The notes below the pieces were generated by a model. That model was not told the DNA's origin. It searched no databases and was given only the letters and a program-made list of their open reading frames with translations. 64,000 bases of DNA, from contig OZ260663.1 of the NCBI GenBank assembly GCA_965285935.1, forward strand, positions 99,262,001 through 99,326,000. The letters are read 5' to 3'. Shown here piece after piece: positions 1 to 64,000 of this stretch; positions within the stretch are counted from its first letter, which is position 1, and every line of letters starts with the position of its first letter. A program made the position numbers and the translations under genes. Source of the stretch: Ophelia neglecta. Its lineage: Eukaryota.

Positions 1-74
1 GACATTGTCGGATGGGATGAGTGCCAATCGGAGTATTGGTATGGGGATTCGTCGGTCCATTTAGGTTTTCTTTG
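1..74 (-). CDS. Exon 2 (partial) of the C-type lectin gene; continues beyond the window
   Basis: Acceptor tttcag| ending at 75. Phase-0 reading QRKPKWTDESPYQYSDWHSSHPTM supplies the expected CTLD W-x-D-x-S...Y-x-x-W motif. Confidence 0.8.
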
Positions 75-301
75 CTGAAATATAAACATGGATGCCTGAA
101 CGGGTTTCTTTTAATCAAGTCGTTTACCTTTGTTAATACACAGCACCGCCGGTTGCCTTTACCTGAGTCGTTTTAACTACATTAATACACCACCTGTCGA
201 CTTTAACCAAATCTCTTTGCCCTTGTTAATGCACAACCAGTCTACTTTAATCATTTTTTTCCAAGTGTTAATAGGTATTCAAATAATTCTAAGTATAATA
301 C

Positions 302-3300
302 CTCGCCATTGTCCCGAAGCCCAACCCACAGCATTCCGACGATGAAAAATCCGTGAACTAGCCGCGGAAAGGGGTCATCGCTGTCGTAAGGCCACTCATT
401 TGAATCAACTGCCACGTATTTGTTACGACGCAAGGCGTTGTCAACAGGTGCAGAGTTAAAACTGTCTGCCTTGTAGTCAGGTTTGCTAAGATACCTCGAG
501 AGGTTTGATTTCTCCGGGTGACTGTTTGGCATATATGCTTTAGATTCATTAGGAGAAGCATAAAGCAAATCCATTAGTCGATACCGCCAGGATAGTATAG
601 TCTTCCATTCCCTGTCCGAGTTGATGCTGAGGAGGTGACCTCCCTCTATCTGACAACTGTCCTCTGCCTGTTGCCAGGATGATGATCGCTTCTCAGATAG
701 GTACACTGAGTAAAGTTTGTCACCGAAACACATAACGTTAAGCTTGTTCTCACAGAGAATTTCTATTGATTTTTCCTCTGGCTGTTCCTTCACTGCATGC
801 GAGAAAAGCAGTTGGTAATCATCATCGCTTGTATCGTTGGTTATTATGGTTATAACAGCGGGGGTGTACAGAGGTTGATCATGGACTGTAATTAAACCAA
901 TTTCGGTAGGCTTGTATTCGTAGGTAAGTTCTCTCAGACTACCTTCAGAAGTGTACATACGCTCTTCGGTGCCTTCCGGTATGTGCAACCAGGAGAATGA
1001 ACGGCCATACAGTTCCGTTAAAGAACTCTTAGGCATTTTACGCTGAACTTTCCATTGTAGCGGACATGATATTATTACCGTAGGAAAGCGTTTCTTGGCA
1101 TATTTTTTATTTTGTGTTTTAGATCTTATCAAAATTTCCAATGTCCAAAGGGAAGTTCTTGCTTGAGAACGCCAGTTTCGTGTGAAATCGTAGGTGATAT
1201 GGAACACACCTGATGTGCGACCAAATGGTATTATCATTTGACTGCAAAAACTGTTTTTGAAAATTCTATGGCAGAAGTGCAACCAGACTCCGCAAGACTT
1301 ATTGTTCATGAAATCAGTTATTGTGGAACTAATTGATTTGTAAGTCAATAAAGGAATGTAATTGCTCAAGGTATGAATTACACATATAGTATTAATCGGA
1401 TCAAATCCGATATGGCTTGTGTAGGCATAGTACCTTTGGAAAAAGCAACGATTATGCACGTCACTTGAGCTCTGCTCAGGAGAAACGAGGAGTTGTATCT
1501 GGTCAAAGGCATACATATCGCCTTGTTCAAATACCATGTCTGAAAGCACAACAAACGGCCACACCTTGCTGAACAATATTGGTTGCGGATTTAAGAAATC
1601 ATAACATTCTTTAGCGCCGGGAAAATAATGTGTGAAAAACCACGTGCTCATTACCCATTTCGCCCATAGTTTACTGGAAAGTTCGGCATGTAGGATTTCC
1701 TTACCTAGCAAATCATCACTTGGGGCAAAAGTAAAGAGAATATGCGTCCCTATTTGTGTTTGACTCCTGTGTATGGAAGGTCTGTCACTAGGTAAACCTT
1801 GTATGAAAAAACAATCTCTTGTATTAATCAAGCGGTATTCTGCCTTCATCAAGTTTTTTTGGGGAATGCCGTATTCCAAGTTCAGCAAACCTCGACAGCC
1901 TCCAGGTCTAATAGTAGCCTGAATGTTTACATTGAAACCTTTGCTGTACCGTTGTATTACCAGACGTACATATTTCCCATAGCGTAGGTTTCCCACACCG
2001 TCCGTTAGATAAGTTTTTAACATATTAAAGCCACCCTTAGAACAAAACACAGCAACGTGCCTCAAGCGTTGTTGTTCACCATATTTTCTTGCATCGACAG
2101 TCGCATAAAATGCCTCCTCATTCTCAGCAAATAGATATAACGCGCCTGTGTCGCATCGATGGGTCATGTCATTTTTAACACTTAAAGATTTGATGTTAAA
2201 GTCAAGCACTAAATTATGGTTTGATTCCACCTCAAAGCTATTAAAAGTGGTTTTATCGTCTTCTGTTGTATCCATGTTTAGTTTTATCCCATTTTCGTTC
2301 TGGTGAATAAAATTATAATGCATGCGGCAGTTCATAGGATGATACATTTGACCTTGACAGTTGATTTCCTTCATTACTAAATGTATGGTCAAAAGAGAAA
2401 TAACTTGATTGTTCTGTTGAACAAATGCATTGGGCTTAGAAGTATAGAGTATTTGTCCGAGACCAAAACGTGTCCAACGTTGATCCATGTAATCCACTTG
2501 TTTGAAAAAGGCAATGCTCCTGATCATGTCATTGCAGGTGACGAGCATAAAATCGTTTTTATTATACATATGATGAGGAAAACTGGTTTTTAAATATGTT
2601 AACATAGTTTCAGGCAGTTCAAACACGTAAATGTACGTGTCATTATCACATACTCCGTCAGTAATCGTATACCCAATTCTATGTGTAACCGGCGCTCTCA
2701 CCTGCCACCACACAGTGAACATGTCATCAAATGTCCACTGGGACATAGCAAGGCCGGAGACATACATCGATAAATCGTTCATGTGCCATAGTTCTTTAAA
2801 ATCATAGATATGCTGGATTTTTTCAATATTCCAGTTGATCTGGTGTTCCTCTCGGATTGCCTCTATAAGATCGCTATCAATCACTGTGTATGACATTTCC
2901 AGTTTAAATTGGTCGTGTGGAGACACTACTGTCCTTACAACTAAACCACCATCAGAGAGAATATGAAGGTCTGTGACATTGCCACACCTTTGCAGAATCC
3001 ACAATGGATCGGCAAATAAATCTTCATTGGAATAAAAAGCGTCAAACTTAGTTGTATAACAAGGCGAGCTATACAAAAGCGAACGCATTTCCTTTAATGT
3101 GAAATTTATTGCATATTGCGGCCGATAATTAATAAAATAGATAAATTCCATCTTTGGACCTATCGATGGTTGAACGATTTGTATCGAGTCACACAATTTG
3201 GTCCTTGAATATCGTACAATGGAATATGGCGGTTTCCAATCATACCTGGACCGGACATCATCACAGAGAGAGGGTCTAACGGACAAACGCAACTGCTGCA

Positions 3301-3610
3301 GATAATATGACATGCCCCTGAGGCGTCCAGAAGCAGCAAACCTGTTCATATCATACCAGTACCTCCTCAGCAGTGGACTGAACCATGATTTGTACCATTT
3401 TGAGCTTGATATTCCCAGCGTGTGTGCAGAACCGAATGATCTCATGTTTGTTGAAATGACTGTCGTGTGCTTGACCAATACTTGCCCACTTTTGACATAT
3501 TGGATGTCCCCGCTAGTTGCCGAATTCACAGTGACAATTGCACTACAACCAAATCTCATCAAATTGGCAAACGTTACGAAAGCGATGATTGTCGCGAATG
3601 ACATTGTCAT
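302..3610 (-). CDS. Exon 1 (3.3 kb) of a large secreted/cell-surface protein: signal peptide, divergent CUB-like segments, N-terminal part of a C-type lectin domain
   Basis: Uninterrupted 1119-codon ORF. Hydrophobic N-terminus (MTMSFATIIAFVTFANLMRFGCSA). CTLD motifs CFGDKLYSVYLSEKRSSSWQQAEDSCQIEGGHLLSINSDREW and LWVGLRD. Donor GAG|GTATTA at 301 directly after WVGLRDNGE. CUB-like call is weak (spaced C/W motifs only). Confidence 0.85.
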
Positions 3611-4399
3611 GCTTACTTTCTTTAGTAATCCAACTGGTTTCTAAAGACCAATGCACCAATCAGAAGCAGAACTAGAACTAGGCTCACCCTATACCCTGCG
3701 GCTCTTTCACAACAGCAATCAAATGCAATGCATGTTATGGTAACACGGCACTTTAAGTATGTACCTGTAAATGTAGGTAAGTAAATCCATTCGACAATCG
3801 GTGAACTCTTACCTGCCTTACGCTTACTCCTGCCTTATATATATAACAACACAACCGAAAAAAAAATCATCTCGAAACGTAGCGATAAATTCTCATGAAT
3901 TACTAGCTAATGAAATTAGTGAAACACTATATTTCTCTTAGGGTTTATTCGAAAATGACTCCAAATGTCGTAGAAAAATTAAAAATCTGATGCCTCTTCT
4001 GATTAAGACGAATTTTTACAAAATGCAAATGTTAGCCAAAACGCATAGGCCATATTAAACTAATCTTATCATAATAGAAATGAAACATGAGTCCAAATTG
4101 AAATAAGAAGAGATAACTGATTTGAGATGTGTTTATCTTTTCTGTCGCCCATAAACAATTGTATACGTAACTCTTTGCTTACAAGTACTTATTTGCAGCT
4201 TATACATTTTCAGAAAACGAAGTATACCTAGATACAATGAGTAGATGGTGTATAGTCTCCATTTATATTTGCCATGATCATATAGAGCATACAAAAAGTG
4301 CAAATGCAGGGAGTCAGCTCATGACATTAATATTAACTGAATAGATCCAGGCAAAGGAGGCTACGGAAATGATAACAAAGACACGGATAATTTATAACA

Positions 4400-5700
4400 G
4401 TAGCCTTGAAAATATATTGAGAAGACCTACTCTGAAATGCACACTTAAGAAGGAACTCTTCTAAATTTAAAACAAAGACAGAAAAAAGCTAAAATTCTTC
4501 ATAAGCTCAAACATAAATAGTCCAACTGGATCACATAAAGTATCATAAGATCTATTATTTTCCGAGATAAACTTTATAAAAGAATGAAATCGACACCACA
4601 AAACACCAAACTTTACTTTCACTCAAAACCGAATTAGACACATACAACAATATTTTGAGTAAAGGACATTGATTTGGCTAAAATAGAACATTATGCTTCA
4701 CGATTTACTAAATATCATCATGATATTGAAAATGCTTGGTCAGAAGGAAATTATAAATAGTAAGAAAGATAATAAAAATACCACCCAAACACGTCATTAT
4801 AAACAAAAAAAATTGATAGTGAGTTTGACGATATTTTGTATAGATATTGACCCTAGACCAGCCACTAAATAAACACGATATTTTGATAAAATTTTGAATC
4901 TTTCCAAATAGCCTGTTGTCACACAAAATTCAGATTAAGGCCAGTGAACTATCTGTGTATTCACGCATAGACACGCTGAGGATTAAAAGTAGCTCTGGGT
5001 ATGATGGTCTTTCCTCCATGTTAAACAGTTTAAAGAGGATATTGTACTACCCATAGCCAAAGTAATTAGCCAGTCATTTGCCGTTGGGCTATTACCTAAT
5101 AAGCTAAAAATTGCAAAAGTTACCCCTGTCCACAAAAAAAGGAGACAATAGGCAGTATGGTTTCAGAAAGCAACGTCCGACGGAACTTGCTGCTCTTTAA
5201 TTAGCCGACAGAATAAGAAATGCCCTGGACAGAGATGAAACGACCCTCAACATATATATTGATTTATCCAAAGCATTTGATACTTACGACCATACTACTT
5301 TGTTATACAAATTACGCTATTATGGCGTAACAGGCCCTTCTTTAACACTGGTTTTTTACCAATTATCTACAAAATCGAAAAAAATATATACAAATAGAGA
5401 ACACATGTTCGAAAATGGCTTCTCTGGATATGGGTGTATCACAATTCTTGGTCCCATGCTATTCATTATATATAAAAATTATATCAACACAGTTAGTAAA
5501 TTATTTCAAAGCATTTTTTATGCGGACGATACAACATAATCAAGTATCTGAAAGTTTTCAACCATCAAGCTTATTCAAAGCATTATAGTGACAACAAAAA
5601 TATACAACTCGTTAAAATCAGCGGTTTAAGCCCAACAAAATTATCATTAAATGCTACAAACACCAAATTTATGATTTCTTATATACCAGAAAAGAAACGT
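4400..5700 (+). mobile_element. Highly degraded CR1/L2-group LINE reverse transcriptase remnant (boundaries approximate)
   Basis: Broken-frame motifs KIAKVTPVHKK, QYGFRK, IDLSKAFDT.DH..LLYKLRYYGV.G, ILGPMLFIIY, FYADDTT. Confidence 0.8.
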
Positions 5701-5767
5701 CATGATAGATCTTCAAATCGGTCGGAATTCTTTGTTAACTTAAATATGCTGAAATACTGCATCTTAG

Positions 5768-5882
5768 CGTTGTTAGTAGAGAACCATACGGAGACATGTC
5801 CCAAGGCATAGACGGTACCACAAAAGACACAAACCAGGAACACTTTTAAGATCGTCTTTCTTCTGGTGAAATTAGGTTCCAT
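5768..5882 (-). pseudogene. Putative first coding exon with signal-anchor/signal peptide, copy A (donor mutated)
   Basis: MEPNFTRRKTILKVFLVCVFCGTVYALGHVSVW: basic residues then a hydrophobic stretch. Followed by CTAAG where copy B has GTAAG. Confidence 0.35.
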
Positions 5883-7360
5883 GGTGTTCAGTTGGTTTTA
5901 TGTCATAACTAAACACTATTAACAGTTCTCTATTTTCTCCAGCAAATGCTTTTTCTAGTGACTAGGCTTATTTGAGCCACTCGCATTCGGTGGGCTTTCA
6001 ATGATTAGGTCACACAGTTGATGATGGTATTATTATGGGTTCAGGCAGGACTCAGCAGGGACCACTACCGCGAGCGGTGTTGAATATCAATGACAAATAA
6101 AACGGTTGATACGGCTTTAAACAGTTAAAAATAATCGACTGCAGATTCCTTTAGTTTCTTCATTATTTTGGAAGCAACACCGAACCCATTAAGAAAGGCA
6201 CATAACAAGTTATTTGTCAATATCAATTTAAAAGGAATAACATCTATTTCCAAGTAAAGCTAATAATAGGGTTGTAAAGAGAACATAGAATAGGAGGCGA
6301 GCAAAAGCAACGCCTTGCCTTCAAATATTGTCTGAGATGCTACCTGTCCTAAGCTTGTTATGCCTGGTGTAACATCGATACCGTTGCCTGCTCTCAGCGA
6401 ATTTCATTATGTAAATAATTATGTTGAATATAAAGTGATCTGTAAAACAATTAGAAAGAAATGAAATTGAATTCGTGATACCTCTATTAACAGTGGTTTT
6501 TTTTTTATATGATTGACATGTTTAAATTGATAAAACAGGTTTGCTTTTGAATATTGCAATAACTAGACAATTTGACTTTAAGTAACGTAATATTAGTAAT
6601 ATTACATCCTAGTTGTTTTGATTTCATCGCAGGAAAATATAGATTTGAACTTTCCGCTTTGATGTGAAACGGCCTTAAACAGGTAGCGATTATGTAAATA
6701 AGAACTCTTTATAAATGTGATGATATAAATTAAATTATATTATAGCTTAATCTGAAATATACCAGGCTCCATGTTTTGTATATCTCACCTGAGCTGCCTA
6801 AGTTTCAGACATGTGAAGCTATACATGTTAAGGCTTGCAATTTTCCCGCGGCCATGTCCCATATTCCAATTAATAGAGGCAATTAAGGCGGCCCTTCAAA
6901 GCCAGGACCCTAAGCAAAAAGCAGCCCACATTCCAATTAATTGGTGCCGAGACGGCTCTACATCGGCCAGGACAGAAAGGCAGCCTACATTCCAGTGTTG
7001 CTAAGGCTGCTCTGCACCAGCCAGTTCCCAAGACGGGAAGCAGCACACATTCCACTGGAACATATACAAGTTTACACCAGCCAGTGCCCAAGACGGGAAG
7101 CAGTACACATTCAACTGGAGAATATACAACTTTACATCAGCCAGTGCCCAAGACGGGAAGCAGCAACCATTCAACTGGAGAATATACAACATAACATCAG
7201 CCAGTATCCAAGACGGGAAGTCGTCCCCATTCCACTGGAGCATAGACAACTTGACATCATACCCAAGACAAAAAAAGGAAGTATCATTTAGTCCTAGAAT
7301 AGCATAAAAGTCTAGTAAACGTTATTTTTAGGCATGCGAAGCAATGACGTACCGGGGCCT
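5780..7360. repeat. Old dispersed duplication, copy A (paralogous to ~10158-12310)
   Basis: Shared blocks such as accatacggagacatgtccc, gcagggaccac, aaggcacataacaagttatttgtcaa, cattccaattaattggtgccgagacggct. Confidence 0.8.
7017..7265. repeat. 60-bp minisatellite (~4 clear units; degenerate units from ~6900; relatives at 11360-11550 and 17430-17530)
   Basis: Unit ccagccagtgcccaagacgggaagcagtacacattcaactggagaatatacaactttaca recurs at 7017, 7077, 7137, 7197. Confidence 0.9.
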
Positions 7361-7569
7361 GAGTTGTGACGGCATGAATTGGTCCTGTCATGATTTCATT
7401 ACCTGGTCGCCATATTTAGCTACGTTACAAAACGTAGCATTAACGTAGCAGAATTTGCATATAATATGAACAGACTCGGAACAACGTGGCTAAAACAGTA
7501 CTTAACGTGGACCGTTAACGTAAGTTTGAGCAAGTTCAAAATAAGGTTTCCAATAAAGCTCTATATTTT

Positions 7570-7992
7570 AGGCAAGAATTTAAAAAATAGTTGATTTCGC
7601 CTCACCCAAAAACAGGCATCGCACCATGGTAACCTATACAAATAGCAAAAAAAAAAAAAAAAACATAAAATGAAATATATCTAGTGTTATGATGCACATT
7701 GCTTTGAAATAGTCCCCCCATATAGGCAACAAACTATTGTGCATCATATACTAACATGACCTAGACATTGACAGTCAAAGGCTGCTGAGTAACACAATTT
7801 GAATATTCTAACATTAAGGCAATGAATTTTGTTCGGTACAGAAAAAATTAGTGCCGTAAGCATATGAAAATTATACATCATTTGAAATATTAATATGTCT
7901 ACAACAAAGTAAGAGGAAAAAAAACAGTCTTTTTAAAGCAATTTCTGATCACTTTTAAACTATGGGGCCTATGTTCCCATATACTCCCATTA
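7570..7992 (+). mobile_element. Partial copy of the Kolobok-like MITE at 16354-17078
   Basis: Collinear with ~16467-16902 (ggcaagaatttaaaa...catggtaacctata...ggggcctatgttcccatatactcccattata); termini absent. Confidence 0.75.
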
Positions 7993-8300
7993 TACGTGAA
8001 AGAAGGGGAGCAACCGTCTGGTACGTGTTGTAATGTTTTTTGACACGTAATGTTGCGATATGGTACATTTTGGCCTCTTTGCACCAATGTTACCGTGCCT
8101 CGCTATTATATTAGGTATCACGTTATGATACGCTTCTGCTACGGTGTGATCGTTATAAACGTTGAGGTCAGTTGTTAAACATGTCACAACGGAACAGCGT
8201 GGCAAACACGTCATTCCATCTGATCACTTTTCTCGGTATAAAACTTTGGTTGTATGCTAATTCGTATATTCTGTACTATCGATATATCAGAATCTTCAGG

Positions 8301-9105
8301 GTCAACTTCGAAATGTTCTAGGTACAGAATGGGCCACTTTTCCGGGGTTTTTACCTCTCAAGCAGCGCTGTCATTAAATGGTTATGATATGTCGTCAGGG
8401 GGTCAGGTTTCAAGGGGAAAGTTGGAATGGGCATACATTGTCGTCAGAAGGTCAGGTTGCAGCACCCAATCTCTTACACAAAACCCGCTTTCGTCGCTAT
8501 TACATATAAGAACCTAAAATCATTCCCCCAAAATATTATTATAATGCAGACCGTTTGGCCATAATGACGTTTCGCCATAAAGAAAAATAATAGAAAAATT
8601 TACCACAAGAACTTTATATCGTTCCTTATGATTTCGAATCTACTCAATGGGATATCTTTGATTAACGATCTGCTTTTTCAGCCTCATATTCACCTTTTTT
8701 ATCAATATATAAGATGGGCCTGATTGAGACATGCTTTGTACTTTCGTAACACTATGAGTACACGGTGAAATCAATTTGAAGCAAATATCCACAAGCAAAA
8801 AGTGCGAATCGTTGCTATTGCAACTAATTCAATTATTTTATGTGCAATTCATGATAGTATGTGTCCTACGTTTCTATTTCCTTCTGCTTGAAACTTAGTT
8901 CTCCCGATGAGTATAAATCCAATTATTCCAATATTCCCCTAGAACCACTAAGCTTTCCATAATAATGCGGTCTCTAATTTAAAGCCACTGCTCGAAGTGG
9001 CGCCCTCCCGTGAATCATCCTCATTGATTTTCATATATAAGATGGAGCATGCACCAAATATTAAAAGGCGGTCTTAGATCAACAATTTTCCCCGGATCTA
9101 GAGGC
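8301..9105. repeat. ~800-bp interspersed repeat, copy 1 (unclassified)
   Basis: Near-identical to 14130-14874 apart from small indels. Confidence 0.85.
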
Positions 9106-10141
9106 GTATTAATGAATATACGTATGCGATCCCACGCGTATTTGTAAAAATAGTCTCAATGATTTATTTGGAAATTACCCCTTTTAAGCCCTTGGCCTCT
9201 GTAAAATTCAAATTATGTAAATACTTATGTTTAAACCAAACTTTGAAGAACGAAATACTTTTGATTCAAATGTAAATGGTTGGAAGAATGGTGCAGGGGA
9301 AATTCAGGAAAAATTGCTAGATGGGCGATTTCCGGTCGATCAAATTGGTTTGTTATTGCTAATGATCAATGCTTTCCAACTTAACTGTACAGTTTTGACT
9401 TGTATTTTTTAATTTTCCCTAAATTTTTGTTGACTTATGTTTATTCATCATCTAACAGGTCACGTATATTTCAAGTGAAACAAAACATAAGATTATATAG
9501 ACTGCCGGTGCAATAGTGCAGGTGCAGATATTGTTCTTTTTTACACAAATTATTTGCTTTATACCAATTTATTATGATAAAACTAAAAAGGAATTTAATA
9601 TTTGTTTCTCATTGAAGGATTTTATCGAGTGAATTAAGCTATTATAATTAATGAGATGAAGGCTCATATTGTGGCCCAAGCTGCTTGGTAAATTTGACTG
9701 CTTTGCATACTAGAAGTCTTATGACGTAATAAATGAAGATTGGATGATAGTCTAGTTTTATGATTATGGTGATCGAAATAGAATTTATACAGAGAATGCC
9801 GTACATCCCGTAGTCAGCCATTGAACAACTTTTAGACAATAAGCTGGAGGCTTATATTGTAGACTTCACACTGAGCAAAAATCTTATTATCATTGAACAA
9901 TATCACAGAAAGAGAGCTTTTGGCCCTTCCAGTGCCTAGAAGAGGTACTCGCTTCTGGTTGGTATAAGACTTGTGTCTGTCGTTTCTTCGCATGACGAAA
10001 GGAGAGCGACAGTAGGTTAAAGATAACTGGAAGCAATTTTCATTCTAAAAAACTCTTAGCAATTTATGATGAACGAAAAAAACTATGCCAATGCACATGA
10101 TCATGTCCGAGCCAAGATACAGTTCTATTGCTGTATCTTAC

Positions 10142-10254
10142 CGTTTTTGGTAAATAACCATACGGAGACATGTCCCAAGACATAGATTATACCACAAAAG
10201 ACACAAACCAGGAGCACTTAGGATCGTCTACCTTCTGATGTAATTAGATCCCAT
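10142..10254 (-). pseudogene. Signal-anchor exon, copy B (premature TAG plus frameshift, donor intact)
   Basis: ATG GGA TCT AAT TAC ATC AGA AGG TAG; homologous to 5768-5882; ends AACG|GTAAGA. Confidence 0.35.
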
Positions 10255-11557
10255 GGTAACCAGTTGGTTTTATGTCATAACCTTACCCTCCTAACAGTTC
10301 TCTATTTCGGCGTTTTTCTGTTTTTTCATACTTTCTTCTAGTGACTAGGCGTATTTGCGCGACTCGCATTCGGTTGGCTTTGAATGATTTGGTCACCCAG
10401 TAGATAATGGCATAATTGAAAATAAGTTCGCAAAGGTTGCCCTCTATTTGGCAGTCGACAATGAATAGCTTGATGACAAAACTACTCTTTTATGACCAAA
10501 GCTGGTGAAAAGAAGAAGTTGATACCTGACAGGAAAAAATGATTATGTTTACCGATAGCAGCACATGAGATGGGTCCAGGCAGGATTCGGCAGGGACCAC
10601 CACCGCAAGCGGTGTTGAATTTCAATGACAAATAAACCGGTAGATACGGCTTCAAACAATTAAAACTAGCCGTTTCTTCACTATTTAGGAAGTACAACCC
10701 TTCACTTTAACAAAGGCACATAACAAGTTATTTGTCAAAATCAGTTTAGTCTATTTCCAAGTATAGCTTAGATAAATAAATAACCCTGTAACGAGAACAC
10801 TGCAAAGCATTCGAGCAAAACAAGTCGAGTAACAGCGACACCACTCCCTTGTTTGCTGTCAGCGAATATTATGATATACATAATCATATTGAATATAAAG
10901 TAATCTATAAAACACATTGGAAGTAATGAAATTGAATTCGTGATAACTCAATCAACAGTGGTCTTTTTTGGACATGATTGACATGTTAATCTTGATAAAA
11001 CAGGTGTGCTTTTTAATATTACAATAACTAGACAAGTTGACTTTTAACCACTTAATATCAGTAAGATTAGATTTGAGCTGTTTTAATTTCATCGCAGGAA
11101 AATATGAATTGGAACTTTTTGTTTTGATGTAGCGAGGCATTAAAGAGGTAGCGTTTATGTAAATAAGAACTCTATATAAATTAGATAATATAAATTTAAA
11201 TTGAACTAAAACATAATATAATATATATCAGGCTCCATGTTGATTAAACCTTACCTGCGCTGCCTTAGTCTGAGACATGAGATGCAGTAAATCTTATGAC
11301 TTGCAATCTTTCCGCGGCCATTTTTCATTTTACATTTAAATGGAGCTAAGTTGGTTCTTCATCAGCCAGGATCCAAAACAGCCCACATTCCAATTAATTG
11401 GTGCCGAGACGGCTTTACATCAGCCAGGACAGAGGACGAAAGGCAGCCTACATTCCACTGGAGCAAAAACAACTAAACATCAGCCAGTATCCAAGACGGA
11501 AAGCAGCCCAAATTCCAATGGAGCTAAGACGACCCTACATCAGCCAGGACAAAATTC

Positions 11558-11860
11558 GATGATGGACGCAAAGCCTTGGTCTATGTAGCTTCATGGACCA
11601 TAGCCAGTGGGCTATGTGCGTGATGGACGTGAGGTAGTTGTCTATGTAGTGTGATGGACATGACGCAGTAACCTATGAAGCGTAGTAGACGTGGGGCAGT
11701 GGCCCAAGTAGCTTGATGGACGTGAGCCAGTGATCTATGAAGCGTAATGCACGTGATGCAGTGATCATGTAGTGTTGGACCTGGAGCGGTGATATATGTA
11801 GAGTTATTGACCTTATGCCGTGATGCAGTGGTCTATTTAGCGTGATGGATGTGAGATGCT
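11558..11860. repeat. ~30-bp degenerate minisatellite (second array ~17535-17895)
   Basis: Unit approximately tatgtagcgtgatggacgtgaggcagtggtc, about 10 copies. Confidence 0.85.
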
Positions 11861-13807
11861 GTTATTCTCGTCGCCATAGTAGAATTGTTTGAATATATAC
11901 GTCGTACCTAGATTGCTGTATTGTTTTCCGATCTGGACATTTATGTTGCAAACACGTCCACTGACCCTGTCACATAACAGGACAACGCTAATTCCTGTCA
12001 TTAATTTAAAACATTTTTTTTGCACCAGGTAATTAAAAGGTTTAAAGTCTTAGCTTCATCATTTATCACTTTGGTAACAACCCATCAATCAGATTTGATA
12101 CCACTAAAAGGCTGGACAGAATAGATCGACACCGCTATTACAGACATCATTACCCATATGCAGATTCTAAAGACGCATAAAAAAATACTTATTTATATTA
12201 AGCACAATGGTTAATTCACGTAGGTAAAGGACGTTTTATTTGCTTCTAGAATAACAAAAATCTATTTAACGATTTATGTTACTTTTAGGCTTGCGAAGCT
12301 ATGACAGTTCGACAGTTCGGCTGCGGTATTTCTCCAAATAATATATCACCATAGTGGTGGCGTATAGCCCCACCGATAATGGTTCTCCGTTAACTTTCCT
12401 CTTAAGTTCTTTGCACTGATCCACGATACCAACATGCACTATATACATTTACCATCCACATCATACACGTACAGCACCCCCGTACCCGCCACGTGATATA
12501 CTCAGTCGAAGCGGTCATCAGCCCCACCAGCCACTCACTATAAAATTACTGCTCGCACTCGATCACTGTGTTTGTGGTTTAGGCGGCTGAGTCAGTAGTA
12601 CGCGTACTCAGTGTCTAAATCTAATAAGATTTTAAAGCCACTAAAAATGTGTGACTAGAAATATGATGAACTGGTTTGAAGCACAGGGCCAACGAGTCAG
12701 TGCCCAAAGTGGGACGCGGATTAGACATGTCCTAGTAGATTAGGATTGCATATAAATATTAAAATGTCCGCATTAACTCGACTCTGGTGAAGTAGTAAAT
12801 CCTCCTTCCAGTTAGTAGTAACGTGGAAATTCGCTGCGTAATGCTAGAGTGAATTCCTATGGAAACCATCACTCAACCCTCAACAACTCCCATCCACCCT
12901 CCCTCCTACCAAAAACCCTGACACCTCACAGCATACTATATCATTTCCAGGAATTATGACATGGTGTTGCCAGTTATATTCCTTTACAGAGAAATATCAC
13001 ATTGTTAGTGCTGATTGGTCCATGGTCCTCATAACGCGACAGTAGCTGTACTCACCACCTACACACACTGCTATGCTCAGAAAGGTAAACAATTGCAGAA
13101 GGAAACAATCTAAAAGACACCCCCTGCCACAATAGCAGCCATTGTGGCCACATAAAAAAGTAAAAGCATATAGAACATCCATTACATTTGTTTATTTTGC
13201 CTTTCGATTACATAATTTGACAGAAACACTATCGACTTGGTGCAACACAAAATTTTAAGACATTTTAGATACATGTTATCTTTATATTACAATCGAACGA
13301 AAGTATTCATCATGTTCAAAGGTTCTAAACACCCTTCCTCAATTAACCGTTATAACATGGTCTCTATTGTATACTTAAGCGGATAAGCATTCTACTTCTT
13401 TAATGAACATAAATCTCACATTCAATTTTGGTTCTGAATGTTTTACAACTTTTCCAAGAGGCCCAATAAAATATGTAGATTTTAAGTAAGCTCGTTTTAG
13501 GAGACCCTAGATTCATCTCTTATTTACTTTCCAAACTCGGTTTCCATATCAAGCCATCATGTCATTATTTGTTGTCCCTGGTTACCTAACTAACTATTGC
13601 TTTATTCTTTGGAAGATAATAATACTAGAAGACGCCCTTCTTTAGGAGGAAGCGTAAACGGCTGAAAGCGACGTAAGCCTCTAGATCATCCCAGTGAATG
13701 ACAGGACTAATTTTTGTTTAATTTGGATGTGCAAAGAAGGGAGGACTATAAAAAAATATGTTTTATGTAAATAAATATTCATATATTCAATTCTAATAAT
13801 AATCAAT

Positions 13808-14125
13808 TTCCCTACAACAACTACAAAATGTCACTCATATATCTACACATATTTTCTCCTTTCATAGTTCATTAATAGATAATTTTTAGCATGTCTACAT
13901 GTAGTTACTAGCTCGGATCTTTTATTCAGGCTAGCTTCTTCTGGACAGCATATAATGTAATATTTCTCCCATATACAAAGGTTGCATCTGTTTGTTGATG
14001 GTTGGTATGCCTTTGCCTGCTTTACAATTTTCCAGCTAATGTCAAAATCTTCACAGTTACAGTTGTTTTGAAATTGATGGATAGAAGTCCACTATATCAA
14101 ATTGCAGAAACGTGTATTTCCTTTT
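13808..14125 (-). mobile_element. Penelope-like (Naiad-type) remnant, copy 1, without the ribozyme segment
   Basis: RT motif KYTFLQFDIVDFYPSISKQL joined to GIY-YIG C-terminus FDISWKIVKQAKAYQPSTNRCNLCIWEKYYIICCPEEASLNKRSELVTTCRHAKNYLL. Confidence 0.85.
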
Positions 14126-14129
14126 CACT

Positions 14130-14874
14130 GTCAACTTCGAAATGTTTAAGGTACAGAATGGGCCACTTTTCCGGGGTTTTTACCTCTCAAGCAGCGCTTT
14201 CATTAAATGGTTATGATATGTCGTCAGGGGGTCAGGTTTCAAGGGGAAAGTTGGAATGGCCAAACATTGTCGTCAGATTGTCAGGTTGCAGCACCCGAAA
14301 CAATGATAACCTCTTACACAAACCCGCATTCGGCGCTATTACACATAAGAACCTAAAATCATTCCCCCCAAAATATTATTATAATGCAAGACCGTTTGGC
14401 CATAATGACGTTTCGCCATAAAGAAAAATAATAGAAAAATTTACCATAAGAACTTTATATCGTTCCTTATGATTTCGAATCTACTCAATGGAATATCCTT
14501 GATTAACGATTTGCTTTTTCAGCCTCATATTCACCTTTTTTATCAATATATAAGATGGGCCTGATTGAGACATGCTTTGTACTTTCGTAACACTAATTCA
14601 ATTATTTTATGTGCAATACATGATAGTATGTGTCCTACGTTTTTTTTCCTTCTGCTTGAAACTTAGTTCTCCCGATGAGTATAAATCCAATTATTCCAAT
14701 ATTTCCCTAGAACCACTAAGCTCTCCATAATAATGCGGTATCTAATTTAAAGCCACTGCTCGAAGTGGCGCCCTCCCGTGAATCATCCTCATTGATTTTC
14801 ATATATAAGATGGCGCATGCACCAAATATTAAAAGGCGGTCTTAGATCAACAATTTGCCACCAGATCTAGAGGC
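14130..14874. repeat. ~750-bp interspersed repeat, copy 2
   Basis: Matches 8301-9105. Confidence 0.85.
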
Positions 14875-15129
14875 ATATATCAATATGTATGGGATTTAGC
14901 TTTATGACACAAAATCTGATCTGTTTATAAACAAGAATGCCTATACAGCCATATAAGCGATGTCTTTAATGCATCAAATGTATAGCAATAGTTTGTAGAC
15001 CGGTTGCCAACTTTATTATAGACAAATTCACTTCTTTTTGCTCTTAAATATTAATGCTTTCCATGCGACCATATAAAATAGGTACGTAGCTGTAACTTAA
15101 TCTTTGCCTTTTTGTCTAATCAGCCATGC

Positions 15130-16220
15130 CACTTTATGTGTCGTCCTAGATTATCTATTTTCTTGTACATTTCATTCATTCGAAATATACGAACAATAGG
15201 GCCAATACAATATTCTAGGAAACTCTACTGAGACACCCAGCAGTCATTTGTGCGGATCTGCCTACAACACTGTGACACGTGAATAGGGAATAGCGCGCGT
15301 TGAAATTAAGTTTTATTTGTTACTTTTTTATGTCATTAGCGCCATTTAGTTGCGCGAGCTGGTTGTCATCGGACGTACATTATAGGTATGACCTTGTATA
15401 AAATACGTTACCTGTATTTAATCTTTTCACAATTTATTCTCTTCACGTCCCTTTCCTTCCCAGATTGATCCTTTTGTCCGGCGACATGGACGTATGATGA
15501 CTACCTAGGATGTAGTCAATGCCCACTCGAAGTTTTTTACTCCCGGACTGTAAAGGATGGCTGTCGTTCAATAATAAAAAAAACTTGATTATGCATGTTC
15601 TGTTGTTTTTTAAGCAATATTCTAAAATAATTGTTCTTCTGATTTTAAGAGTGCTCAGCCGGCCTCGTAGAGGAGAACTGTTGTAGTGTTCAATATAAGA
15701 ACCATGCCTGTGTAAAGGAGACAGGAGTGTGCTCTGATGGTGTACTGAATTATCTACCGGATCTGGGTGGATTGGCGAAAAGTTTGATGGAGAGTTACGT
15801 TAACAAATCTAGATGGAATATAAAATACTTATACGACAATCCTTCTACGGAAATGTACTGGAAAAATCTTGAGGTGTTACTTTTTTATATCCCCTTTTAA
15901 AGTGGGGTTCAGTTCGGAGGCAGCGATACTGTAGATAGAACCATAGTTAAGGTTACTACTAATTCTTTGACGTAGCGCTGGAAGGAGGGTATAGCTTTTT
16001 CACAGCAGGCCGCTATCTAAGTTGGCTATCAAATTGTCTATCGTCAGTCTAGTAACATGTAGGGCTCGAAATGCCGTACACACAGGACGAATGGCAACAG
16101 GGGACTGACGGGCATCTAAAGGCTGACACCGGGTACGAGGTTAACCTGCAGGCGTACATGGAAAAGGTGACGCGGTGCACATTGGTGCACATCATATCTT
16201 GACTCGATTATCAACTGTAA
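15130..16220 (+). pseudogene. Decayed exons of an F-type lectin + EGF-like + fibronectin type III receptor gene
   Basis: LRELVVIG at ~15350 (compare FTLD-terminal LCEVxVxG). EGF-like exon from acceptor at 15650: ECSAGLVEENCCSVQYKNHACVKETGVCSDG..GWIGEK. FN3 motifs VGYQIVYRQ (16021) and LKADTGYEVNLQAY (~16116). Several stops and frameshifts. Confidence 0.6.
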
Positions 16221-16353
16221 GATCTCTCCGTAACCGCACAATTTTCCTGTTCCGCTGACAGCTCCCACGAGCAATAATGCAATAGTATTTTATACGAATT
16301 TACTTATGTTCTCCTTAGTTTTATGTAATGGGTTTCCATTCAATTTATTTTAA

Positions 16354-17078
16354 GGAGGGTCACTGGGGCAAAATGGTGGAAAAGGGGGGGGGATTGAATT
16401 ATCACGCAGAAAGTTAAAACAAATACACTAATATTCGCCAATTCAATTATTCCTTTCATGAGAATCGGCAAGAATTTAAAATTATTTGATTGTGCCTCAC
16501 CCAAATACAGGTATCTCATCATGGTAACCTATAGATTGGCAAAATTTAATTTATTTTTTATATATATAGAGTTATGATGCACATTGCTTTGAAAAAAAAG
16601 TACCCCCTTATAGGCAACCGACCAATCTGCTTCATATATTAACATGACCTAGCCTTGTCAAGGTCAAGGTCAAAGGTCAAAGGCAGCTGAATAACACAAT
16701 TTCAATATTCTAATATTTGGGCAATGAATGTTGTTCAATACAGAAAAAATTAGTGCCGAAAGCATATAAAAATTATACATCATTGAAAAATTAATATGTC
16801 TACATCAAAGTAATGAGAAAAAAATCAGACTTGATGAATCTTTTTAAGCAATTTCTGATCATTTTAAACTATGGGGCCTATGTTCCCATATACTCCCATT
16901 ATAAAACCTGCGCAAAATCCACTATTTTTTTCATGGAATTTTCAACAAGACACAGCAAAAAAACGAGGTCCGCTATCCATAATTTTCTTTCGACATTTTC
17001 AATCCATCAACCAAGAGCTTCAAAAAAAAATGAAATAAAATATACATGTTTAATAAAAATTTACCGCTGTGACCCTCC
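16354..17078. mobile_element. Non-autonomous DNA transposon (Kolobok-like MITE), 725 bp
   Basis: TTAA on both flanks (16350-16353, 17079-17082). TIR GGAGGGTCAC perfect, extending imperfectly to ~21 bp. 5'-GG terminus fits Kolobok rather than piggyBac (5'-CC). Confidence 0.85.
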
Positions 17079-17427
17079 TTAATGATATTGCAGCAATAGC
17101 AAACACCACACGGATAGTACCGATAAAACAACCAACTCGTGTATCCCCAACCCATACAACCAATGTACAGACCGAGATGCCAAACCACCAACCACATCAG
17201 TGATACGGAAAACACAGCCGCACACGGTATCCCTAGCCCATACCATCAGTATACAGAGCAAGGAGGGAGACCAACCAGCTGTTCTTAAGAGTTCCTTTCC
17301 AGTAAAATCAACTTCGACTTTTGCATCTCAACATACCGTAGTTGCCAGCAACTCGTCTAAGGCAAGTGCTACCTAGGACGTCATAACAATGCCGCGACCA
17401 TCGGACTTATAACCAGGGTAACTCCTC

Positions 17428-20358
17428 ATTCCACTGGAGAAAAGACAACTAAACATCAGCCAGGACCCAAGACGGAAAGAAGCCCATATTGAAAATGGTG
17501 CTAAGACGGCCCTACATCAGCCAGGACAAAATTCGATGATGGACGCGAAGCCTTGGCCTATGTAGCTTCATGGACCATAGCCAGTGGGCTATTTAGCGTG
17601 ATGGACGCGAGGCAGTTGTCTATGTAGTGTGTTAGACGTGACGCAGTAACCTATGAAGCGTAGTAGGCGTGGGGCAGTGGCCCAAGTAGCTTGATAGACG
17701 TGAGGCAGTGATCTATGAAGCGTGCTGCAAGTGATGCATTGATCCATGTTGAGTGTTGGACCTGGAGCGGTGATATATGTAGAGTGATTGCCCTGAAGCA
17801 GTGGGGTATGTAGCATGATGGTCGTAAGGCAGTGGTCTATTTAGCGTGATGGATGTGAGGCAGTTGACTATGTAGCGTGATGGCATGAGAAGCTGTTATT
17901 CGCGTCGCGATAATAAAATTAGTCGAATATATACATCGTACCTCGATTGCTGTATTGTTTGGACATTTATGTTCCAAAGACGGTCACTGGCCCTATCAAA
18001 TTACAGGACCACACTTACTCCTGTCATTAATTTAAGACATTATCGCATGAGTTAATTAAAAGGTTTAAAGTCTTAGCCTCATCATTTATCACTTGGGTAA
18101 CAACCCATCTGTCAGATTTGATACCGCTAAAAGTCTGGACAGAATATAGCGACACCCCTATTACACCCCTATTACAGACGCATAAAAAATTACTTATTTA
18201 TATTATGCACAATGTTAAATTCACATGGGTAAAGGGAGTTTTATTTGGTTCTAGAATAACATAAAATTTATCAAACGATTATGTTAGTTTTAGGCTTGCG
18301 AAGCTATGACAGTTCCAGGGCTGCGGTATTTCTCCAAACGATATATCACCATAGTGGTGGCGTATAGCCCCACCGATAAAAGTTCTCCGTTAACTTTCCT
18401 CTTAAGCTCTTTGCACTGATCAACGATACCAACATGCACCATATACATTTACCATCCACATCATACACGTACAGATCCCCCCGTAACCGCCACGTGATAT
18501 ACTCAGTCGAAGCGGTCATCAGCACCGCCAGCCACTCACTACAAAATTACTGCTCGCACTCGATCACTGTGTTTGTGGTTTAGGCGGCCGAGTCAGTAGT
18601 ACGCGTACTCAGTGTCTGAATTTGATAAGATTTCAAAGCCACAAAGAATGTGTGACTAGAAATATGAATAATGTGATTTGAAGCACAGGGCCAACGAGTC
18701 AGTGCCCAACGTGGGACGCAGATTAGACATGTCCTAGTAGATTAGGATTGCATATACATTTTAAATGTCCGCATTTATTCGACTCTGGTGAAGTAGTAAA
18801 TTCTCCTTCCAGTTAGTAACGTGGAATTTCGCTGGGTAATGCTAGAGTGATTTCCTGTGGAAACCATCACCCTACCCTCAACAACGCCCAAGCCACCCTA
18901 CCTCCTACCAAGAACCCTGACACCTCACAGCATACTATATCATTTCCAGGAATTATGACATGGTGTTGCCAGTTATATTCCTTTACAGAGAAATATCACA
19001 TTGTTAGTGCTGATTGGTCCATGGTCCTCATAACGCGACAGTAGCTGTACTCACCACCTACACACACTGCTATGCTCAGAAAGGTAAACAATTGCAGAAG
19101 GAAACAATCTAAAAGACACCCCCTGCCACGATAGCAGCCATTGTGGCCACATAAAAAAAGTAAAAGCATATAGAACATCCATTACATTTGTTTATTTTGC
19201 CTTTCGATTACATAATTTGACAGAAACACTATCGACTTGGTGCAACACAAACTTTTAAGACATTTTAGATACATGTTATCTTTACATTACAATCGAACGA
19301 AAGTATTCATCATGTTCAAAGGTTCTAAACACCCTTCCTCAATTAACCGTTATAACATGGTCTCTATTGTATACTTTAGCGGATAAGCATTCTACTTCTT
19401 TAATGAACATTAATGTCACATTCAATTTTGGTTCTGAATGTTTTACAACTTTTCCAAGAGGCCCAATAAAATATGAAGATTTTAAGTAAGCTCGTTTTAG
19501 GAGACCCTAGATTCATATGTTATTTACTTTCCTAACTCGGTTTCCATATCAAGCCATCATGTCATTATTTGTTGTCTCTGGTTACCTAACTAACTATTGC
19601 TTTATTCTTTGGAAGATAATAATACTAGAAGACGCCCTTCTTTAGGAGGAAGCGTAAACGGCTGAAAGCGACGTAAGCCTCTAGATCATCCCAGTAAATG
19701 ACAGGACTAATTTTTGTTTAATTTGGATGTGCAAAGAAGGAAGGACTATAAAAAAATATGTTTTATTTTTGTCAGAGTTCTTCACATGAAAGAATTCCAA
19801 AAGTGCTCGACGCACAGTTTTTGTGCAGAGCAATATATACAAAATAAAATAACACAAACTCAAAATTGACTCATTATTATTCCTACTGTAAGTTTCATGA
19901 CTGCGGGGTGCAGCCATTCATCAGGGAATACATAACTCAGATTTGCGTTCAAATACATCGTTATAATTTCAATAACATTATATCGTCATGTCAACCACAT
20001 GCCGTGATGTCATAAACAATGGAATCTCCCAAAAGGGGGGATTCCCTACAACAACTACAAAATGTGACTCATATATCTACACATATTTTCTCCTTTCATA
20101 GTTCATTAATAGATAATTTTTAGCATGTCTACATGTAGTTACTAGCTCGGATCTTTTATTCAGGCTAGCTTCTTCTGGACAGCATATAATGTTATATATC
20201 TCCCATATACAAAGGTTGCATCTGTTTGTTGATGGTTGGTATGCCTTTGCCTGCTTTACAATTTTCCAGCTAATGTCAAAATCTTCACAGTTACAGTTGT
20301 TTTGAAATTGATGGATAGAAGTCCACTATATCAAATTGCAGAAACGTGTATTTCCTTT
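17428..20358. repeat. Segmental duplication copy C (paralog of 11454-14125)
   Basis: Collinear alignment; carries an extra ~275 bp (19767-20041) that includes the hammerhead. Confidence 0.9.
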
Positions 20359-20420
20359 TATCCTCCAGCGATTTAAACAATGCTACAACATCTGCCGTAC
20401 TTGGTAGAGCTTTAGCTGTA
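19770..20420 (-). mobile_element. Penelope-like (Naiad-type) retroelement remnant, internally deleted, with 3' pLTR-like region
   Basis: RT fragment TADVVALFKSLEDKRKYTFLQFDIVDFYPSISKQL (~20296-20400), then GIY-YIG C-terminus with RCNLC...LNKRSELVTTCRH, stop TAG at 20077-20079, then a hammerhead ~150 nt downstream. Confidence 0.85.
19878..19930 (-). ncRNA. Type I hammerhead ribozyme (minimal, PLE-associated)
   Basis: Minus strand UAUUCC-CUGAUGA-AUGGCUGC-acccc-GCAGUCAU-GAA-AC-uuaca-GU-A-GGAAUA. Stem I 6 bp, complete core, stem II 8 bp (one G-U), very short stem III, GUA cleavage triplet. Confidence 0.9.
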
Positions 20421-21224
20421 TTATACACTCTTTTGCTCTGGTGTAACTCAACTTCTTGTTTTGTTTTATTAAATGACTTATCTTGCGTGACCTAAATGCT
20501 GGCCGAAATAAGTAGTCGTTTGAATCAATTTTCAATTTTGCAGATTTCATATATCTTTGTAGAATTTCATAGGGGCATGCTGATGACTCGCCCCTGGCCA
20601 CTACTACCTCCCTGCCGGACCTGTACACATCAGTTTTACTCTTACTGATTTGGATGGTGACATGATCCTCTTTGAATTGAACATCATTACATAATAAGTT
20701 ATTGATCTCAGTGAATCTTAGAAAACCTGCGTATCCTTATACAATCATTGCTAAATCTCTTAAATCTATAACGTCGGTGGTACCTTGATACATGCTCTAT
20801 AGGGACTTCAAAATTTCGGAATCTATTACATCCTTCTTTTGTACTGGTTTAGTCGCTGTTCTCTTTGCCGTTTCTAGTAGATTTCTTACTAATTTACTGT
20901 CCTTGGGATCAGGATGGCCATTTAAGTTGTGTACCCATTTTATGGCATAGAAAGCAGCGGTGATCACATGGTTGGATTTCCCCTGGTCCAACAGACTTGT
21001 AATGTACATTGCTACATAAACTGGTTTTGCTGGTTTGGCAATTAGTTTATTCACTTCACAAAAATGCTCGAAATGCGAGAGAGAGTTTTTGTACTTTTTC
21101 ACGGTATTTTCCGACCTGGATTGTAGCAGGTATCCAGTCATATTGTCTATCAGACTTTCATTTCCGATCAGATCAACTCCGGTATCCGTGAACTTTCTCT
21201 TGAGTGATGACTTCAGGCCAACAT
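20420..21224 (-). pseudogene. Tyrosine recombinase (core-binding plus partial catalytic domain)
   Basis: SRSENTVKKY...AAFYAIKWVH; GFLRF (catalytic Arg region); KSKTDVYRSG...ACPY...LFRP...KLSYTRAKE. The H-x-x-R box and catalytic Tyr are missing. Confidence 0.85.
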
Positions 21225-21466
21225 CTGTTGAAAAGATCATTATGTTAGTAATGTGTCCGTCTGACACTATTATATATATGCCGTATGTACGGGTGATGGT
21301 TTAGTTAAAAGTAGCTTACCAAACGTTAATATATCGCAATACGGGCCTGTATATAGAGGCCTACAATAAGTGTTTAAGTACATTTGCTACGTTTGTCAAA
21401 TTACATTATGTTCGTATGTCTAGTCTTATTCTATCTAGGACAAAATTCAAAATTCAATCCTTAAAG

Positions 21467-22340
21467 CTAACATGCTGAATGACAGGCTTTGTCTACTGAA
21501 AAACCCGTTGCTGCTCTATCTTCTGTTATAATGCCCGTTCTGGGTAATTCTACAACCTGACGTATGTAACTTTTGAAAATTCCATTTGTTTGACGCAAGC
21601 GCGGCCAGAAAGGGGCGCTTATCCACTTAGGAATGAGTAAGGTACAATGGGCACTTTCACTCTCTAATTTTTGGATACAGTCGTTTATTAACCTTGCTGG
21701 TGGAACTAACCAGTTGTTATCGCCCGCCCAGACCTGCGTGAAGGCGTCTATGCCTTCAGTTCCGGGTACCCACCATCGGGAATTAAATCGATTGCATTTT
21801 GTGTTAAATTGCGAGGCGAATCTGTCCACTTTGTGAGGACCCCACAATAAATAAAAATACTGAAGAGTTTCTCCTGTATGCCCCAGTCATCACTGTTTCT
21901 ACAACGACTCAATGATCGGCTATCTCGTTTTGATTGCGAGGAATCCACTTTGGATCCACTGCGATTCATTTGCTTTTACAGAAAATCTCTAAATCGACTG
22001 CAATTTTGTGCAGATCGGATTTATTGCTGCCGTTGACTATACGGACTGGGCGTTTTTGTTATCTGTCAAGACAGTCACCTGCTTGCGTTTCAATTTTTAT
22101 GCTATGCTTTTGATGACCCGACTTATGGCCTCAGTTTCTCTCCAAGTGGAACTCTTATTGCTTTCAATTTCATTCCAATGGCCGATAACTTCCTCGCTGG
22201 AAATATCAAAGCTCTGACCAGCTCTCGATACAAATTTGGGGCTCTCTACTGCATTAGCGCTATACTTAACCTTTTCACTTGGTAGCCTACACAACTTTTT
22301 ACAGTTTATACCACAAGAAAGTAATGGAATCGCCTTTTTT
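21467..22340 (-). pseudogene. RNase H and DNA N6-adenine methyltransferase-like domains of the YR-element pol
   Basis: GHWNEIESNKSSTWRETEAI, VTVLTDNKN, WGPHKVDRFASQFNTKCNRFNS...DAFTQVW...NNWLVPP...LLIPKW..APFWP. Confidence 0.85.
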
Positions 22341-22342
22341 TT

Positions 22343-22960
22343 CTATTCCTTGGGGCTTTTGCCCACCTTAGGCGTTCCTGACGTTATCATACCAAACCTA
22401 CAGTGTTGCGAGGTTATTGTCATTGCATGTTTATGCCACGTTCTACCCGCTTCTGGGGGTACGGTTTTTACCAGTTGGCTCATAGTTCTTCCAGTTTCTG
22501 GGGCTACAATATTTACCTGTTGTCTTTGACTTTTACCCACTTCCGGGGGTACAACCTTTATATGTTGTCTCTGACTTTTACCCACTTCAAGGGGTACACT
22601 ATTTAGCTGTTTGTTAACCTTGAACATATATAGATATGGATTGATATGTCTACAGTCTAGTACCAACCTGGGTTTGCCTACTTTGTTGTAAGCTACCGTC
22701 AAAGGGTTTACAACGTGGGGTACCTCCTCTACCCCGGAAACTACTCCCTTCTGCAAGAGGCTGCTTATTTCTCCTCTTACGAACTCTGGATTATCTCTGG
22801 CTGATTTGTTGTTTTTTAAAAGTACTCTTGGCGGTGTCTTTCTGAAAGGTAGTTTGTAACCCTCTCTGATTACGCTACATATATATTTATTATCTGACAC
22901 ACTTTCTTATTGTGAAATACAAGACTTCAATCTACCCACAGGAGAAATGCCAGCTGCTTT
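22343..22960 (-). pseudogene. N-terminal RT of the YR element, fused in frame to a 15-aa repeat (RT core deleted)
   Basis: IREGYKLPF...NNKSA...PHVVNPLTVA...KPRLVLDCRHIN, then repeats VPPEVGKSQRQHIKV; no YxDD present. Confidence 0.8.
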
Positions 22961-23049
22961 TCCACCATTACCTCTTTCCGTAACGATGATTTGCCTTCGA
23001 TTTTGCGTGTCAGTTGTACTACTCTGTGTTTTTTGTTCTATACTTTCTT

Positions 23050-23746
23050 CATTACGGCAGTTACTTATAGTGCTACTTATCTTATTGTTGGAGCTGTTTG
23101 CCGAGCATTCTGGGGCCCCCTTCCAGTGCCCTGGTTTTCCATAGGCGAAACAAAGTCCAGGCTTACGTCCCTGTGACGCTGCATAGCTGGTCCCCTGTGG
23201 AAATGGTGTTTATTGCTGCTCAGGAACGTATCTAGCCGTGAGTTTCTTGTACGGTGCCGCTCTTGCTGTTCTGGTTTTCTAGACCATTGCTACCTTCCAC
23301 TTTCGTGTGGCCCGAGCTTCTGCTTTGTAGATACGCTTCTCATCCTCGGAGTCGCTTGCTTAGGGGTTCGCACGTATTCGTTGACCACTCTCCAGCCGAG
23401 CTCAGAAGAGTCCGCCATCTTAATGAGTTTCTGGCGCAGTGCCAACATGGCTTTTGCTTCAACTAGTTTTTCTCTTCCTTCTAGAGATTTTGAGGCGTCG
23501 CAGCAACCCTCAGCTGCCTGTAATTTCAATGTGAGTTAAGGATTGACCTTGTACTGCTCTTCGTTGCTTTTTCTCTTGAACTTGAACTGTTACGACATTC
23601 GTTACTGTTTCTAACTGAGGAGAATTAGAAACGCCACTTATCTTATCGAACATATTGCCCATCTCTGACAGCATATCCCTTTTGTTAGTTCCAGACTGGA
23701 CTTGAATTTTTCTTCCACGAGGTTCTCTAAGTCAGATGCGTCCATT
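23050..23746 (-). pseudogene. gag-like ORF of the YR element (second copy ~28850-29540)
   Basis: KRKSNEEQYK...[43 protein letters not shown], a motif typical of invertebrate DIRS/Ngaro ORF1. Confidence 0.75.
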
Positions 23747-25679
23747 TTGTTAAAGGCCTGTACCGGTGGCGTGTTGCCTCGATGAAGTCTGCGCTAGAAC
23801 TGGCCAACGTGCGGCCGGCCCATCTGGTCGCTTCAACCAGGCCACTCCTTCTGGCCCGCTCCTACTACCGTGTAGGCCTGGGCCTTTACAATACTCCCAA
23901 TACATGCATTGTCTACATTTCAATAAGACATTAGTTATCCGCTTTACGCTGTACCGCGGAGAACTGTGACTGTACAGGCTGATGGGGGTTGTACGGAGGA
24001 GCACGGGGGAGGGGGGTTGGGAGTGGGGGCAGACCGCTTAGCTCGAAGACGCCACTCCCCGGTGGGGCAAGTGCACGGGGGCTTGGTGTGGGATGGGTGT
24101 CTCCTCCCAGGTGAACATGGCTTATAGTGTAATATAGGACGCTGGGGATGTAATGTGTGGCTCATTAAATCAGGCCTGCTTTGCTCCCAGACCCACCCCC
24201 CACCCCCTCCCTAGGTAAACACCAAGACCAAGGGGCACTGGACGGGAGGTGGGGGTGGGGTAGACCGTCCCCTCGCCCATTCCACCCCCCTGTAAGCCCT
24301 CAGAACACCCCCCCCCCCCCCTGTCCACCATGGGGAGACACCCGTCCCCTCGCCCTTACCATGACAGCAGAGCTCCCCTTCCCCGACATCCCCATGAGCC
24401 AGTACCCATACAATACTGCTACACACATACTAATGTACTGGACCCGGTTGCTGAAAGCGGTATTAACTTTAATTTTAACTTTTAAGGATTTAATTAGCCT
24501 ATTACCGATTAGCCGACACCGCATTAATCCGTGTTTCTATTGACCATGATTAAGTTTAAGACCAAACTGCCAAGGTTAAAGACCGAATCCAGCCACTAGC
24601 AGGGGCGGATCGAGAGAGCCTGCCCCCCCCCCCCCACCCACCAATTTTTTTATACTCCGAACAAGCCCATTTAGGCGCCCAAAACATAGGCAACTAGATG
24701 CATGTATGTACCCGCCCCAGCTTCTGTGCCCCCCCCCTTTTTCAATTCCTCCACATAGAGTGGGCCCCCTGGGGGTTGGGGGTGGGGGGGGGGCAGGTTA
24801 GTGGGGGCCGGGGGGATGGGGTCACAGGGGTTAGAATCCCCGTCTCCTACCCTGAGCTCATCGTCCGTCTTATTGTATCTATAAGCTTATTTTCTGACGT
24901 TTAAAGCTGGTCGAGGTGTATACAAACACCGCTGTCAAACACTCAGCAGGTGTTAAAACTTCGGGGACGGGGGGGGGGGGGGGGGGTAGCTGAGTTGATT
25001 TATGGACAGGGTGAACGTTTATCTGCTAGGTATAGTTGGCCCATGAAAATGCTATTACCAAAGTGATGAATAAATACTCTTACCAATACAGAATTTGTAA
25101 AAAAAACAACAACAAGACAACACTATTTGGGCGGGACTTAACTGTACACCAGTTTTTAGGGGATTCTAAGAGACACCTGTATACAGATTGTCCGTTAATG
25201 GTGTATCTCCCCATTGGGGGTGGGGGTGGTGGTGGTGGTGGGTGGGGGTGGAGGTGGCGGGCGGGGGTTATTGTTGTTTTTTATAGGTCTATCTTTATTA
25301 TGATAGAGCCCCTCATTATGCGATCTTCCCGATAAATCAGGCTAAATTTCCGGCCTAGCTAGTTAGTTGAACTACATTAATGACATGCCTTATTTTCCAC
25401 CATCGAGTCCTCCATCTTTCTAATGAACTGATGTTGTGTCTTATTACAGTATAAGTTAGTAATTCGGTTAAAATGTAATGTTTATTGAAGTGGCCTTTTG
25501 TAACCTACCTACATAGTATATATATCTCCCGCAGTGAAGTTCACTGTGTTAAGGCGCAAACACTATAACAAGTCTGTTTTTTTCGATTTATTCACAGGGG
25601 GGAGGGGGGGGGGGGGCTCTTCCAAAAAAAATCGCATATAGGGGCTGGAGGTTGCATTACTGTACACTTGCCTGATGCA

Positions 25680-25862
25680 AAAACATACCCTTAGTCAGGG
25701 AATCTGACTTAAACATACCCTTGGTCAGGGAATCTGACTTAAACATACCCTTGGTCAGGGAATCTGACTAAAACATACCTTTGGTCAGGGAATCTGACTA
25801 AAACATACCCTTGGTCAGGGAATCTGACTAAAAACATACCCTTGGTTAGATAATTCTGACAC
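25680..25862. repeat. 29-30-bp tandem repeat x6 (second array ~31390-31570)
   Basis: Unit aaacatacccttggtcagggaatctgact. Confidence 0.9.
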
Positions 25863-26189
25863 ACAAAAGAACTTCGTAGGAAATATTTGAAAACAACCCA
25901 TTTTCATGGCTGTCTAGCCTGAAATAACAATATTTATGTACAAACGAGAGCATACGTTGCAACTTCAGGCATTATTATACAGAAAATGACTTTCTGAGAC
26001 ATATTTTAAGAGTGATAATTCATAAAGACCAACCCTTGGTTAGGGACATTTTGTTAAAAGAAACCTACAGATGGTTAGGGACATTAGCCTAGAAAAACGA
26101 TCCTTGTCTAGGCACATTTGCCCAAAGATCATCAATAGTAGTTATTTGAAGTGATCACGGACGTTGTCTGTTGCAGCTCCTGCCCGACT

Positions 26190-26338
26190 CATAAAGGCCA
26201 CCTGGTAATTCAGACCACTAATCTGAAGACCATAATGCAGCTTTTAATATAAATCAACCTGTCTAACCAGACCACCTCCTTAATCAGACCAGTAAAGTCC
26301 AGTCCCTTAGGTAGTCTCATTTCACAGGTTCCACTATA
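26190..26338. mobile_element. Possible one-ended Tc1/mariner-pogo-type MITE remnant (also ~31900-32047)
   Basis: Ends ...acaggttccacta-TA, resembling the TA-CAGTGGAACCTGT terminus; internal gaccac repeats; no second terminus seen. Confidence 0.4.
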
Positions 26339-26527
26339 TAATGAATTACTCATAAGGGTGCATTGTTAAAAAATACTGTAACTTAGGAATTTGTCGCGAA
26401 AAAGTCTGAATATTTACGCGAACTTTCTGGCCCGAGAAGATTGCGGTTCACGTTATATATGTTTGTCGAGAATTAGCCGGGTAGCATCCATTTCATTGTT
26501 TATTAGCGACTCGTGTGTATGTGTCAC

Positions 26528-27018
26528 CCCGGCCCCCCCCCCTCTCCCTGGGATGAGGGGGCCGCATGCGCAAAAGGGTACTTTTTGGGCTTTGATCTCT
26601 GGCCCGAGAATTCCCGAAGAAGGGTTACAGTTTTCTCCCGAGAAATTGAAAGAAGGGGTATTTTTTATTAGCCTCCCGAGAAATTGAAAGAAGGGGTATT
26701 TTTACAAGCATGTGCCGAGGAAAGGGTTGGAAAATTACCCGAGAATGGGGGGGGGGGGGGGGGGAGGGGGGGGATGAGAAACAACCTCATGTTGATGCCC
26801 CCTATAAATGGGATTAGGTGCTTCTTGGAGCCTGAGAATAGGGGGGGGGGGGTGATATTTCATCAAGCCTGAGTTAGGGGGTAAAAAACCTGAAAAACCC
26901 CGCGATAGCCTGATATAAGAGGGTGAAAAATTAAATGCCTTTCCTGAGATAGGGGTCACTTTTCAAAAGTGGTGAACAAGCATGAGTAACTCTCAAAATG
27001 GCGGAGTGGGGGGCCGGG
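26528..27018. mobile_element. Non-autonomous DNA transposon with CCCGG termini and 8-bp TSD
   Basis: TIR CCCGGCCCCCC / GGGGGGCCGGG; flanks TGTGTCAC and TGTGTAAC (7/8 match); internal direct repeats cccgagaaattgaaagaaggggtatttt. Confidence 0.7.
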
Positions 27019-30000
27019 TGTGTAACATGAGTGATATTATGTGATATTACAATTAAAACTATGCTGGTCAGACACGAAGCCTGCTCTATACTCAGGCCTA
27101 TGAATGGTATAAGGAATTATTGATAAGGATGAATTGTTCACAAAGAAGTGGAATTCGTCAACATTTGTTGCTCGGCAACATTCCCTGTATGTATGGGATT
27201 GACCTGCGTGCCCCCCTCCCCAGCCTACCCCCCCAGCTGGACATCCTGGTAAAAAGTGTCCCCACAAAACATAATCAGTCAGGGCTTCAAACATCCTGCT
27301 GGTAAGTGAAAAAGAGTAAATGAAGACCCATATAGCATTAGCAGCCATGCTGAGTGCCAATTGTGGGTCATCTCCGTTTTAAGGCTACTCGCTTTTAACA
27401 TTTTTCAAACTTTTGTTTATTAGGATAAAATTAATTTTGTTTCAGCATCCAAGTACAACCGCTAGTGCTCAGTAAAGTGAATAAAATACATAAATTTGGC
27501 CCACACTGTGCATTATAATGATATGTATATATGATGAACACACATTATTCAATTAGCTAGTATGAGGAAGTTTACATATCCAAGTAAATACAATATACAT
27601 GTATTCTTCCGCGTTTAGAGACTGAATAATGAACATTGTTACCCGCTCATCACAATTATATTCTTTTATCTAAAAAATGAAATTATATCTATATAACAAA
27701 AACATATTACCTGATAGAGTGAGGCTGCACTTGACAACATGACTTGTAAAGTCAGGCCTATACTTAATGGCACAGCGTGAAACTGTCGAGAGATATCGGT
27801 TGTATGCAGTTAAAAAAAAACAGACGTGGACTTTTAGAGTTCTCATTAAATTCCAGTGTCAGTGAAAAAACCTCTAGGTTCCCATTTGTCAGAAATGATT
27901 ACAGCTATTATATAAAAACACAAAAGTTGATTTATAGTGTGCTGTGCGTTATTTTAATATATAGATTATTACACGAGTCTGGTTGTTCAAGCACATTCTC
28001 TGTGTTGTTTTTGCTCTGTACGACAGATCTATCTGAAAGCGTGCCAATGCCTCTTAAAATCACCCATCAGTTCTGCCTATCATAATATACCCACTCTCAA
28101 GTGTCCATTTTAAACGAACTTTTGGAGCTATCGCAAAAATAAAATGTTCATGCAAGCCTGAGAACCTGTCCCCGCCGCCCGTTTGATGTTTTCGAATGAA
28201 ATGGGTTGTTTTTGGGCGGTTTCTGAATGTCTAAATAACGGGAGTGGACACCCGGCACACAAACTGAATCATTGGTCAAGGAGGTATATTCATTTAAAAC
28301 CAGTGGCAAATGGCTACTATAAGTCTACTAGAAACTACTGCTGATTGCAGGTGAAATCAATTTTAGTTGTTTTCATGACAAGTTCCTTCAAATTTTATTC
28401 TCTGTTAAGGAATTGGGGATAGATGTTTGCGAGGACTGACTGAACAGAATACTCTGGCTTACTAATTGTGTGTTAAGGTCGGATGCCCATTTCCGTTCTT
28501 TATATATAAAAATGATCCCCACCGATATTTAAACCTGTAAAAGGGCTTGAACCACGATATAAAATAGCACAATAACAGGTCAAACACCAATGACATGCAG
28601 AAGAGTACGGAGTTACTAAGGGTCAATTTAAATGGTATGATGAATATTTATTTCAGTGAGCACAGTTTTTCCGGAGGAAGAGGCCCCCCCCTAGCGACAA
28701 TTAAACACACTCCAAAGGAAACCGACATGGGGAGCTGTTGTTCAGCAGTGTGTGGGGTATAATAATTTTTAGTTGCGCTTTTAACAGGATCGGTAATCTT
28801 GACCGCATGAGTCGGTTAATGCCAGAACTTCTTCGTAATATTGTTTCTTCATTACGGCAGTTACTTATAGTGCTACTTATCTTATTGTTGGAGCTGTTTG
28901 CTGAGCATTCTGGGTCCCCCTTCCAGTGCCCTGGTTTTCCATAGGCGAAACAAAGTCCAGGCTTACGTCCCTGTGACGCTGCATAGCTGGTCCCCTGTGG
29001 AAATGGTGTTTATTGCTGCTCAGGAACGTATCTAGCCGTGAGTTTCTTGTACGGTGCCGCTCTTGCTGTGCTGGTTTTCTAGACCTTTGCTGCCTTCCAC
29101 TTTCGTGTGGCCCGAGCTTCTGCTTTGTAGATACGCTTCTCATCCTCGGAGTCGCTTGCTAAGGGGTTCGACTCGTATTCGTTGACCACTCTCCAGCCGA
29201 GCTCAGAAGAGTACGCCATCTTGATGAGTTTCTGGCGCAGTGCCAACATGGCTTTTGCTTCAACTAGTTTTTCTCTTCCTTCTAGAGATTTTGAGGCGTC
29301 GCAGCAACCCTCAGCTGCCTGTAATTTCAATGTGAGTTTAGGATTGACCTTGTACTGCTCTTCGTTGCTTTTTCTCTTGAACTGTTACGACATTCGTTAC
29401 TGTTTCTAACTGAGGAGAATTAGAAACGCCACTTATCTTATCGAACATATTGCCCATCTCTGACAGCATATCCCTTTTGTTAGTTCCAGACTGGACTTGA
29501 CTTTTTCTTTCACGAGGTTCTCTAGGTCAGATGCGTCCATTTTGTTAAAGGCCTGTACCGGTGGCGTGTTGCCTCGATGAAGTCTGCGCTAGAACTGGCC
29601 AACGTGCGGCCGGCCCATCTGGTCGCTTCAACCAGGCCACTCCTTCTGGCCCGCTCCTACTACCGTGTAGGCCTGGGCCTTTACAATACTCCCAATACAT
29701 GCATTGTCTACATTTCAATAAGACATTAGTTATCCGCTTTACGCTGTACCGCGGAGAACTGTGACTGTACAGGCTGATGGGGGTTGTACGGAGGAGCACG
29801 GGGGAGGGGGGTTGGGAGTGGGGGCAGACCGCTTAGCTCGAAGACGCCACTCCCCGGTGGGGCAAGTGCACGGGGGCTTGGTGTGGGATGGGTGTCTCCT
29901 CCCAGGTGAACATGGCTTATAGTGTAATATTGGACTCTGGGGATGTAATGTGTGGCTCATTAAATCAGGCCTGCTTTGCTCCCAGACCCACCCCCCACCC

Positions 30001-32237
30001 CCTCCCTAGGTAAACACCAAGACCAAGGGGCACTGGACGGGAGGTGGGGGTGGGGTAGACCGTCCCCTCGCCCATTCCACCCCCCTGTAAGCCCTCAGAA
30101 CACCCCCCCCCCTGTCCACCATGGGGAGACACCCGTCCCCTCGCCCTTACCATGACAGCAGAGCTCCCCTTCCCCGACATCCCCATGAGCCAGTACCCAT
30201 ACAATACTGCTACACACATACTAATGTACTGGACCCGGTTGCTGAAAGCGGTATTAACTTTAATTTTAACTTTTAAGGATTTAATTAGCCTATTACCGAT
30301 TAGCCGACACCGCATTAATCCGTGTTTCTATTGACCATGATTAAGTTTAAGACCAAACTGCCGAGGTTAAAGACCGAATCCAGCCACTAGCAGGGGCGGA
30401 TCGAGAGGGCCTGCCCCCCCCCCCCCACCCACCAATTTTTTTTTTACTCCGAACAAGCCCATCTAGGCGCCCAAAAACATAGGCAACTAGATGCATGTAT
30501 GTACCCGCCCCAGCTTCTGTGCCCGCCCCCCTTTTCAATTCCTCCACATAGAGTGGGCCCCCTGGGGGTTGGGGTGGGGGTGGGGGTGGGCAGGTAAGTG
30601 GGGGCCGGGGGGATGGGGTCACAGGGGTTAGAATCCCCGTCTCCTACCCTGAGCTCATCGTCCGTCTTATTGTATCTATAAGCTTATTTTCTGACGTTTA
30701 AAGCTGGTCGGGGTGTATACAAACACCGCTGTCAAACACTCAGCAGGTCTTAAAACTTCGGGGGAGGGGGTAGCTGAGTTGATTTATGGACAGGGTGAAC
30801 GTTTATCTGCTAGGTATAGTTGGCCCATGAAAATGCTATTACCAAAGTGATGAATAAATACTCTTACCAATACAGAATTTGTAAAAAAAAAACAAACAAG
30901 ACAACACTATTTGTATCTCCCCAATGGGGGTGGGGGTGGTGGTGGTGGTGGGTGGGGGTGGAGGTGGGGGGCGGGGGTTATTGTTGTTTTATAGGTCTAT
31001 TTTTATGATGATAGAGCCCCTCATTATGCGATCTTCCCGATAAATCAGGCTAAATTTCCGGCCTAGCTAGTTAGTTGAACTACATCAATGAAATGCATTA
31101 TTTTCCACCATCGAGTCCTCCATCTTTCTAATGAACTGATGTTGTGTCTTATTACAGTATAAGTTAGTAATTCGGTTAAAATGTAATGTTTATTGAAGTG
31201 GCCTTTTGTAACCTACCTACATAGTATATATATCTCCCGCAGGGAAGTTCACTGTGTTAAGGCACAAACACTATAACAAGTCTGTTTTTTTCGATTTATT
31301 CACAAGGGGAGAAGGGGGGGGGGGGGCTCTTCCAAAAAAAATCGCATATAGGGGCTGGAGGTTGCATTACTGTACACTTGCCTGATGCAAAAACATACCC
31401 TTAGTCAGGGAATCTGACTTAAACATACCCTTGGTCAGGGAATCTGACTTAAACATACCCTTGGTCAGGGAATCTGACTAAAACATATCTTTGGTCAGGG
31501 AATCTGACTATACATACCCTTGGTCAGGGAATCTGACTAAAAACATACCCTTGGTTAGATAATTCTGACACACAAAAGAACTTCGTAGGAAATATTTGAA
31601 AACAACCCATTTTCATGGCTGTCTAGCCTGAAATAACAATATTTATGTACAAACGAGAGCATACGTTGCAACTTCAGGCATTATTATACAGAAAATGACT
31701 TTCTGAGACATATTTTAAGAGTGATAATTCATAAAGACCAACCCTTGGTTAGGGACATTTTGTTAAAAGAAACCTACAGATGGTTAGGGACATTAGCCTA
31801 GAAAAACGATCCTTGGCTAGGCACATTTGCCCAAAGATCATCAATAGTAGTTATTTGAAGTGATCACGGACGTTGTCTGTTGCAGCTCCTGCCCGACTCA
31901 TAAAGGCCACCTGGTAATTCAGACCACTAATCTGAAGACCATAATGCAGCTTTTAATATAAATCAACCTGTCTAACCAGACCACCTCCTTAATCAGACCA
32001 GTAAAGTCCAGTCCCTTAGGTAGTCTCATTTCACAGGTTCCACTATATAATGAATTACTCATAAGGGTGCATTGTTAAAAAATACTGTAACTTAGGAATT
32101 TGTCGCGAAAAAGTCTGAATATTTACGCGAACTTTCTGGCTCGAGGAGATTGCGGTTCACGTTATATATGTTTGTTGTAGAATTAGCCGGGTAGCAGCCA
32201 TTTCATTGTTTATTAGCGACTCGTGTGTATGTGTCAC

Positions 32238-32715
32238 CCCGGCCCCCCTCTCCCTGCGATGAGGGGGCCGCATGCGCAAAAGGGGTACTTTTTGGGCTTT
32301 GATCTCTGGCCCGAGAATTCCCGAAAAAGGGTTACAGTTTTCTCCCGAGAAATTGAAAGAAGGGGTATTTTTTATTAGCCTCCCGAGAAATTGAAAGAAG
32401 GGGTATTTTTACAAGCATGTGCCGAGGAAAGGGTTGGAAAATTACCCGAGAATGGGGGGGGGGAGGGGGGGGGGATGAGAAACAACCTCATGTTGATGCC
32501 CCCTATAAATGGGATTAGGTGCTTCTTGGAGCCTGGGAATAGGGGGGGTGATATTTCATCAAGCCTGAGTTAGGGGGGTAAAAAACCTGAAAAACCCCGC
32601 GATAGCCTGATATAAGAGAGTGAAAAATTAAATGCCTTTCCTGAGATAGGGGTCAGTTTTCAAAAGTGGTGAACAAGCATGAGTAACTCTCAAAATGGCG
32701 GAGTGGGGGGCCGGG
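32238..32715. mobile_element. Duplicate of the CCCGG MITE in unit 2
   Basis: Same TIRs and flanks as 26528-27018. Confidence 0.7.
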
Positions 32716-33394
32716 TGTGTAACATGAGTGATATTATGTGATATTACAATTAAAACTATGCTGGTCAGACACGAAGCCTGCTCTATATTCCGGCCTATGA
32801 ACGGTATAAGGAATTATTGATAAGGATGAATTGTTCACAAAGAAGTGGAATTCGTCAACATTTGTTGCTCGGCAACATTCCCTGTATGTATGGGATTGAC
32901 CTGCGTGCCCCCCCCCCCCCAGCCAACCCCCCCAGCTGGACATCCTGGTAAAAAGTGTCCCCACAAAACATAATCAGTCTGGGCTTCAAACATCCTGCTG
33001 GTAAGTGAAAAAGAGTAAATGAAGACCCATATAGCCTTAGCAGCCATGCTGAGTGCCAATTGTGGGTCATCTCCGTTTTAAGGCTACTCGCTTTTAACAT
33101 TTTTCAAACTTTTGTTTATTAGGATAAAATTAATTTTGTTTCAGCATCCAAGTATAACCGCTAGTGCTCAGTAAAGTGAATAAAATACATAAATTTGGCC
33201 CACACTGTGCATTATAATGATATGTATATATGATGAACACACATTATTCAATTAGCTAGTATGAGGAAGTTTACATATCAAAGTAAATACAATATACATG
33301 TATTCTTCCGCGTTTAGAGACTGAATAATGAACATTGTTACCCGCTCATCACAATTATATTCTTTTATCTAAAAAATGAAATTATATCTATATA

Positions 33395-35820
33395 TTTTAT
33401 TTATTTATTAGATTTATATAGCGCCTATCCAAATAGCTCTAAGCGCTGTACATAAAGAAATACATGTAAAATCAATTTTATAAACAAACTATTTAAAATA
33501 TGACTAACGTTAATTTTGCAATTTAAGCACCATATGTGGAAATATTCTTGACAAGTAAGAAGTTGAATTAAAATTAAGTCACTGTACAATAAAAGATTTA
33601 GGCGATACTATTTCGATGTTAGCAATTATAGGCTGACCTAAAAAGATGAGTTTTAAGATTCTTTTTAAAAATATTAAGCGTTTTTACCACCAACAAGGAT
33701 TTTGCGGCTGACCTAAGAGTTCGAGGAGCCATATACGGTTGCAGAAGATCGGCAATGTACTGAGGTGCTAGTCCATTTATTGCCTTGTACGTAAGGAGGA
33801 TGACTTTATAATCCACTCTCCGAGCCACTGGTAGCCAGTGAAGCCTGAACAAAACCGGGATGATGTGATCTGTGCGACAGGCGCCAGTTATCAGGCGAGC
33901 CGCCCTGTTCTGAACCTTCTGTAGCCTGATCAAAAGGTTCTGACTTATCCCAGCCAACAGGGAATTCCCATAATCCAGCCGACTTATGACTAGAGCCTGT
34001 ACAAGAGTTTTGCATGTGTCCTCGGTCAGATAACGCCGTATGCGGCTAATGTTTTTCAGGTTGAAATTGCAACTTTTTATGACAGACACCACATGGGATT
34101 CCATGCTAAGGTCACTCTCAAAAAACACCCCCAGGTTTTTAACAGTAGGGCTGGTGTTAATTACACTATCACCGAATGTAAAACAGATATTCTGAACTAT
34201 CTCCTGACGTTGTCGGGGAGCAAAGAAAATTATTTCAGTTTTTCCCTCATTCAGTTTGAGAAGGTTAGTATTCATCCACGTTTGAATGTGGTCAACACAC
34301 TCCTCAATGCGCCCAACGGAGGAGGTCGGGTCTTGGCCTGATTTCAGTACCATGTAGATTTGGGAGTCATCAGCTTAGGCATGATATCTCAGGCCATGCC
34401 CCTCAAAAATAGTCCCAACTGGTCTGGAGTAGAGGCAATATTTCTTTGGCCCCAATACTGACCCTTGTGGGACTGCAAATTCCAATGACTTTTCTGACGA
34501 TTCAGTACCTTCAATAGAAATGACTTGGCACCGATCTGTCAGATAGGACTCTATCCATTTCAAAGCACTGCCTCTGATTCCAAACATATTATCAAATCTT
34601 TTCAACATTATACCGTGGTCCAGCGTGTCGAAAGCGGCCGACAGATCGAGCATGACAAGAACCGCTATATGGCCTCTATCCAGTGCCTCAGTAATGTCTG
34701 CATGTACCTTAAGCAAGGCGGTTTCTGTTGAATGGGCAGCACGGTAAGCAGACTGTAGAGGGTCAAACAACAAATTATCCTGTAAATGAGTATCAGTTCT
34801 TTTAGAAACTACCTTCTCACATATTTTCGATACAAAAGGCAAATTTGAAACAGGCCTGTAGTTTGACAGAGAGTCTTTATCCAGTCCTTGTTTCTTAGCA
34901 CGCTTGAAACTTGAAGGAACCTGAGAAGTCAAAAGCGAGTTGTTCACTTTTGCTGTCAAATATGGTAGTAACTCGTCCACACATCCCTTCAACAAGTTAG
35001 TGGGTAGCGGGTCTGCTTCACAGGATTTCGATGGGGATTTTAATACTAGCTGTTTAATTTCAGCTTGTGTGACTTGGCCAAAACTTGTCAGCGGAACACC
35101 ACAGAATTCAGGTTCAATGTCAGGTGACACAGCAGAGTCTGATGCTTTTGTATTCAACGTGAACAGTTTCTCCCGTATTTTCACAATTTTCATGTGGAAA
35201 AAATCACTAAAAGTTTCACAGAGCTGCAAAGTTGAGGGGCAACTTGGAAACTTGGGCTCCTTCTTATCTCCAGAAAGCAGCTTGCACAAACTGAACAGTT
35301 GCTTCTGGTTACCTTCAGCATCATTCACTTTACTTTGAATGTACTCTTGCTTTGTAAGGTGAAGTTGGTGGTTTGCCTCCATACATCTATCCTTGTATTG
35401 TTGCACGTGGACTGTAAGGTTTGTCTTTCTCATTAATCTCTCTGCTTTTCTGCATTCACGTTTCATTTCCCTCAGTTGTGAGTTATACCAAGGTGTTTCA
35501 GGCTTTATCTTAACAGTTTTGGTAACCAGTGGTGCATATAAGTCAAGCATCCGTGAAAGCTCTGCATTATATGTGTCAACAATGTCATTAACCTCAAATT
35601 GCTCCAAAGGCCGAGTCAATGATTTAATGATTTACAGCTTCTTATAGTCTCCCGTAGGTCGGGGAGTGAAATATCTTTCAGCTTTCTGTACATAACTGTC
35701 TTTTGTACTGGATGGCTGCGAGTGTTTGCAAACTTGACCTGAACGGCACAGTGATCAAGGGTCACCGATCCCCTGTCATCACCGATACCTGACCAAAAAA
35801 CATCTGGTTCACAGATTCAC
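33395..35820 (-). mobile_element. L2-clade LINE, 5'-truncated, ORF2 disabled
   Basis: NYRPVSNLPFVSK, QSAYRAAHSTETAL, LDLSAAFDTLDH, VPQGSVLGP, YHA*ADDSQIY, LHWLPV, FKKNLKTHLF. L2-type 3' end gcgcttagag...aggcgctatataaat plus (ATAA)n tail. Absent from the equivalent site of unit 1 (~27695). Confidence 0.93.
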
Positions 35821-37577
35821 AAAATCATATTACCTGATAGAGTGAGGCTGCACTTGACAACATGACTTGTAAAGTCAGGCATATACTTAATGGCACAGCG
35901 TGAAACTGTCGAGAGATATCGGTTGTATGCAGTTAAAAAAAAACAGACGTGGACTTTTAGAGTTCTCATGAAATTCCAGTGTCAGTGAAAAAACCTCTAG
36001 GTTCCCATTTGTCAGAAATGATTACAGCTATTATATAAAAACACAAAATTTGATTTATAGTGTGCTGTGCTTTGTTATTTTAATATATAGATTATTACAC
36101 GAGTCTGGTTGTTCTATCACATTCTCTGTGTTGTTTTTGCGCTGTACGACAGATCTATCTGAAAGCGTGCCAATGCCTCTTAAAATCACCCATCAGTTCT
36201 GCCTATCATAATATACCCACTCTCAAGTGTCCATTTTATACAAACTTTTGGAGCTATCGCAAAAATAAAATGTTCATGCAAGCCTGAGAACCTGTCCCCG
36301 CCGCCCGTTTGATGTTTTCGAATGAAATGGGTTGTTTTTGGGCGGTTTCTGAATGTCTAAATAACGGGAGTGGACACCCGGCACACAAACTGAATCATTG
36401 GTCAAGGAGGTATATTCATTTAAAACCAGTGGCAAATGGCTACTATAAGTCTACTAGAAACTACTGCTGATTGCAGGTGAAATCAATTTTAGTTGTTTTT
36501 ATGACAAGTTCCTTCAAATTTTATTCTCTGTTAAGGAATTGGGGATAGATGTTTGCGAGGACTGACTGGACAGAATACTCTGGCTTACTATTTGTGTGTT
36601 AAGGTCGGATGCCCATTTCCGTTCTTTATATATAAAAATGATCCCCACCGATATTTAAACCTGTAAAAGGGCTTGAACCACGATATGAAATAGCACAGTA
36701 ACAGGTCAAACACCAATGACTTGCAGAAGAGTACGGAGTTACTAAGGGTCAATTTAAATGGTATGATGAATATTTATTTCAGTGAGTACAGTTTTTCCGG
36801 AGGAAGAGGCCCCCCCTAGCGACAATTAAACACACTCCAAAGGAAACCGACATGGGGAGCTGTTGTTCAGCAGTGTGTGGGGTATGCCAAATTTTCTTAT
36901 CTCACTTTTGAACTTATAATAATTTTTAGTTGCGCTTTTAACAGGGTCGGTAATCTTTACCGCATGAGTCGGTTAATGCCAGAACTTCTTCGTAATATTG
37001 TTTCTGACGTCATTTTCAGTTGCTTATACATGTTTTTTGTTTGAACACATAACCTGCTTATCTAGGCCACAGTGTTTTACTTGGCGCATGCGCTGTAACT
37101 TTCTTTTACATTTATTGTATATGTCACTTTATTTTTGTGTACACACATGACAGCGTTGTTTAATAATAATATTATATGCTGGAATTTTAACACAATGGTA
37201 AATCTATTTCATATTGATAATTAATGTACATATACATGTACATGCTATAGTCAGTCGATCAGATTATGCTAAAAATTTGAAAATAATAATTAAAAAACAT
37301 TTCGATGGAAAAGAAATGTTACCACACACGACTACTTAGTACAGTTTGGAATCTACAGCCCATTTGCTCTCACTCATTTAAGAACAGATCAATTTGGTAT
37401 ATTTGATTTTTGAAGGTTGCTAATGAATATAAATAACACTTTGAAATAACCGCCACACGATTTATTCACACAGTCATGCATTAACAGTCCTAAGTATTCA
37501 AACATATCTTTGGTAAGCCTCATTTTGGGAACTTTCACCTGATTGGTTGGCACATTTCACAAATCAACTTGGTGTTT

Positions 37578-37591
37578 GTTGCTAGGGAAAC
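37578..37591 (+). promoter_or_regulatory. Candidate RFX X-box, with an inverted CCAAT (ATTGG, ~37542), upstream of the profilin-like exons
   Basis: GTTGCTAGGGAAAC fits the RFX consensus; ATG at 37599; motif evidence only. Confidence 0.35.
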
Positions 37592-38910
37592 AAGAAAGAT
37601 GACAGTGAGGACGAAGAGCGAACCTGGTTACTAGGGGTACGACACAAGGCCGCATATCACTAATCACAATCTAACTTAGCTAACCTTTGATTAATACTAA
37701 TTTTACTTAGGAACTGTCTCTCTGTTTCCATGAAAACTATAACAAATCAAATTACTAACCAATAATTAATCAAATTACTAACCTCTTTATCAGTGACAGA
37801 CGTGATCAATTAACTGTGTTAAGCTAAATGATTAGTACCTCACCTCTCTCCTCCCCACCAGATCAAACGGTCCATTTCATTATTAAGCCAATACAGCATG
37901 TTATACATTGGATGTGAACTCTTCAGTGAGGCTCACGCATTATTTAAATAGGAAAACCTTCCAGTAATTCACGTCTTTACCCCTGCGTTCCTCCGTCCCA
38001 TTTAAATGCACTTGCACGCCCCTAGCGGCTGAATGTATTGGACTTCAATTTCTCTTTCTTGATGATGAACAGAAGTAGTTTTTATTACTTTCTTTCTTGC
38101 TATGATATACCATTATTCATGTTAGTTAGGAGCTTGTTAGTTTATCTTCATTTATTATTTTTTGTGTGCATTAAGCTTGTATTATCATGATTAGTTTGAC
38201 ATTGTTTAGCACGGTTTTGGTGTCTCGCGTGAAAAGTTAGTTTGTTGTTTTGGTTCTGTGAAAACAGAACCCCAATGCAGTTCATATAAATGGATTTTTT
38301 TACTGCATTCATATGGGTTCAGTTTTCAAATTGACCTATATATATTGTATACGTGTATTTAGTTATATTATATAGATAGACACAGGTACATTGTATTAAT
38401 GAATGTATTTATAGTAAATGACCAAACATTTACACATATGAATGGACACATGTTTTTATATATTAAGGATGCATGTCATAGACTATTTTTTGTAGTTTTG
38501 AAACATATAGTTAAGGTAGACTGATTATTTTTGCATCAACTTATTATTATCTCTGTACATACATGTATTGATTACATTATTTCATTAGTATCTATCTTTT
38601 AGGGTTAGTTTATTATAACTGTGAATGCCTCGGCATACATACATATTTAATTTCGACTTCATCATCCAATCATGCAGTCCTGGTAATTGTGCTGTGACTT
38701 TATCTAAACCTCATGTGACGTCATAAAAGGTCACGTCCTTGTAAAAGCCTACTCCTTAGCAAAATGATAGTCCTAGTTTATCAAGTCCATTAATTTTATC
38801 AGCTTATTCTCAATATCTCTAATGTTAAACCCTTGGTCGAGGTCATTGTTATGTTTGAGAATATTTTGGTCTCATATATTAATGTTATTTCTCTGATTTT
38901 CTCCTGACAG

Positions 38911-39076
38911 AAAGGCGGTAAGAAGGAGGAACTCCCAGATAAGTATTCATGGGAGCAAAATGTGATGGAGCAGAACGTGATGCCTTCTGGGAAGGTCAGT
39001 CACGCCGCCATCGTGTCTCTGGATAACGGAGAGCTGAGGGCGGTGGGGCCGAGGAACTTCAGGCGAGATAAAAAAG
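38911..39076 (+). pseudogene. Profilin-like gene, exon encoding the N-terminal helix and first strands (open frame)
   Basis: Acceptor ctcctgacag|. KGGKKEELPDKYSWEQNVMEQNVMPSGKVSHAAIVSLDNGELRAVGPRNF (compare profilin SWQxYV..L..GxVxxAAIxGxDG). Phase-1 donor G|GTAGGT. Confidence 0.75.
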
Positions 39077-39197
39077 GTAGGTGGCAAATCAAATGGCAGA
39101 GAATAGCTAATAAAGTTACTTTGAGAAATCGTCGCCGTAGGACTACCAAAACGGACCCCCCTCCCCAAAAGGGGGTGGGGCTCCCTTCATTCAAGGG

Positions 39198-39786
39198 TAT
39201 GATCGAGGTGGTCCAAAATTGTCTTTGCATTTGTTGCTACTTTCAAGTAGTTTGTTGGCCTGTCTTGGTGTTGCTTGTTTTCATACTTCTCCTTTGTTTG
39301 GTATGATGTTGTAACTGCTTGGTTGTACTGAAACTTTCACTATTTTCACTGCTCACTTCCCTACACACTGTTTAAACTCATTCAACTGTCATCCACCGAC
39401 CGACAAACACTTCTTCCAAGCAATAGACTAAACATTTCTTCACTTCAAATCATCGTCATCAGCATTTTAACTGCTTAGCCTATTTCACTGAGGGACAAAA
39501 AGGTTTGTATTGTGGTTTTGTTTGTTCGATGTCATATTTAGTTAATATTAATTTAGTCCTTTTATTTGTTGTAACTCCTAATTAATGCATGTCTGTCCTT
39601 TGTATGTGTTTACATGTGTATGTACGTACAGTCAGAAGTTCATCTTCAATACATTTATGTTTTGTGTTCTTTATGATTTCTTAATGTTATTATTTTCTTT
39701 GTATTTAGTTTCACGGATTCCCTAATAAATCTTCCAGTTCAAACTCAAGTCTGCTTCTTCATCAATATATCGCTACAGCAGTTACA
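39198..39786 (+). repeat. 5' LTR
   Basis: TAT(G)...TTACA; three mismatches to the 3' LTR by eye. Confidence 0.95.
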
Positions 39787-40468
39787 GTGAAACTTTTTCC
39801 ATCAAACGTCATTCGAATGCCACTCATTTGTTAAGTTGGATCACCCCTTTTCTTTGACTACAGTCCTGTTTTGTGTCAGCATGTGCATTGTGATTGAACC
39901 TGAACTAATTGAGATAAACCTCCTTGGATAGTTTTGAATTTGATTTATCGCTGTATGCATGTCTTTGCTGAATATTGTAAAATAGATTGGTTATGTTGAA
40001 TATTCTATGTTTCAGGATTGTTTACTATGATTTACCTCTATTGGGATCGTTTGTATAATGTGTATGCAAAATGTGAGTACCGGTGTAGAATGTATGACTG
40101 TATTGTATTTGTAGGTATTGTTTCATGACCATTTTATTGTGTATAATTCGATCAGTTGAAGTTCTTGTGTATGACTTATATTCACCGATGTAGATAGAAT
40201 CGCTTAATCGATGTAAGGTTAACATCAGTTTAGAGCTAACATCCGAATGATCATATAGAGTAGTGTACATTCGGTTCGAAACCACTTAGGAAGTGTCAGT
40301 TTGTCCCCAGCCACATGGCTGAGGTATTTTTGCTACACTGTGGGCACTACATGTAACTTGCTTTCGAGCTTAGTACTTGTGGATTCTTACAGTGTAATTA
40401 TTCATCTCCTCTCATTCACATTGCTGCTCACCTTCATCATACCCGGTCTTAATATTCCATCTCTCATC

Positions 40469-43400
40469 ATGGATGCAAATAAGGTCACTCGTGAAGATCT
40501 TCTATGTTTGCGCGGCTTTGGCACAGTGAGGGCTGATAAATTTATTTGGAATATAGACAAAATTTGGGGCGCCCTTTGGACGATAGAGATTTTAGCATCA
40601 TTCCTGGGGTCCCTGGAACACTCATTGAACAGTTGGTAAAGGATGGAGATTTGTATTTTTCTAGTGTAACAAAAGGGGAACTTTCCTTTGATAGAAAATC
40701 TAAAGGTCCTAAATCACACACTTCTAGTCATCATGGTTCTAAACATTCGGACATTTCCTTTAAGCGGTTGGAGATGTCTCTTGAGTCTGAAGCGCTAAAG
40801 GTAAAATTGAAATATATGCAGGCAGAATCTGAGCAAAGGTTGGCTATGGAGAGACTGGATACTCAGAGGAAAATGGAGATCAACCAGGTACAATTGGAAA
40901 TGTTATCAGAATTTGAGCAGGACGAAAATCCTGATTTTGTTAGTTTAGGAAAGTCAGAGTTACCTGCCTCTGAGGGAAAGGGGTATATTTTGTCCAGATT
41001 TATTGGCACTGAAAATGTTGTAGCCGAAGGTGGGTATCCGACCGCAGAAATGAATACGCCTACTTTCTCTACCTTGAATTAAACTATATCATCTACTACT
41101 TCCCCGCACCTCGATTCTGCCTTAAATCCTCTGATGTCACCTTTGGATAATACTTTGTCTCAGTCTATCGGGTCAATACCTGTCACTCAGTCTCCTGTGA
41201 TCATGAACCCATTTGCTGATAATCCACAAGGCGATGTAGCTTTGAACCCCCTTCAAACTCTTGATGCTATGATTTTACCTGCTACCACGTCACATGATAA
41301 AGTGACCTTGCCTCAGGTCCAATTGCGGAATCCTTTGATAGCTTCTGATGTTCGAGCCCACTTTCTGGATGGTTTACTTCAACCTGGGGAGGGATTTATA
41401 TCTACCACCAACTCGCCACTGGTTTCCTCGAGGTATCGGATTTCCTCTATTTCCCTGACTCAGAATCCCCCTTTGTTGGTATCTTCTGATTCTCACTTTG
41501 AACCAATATCGCCTATTTTGGCACGAGTTTCCACTGGATCTACAATGACTTCGACTTCTACGGTGTCTTATTCGTATTCGTTAAGTCATCCATGCTCACC
41601 AAGCCCTATTAGTTCCACTCGTGTTTTGCCTCAGTCTGTAGTTTCTACTGTGCCGCATTACTCCCGTCAGGTAGTCTCTAGGGCCCACTATGTTCAGGCT
41701 AAAGAACCAGTGACCGGGATTTCATCCAATATGGGTTCCGGTCTTCCAGAATCTTTGATTTCTTTAATGGCTGACCAAATTTCGTTGAGCAGAATGGCAC
41801 CTCCTGAACCTGGCATTTTTACTGGAGATCCTCTTCAATATCCAGCATGGAAAGCAGCCTTTTCGACGCTGATAGAACAAAGACGCATTCCTCCTAGTGA
41901 GAAAGTATATTATCTTCACCTATACTTGGGAGGAGAGGCCAGGTCGGCTGTCGAGAGTTGTTTTTTTGGTGCCCGCTGATGAGGCTTTCGCTGATGCCAA
42001 GGCCTTGCTAGAAGAGCGCTTTGGTGATGCATTCATACTGGCCGGGGCTTTCAGGGATAAAATAGATTCTTGGCCTAAGTTACTGCCTCGAGATGGATTT
42101 GGTCTTAGGAAGTTAGTTGATTTCCTGCGCCAATGCGAGATTGCCATGAGATCAATTAGTTCATTGGCCGTATTAAATGATGAACGTGAGAACCAGAAGA
42201 TATTGTTAAAACTTCCCGATTGGATAGTCCTCCGGTGGGGGCGGTTGGTCTCCCAGATAAAAAGGGAAAAACGAATCTTCCCCTCGTTCAGTGAATTCGT
42301 GCGTTTTTTGGTGGACGAGGCAGAGATAGCATGTGATTCTGTAACTTCATTGCAAGCACTGAAAGAAGTGTCTCGTAGTTCTGAAAGAAAGGTGACTGGG
42401 GATTATGGACGTTCGCCTTTAAAGTCGGTTTTTGCATCTTCCGTGAAACCACAGTCTGTTCATGTTCAAGGTTTTGAGGGAGACCCACCCATTGCAGATA
42501 GTTTTTGTGGAGTAACCTGTCAATTTTGCCATGGAAACCATAAAACTGCTCTTTGTAAACAACTGGCATCAAAGACGCTGAATGAACGGAGAGCATTCAT
42601 ATTTGAAAGAAAATTGTGCTTTGGGTGCTTGGGAATGGACCACTTTTCCAGATTTTGTACTAGTCGGGAGACTTGTGCCACCTGTGGGAGGCGACACCCT
42701 ACTATCTTACATGACCAAAATGTCTCTGGTCAGAGGGTTGGGTCTGATTACATACCCGCAAGCACAACATTTGTTAGCAACCATGTCTATTCGGGGGATG
42801 TCGTCTATTCCAAAAGTGCTATGATAGTGCCAGTTTGGCTTGCTCATGAGTCTGACTCTAGTAAAGAAATTTTGATTTATGCCTTGCTTGATTCACAGTC
42901 GGACACTACCTTTGTTCTAGAGAGCACTTGTACTAGATTGGGGGTTGAGGGACCTAGTGTGAAATTATCTTTGTCCACAATGTTGGGTCTTAATCAGACT
43001 GTGGACAGTGCTCGTATCTCTGGGTTAACAGCCAGAGGTTTTGAATGTGACCTTACTATTCCTCTCCCTATTGCGTACACGAGGGAAATTATGCCGGCTG
43101 ACAGGTCCCATATCCCTAGCCCAGATATGGCAAAACAATGGCCTCATCTTGAAAAAATTAGTAATTTGTTGATGCCTATATGTGATTGTGAGGTGGGGTT
43201 GCTCATTGGATATGACTGTTCGCGAGCCCTGGCCCCTAGGGAAGTAATTGCTCCTTTGTACGGCGAACCCTTTGCCCAGAGAACCGACCTAGGGTGGGGA
43301 ATTATTGGGGTGGTTGGTCAAAAAGGTTCGGAGGGTGACGAGATCGGTGGCAGTCATATCACTGTATCTAGTGAACTTCCATCAGTTTCTATTTCCTTCC

Positions 43401-46400
43401 GCACTTCTGTCAGAGAGATTCCCATTGAAAAGATATCTAAAGCCCTCGAACTGGACTTTCTTGAACAAATGGGTCTTCTCTCTATGTCATTGGAGGACAG
43501 GAAATTTCTCCAAATTTTGTCTGAAAATATCCGAAAAAGAGAGGATGGTCATTATGAAATGCCATTACCATTTAGGAATGGCGCGCCTCAGTTGCCTAAC
43601 AACAGGATTTTGGCCATGCGGCGCCTGTTAAAGCTTGGGATTGATGACAACTACCACTCCTTCATGAAGGAGATGATTTCGCTGGGCTTTGCTGAACGGG
43701 CACCGACTGAATTCACCGAAGGTCGTGTATGGTATATACCACATCATGGCGTATATGGACAAGATAAATCAAAATTGAGAGTGGTTTTCGATTGTAGTGC
43801 CTGTTACAAGGGCGAGTCACTAAATGGGCACCTTCTTCAAGGACCCGATTTGACGAATACTTTGGTGGGAGTGCTTTGTCGGTTTCGCCAGTTTTCAACT
43901 GCCTTCCACTGTGATGTTGCAAAAATGTTCTATCAGTTTTTTGTTAGTCCTGAACACAGAGATTATCTACGATTTTGTGGATCGAGAATGGCGAAATTGT
44001 GGAATATCGCATGACTGTTCATGTATTTGGGGCGACGTCATCTCCTGGCTGTGCAAATTTTGGTATGAACAGTTGGCTATTGATGGCGAGAGTGAATTTG
44101 GAACCGACGCAGCTTCCTTCATTCGGAGGAATTTCTATGTGGATGATGGACTTTCATCAGTTACTTCTGTCGAGGGGGCAATAAAGTTACTCCACGATGC
44201 TCAGAGCATCTGTGAAAGGGCTGGATTACATCTGCATAAGATTGCGTCTAATGACAGAAAGGTGATCGATTCAGTTGATCCGCTGGATAGAGCAAAGGGC
44301 CTGGAGGAATTTGATTTGCTGTCAGAGAATCCTCTGCCGATAGAAAGGACACTTGGTTTGTTTTGGTGTATTGAATCCGACAATTTCGAATTTCGAATAA
44401 GCTTGCTTTATCGCCCATCTTCCAAGAGGGGTATTTTGTCCACTTTAGCACCTGTCTATGACCCGTTGGGTCTGATAGCGCCAGTTATTTTGACTGGTAA
44501 GCGGATCATCCAGGATCTATGTCGTTTGGGTTGTGATTGGGATGAACCTATTCCTACAGATCTGTTAAGAGAATGGGAACATTGGCGTGATGACCTATTG
44601 CTGCTACAAAACTTTCAGGTTCCTAGGTCATACCTCCCGGCGGAATTTGGTTGCGTGAGATCCACTGAGTTACATAATTCCTCAGATGCAAGCTCAATCG
44701 GATATGGCCAATGTTCTTTCTTGCGTGTAGTCAGTGATGCTGGTAAAGTACATTGTGCATTTGTCATGGGAAAGGCTAGAATAGCACCCCTAAAAATGAT
44801 CACTATCCCGCGACTGGAATTGACATCCGCCGTTGTCTAAGTCAGGGTTGGTTGTATCCTACGTGAGGAATTGGAATACAGCACTATTTCTGAACATTTT
44901 TGGTCTGATAGTAAAATAACCCATGGATATATCTCAAATGAATCCAGGCGTTTTCATGTCTTTGTTGCAAACAGAGTTCAACAAATTAGAGATCACACTT
45001 GCCCGTCTCAGTGGAATTACGTGAGATCTCATGATAATCCAGCTGACGAGGCTACACGCGATTTGTCAGCAGCTGATTTCTTGAAGCATTCTATATGGTT
45101 AACTGGTCCCGCCTTTCTCTGGCGTGGTCAGATTTCTGCTGAGGAGAATGCAACCTATGACTTATCCGAAACTGATCCTGAGGTCAAATGTGCTAATGTA
45201 TTGGCCACTTGTTCTAGTTCTCCCTCACCTCATTTGAAATTGAATGTTTCTGATATGATAGGGTATTTCTCCGACTGGTTTAGAGCAAAAAGAGCCATCG
45301 CCTGGGTTTTGAAATATAAACAAATACTAAAAGGTCAAGGAGATTCTCAATCGTTGAATTCGACCGATCTCGACAATGCTGAAAGGGAAATAGTAAGGCT
45401 CACTCAGGCTGAATCTTTTGAAGATGAGATCAATATTTTGAACTCCCTCTCTCTTGACAAGAGTCAGTTTACCTTGGACTGCGCTAAGCAGCGAAAAACT
45501 ATCTTGAAGAAAAGCAGTAGGCTGTTTCAATTGGATCCATTTGTGGACAGGCAGGGTATTCTTCGAGTTGGCGGTCGAATAAAGAGGGCCGACCTCCCTT
45601 TTGAAGAAAAATGCCCTGTAGTTTTCCCCCTCAACCACTTGGTTTCTCAGCTGGTGTCAAAACATTGTCACGAGAAAGTTGGACATCAAGGTCGAGGAAT
45701 AACTATCAACATGATTCGCAGTATGGGTTATTGGATTATTGGTTGTACGTCTGCTGTTTCGAGTCTTATACATTCATGTGTAACCTGTCGTAAACTAAGA
45801 GGTTGTGTTCAGACACAGAAAATGGCGGATTTACCAGAAGGCCGCCTGACTTCCGCTCCTCCTTTTACTTTCTGTGCTGTTGACTATTTTGGTCCTTGGT
45901 CGATTTGTGAGGGTCGTCGTCGCCTGAAACGATATGGAGCTTTGTTCACTTGCCTGGCATCGAGAGCTGTCCACCAGGCCTGGGGCAATTACTTGTCTAA
46001 AGTAATTAATTACCATTACAATTACTTAAAAAATTCATAATTACCATTACAATTACCAATACTTTCTTTTCTGGATGAAATAATTACAATTACAATTACT
46101 TTTGAAAGTAATTAATTACAATTACTAATTACTTTGATTATGGTGTTAATTGCCTTTAAATGATCACACAACAGGCTGTGTTAGTCATAACCTCTAAGAC
46201 AATAGAAGTCAATGAAATAAACACAACCCAGACAGTTGGGTGTCAAAGGCTGGGGCCAGCTAGAGTATGGGAAACCAACATTAAGCAATATGACCTCACA
46301 CTACCTGGTTTAACAAAGCATGATGGCCAAAGTACACATGTAATTCAAAAGTAATTGAAGTAATTAATTATTTTCGGTGTGCTTAATCATTACCATTACC

Positions 46401-47352
46401 ATTACTTTCCATTTTAAAACCAGAAGTAATGATTACTTAGAATTACTGTAAAAAATGTAATTAATTACAATTAATTACCATTACTAATGGTAATGGCCCC
46501 AGGCCTGCTGTCCACCTGGAGGTCTCTACTGCCCTCGACTCATCATCCTTTATTAATGCCCTGCGTCGCTTTATTGCCTTGCGAGGACCGATTCGTGTCC
46601 TCAGGTCTGACCAAGGAACCAATTTTGTTGGTGCCCAGCGTGAACTTGCCCAGTGTTTGTTAAACATGAACAACGAGGATGTGAAAAAATTTCTTCTCCG
46701 TCACGGATGTGACTACTCTGTTCAAATGAATCCTCCTTACGCTCGCCATTTTGGCGGCGTTTGGGAGAGACAGATTCGTACCGTCAGAAGTGTTCTATCT
46801 TGTATCCTCGAACGCTCTGCTTGTCAACTCGATGATGACTCTTTGAGGACGTTTATGTCTGAGGTCGGCGCTATTATTAATGCTCGACCATTGACCACTG
46901 ATAACCTTAACGATCCCGCTTCATTGAAACCACTCACTCCAAACCAGCTATTGACAATGAAATCAGAGATAATCGTTTCGCCCCCTGGCGAGTTTCAAGG
47001 AGCTGATGTTTATTCTAGGAAACGGTGGAGAAGGGTGCAGTACTTGGCAAACGTGTTCTGGTCACGTTGGCGAGTTGAATTTCTTCAGAATCTGCTGGCC
47101 CGCCAAAAGTGGCGTATTTCAAAACGCAATATGCAAGTGGGAGACATTGTCATTGTAAGTGAAGACTCGCCTCGTAACCAGTGGCGATTGGCTCGAGTTG
47201 TTCAAGTGTATCCCAGTGCTGATCAAAAGGTCCGCAAGGTTAGGATTGCCGTTGGTGATTCCTCTTCGGAGGGCTGTGGTAGGCAATTTTCCCCGGTGGT
47301 CGAATATGATCGGCCTGTCTGTAAACTTGTCCTTTTAGTTGAAGCAAACTAG
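40469..47352 (+). pseudogene. BEL/Pao gag-pol polyprotein, fragmented
   Basis: Consecutive ORF pieces separated by frameshifts (~40545, ~41965, ~43975, ~44065), stops (41080, 44838) and a MITE. Confidence 0.9.
45975..46507. mobile_element. hAT-type MITE (533 bp) inserted in the integrase
   Basis: Perfect 8-bp TSD CTGTCCAC (45967-45974, 46508-46515); 18-bp TIR CAGGCCTGGGGC(A/C)ATTAC; many taattac subterminal repeats. Removal restores RAVH|LEVSTALDSSSFINALRRF. Confidence 0.95.
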
Positions 47353-47433
47353 CTATTTATGGATCATACCCGGTTGACTAGTACATTTCACTTGGAGTAG
47401 AAATAAGGAATTTTACCTAATTTCGGGATGGTG

Positions 47434-48022
47434 TGTGATCGAGGTGGTCCAAAATTGTCTTTGCATTTGTTGCTACTTTCAAGTAGTTTGTTGGCCTGTC
47501 TTGGTGTTGCTTGTTTTCATACTTCTCCTTTGTTTGGTATGATGTTGTAACTGCTTGGTTGTACTGAAACTTTCACTATTTTCACTGCTCACTTCCCTAC
47601 ACACTGTTTAAACTCATTCAACTGTCATCCACCGACCGACAAACACTTCTTCCAAGCAATAGACTAAACATTTCTTCACTTCAAATCATCTTCATCAGCA
47701 TTTTAACTGCTTAGCCTATTTCACTGAGGGACAAAAAGGTTTGTATTGTGGTTTTGTTTGTTCGATGTCATATTTAGTTAATATTAATTTAGTCCTTTTA
47801 TTTGTTGTAACTCCTAATTAATGCATGTCTGTCCTTTGTATGTGTTTACATGTGTATGTACGTACAGTCAGAAGTTCATCTTCAATACATTTATGTTTTG
47901 TGTTCTTTATGATTTCTTAATATTATTATTTTCTTTGTATTTAGTTTCACGGATTCCCTAATAAATCTTCCAGTTCAAACTCAAGTCTGCTTCTTCATCA
48001 ATATATCGCTACAGCAGTTACA
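47434..48022 (+). repeat. 3' LTR
   Basis: TGTG...TTACA, preceded by purine-rich gggatggtg. Confidence 0.95.
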
Positions 48023-48416
48023 AAGGGTATTAACCTCTATTAACCTTTTCATTATATCCCAAACACAAAATATTACCCTCCGTAGCCCCATTTATTTGTA
48101 ACTTTTATTTTAAGAGCGATATTTGCAATGTAGTCGCAACATACAATAAAACCTACTAATGTTTTATTTTAGAATATGCTAATCCAACATTACAATTATT
48201 TCCGTAAAATGTAGATAAATCGAGAACGCACGTTAATTTATCTCCATAACGAGACGAGAAAGCAAGATAAATACAGTATTTAAACCCCACACATGCATTC
48301 GTATATTCAATATTCAATTTTTGGCTGTTTATGGCTGTTTTGATACCAGATTGCAAGACCCATTTATAATGATTAATAGTTTTTTTATATAAAATTATTC
48401 CATCTAAACTCTGCAG

Positions 48417-48592
48417 CTGTGATGAATATCTTGGCGGCCCTAAGGGGAGATACCGCTGGTATCGCCGAGGACGGCATCGCCCTATGAGGAGGCACCAACC
48501 GCTGTACCCCCGGGAAACTGGACGAGGGCAAGGCAATCTATGGCAGTGACGGCAAGGGAGGAGGTTGTGCCATCTTCTAAACAAAGGAGACG
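48417..48592 (+). pseudogene. Profilin-like gene, middle exon with two nonsense codons
   Basis: Acceptor ctgcag|, phase 1. AVMNILAALRGDTAGIAEDGIAL*GGTNRCTPGKLDEGKAIYGSDGKGGGCAIF*TKET. Donor |GTAGGT, phase 0. Confidence 0.8.
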
Positions 48593-49597
48593 GTAGGTAC
48601 ATGGGATTGTGGAGGGTGGGTTCGGAGGTGACACAAGGGAGCGTGATGGGATGAGAGCATGAGGGAGAATGGGGTTAGGGTGTATATACGTGGGACCGGA
48701 TGGGTGTTGAGATGGATTGGGGGTTTTGGAGGGGGTGACATACGGGTTTGGTGGGATAATAAGGAACATACGAGAATGGGGTGTTATTAGGGCGTTGCAT
48801 AATGGAGTGATGGTACAAAGCATGAGACCAGGACGTGTTCGACATATTTTACTGGAATTGGGTTCGGTTTAAGGTAGATTAATCTCACCTACGAAAACGA
48901 CAGTAGATACATGGCAGACAAAGCCAAGTCGATAAACACCATAGCCCCGCTCCCCAGGTTACTAACCTGTCAGAGCGGTCAATAGGCATAGGGAGTGTTG
49001 AGTTTCGGAGGATTTAATAGGTGTGGGCACACCTTTAAGGTGATAAGCAGTGTTTAGAGGTAGGCCGAATCCATGCGGCGTGGGTTTAAATAAACCACAC
49101 AAGAGCCTAACCTTATGTAATGAGACGGAACGCAATTCATTATCTGATTGGGAAATAAATTACGGCGGTACATTTAAACAGATTATTGTTTAATAATAAC
49201 TAAAACAATAACTTCAATTTGGGGGGGGGGGGGGGGCTGATCCCTCAACTTATTCAAAGATGATATTTATTTATTTATTTATTTTAATATCTTTATCCTG
49301 GGTAATACTTTTAGGCAACAGCTGTTCTACCAAGGAAAACAGCATGTAAGGAGATACATAAAATGCTAAAATCATCAATATTACACTATATATAAAGTAC
49401 AAAACCAATCATTACACATAGATACGTAAACAAAAACGCAGACTCAAGACGCACAACCAATTGAGATAATAAATAAATACATTGCCACGCATTCGTAATG
49501 ATGAGACCGATAGCAGTACACAAACACGCACACACACACATTAATATATTGTTTAAAGCCTGTTCTGTTCACACTCAGGTTCGTTTTCGTATTCCAG

Positions 49598-49690
49598 GTG
49601 CTCATCTGAATGTACAGTGAGGGTCCAGCTGAGGCGACCCGACTGGCGTCGGAAGTAGCTGAATACATCACAGACGAAGGTGGCCGGTAG
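49598..49690 (+). pseudogene. Profilin-like gene, last exon with one nonsense codon
   Basis: Acceptor attccag|. VLI*MYSEGPAEATRLASEVAEYITDEGGR* (compare profilin IIIGxY...VExLADYLxxxG). Confidence 0.75.
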
Positions 49691-52231
49691 GGGTCAGCAC
49701 CTTACACGAGACGCCGGTATGACCATCCCTGCCTCCAATGTCTCTGAGCTGATCAGAATATGACTGATATAGGACTGTAACTAAGCTCAAAGTGACTTTC
49801 GATGGAAAGTATTTAGATTCAAGTAACATTCGAGGCTTTTTAACTGCCTATAGTATTAATAAACTTCTACATTGACGGGAAAGAAATGCACATCGAATGG
49901 CAAATCAACCATGACGTAGTTTGTATTTTGATCCATTTGGTTTGGGTTACTGAGTAGTACGTGCATTATGTTTTTATGCCTTTTCATTCTAGTCTAACAC
50001 AATCCATCTTTTTTAATATTTTGTATTTTATTGCATTGGTATAAAGCATTTTTTTTTTTAAATTCCAGTTATTCGCAAGCTTTATGCTATATATGCTATA
50101 TCTTGTATCAGTGACAGTAGAAACTTATATGCTATGACGTCATAGTTGACACGTGTTTTATAGTCACGTGGGAGTGAAGCCTGTCGATAGTAACTTTTCA
50201 TTGGTAGCGGTGTGCTGCGCTAGCGTGTGACACGTTAAAATAAATAGATCCCTGAGACCCTTCTAAGGCATTATCTGCGGCAGGGTCTTCAGAATTCAAT
50301 TTTAAATAATAAGGACCTTATCATTGAACAGAAGGTTTAACGTCGTTTGAACAAATGATTAACTATTTGAATGTCCAGTAGACGATGTTTTTCGATCCGG
50401 TGGTATTTAATTATCAAAGATATAAATGTTACCGTGGTAACACTGGTTGTTGTGGGGTAGTTAGTCGGTGTAACTCACTACTCCAGTCATTTATTCGACG
50501 GGGTTTTTAACGTGCAGGTGTAATGTTGCTTTCGCCTTCTTGATATTGACAAATATAATCTGCATATTTTAAATTTACCAATACATTCGATATTCGTAAA
50601 CACAAAGTAAATTAGTGTCAATCTGTATAATATACATTGAGCTTCGTGTTTATTTTATTTGTTTGTTCTTTAATCATCCTCGTCTTCCCGGTTGACTTGT
50701 TCGGATACATTGATTTTCCGATATGATATTTTCTATGGCTTGCTCCTTTCATGTGTATCTGCTCCAGCACTGTTAAATGATGTCTTATATGGCTCGGTGG
50801 TCCTTTGGTGTCACAGATCTGTCGATATCTTTGCAAATGTAAAATAGCCATAACCACAATATTTCGTTTTTGAACTAATCTTATTGCTTAGTATAATGAT
50901 ATAATGATCAAAATAGGGCCTTACATGGGGTAAGTATGTAAAAGAGACATGTAAGCAATGGTTAATCCTTAACATGTGTCTCTGTCTATAGCTTGAATGT
51001 AACGCATCACTAGGAATCTCGACATTATAAACCACTCTATGTATATCAATTGTCTCGTACCTTGTTATTTTAAACTCCCGACAAACCCAGCATAACCTGT
51101 TTCGTCCACCATCAACAGCTTGCAGGCACACACACACATATACATATACAAATGATATAACAAAAAAGAACCACGTTTGCTTCAGTATTTACAGAAACAC
51201 TGATTGAAATCGCTTCATCTCCGATCATATCTGTCAATCATCTTAGCAAAATTTCAATGTCGTGCATGCCTTAATAGAATAAGAACTGGTTATAGATCTA
51301 TCTGCTTACTATGCACCTGTAAAACCCCGTTTACTGGGAAAAGGGCTGACATACTAATACCAGGGACTGTTTTATTTTGAAGAAAAAGAGGAGGGGATTT
51401 CATTATTTGTCTCTAGAATTCCCTGGAGTATGAACTAGGCTTTATATTACATAGCAAGCTGTTCATGTACTAACACTTATTAAATCACAAAGAAAACACG
51501 GTGCAAATAAATAAAGTAAAAGACAAAATGACTTAATTTATAACAGCCAGTTACTTAAACGACCTCAGCCGTCAAACAATACTGTCACAAACCAGATAAA
51601 AATATCATTATTGACTAACTAATTATTAAGACCACGGTGGACTGTTGTAACATTATTTTCTGTTTATCTGACCAAGTAGGCTTTATGTTACCATGATGGT
51701 CTCACATTTTCTCTCACTCCGATTTGATAATGTACCAATCCATGCGTTTATGCCCGTAAGGAGGCACTGTGTTTATCACTACATACGGAGATACAACGCG
51801 ACAAATAGTTTCGTGTTCCCTTCCGGCTTTTTAAAGGAAAACTTGATCCATGACATATGTTAACACAGCTCAGGGGATCAATAACGCGACTACAAAACAA
51901 TAAGATGGTTAACAGGGTAATGAATGCCTTGATAAGCTGGCATTCTATTTTCAACCCCAAAACCATCGATTCAGCTCTCATGGTAACATAAATTAAACGA
52001 GTCTAATGAAATAGATAATTATTTAAAACTTGAATAATATCCTTTGTGCATTTCAATGAACTTGTCAATCACAGTTATCAAACAATATAAGCGGATTTCA
52101 CTAGACGGATTTAATTCACTTATAAAGTTTCTGCCAATTCTGACGAATAAATTACATGTTTGATTTATTGGTTCGCCTTAGATGTTGATTCAATGACTAC
52201 ATTCATTAGAATAAATATTTACCAAAACATT

Positions 52232-52350
52232 AGAATCCCAAATGTACCCTCGAGTCCTCAATGTAATCTCGAATCCCAATGTATACTCGAATCCCTAAGG
52301 TACCCTCGAGTCTCCAATGTACCCTCGAGTCCCCAATGAACCTTCGAGTT
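52232..52350. repeat. ~20-bp tandem repeat
   Basis: Unit ccaatgtaccctcgagtcc, about 5-6 copies. Confidence 0.8.
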
Positions 52351-54931
52351 ATTCTTGAGTAAAAGGTTTTGCTGTTTCGAACTAAGCCTATTTCATTGCA
52401 TGGCCAGTGACATGCCAAAAAAGCCATAGACAGTTGTTCGATAAATTACCACAAAGTGTCTGTTTAAGTAGCCTAATCACCATTCTAGCCCAAGGCAACC
52501 ATCCAACAATAGGTAAAACGCATATCTGTTTACGAGACTAAGTAACTCAAATACTGAAGCCCAAGACGACCAGCCTACGTGTGAGGCTTGCACATAAAGC
52601 ATGAAAAACAGTCTTTAAAAGTGGTATTGTATATCATGATTCCATATTTACATATTATCAGAGAAGAGAGTTCCTGTGGGGCCAGCCGTAACAAAGATAA
52701 CACCCTAAATTGTTCAGTACCATTTAGATTAAATATTAATCACATGGCCATGGCCTTAGCCGTTGGTTTGTAATATTTGATATCTACTTTATTGTGTCGG
52801 TGAGATAAAAGTTTAAGAGGCGCAAATGCATTTAAAATTGTTTGTTCATATTATAATTTTATGTCCTATGCCAAAACATGTTCGTATGGACTTTTTTTGT
52901 ATTTTTCAAATTGTATTCAACAATGTTTAATGGGGTGTCACCATGAGATTATTCTTGTTGATTTCCATATTTAGTAAACTCCTTCATTACTTCATATATT
53001 GCATTCTTATCTGTTTCTTAATAAGGGATAAAAAACATCCCTTTTTTCATATATAGGATTCCGCTACAATGCCATATCCGTTTTAGTCACATATTAAGAA
53101 TGGACATGTCAGACAACGTGAAAAGTTTTCACAAACACTGGATAATCTTTGCTATGTTTTATATAATAATGGTTTAATTATGCGTCAAAACCATCGTTCA
53201 CAATCTGGTTGTTACATGTTGAAGCAATCTGTTGATCCCTTGCCAGTTGTCAATGGCACGTTAGACTGACAGCGACCGGCATTTGGTATTACATTAGCGG
53301 TTGGTGGTTTCCACCTTAGCCAATTTCATTGCATGGCTAGTGATACGTCAAAAAGCCAATGGCAGTTGTTCCAATATTGAAATTCAAGAAGTCTAGTTAC
53401 GTCATTAAAAAACTCAAAGAAGGTAAATAAGACGATATATATCTGCCTACAAGTGATGTAAACTATTCTCCATTCGTGACCTATTAACCTTACGCCGTTT
53501 CCCCTCAAAGGTTTCCAACCTTGAACGGCAACGTGTCCTCGCCTTTCCGTTATTAAAATAGATTTACTACATTAGTGATTAGAAAGTACTTGGCCGGTCT
53601 CCACTGTTTTTTTTCTGTTACAATCACCATTATACAGATGACATAAAAATTAGGAATCCTTGTCATGCATATTCCCTCAAAACAGTGTTTGTTTACGATA
53701 GAGGGTATCTTTGCGACACACAAAATCCTCAAAAACAGTTGAATATTTGTTTTTTTCCAAAAACCAGTCCTCGGTCGTGTATGTATTAACAGTAAGTGCA
53801 AACTATGATCAGAAAATCAATAGTTTAATAGACTAATTAGTTCCTATTTTATTTTTAACAGATAACCAACCGATAATGTTGTTTGTATTACCATAACGTG
53901 TTGAGTCAGCTACTAAAGACACAAGCTTCAAATACTTAAATAAGTCTTAATCATGGTTAGATAACTTGGTCAACGACCTCACATCGCTTCAGCATAAGAA
54001 ATCAATATATGATGTAACCCTAAATCTAAGTGAAGTGGTCTTTTGGCGATTACACCTTGTAATGTCTTGTCAGTTTCAAATCACGTCCTGGGTCTGCAGT
54101 CAGATTCAAACAGGAGGCATAAATTCAGATGTCTGTTCCATTTTTAAATATACTTAAGCATATTTTAGCAATCAAAATAAAATTCACAGTTGAAACAGCT
54201 TTGGTTGACAGCAAGTTTCATCTTGAACAGAAATTCATTAGAGGGATATATGTTGTGAAGGATCTTGGTTTAAACATATTTATTTACATAATTTGGATTT
54301 TACAAAAGCCGAGGGCTTAACAAAGGTAATTTCCAAATAAATCATTGAGACAATATTTACAAATATGCGTGAGATAGAAATGAGATGATGAAATGAGGGA
54401 GTTACTATACATATAATCAATCGACATTACATGCAATTTGTCTGCTGAGTCCAAAACACCAAGAAACTGGCAAGTAGACCGGGAGCGATATGATGCGACA
54501 TGATAAGACAATAAGAATAATCAATATAGTAGTCCAGATACGGGTTATTAAAGAAAATGAAAGACATATTGAAACAAAATATTTGTGAAATAGCCTACTA
54601 TTTACAACGAAATATAACAATAGTCACTGGTTTATAAAAAATGATGCACAGCCGATAATAACACAAATACATTAGATAATATTGCAAGAAGTATGATGAT
54701 GGTATAACAAAGCACCTGAACCAGGTAAGCATGAAGAACTCAAATAATATCAATAGTAACATGGTAGCTAATTAAATACTCCTAAATTAAGCAGGAAATA
54801 AACAGTAAATCAACATATGCGTTACAATCGGTGGCACAAAACGCCTGCAAATGATCAAATAAAAACATCCATTGAGCATCTTATAAGCAGTTCCAAGTTA
54901 GACAGTAATAAACTGTTACGATGCGTTGCAT

Positions 54932-55556
54932 CACGTGACATGGCATAAATTTTATATCATTGTGCACCATGTAAACTATTACTTTGACATTGTCATGACT
55001 GAACTTCACCCACTGAGCCTGTTGTCAGTCAGCAAAGACAGTCACCGATCGCCTGAACCAGTTGTCAGACTCAATGTCTACATGATTTATCATAATACAT
55101 CATAATACATGTCTGCAGAGCACCCCCCACGATGGTAACATCGTAAGAGATACTCTGCAGACACGTGACATGGCATCAATTACATTTCATTGTGCACCAT
55201 GTAAACTATAACTTTGACATTGTCATGACTGAACTTCACTCACTGAGCCTGTTGTCAGTCAGCAAAGACAGTCACCGATCGCCTGAACCAGCTGTCAGAC
55301 TCAATGTCTACATGATTTATCATAATACATGTCTGCAGAGCACCCCCCACGATGGTAACATCGTAAGAGATACTCTGCAGACACGTGACATGGCATTAAT
55401 TACATTTCATTGTGCACCATGTAAACTATAACTTTGACATTGTCATGACTGAACTTCACTCACTGAGCCTGTTGTCAGTCAGCAAAGACAGTCACCGATC
55501 GCCTGAACCAGTTGTCAGACTCAATGTCTATAAGATTTATCATAATACTCGTCTGT
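54932..55556. repeat. 220-bp tandem repeat, ~2.8 copies
   Basis: cacgtgacatggcat starts at 54932, 55162, 55382; the first unit has a 10-bp internal duplication. Confidence 0.92.
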
Positions 55557-55559
55557 AGC

Positions 55560-56320
55560 ATACCAAGCTCAACATGTATTGAGAATACAACAAATAGTTG
55601 TGAATTAAGCAGGAGTAACCTATTAAAATTCGTTGCATATTAGGCAACATTGTTATGGAGAGTGGTGGTTTTTGTGACATGCATAACAATTGGACATATA
55701 ACATTTATCGTTATACTGTTCCAGAAGAGCCTTTTTAAGCTCAGTTTTGTTTTTGTTGCACCACTTCTTAGCAGTGATGAAACCATTGACAACGTGCATT
55801 TTATATGAAATACACGTTGACAATGGGGTCATTAGGAGACAAATCTGTGTGACTTCGTAATCAATTGCTCAACAATATTGGATAATTCAAGGGACATGTC
55901 ATGATCATCACAGTTAAGTATAGTAGCTATGCGATTTTCTGGTAAAACAGAATGGTGGTTTAAGAAGTCGACCAGGCGATCGCGGAGGGACGCGTACAAT
56001 GGACAATAAAAGAAATAGTGGGAAAGGGTTTCGTTTTCAACGCCACATAGGCAAAGCGGAGATGCGATACAGTGGTTAAAATAGAGGTGGTTATTCAGGC
56101 AACTACAAGAAAGTCTGCACTGTGCAAGAAATATCTGGGTTCTACGTGATCCCATAAAAAAATATTTCGGTTTTTTGGGGGGCAGTTTCGGATAAGTACT
56201 TTGAATAATCGCTTGTTCGTGCATTGACGAGTCTTTACGGGAAGGGTATTCCATTCACTTATTGACTTATAAAAGAAAGAAGATTTGTATTTTTGAGTTC
56301 TACATTTTGGATCTTCCACT
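55560..56320 (-). mobile_element. 3' fragment of a CR1-group LINE
   Basis: CRTQKYKSSFFYKSISEWNTLP, then QIFLAQCRLSCSCLNNHLY...SPLCLCGVENETLSHYFFYCPLY (C-terminal Cys/His domain). Confidence 0.75.
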
Positions 56321-56639
56321 GCAGGGCCTTAGAATGGGAGTCAGACAGGACCTGTCTAGGAAGACACCACACAAAAATTCCAAGCAATAGGCATATAAAA
56401 ATGATTATTCCAGAAAGTTTCACCTGGCTCCTGAACTTTGTACCCGTCCAACATACAAGATCTTAAACCCAGTCTATTCAGATCAGTGGACATGCACAGA
56501 GGCTGATTTAGTCCATGTGGTCCAGGTGGCTGAAGGTATACAATATGATGTACTGCAATATAGTGTTAGGGTTCATCAAGCAATGTTCCTTTAGTGTATT
56601 GAGGTCAAATAAATTTGACTGCTCACATGGCCGACATTT

Positions 56640-57030
56640 TTTATAATTCACCTTAAAATCCAGTTCTTGAAACATATGGGCCGTCTCTTGAAAGTTCTCA
56701 TATCATTCAACCACATACAATCATCGACATTTACAGAGGTAGACACCGTCCTTGTGTCATACCAGTCTGTGATTAGAGATTGATAGAAGGATGGAATTTT
56801 ACTCAGATCCACATACTTACTTAATGTCAAAAGGTAAAACCTCATTGAAACAAAATTTGGCAATCTCATTGTGTTTGATTATTTTCACTAAAAGCAATGG
56901 ATTTTAACTTTAATATCTGGGAGCGCCTCATAGAGGGATACAGATTTGACATTTTAAGACCAGCCCTGTGGTAATCTTGAACCAATGTATCACGTTTTAT
57001 ACGTTCAGTTTTGTTCCATATGAACTTGAG
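56640..57030 (-). mobile_element. L1/Tx1-clade LINE ORF2 fragment
   Basis: KFIWNKTERIKRDTLVQDYHRAGLKMSNL; LSKIPSFYQSLITDW; CMWLN. Confidence 0.7.
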
Positions 57031-57230
57031 ATCTAAACCTTAACCCAGGGTGATTTGTTTGCTCCCTGACACCATCCCCCTCCCCCTCCCGGCCTTAACC
57101 AAATGTAACTTTTTTCTGGCCTGAAAACCACCCCTTTCCCCTTCTTCACAGAGCCCCCCCCCCCACACACACACACACACAAACACTAAAACACATACAG
57201 TTTCCTATCTAACTCCATGATACTTTAGCA

Positions 57231-58949
57231 ATGAATTTATGTACTATTTTAATCAATGCGTTTGGTAAAGGCTTTGATAAAAAGAAAAATAAAGAAATTA
57301 TCACACATACTGATGTCATGATCAACATGATATTCCATACTTTGGACACATTGCACCTTGAATGCATACTACTTATGTCTGAGTTTACCGTTTTAGCCTC
57401 CCATCAGAAGTGGGACAGATCTCATTTAGCGGAGGAAGCGAGTCCTCAGGCTGTTGATGACTCCCAAGCTCATACAGCAGTTTCTAGTTTTATCGAGATA
57501 ACACGTGGTACTACAGCACAAAGAACAGAAAATCCCCATCATATAAGGCGAGATGGTACTTCATTCAAGAAGGCGGTTGATGTTACTACTAGCAAAGCAG
57601 ACAGCGTTACTTCAACAGGTGGAGATTTTGAAGAGACGATGCATGATAGTTCTACCAACACAACGGCTGAAACCTTATCCGGTATGGCTGATGAATATAC
57701 TACCGGGATGAACGACAGTTCTTGGCCACCAGTGCTGTCCTCTATCGGGAATCTGGTATATAAGAAATGGAACGACCGTATCCAGACATTTTCCCGTGGT
57801 ACACAGGGTGTGATTGGTATCGCTACTATGATTTCTAACGGTTTCACGCTCTACTGCTTCGTCAAATACGATTTTATCCAAGTCCGTATAAATGTTTACA
57901 TTCTTAGCCTGTGTGTAAGTGACTTTCTGACAGGTCTATCCATGTGTCTAACTGCCTTGATGAACCAGTTCTTTAAGTACTATCAGCAGGCAGCCATTCC
58001 GTGTATTGGGGTTTGTGCATTTCAAGCCGCCATCACTAAAATCTCGGCTTATAGCCTAGTCGGGTCGGTTCTAGAGCGATACCTATTCTTGGCCCATCCA
58101 TTTATTCATATTCGCTACGAGGATTCTAGGGGCCATGTTATTATAGTTTTCTTGATTATATGGGTTATTCCAGGGGTGTTTTACGGAAGCGTCTTGTCTT
58201 TGAATAGTCCATGGACAGCTCCAAACGACTGTGTAATGCTGCAAGTCGCTGGACATCTGAAAACCGCCATCCTAGGACCTCCCCTTATTATTGTCGTATT
58301 TGTGATCATAAGCTGGGCTAGCATCAAGATATTGCTTATCGTTAGGAAGCAACGCAAGGCAATTAACGGCCTACAAGTCTGGTCTATCCCCTTAGAAGTC
58401 CGGTCTGTTCCACTGCATGCCCCGTCTATACCCCTACGAGTTCCGTCTATCCCCCAACAAGTCTTTTCTAACGCTCTACCGTTCCAGTCTCATAGTCTGC
58501 AGGCCAAGTCAAACAACCTACAGGTCTGGTCTGCCGACCTACAGGTCCAGTCCTCCGACCTACAGGTCCAGTCTAACGACTTCCAAGCCCCCTCCTTCGC
58601 CCTACATCTCCAATCGAAAGCTGAATCGGTTCCTCCTGACGTCACCAATGACCCGGATATTCAAGCAAGTCCTTCTGATAATGATATTGATGCTTCACCG
58701 AAGAAGACTAGGAAAAGAACCTGGATGATAGTGGCCATTGTACTGATGGCCATCATTTGCTGGACACCGTTATTAATTTTGATTGTAATTCGCACATTCA
58801 TAAATAGGCCAGAAAATCTGGCTTTTAGTGTTTTTGCAGAGATGTGTTTAGTAGTGCATTACCTTAATAGCATGTTGAACCCTGCCCTGTATCATCGGCT
58901 GTCACCTGACATGCAAAAGGCATATAAAAGGGCACTGCGCAGAGAATGA
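57231..58949 (+). CDS. Class A (rhodopsin-family) GPCR; true 5' end uncertain
   Basis: Seven hydrophobic segments: TM1 SN, TM2 LSLCVSDFLTGL, TM3 ERY, TM4 IW, TM6 CWTP, TM7 NSMLNPALY. S/T-rich N-terminus with N-x-T/S sequons. Possible acceptor ttttag| at ~57396. Confidence 0.9.
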   Translation: MNLCTILINAFGKGFDKKKNKEIITHTDVMINMIFHTLDTLHLECILLMSEFTVLASHQKWDRSHLAEEASPQAVDDSQAHTAVSSFIEITRGTTAQRTENPHHIRRDGTSFKKAVDVTTSKADSVTSTGGDFEETMHDSSTNTTAETLSGMADEYTTGMNDSSWPPVLSSIGNLVYKKWNDRIQTFSRGTQGVIGIATMISNGFTLYCFVKYDFIQVRINVYILSLCVSDFLTGLSMCLTALMNQFFKYYQQAAIPCIGVCAFQAAITKISAYSLVGSVLERYLFLAHPFIHIRYEDSRGHVIIVFLIIWVIPGVFYGSVLSLNSPWTAPNDCVMLQVAGHLKTAILGPPLIIVVFVIISWASIKILLIVRKQRKAINGLQVWSIPLEVRSVPLHAPSIPLRVPSIPQQVFSNALPFQSHSLQAKSNNLQVWSADLQVQSSDLQVQSNDFQAPSFALHLQSKAESVPPDVTNDPDIQASPSDNDIDASPKKTRKRTWMIVAIVLMAIICWTPLLILIVIRTFINRPENLAFSVFAEMCLVVHYLNSMLNPALYHRLSPDMQKAYKRALRRE

Positions 58950-60099
58950 TATGAGGAAATCAATAAATATATATTGATAAATGGTGTTCAGCTGTTTGAA
59001 TTTAGTGTAGCGTAGCGCTAGGACGTGTACCCCACCAGGCCAAGCAGCTATATCCTGGCTTCGCTTCGACAAAAAACTGTCGATGTAATTGCCCAGTTTT
59101 GTGAGTCGGTGTAAATGTAATATATTGGATTCCAATTCATATTGTTAACTTTACACTATGGTTGGTGCTGTGTTGATACAGTAATAGACACGTACAATCC
59201 AAGGATATGTCGTGAAGTAAAACAATTATATAATCCCAGAATATTATTTGCAGTAAAAGTCGTTTAGTTAATCTTATGCTGTTTAGCGCAGTGAGATATG
59301 TATATTTCTAACCCCATCACGCTTAGTGCAGTGTAGACAAATATAACCGCCATGATGCTAAGTGAAGTAAAACATACGTAACCACCATGATACTTAGTGT
59401 GCTTAAACCTGTATAACCGCTACGATGCTGTTGAATGTATATTGCCCCATTATAGGTAAATTTATACCAGTTTTTTGCCATTTAATTTTGCCCTATTTTC
59501 TTGTATATCATAAGTAAACGCTAAAGCGGCTTTTTGAAAATATAATATATATTTGGACAAGAAATATATGTAATAAGATACGGTGAATTTTCAGCAAATA
59601 AATAAGGTATCTTAACTTCTCTAATTAAAGAAGATTATTTTTAGGGGGTGCGTTACATTCACGGTCGTCTTTGTTTAAGCTTCGATTGCAACCGAACTAC
59701 ACTTGCTATACATGCATGGAATTCAATATTTGCTGTAAAAGGTGACAATTAGCATAATAAAAACAGTTTTTAATTCTTTTTGGAAAATGTATGATACTTA
59801 TAAACTATATTAAGAATAATGTTTACATTGAGTAAAGACATAATTCCAGGATTTCGTACAAGGGTAAAATATAAATCACTTAAACAATGGCATATCACCA
59901 TTTCCTTTCATTAGCTAGGCCATCTTACACCAAAACCTACGAGTGAAATAATAAATAAAACACTTGGCTCTTTCAATACCTATGTCACAATATTAATTTA
60001 CGTAGGTTTGGATTTCTGTATTAACAATACATATACTACATAATTCATACACCATAAATTTGTTTTTAGAACATTTTCTTCAGAGATTATTTCAAATAT

Positions 60100-60260
60100 N
60101 NNNNNNNNNNNNNNNNNNNNNNNNNNNNNNNNNNNNNNNNNNNNNNNNNNNNNNNNNNNNNNNNNNNNNNNNNNNNNNNNNNNNNNNNNNNNNNNNNNNN
60201 NNNNNNNNNNNNNNNNNNNNNNNNNNNNNNNNNNNNNNNNNNNNNNNNNNNNNNNNNNNN
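60100..60260. other. Assembly gap (second gap 63058-63287)
   Basis: N runs. Confidence 1.
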
Positions 60261-61207
60261 CTGTGAAGTATACATTAAAAATATATTCTTTTGTTTTTGG
60301 CGCCGAGGCTAGAATTCCGCGTCGTTTATTTGACCTAGAGGTTCCCACACATTGCGCGTCTAAGTGCTATCAAGTGTCCAGCGAAAGTACGATAATGAAA
60401 TGCCTATACTTAGTCTGTGCTCGTCGCTGGTGATATATACTACAATTCTGAATTTTGGCGCTTTATGATACATGCATGCTCGAAAGCACTACTAGCATGG
60501 GTTGTTATCCACTTTTCTATCGTCAGATGGAGCTACCTGGTGAATATAGCCACTGGTACTGATCAGCGTATGTGATGCCAGACACTCCACACTAGACTTC
60601 AACGCTCGCCAGCTGGGCGGGGCTCGGTTATCCGCGCCATGTAAAATAAATGATATCGATAACAAATTGTGTCACTCTTTTATTCGTTAAAATTTTGTTT
60701 CATACATCCATATTTGAACAAAACTTTATCAACCTCGAGGTTGATAGAATGGGGTATTGATTATTAAAGTGGTTTACCCTTAATTAAGCCCTGACTAAGG
60801 ATGTTAAGTCAGTTTGAATATCGCGAATTCATTCATTATTAGAAAAAAAACCTGTTGTAAAATTACATGTTTCTTGGATAAAATGTGACATAGCCAATTT
60901 TAATACTCAAATTAATGTCAAATCCGATGCCAATATTGGAAAAAAACGGAAGTGATGTTGGATGCGAAATTAAAATGGAATTGGTTTTAATTTTTATTAA
61001 GAGACCTACCTCCTAACTCACTTTTTCCAACAACAGTTTACATCTGTCTTCAGGCTACGAGCATTTGTTTTCAAGGCTAGTTCCTGTTTAAAAAGCATAT
61101 TATCAGCTATTATTTATGCTTAGTTGTTTGATTGTGAAATTGTTAAAAAACGCGGTATGAAACATTATAACCCTTCTTCGAAAAGAGTAATTAATATTTT
61201 CCCCTAG

Positions 61208-61363
61208 ACTGCCTGGACGGTTACTACGGCATCAACTGCACATCTATATGTTCATGGAGGTGCAAAAACTGGGTGTGTGCGAGAATGACCGGGGCATGCA
61301 CTGATGGGTGTGATGATGTCAACGGAGAATGGCTGGAGGGAGATCATTGTGACATCACTATAC
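61208..61363 (+). CDS. EGF-like (MEGF/scavenger-receptor-F type) exon, phase 1-1
   Basis: cccctag| ... |gtacgt; 156 bp, open: DCLDGYYGINCTSICSWRCKNWVCARMTGACTDGCDDVNGEWLEGDHCDITI (8 Cys). Confidence 0.8.
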
Positions 61364-62183
61364 GTACGTATGCTTTAATATATATCACCCTTTTATTTAA
61401 TTATTAATTTTATTTTGCATTTCAAATTTATTTACTGTTTTGGTGCTTGGGATTGATGTATTTGGTCCTGTAGTTGTTGGTTCCTGATGAATTCTAGCCG
61501 ATTAAATGGACCATTCTTCATTCTTGATGTTGGTTTGTCTGGCGGGTATGCCGTTTTTATTCACACAAATAAACTACCATGTCTATAATTGAATCGTACA
61601 AAAAACTGAAGATGTGATCTGAAATCAGAAGTAGTAAACAGTATTCAGAACGTGTGTTGAAGCACATGGACAACGATTCAGTGTTCAACGTGGAACGCGG
61701 TTTACACATGTCAAAGTAAAATAGGATATCAGATAAATATTAGTCGCCTGGTGAAAGTATCTTTTGAAGCAGTAAACCCTCATTCCATTCAGTAGGAACT
61801 TTGCTCTACCGGTACAGTTTAATCGGAAGCGAAACAGTCACCGGAGAAATGTCAGCAAGCAGGGATATTTACGATTTATATTAACCAATATGAACTGGAA
61901 ACTGTCGTGAATTATGAGATAGTCGAAAAACATTCCAGCTCACGAAACATTACAGGCTTACAGCATACAATGTAGTAGGTTGCATTGTTATCTAGCAGTT
62001 TATATGAGCTTTTGTCTCTCTATATTAGTTATCTCTCTTCACACTGGTTATCTTTTTATATGAGCTTATAACTGTCGTCTTATTAGTTACATATTGATAT
62101 GAACTTTTGCCTCTCTTTATATTAGTTCTTACTCTTTATAGTTAGATTATTCATTTTTTATCTTCATCAAATTGAGGAAATTG

Positions 62184-62763
62184 CATTACATTTGTTTACT
62201 TGGCCATTCGATTAAATAATTTGAGACAAATACTATCTACTTTGTGCAAGACAAAACTTAAGACATTTAAGATACATGTTATCTTTATTTCACAATCAGA
62301 CGACACTGTTCTTCAGGTTTAAAAGTTGTAAACGCCCTTCCCCAGTTTGCCATTATAAAATGTCTTTATTGTATACTTGAACGGATAAGCATCCTACTTC
62401 TTCAATAAAAATATCATAGACGATTTTTGTTCTGAATGTTTTACAATTTTTTCTAGAGACACAGTAAAATATGAAGATTTTAAGGAAGGTTGTATATATA
62501 TTGAGGAGATCCTAGTTTCATCTCTTATTTACTTTCAATACTCGGTTTCCTTCCCCCATCATCATATCATTATTTGTCTCTGCTAACCTGACTAAATATT
62601 GCTTCATTCTTCGTACGAAAATAATACTATAAGACGCGTTTCTTTAGGGCGCGCCGCCTACGGCTTTAAACGACGTAAGCCTCTAGATCATCCCTGTGAA
62701 TGACATGACTGAAGTGTTAACTTTGTATGTGCAAAGATGGGAGGACAGTAAAAAAATATTTTT
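62184..62763. repeat. More diverged third copy of 13179-13766 / ~19179-19766
   Basis: Shared gatacatgttatcttta, cggataagcat, cgacgtaagcctctagatcatccc. Confidence 0.8.
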
Positions 62764-62979
62764 ATATTTTATATTTTTTGAATATTTATTCACAATATAC
62801 ATTGAAGAATATTTGAATACTTCAAATCAAAATGAGAAGATTCAAGATAAAATGTGACTCTGAAACACAACTATATAATTACTATTATAATTGAAATACA
62901 TAGGTATCAATAGGCAATTACGTTTGGGGGCACGCATCCACAAATTAACAGAATATACTTACAGGTAAGCAAAATCTAG

Positions 62980-62980
<1 letters not shown>

Positions 62981-63020
<40 letters not shown>

Positions 63021-63057
63021 CTATAACTACTACTATAACTACTACTATAACTACTTC
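62981..63057. repeat. (ACA)n / (ACTATAACT..)n microsatellite next to an assembly gap
   Basis: Visible directly. Confidence 0.95.
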
Positions 63058-64000
63058 NNNNNNNNNNNNNNNNNNNNNNNNNNNNNNNNNNNNNNNNNNN
63101 NNNNNNNNNNNNNNNNNNNNNNNNNNNNNNNNNNNNNNNNNNNNNNNNNNNNNNNNNNNNNNNNNNNNNNNNNNNNNNNNNNNNNNNNNNNNNNNNNNNN
63201 NNNNNNNNNNNNNNNNNNNNNNNNNNNNNNNNNNNNNNNNNNNNNNNNNNNNNNNNNNNNNNNNNNNNNNNNNNNNNNNNNNNNNNNAAAATACTAATAC
63301 TACTTTTTCCACCGCCGCCGCTGCTATTTTTGCATTTAAAGAGCTTAGAGACAGTGGTACTCTGATGTTCAGCCATCAGATCAAGACTGCAGCTGCCAGG
63401 CTGTTTTGATTGCCCACCTAGCACGGACAGGAAAGTGAGACGCCAATAGACCAACAGGAGACGGCACGAGGAAAATATGCCTAGTGTTAGGTATTTGTAA
63501 ATATCATTGCAAACCCCTCGTTTATTGTCCGGTTTAAAATAGCTGGTTGCCACTACAGTTAACTGGTTGAACTATGTGTCAGTGAGTGCCTAACAACTCT
63601 AGTAGCTTGTAAAATCATTGTGTGGATAGCCTGAGCTATTGAGTCTTTTCATGGAGTAAGTCCTTTCATGCAGTGAGTTCTTGCACCTGTTGTTGTGTTG
63701 AACATACGTTCTCAGTGCTTAATATGTGAGCGAATCCTTTCACCTACTAATCTCACAGGACTCGGGGGAGTGTTCCTGACAAGTCCTGGCAGGCTTTATA
63801 AGCCAGATCTATTGAGTGAATAATTGCGGTTGGCTTTGGCTGCGGTTGGCTAAGTTATTATCTAGTGGGCAGGCTTTGGTAGCGGTTGACAAAGCTGGTG
63901 GTTTATAGACAATGTTCAGACTATATGCAGTCATTGAGAGATACCCAAGGTATAACTAGCCCGGATGGGAGGATTAGCCAAAGTTGGTAATTGTCAATTG

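Follow-up and report, generated by a model that had tools for sequence, protein, structure and literature searches.

A hammerhead ribozyme motif on a decayed Penelope-like remnant, assigned to the Hydra clade by motifs, in Ophelia neglecta

The stretch of Ophelia neglecta DNA analysed here, a window of 64 kb, contains a type I hammerhead motif at 19930–19878 on the minus strand, assigned from sequence and structure. It very probably belongs to the terminal repeat of a Penelope-like retroelement (PLE) of the Hydra clade, present here as a broken remnant of ~650 bp, and this copy is likely no longer able to cut efficiently. We regard the window copy as a decayed passenger. The finding in the window matters little, since hammerheads are reported to be universal in Hydra-clade elements and this copy has decayed. 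Its residual value is practical, in that it points to a genome with a young family, intact ORFs, sharp ends and natural stem III variants. In vivo, PLE hammerheads may serve in cleavage and circularisation or may be dispensable passengers.

Read 5′ to 3′ on the minus strand, the motif consists of the 5′ strand of stem I (19930–19925, 6 bp), the core CUGAUGA (19924–19918), stem II (19917–19897; 8 bp and a 5-nt loop, with an A–U pair at the opening), GAAA (19896–19893), stem III with its loop (19893–19885; 3 bp and a 3-nt loop in the monomer), the cleavage triplet GUA (19886–19884) and the 3′ strand of stem I (19883–19878). The type I core CUGANGA/GAAA/UH is present at 19924–19918, 19896–19893 and 19885–19884, and three stems of 6, 8 and 3 bp are possible, with the ends of the motif in stem I. 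The cut predicted 3′ of 19884 by an earlier, sequence-only reading agrees with the position of the triplet. That reading had also placed a type I hammerhead on the ORF strand in a PLE terminal repeat, which holds: the core is complete, the stems are present, and the Penelope stop codon (20079–20077), likewise on the minus strand, precedes stem I by 146 nt. A motif descriptor, whose thresholds are lenient because they were chosen after the motif had been seen, matched once in the window, and there was no second hammerhead within the 64 kb. In dinucleotide shuffles, a loose match occurred in 2 of 200, and stems as long in 0 of 200.

Searching the whole genome with a hammerhead pattern gave 91 matches, compared with none for a reversed control. 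Over 14 distinct variants, 94.5% of the cells were paired, versus 23–60% for slid controls. Covariation among these 14 variants, which are related sequences, was thin, only one of the 17 pairs having both of its bases changed. Divergent hammerheads were sought near distant relatives, and the motif was found in 6 of 14 loci; all were close variants, and the covariation therefore remained thin. The Rfam search proposed in the sequence-only reading does not discriminate: no hammerhead family was found at the window motif, either at the gathering threshold (whole window) or at E ≤ 10 (13 kb; 301 bp), and this says nothing about the motif because a copy of the young family, run as a control, gave no match either. 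A snoU54 match at 19930–19993 was rejected as a chance hit (22.5 bits against a cut-off of 35). The flanks of stem I (19931–19945 and 19877–19865, minus strand) are conserved between subfamilies whose ORFs are ~73% identical in DNA; these flanks may lengthen stem I or make a loop contact.

The host of the hammerhead is a Penelope-like remnant of ~650 bp that extends from about 20421 to 19769 on the minus strand. It begins with a reverse transcriptase (RT) fragment bearing an FDIVDFYPSI motif (20294–20421), whose 35 residues are 77% identical to residues 252–286 of a 733-aa ORF from a young sister family in the same genome; the fragment also has a 7-nt deletion near 20402. An internal deletion of ~1.1 kb (about 380 codons), with junctions defined against copies L035 and L140, fuses this piece to the C-terminal tail of a GIY-YIG endonuclease with its CxxC and CxH motifs and stop codon (20077–20288), in which 52 of 66 residues (79%) are identical to residues 666–731 of the sister ORF. 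Next comes the 3′ terminal repeat region (pLTR, 19769–20076), which contains the hammerhead and at whose end, 19769, the family alignments stop. The duplicates L037–L039 carry (TA)n at the equivalent position. The last part, 19769–19832, is an optional “tail”: copies L035 and L142 end at 19833, and contigs in runs X1–X3 have loose ends with TA repeats there. (These runs are assembled contigs of one sample of unrecorded type, which cannot reveal RNA ends or expression.) The remnant is 95% identical in DNA to L035, a copy of the same subfamily.

Among the ORFs of the window there was no intact frame upstream of the hammerhead, and what the sequence-only reading took for a Penelope ORF amounts to the two broken pieces described above. 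The possibility that the upstream ORF is solely a tyrosine recombinase was rejected, given the Penelope remnant read between 20421 and 20077. A recombinase belongs to the unrelated neighbour, a broken retroelement on the minus strand that is traced from 20422 to about 23209–23466 and is cut within its recombinase gene, where it joins the Penelope remnant. We read this neighbour as DIRS-like from its domain set, which consists of weak Pfam matches below the cut-off to Phage_integrase, Phage_int_SAM_1 and Dam. The X1–X3 contigs diverge from the window sequence at 20422. Part of the DIRS-like element and its flank is duplicated at 97% identity (23044–27695 versus 28844–33394).

The RWK and DKT regions are deleted from the window copy, and these motifs were read in the sister ORF. 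That ORF (733 codons) is unbroken in 10 of 68 matches and occurs in head-to-tail units of ~2.5 kb with one hammerhead per unit. It has RWK (RMRWKA) and DKT (PADKT) motifs, a CxCX5C linker and a C-terminal endonuclease with CxxC/CxH around conserved E and N residues. The GIY-YIG domain was called by motif, and Pfam gave no family for the 733-codon ORF. The RT precedes the C-terminal GIY-YIG domain in a single ORF, in a unit of less than 3 kb; the remnant keeps that order, and its own endonuclease tail contains CNLC and CRH. The available part of Craig et al. (2021; PMC8557442) describes the Hydra clade by the same characters, namely RWK, DKT, CxCX5C, CxxC/CxH, a C-terminal endonuclease, a length under 3 kb and a (TA)n target, and the sister ORF agrees motif by motif with the Hydra proteins in the portion of the supplement that was accessible. 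Insertion into (TA)n is seen here in L037–L039 and in the sister family, in which 53 of 53 distinct 3′ junctions are TA-rich. Judged by its motifs, the element belongs to the Hydra clade, and the family appears to be a new one within a known clade, placed by motifs rather than by a tree and carrying a hammerhead of a known kind.

The sequence-only reading had called the host Naiad-type, a label under which the present motif would be a rare exception, a canonical hammerhead among elements reported to have none. Naiads are like the present element in being Penelope-like, with a (TA)n bias and with tandem and inverted copies, and some are described as having a hammerhead core without matching stems (accessible text of PMC8557442). 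However, that text gives Naiads an N-terminal endonuclease, a DKA motif and a length of 3.4–4.4 kb, and assigns canonical hammerheads to all Hydra elements while describing them as lacking in Naiads. Here, the domain order places the endonuclease at the C-terminus, the motif is DKT and not DKA, the unit is 2.5 kb, a canonical hammerhead is present, and the proteins that match by motif are those of Hydra elements. A Naiad host, for which the other point in favour is the earlier label itself, is refuted by the domain order and is so improbable that we set it aside. With the Hydra motifs and the published Hydra hammerheads taken together, the Naiad label is therefore wrong and the hammerhead is an expected feature of the element. 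In a Naiad, such a motif would have contradicted the published absence and deserved note, but the host here is no Naiad.

In Hydra elements, as far as they are covered by the accessible portion of PMC8557442, a canonical hammerhead likewise lies close to the 3′ end, and its stem III is a palindrome of odd length. In the hammerhead table of that paper, stem III is actt-n-aagt, the form also found here, in 7 of 26 Hydra rows, that of Penelope-4_HM is identical to that of the window subfamily, and a U at position 11.1, as found here, is common. Stem II is longer in our copies (8–9 bp, against mostly 4–7 in those rows), and the window copy differs from the published elements in being a deleted remnant with a private change in stem III. 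The tail between the two 3′ ends measures 64–71 nt here, compared to the 30–40 bp quoted for PLEs generally. Minimal hammerheads of PLE terminal repeats are described in similar terms by Cervera and de la Peña (2014; PMC4209133, in the part available), as type I with a long helix II, a short helix I, a palindromic helix III and a predicted action as dimers. No report of a Hydra-clade hammerhead assayed in vitro came up in our literature search; the paper of Lunse et al. (2016; PMC5785218) may contain such an assay.

The private change is at 19888 (minus strand), within the stem III palindrome, where the window copy has C in place of the family base A. In the 91 genomic matches, this base is C in 4 (the window copy and three segmental duplicates), A in 86 and T in 1; the search pattern fixed two of the seven positions after GAAA, that of 19888 not among them. 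All four C-bearing copies are on one contig (C5) and have flanks in common. The seven bases after GAAA form a G-centred palindrome in 76 matches and an A-centred one in 9, with the window form in 4 and other sequences in 2. A full self-complementary stem III suited to dimers is thus found in 85 of 91 copies, which, with the 3 bp of the monomer, bears out the earlier suggestion that the short stem III is of a type that depends on dimers. All contig depth at 19888 in runs X1–X3 had the family base.

The consequences of the change were predicted from nearest-neighbour energies, which describe secondary structure and take no account of tertiary contacts, Mg2+ or protein. For the stem III helix formed between two strands, the predicted energy is −0.1 kcal/mol in the window copy, compared with −3.4 in the subfamily and −6.0 in the sister family. 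The A-to-C change also creates a CAG that could pair with the CUG of the core, and in the window copy the hammerhead fold is predicted to be 3.2 kcal/mol worse than a competitor in which the core is paired. The predicted probability of the monomer hammerhead fold is 0.002, against 0.031 and 0.014 for the subfamily and the sister family. In an 88-nt context, the double hammerhead of the window copy lies 12.3 kcal/mol above two monomer folds, while those of three relatives lie 2.2–3.8 kcal/mol below. Neither as a monomer nor as a dimer, then, is an active fold predicted to be favoured for the window copy. The description of this hammerhead as intact-looking is right for the core, which is complete, and only partly right overall, because the private base (found in 4 of 91 copies, all duplicates) is predicted to weaken the dimer helix and to mispair the catalytic core.

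The window copy has kept every catalytic nucleotide and the whole of stem I (6 bp) and stem II (8 bp), so that cleavage could still occur. The copy might act as a monomer, or with partner RNA from its ~90 relatives, in read-through transcripts from the upstream same-strand DIRS-like element, which points into the hammerhead. The predicted energy of the monomer hammerhead fold, −13.0 kcal/mol, is the same in the window copy and the family, and assistance by protein has been shown for a PLE hammerhead in the part of PMC11167929 that was available. On the other hand, there is the better competing fold, the recombinase frame of the upstream element contains stops, and among the duplicates a stem II pair is broken in two (L038 and L039) and the motif is lost in one, as neutral decay predicts. 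We therefore consider an active window copy unlikely and favour a decayed one.

The copy that has lost the motif lies elsewhere in the window, at 13808–14125 on the minus strand, and differs from 20042–20359 at 3 of 318 bases. The sequence-only reading had correctly described a paralogous copy without the hammerhead segment: 19769–20041 is absent from it, as is the (TA)n. Beyond this, 11451–13766 repeats 17427–19766, and the interval 13767–13807 is flank DNA still present in L037 and L039, which preserve the original layout of flank, (TA)n and element. In the paralog, a deletion with its join at a short T-rich microhomology took out the TA tract along with 273 bp at the 3′ end of the element; one X3 contig shows the join, but with only 30 letters on one side, too few to carry weight. 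The window copy is missing its TA tract too, by a separate loss that also removed about 40 bp of flank. At its other end, the paralog runs into a different repeat from 14126. The proposed natural pair with and without a hammerhead is thus a DNA deletion that followed duplication, in a segmental duplicate that differs on the other side too. The paralog represents one insertion duplicated as DNA and then deleted, not a pair of mobile copies. In L038, a 707-codon RT frame, LINE-like by eye, lies directly past the TA tract at the 3′ end of the element (1553–3673).

Five copies carry the internal deletion, and all are on C5, within about 1.1 Mb and inside common flanks that are kilobases long; they therefore represent DNA duplicates. 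They show 1, 8 and 9 differences in 591 bp. Natural comparisons better than the paralog are offered by L037, whose hammerhead is the same as that of the window, L038 and L039, with their additional stem II break, L035 and L141, which have the family base, and L012, which belongs to the sister family. Alternatively, the deleted unit of ~650 bp might have been mobilised in its own right, as a non-autonomous, retrozyme-like element: it is short, it exists in five copies, its 3′ end and hammerhead are both retained, and PLE terminal repeats have been proposed as the source of retrozymes (bioRxiv 10.64898/2026.07.22.740005, in the part available). Metazoan non-LTR retrozymes also have type I hammerheads, with short-helix-III forms that need dimers, but they are described as non-coding tandem units of 170–400 nt (PMC7229834 and the same preprint, from the parts available), whereas the window contains the remnant of a coding element spread by segmental duplication, with a single hammerhead. 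Given the confinement of the five copies to about 1.1 Mb inside shared flanks, and the finding of no tandem array of the unit, mobilisation is very unlikely, in a copy search that scored 40 of 165 candidates and does not fully exclude remoter copies. In the favoured history, one retrotransposition into (TA)n would have given rise to the insertion, which would then have decayed neutrally by the internal deletion, the loss of its upstream part and the A-to-C change in stem III. Segmental duplication would then have carried it to five places spread over about 1.1 Mb of C5, with a later loss of the hammerhead from one of these copies. The region is a mosaic of such duplications over about 1.1 Mb of C5, including 11451–13766, 17427–19766 and 62184–62770 of the window and loci L037–L039 and L147–L149.

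The young sister family forms head-to-tail and inverted arrays of 2.5-kb units with about 75 near-identical hammerheads, at loci of genome G000 that include C7:89846000–89856000 (L031, L032), C5:37903000–37910500 (L033), C9:17486000–17492000 (L034) and C2:110438000–110447000. Its ends were mapped at all 93 sites that have the 23 bases following the cut site of the family. All of the distinct 3′ junctions lead into TA-rich sequence, with 34 at +50 to +54 and 17 at +125 or +126, and these two fixed ends are 71 nt apart (loci L046–L186). In inverted pairs there are usually one long and one short arm, one ending at each 3′ site. The window copy ends at +115, the long form of its subfamily, and other subfamily copies end at +51. 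Upstream, there are 45 distinct junctions within 135 nt, with 1 at the cut site, 8 at 18–25 nt and 7 at 54–57 nt upstream of it, so that the 5′ ends do not gather at the cut site. These junctions are not fully independent, because two or more of them are small internal deletions and others are the two arms of one event. Several fold-backs have their junction within stem II, or at an AGCT palindrome immediately 5′ of stem I (L046–L186). The first ATG of the sister ORF is about 180 nt past the cut site.

The odd-length palindrome of stem III would provide 3 bp in a monomer and 4+4 bp between two copies, and the hammerheads of two head-to-tail 2.5-kb units would therefore fold as a double hammerhead. 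This would cut after GUA, probably slowly or with the help of the protein of the element. The near-complete retention of the palindrome fits such dimer action, but is largely an effect of the young family. The two fixed 3′ ends would mark where reverse transcription starts, 54 or 125 nt beyond the cut site. With such a start, copying must cross the cut site, and linear RNA with a ribozyme-made 5′ end would therefore not be the usual template. The template would be either uncut RNA or re-ligated circles, which the present data do not separate. Circularisation of cut RNA was proposed in PMC4209133 and reviewed in PMC6765202, according to the parts of these papers that were available. For the Poseidon element PAc of Anolis, the accessible text of PMC11167929 reports two reverse-transcription start sites 3′ of the hammerhead in vitro, and insertion in vitro that used uncut RNA and had no need for hammerhead cleavage. 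The two starts of PAc define a tail, and these results agree with the pair of fixed 3′ ends and the scatter of 5′ ends in the sister family; PAc differs in belonging to another clade and in that its ORF begins inside the hammerhead, rather than about 180 nt past the cut site. We offer only tentatively, as a somewhat doubtful reading, that the young family records reverse transcription of ribozyme-cut, re-ligated circles, in which copying more than one round of the 2.5-kb unit would have given the head-to-tail arrays and left 5′ ends at various positions a short way before the cut site. If this were true, the ten unbroken ORFs, the strong dimer helix and natural, dead-looking variants like the window copy would make the genome a ready test of PLE hammerheads in vivo.

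Several other features were observed in the window. At 39197–48022 there is a fragmented LTR retrotransposon, which we take to be of the Bel/Pao type, with matches to DUF1759, integrase and DUF5641 and flanking 590-bp direct repeats that are 99.5% identical. A LINE-type reverse transcriptase (RVT_1) lies in two frames at 33619–35631 on the minus strand. A single-exon ORF of 1119 aa at 251–3610 (minus strand) is hydrophobic at its N-terminus; its sole match, to C-type lectin, is weak, and part of the ORF is duplicated in L148. On the plus strand, 57231–58949 contains a single-exon ORF encoding a 572-aa rhodopsin-family receptor (7tm_1, E = 2.9e-23).
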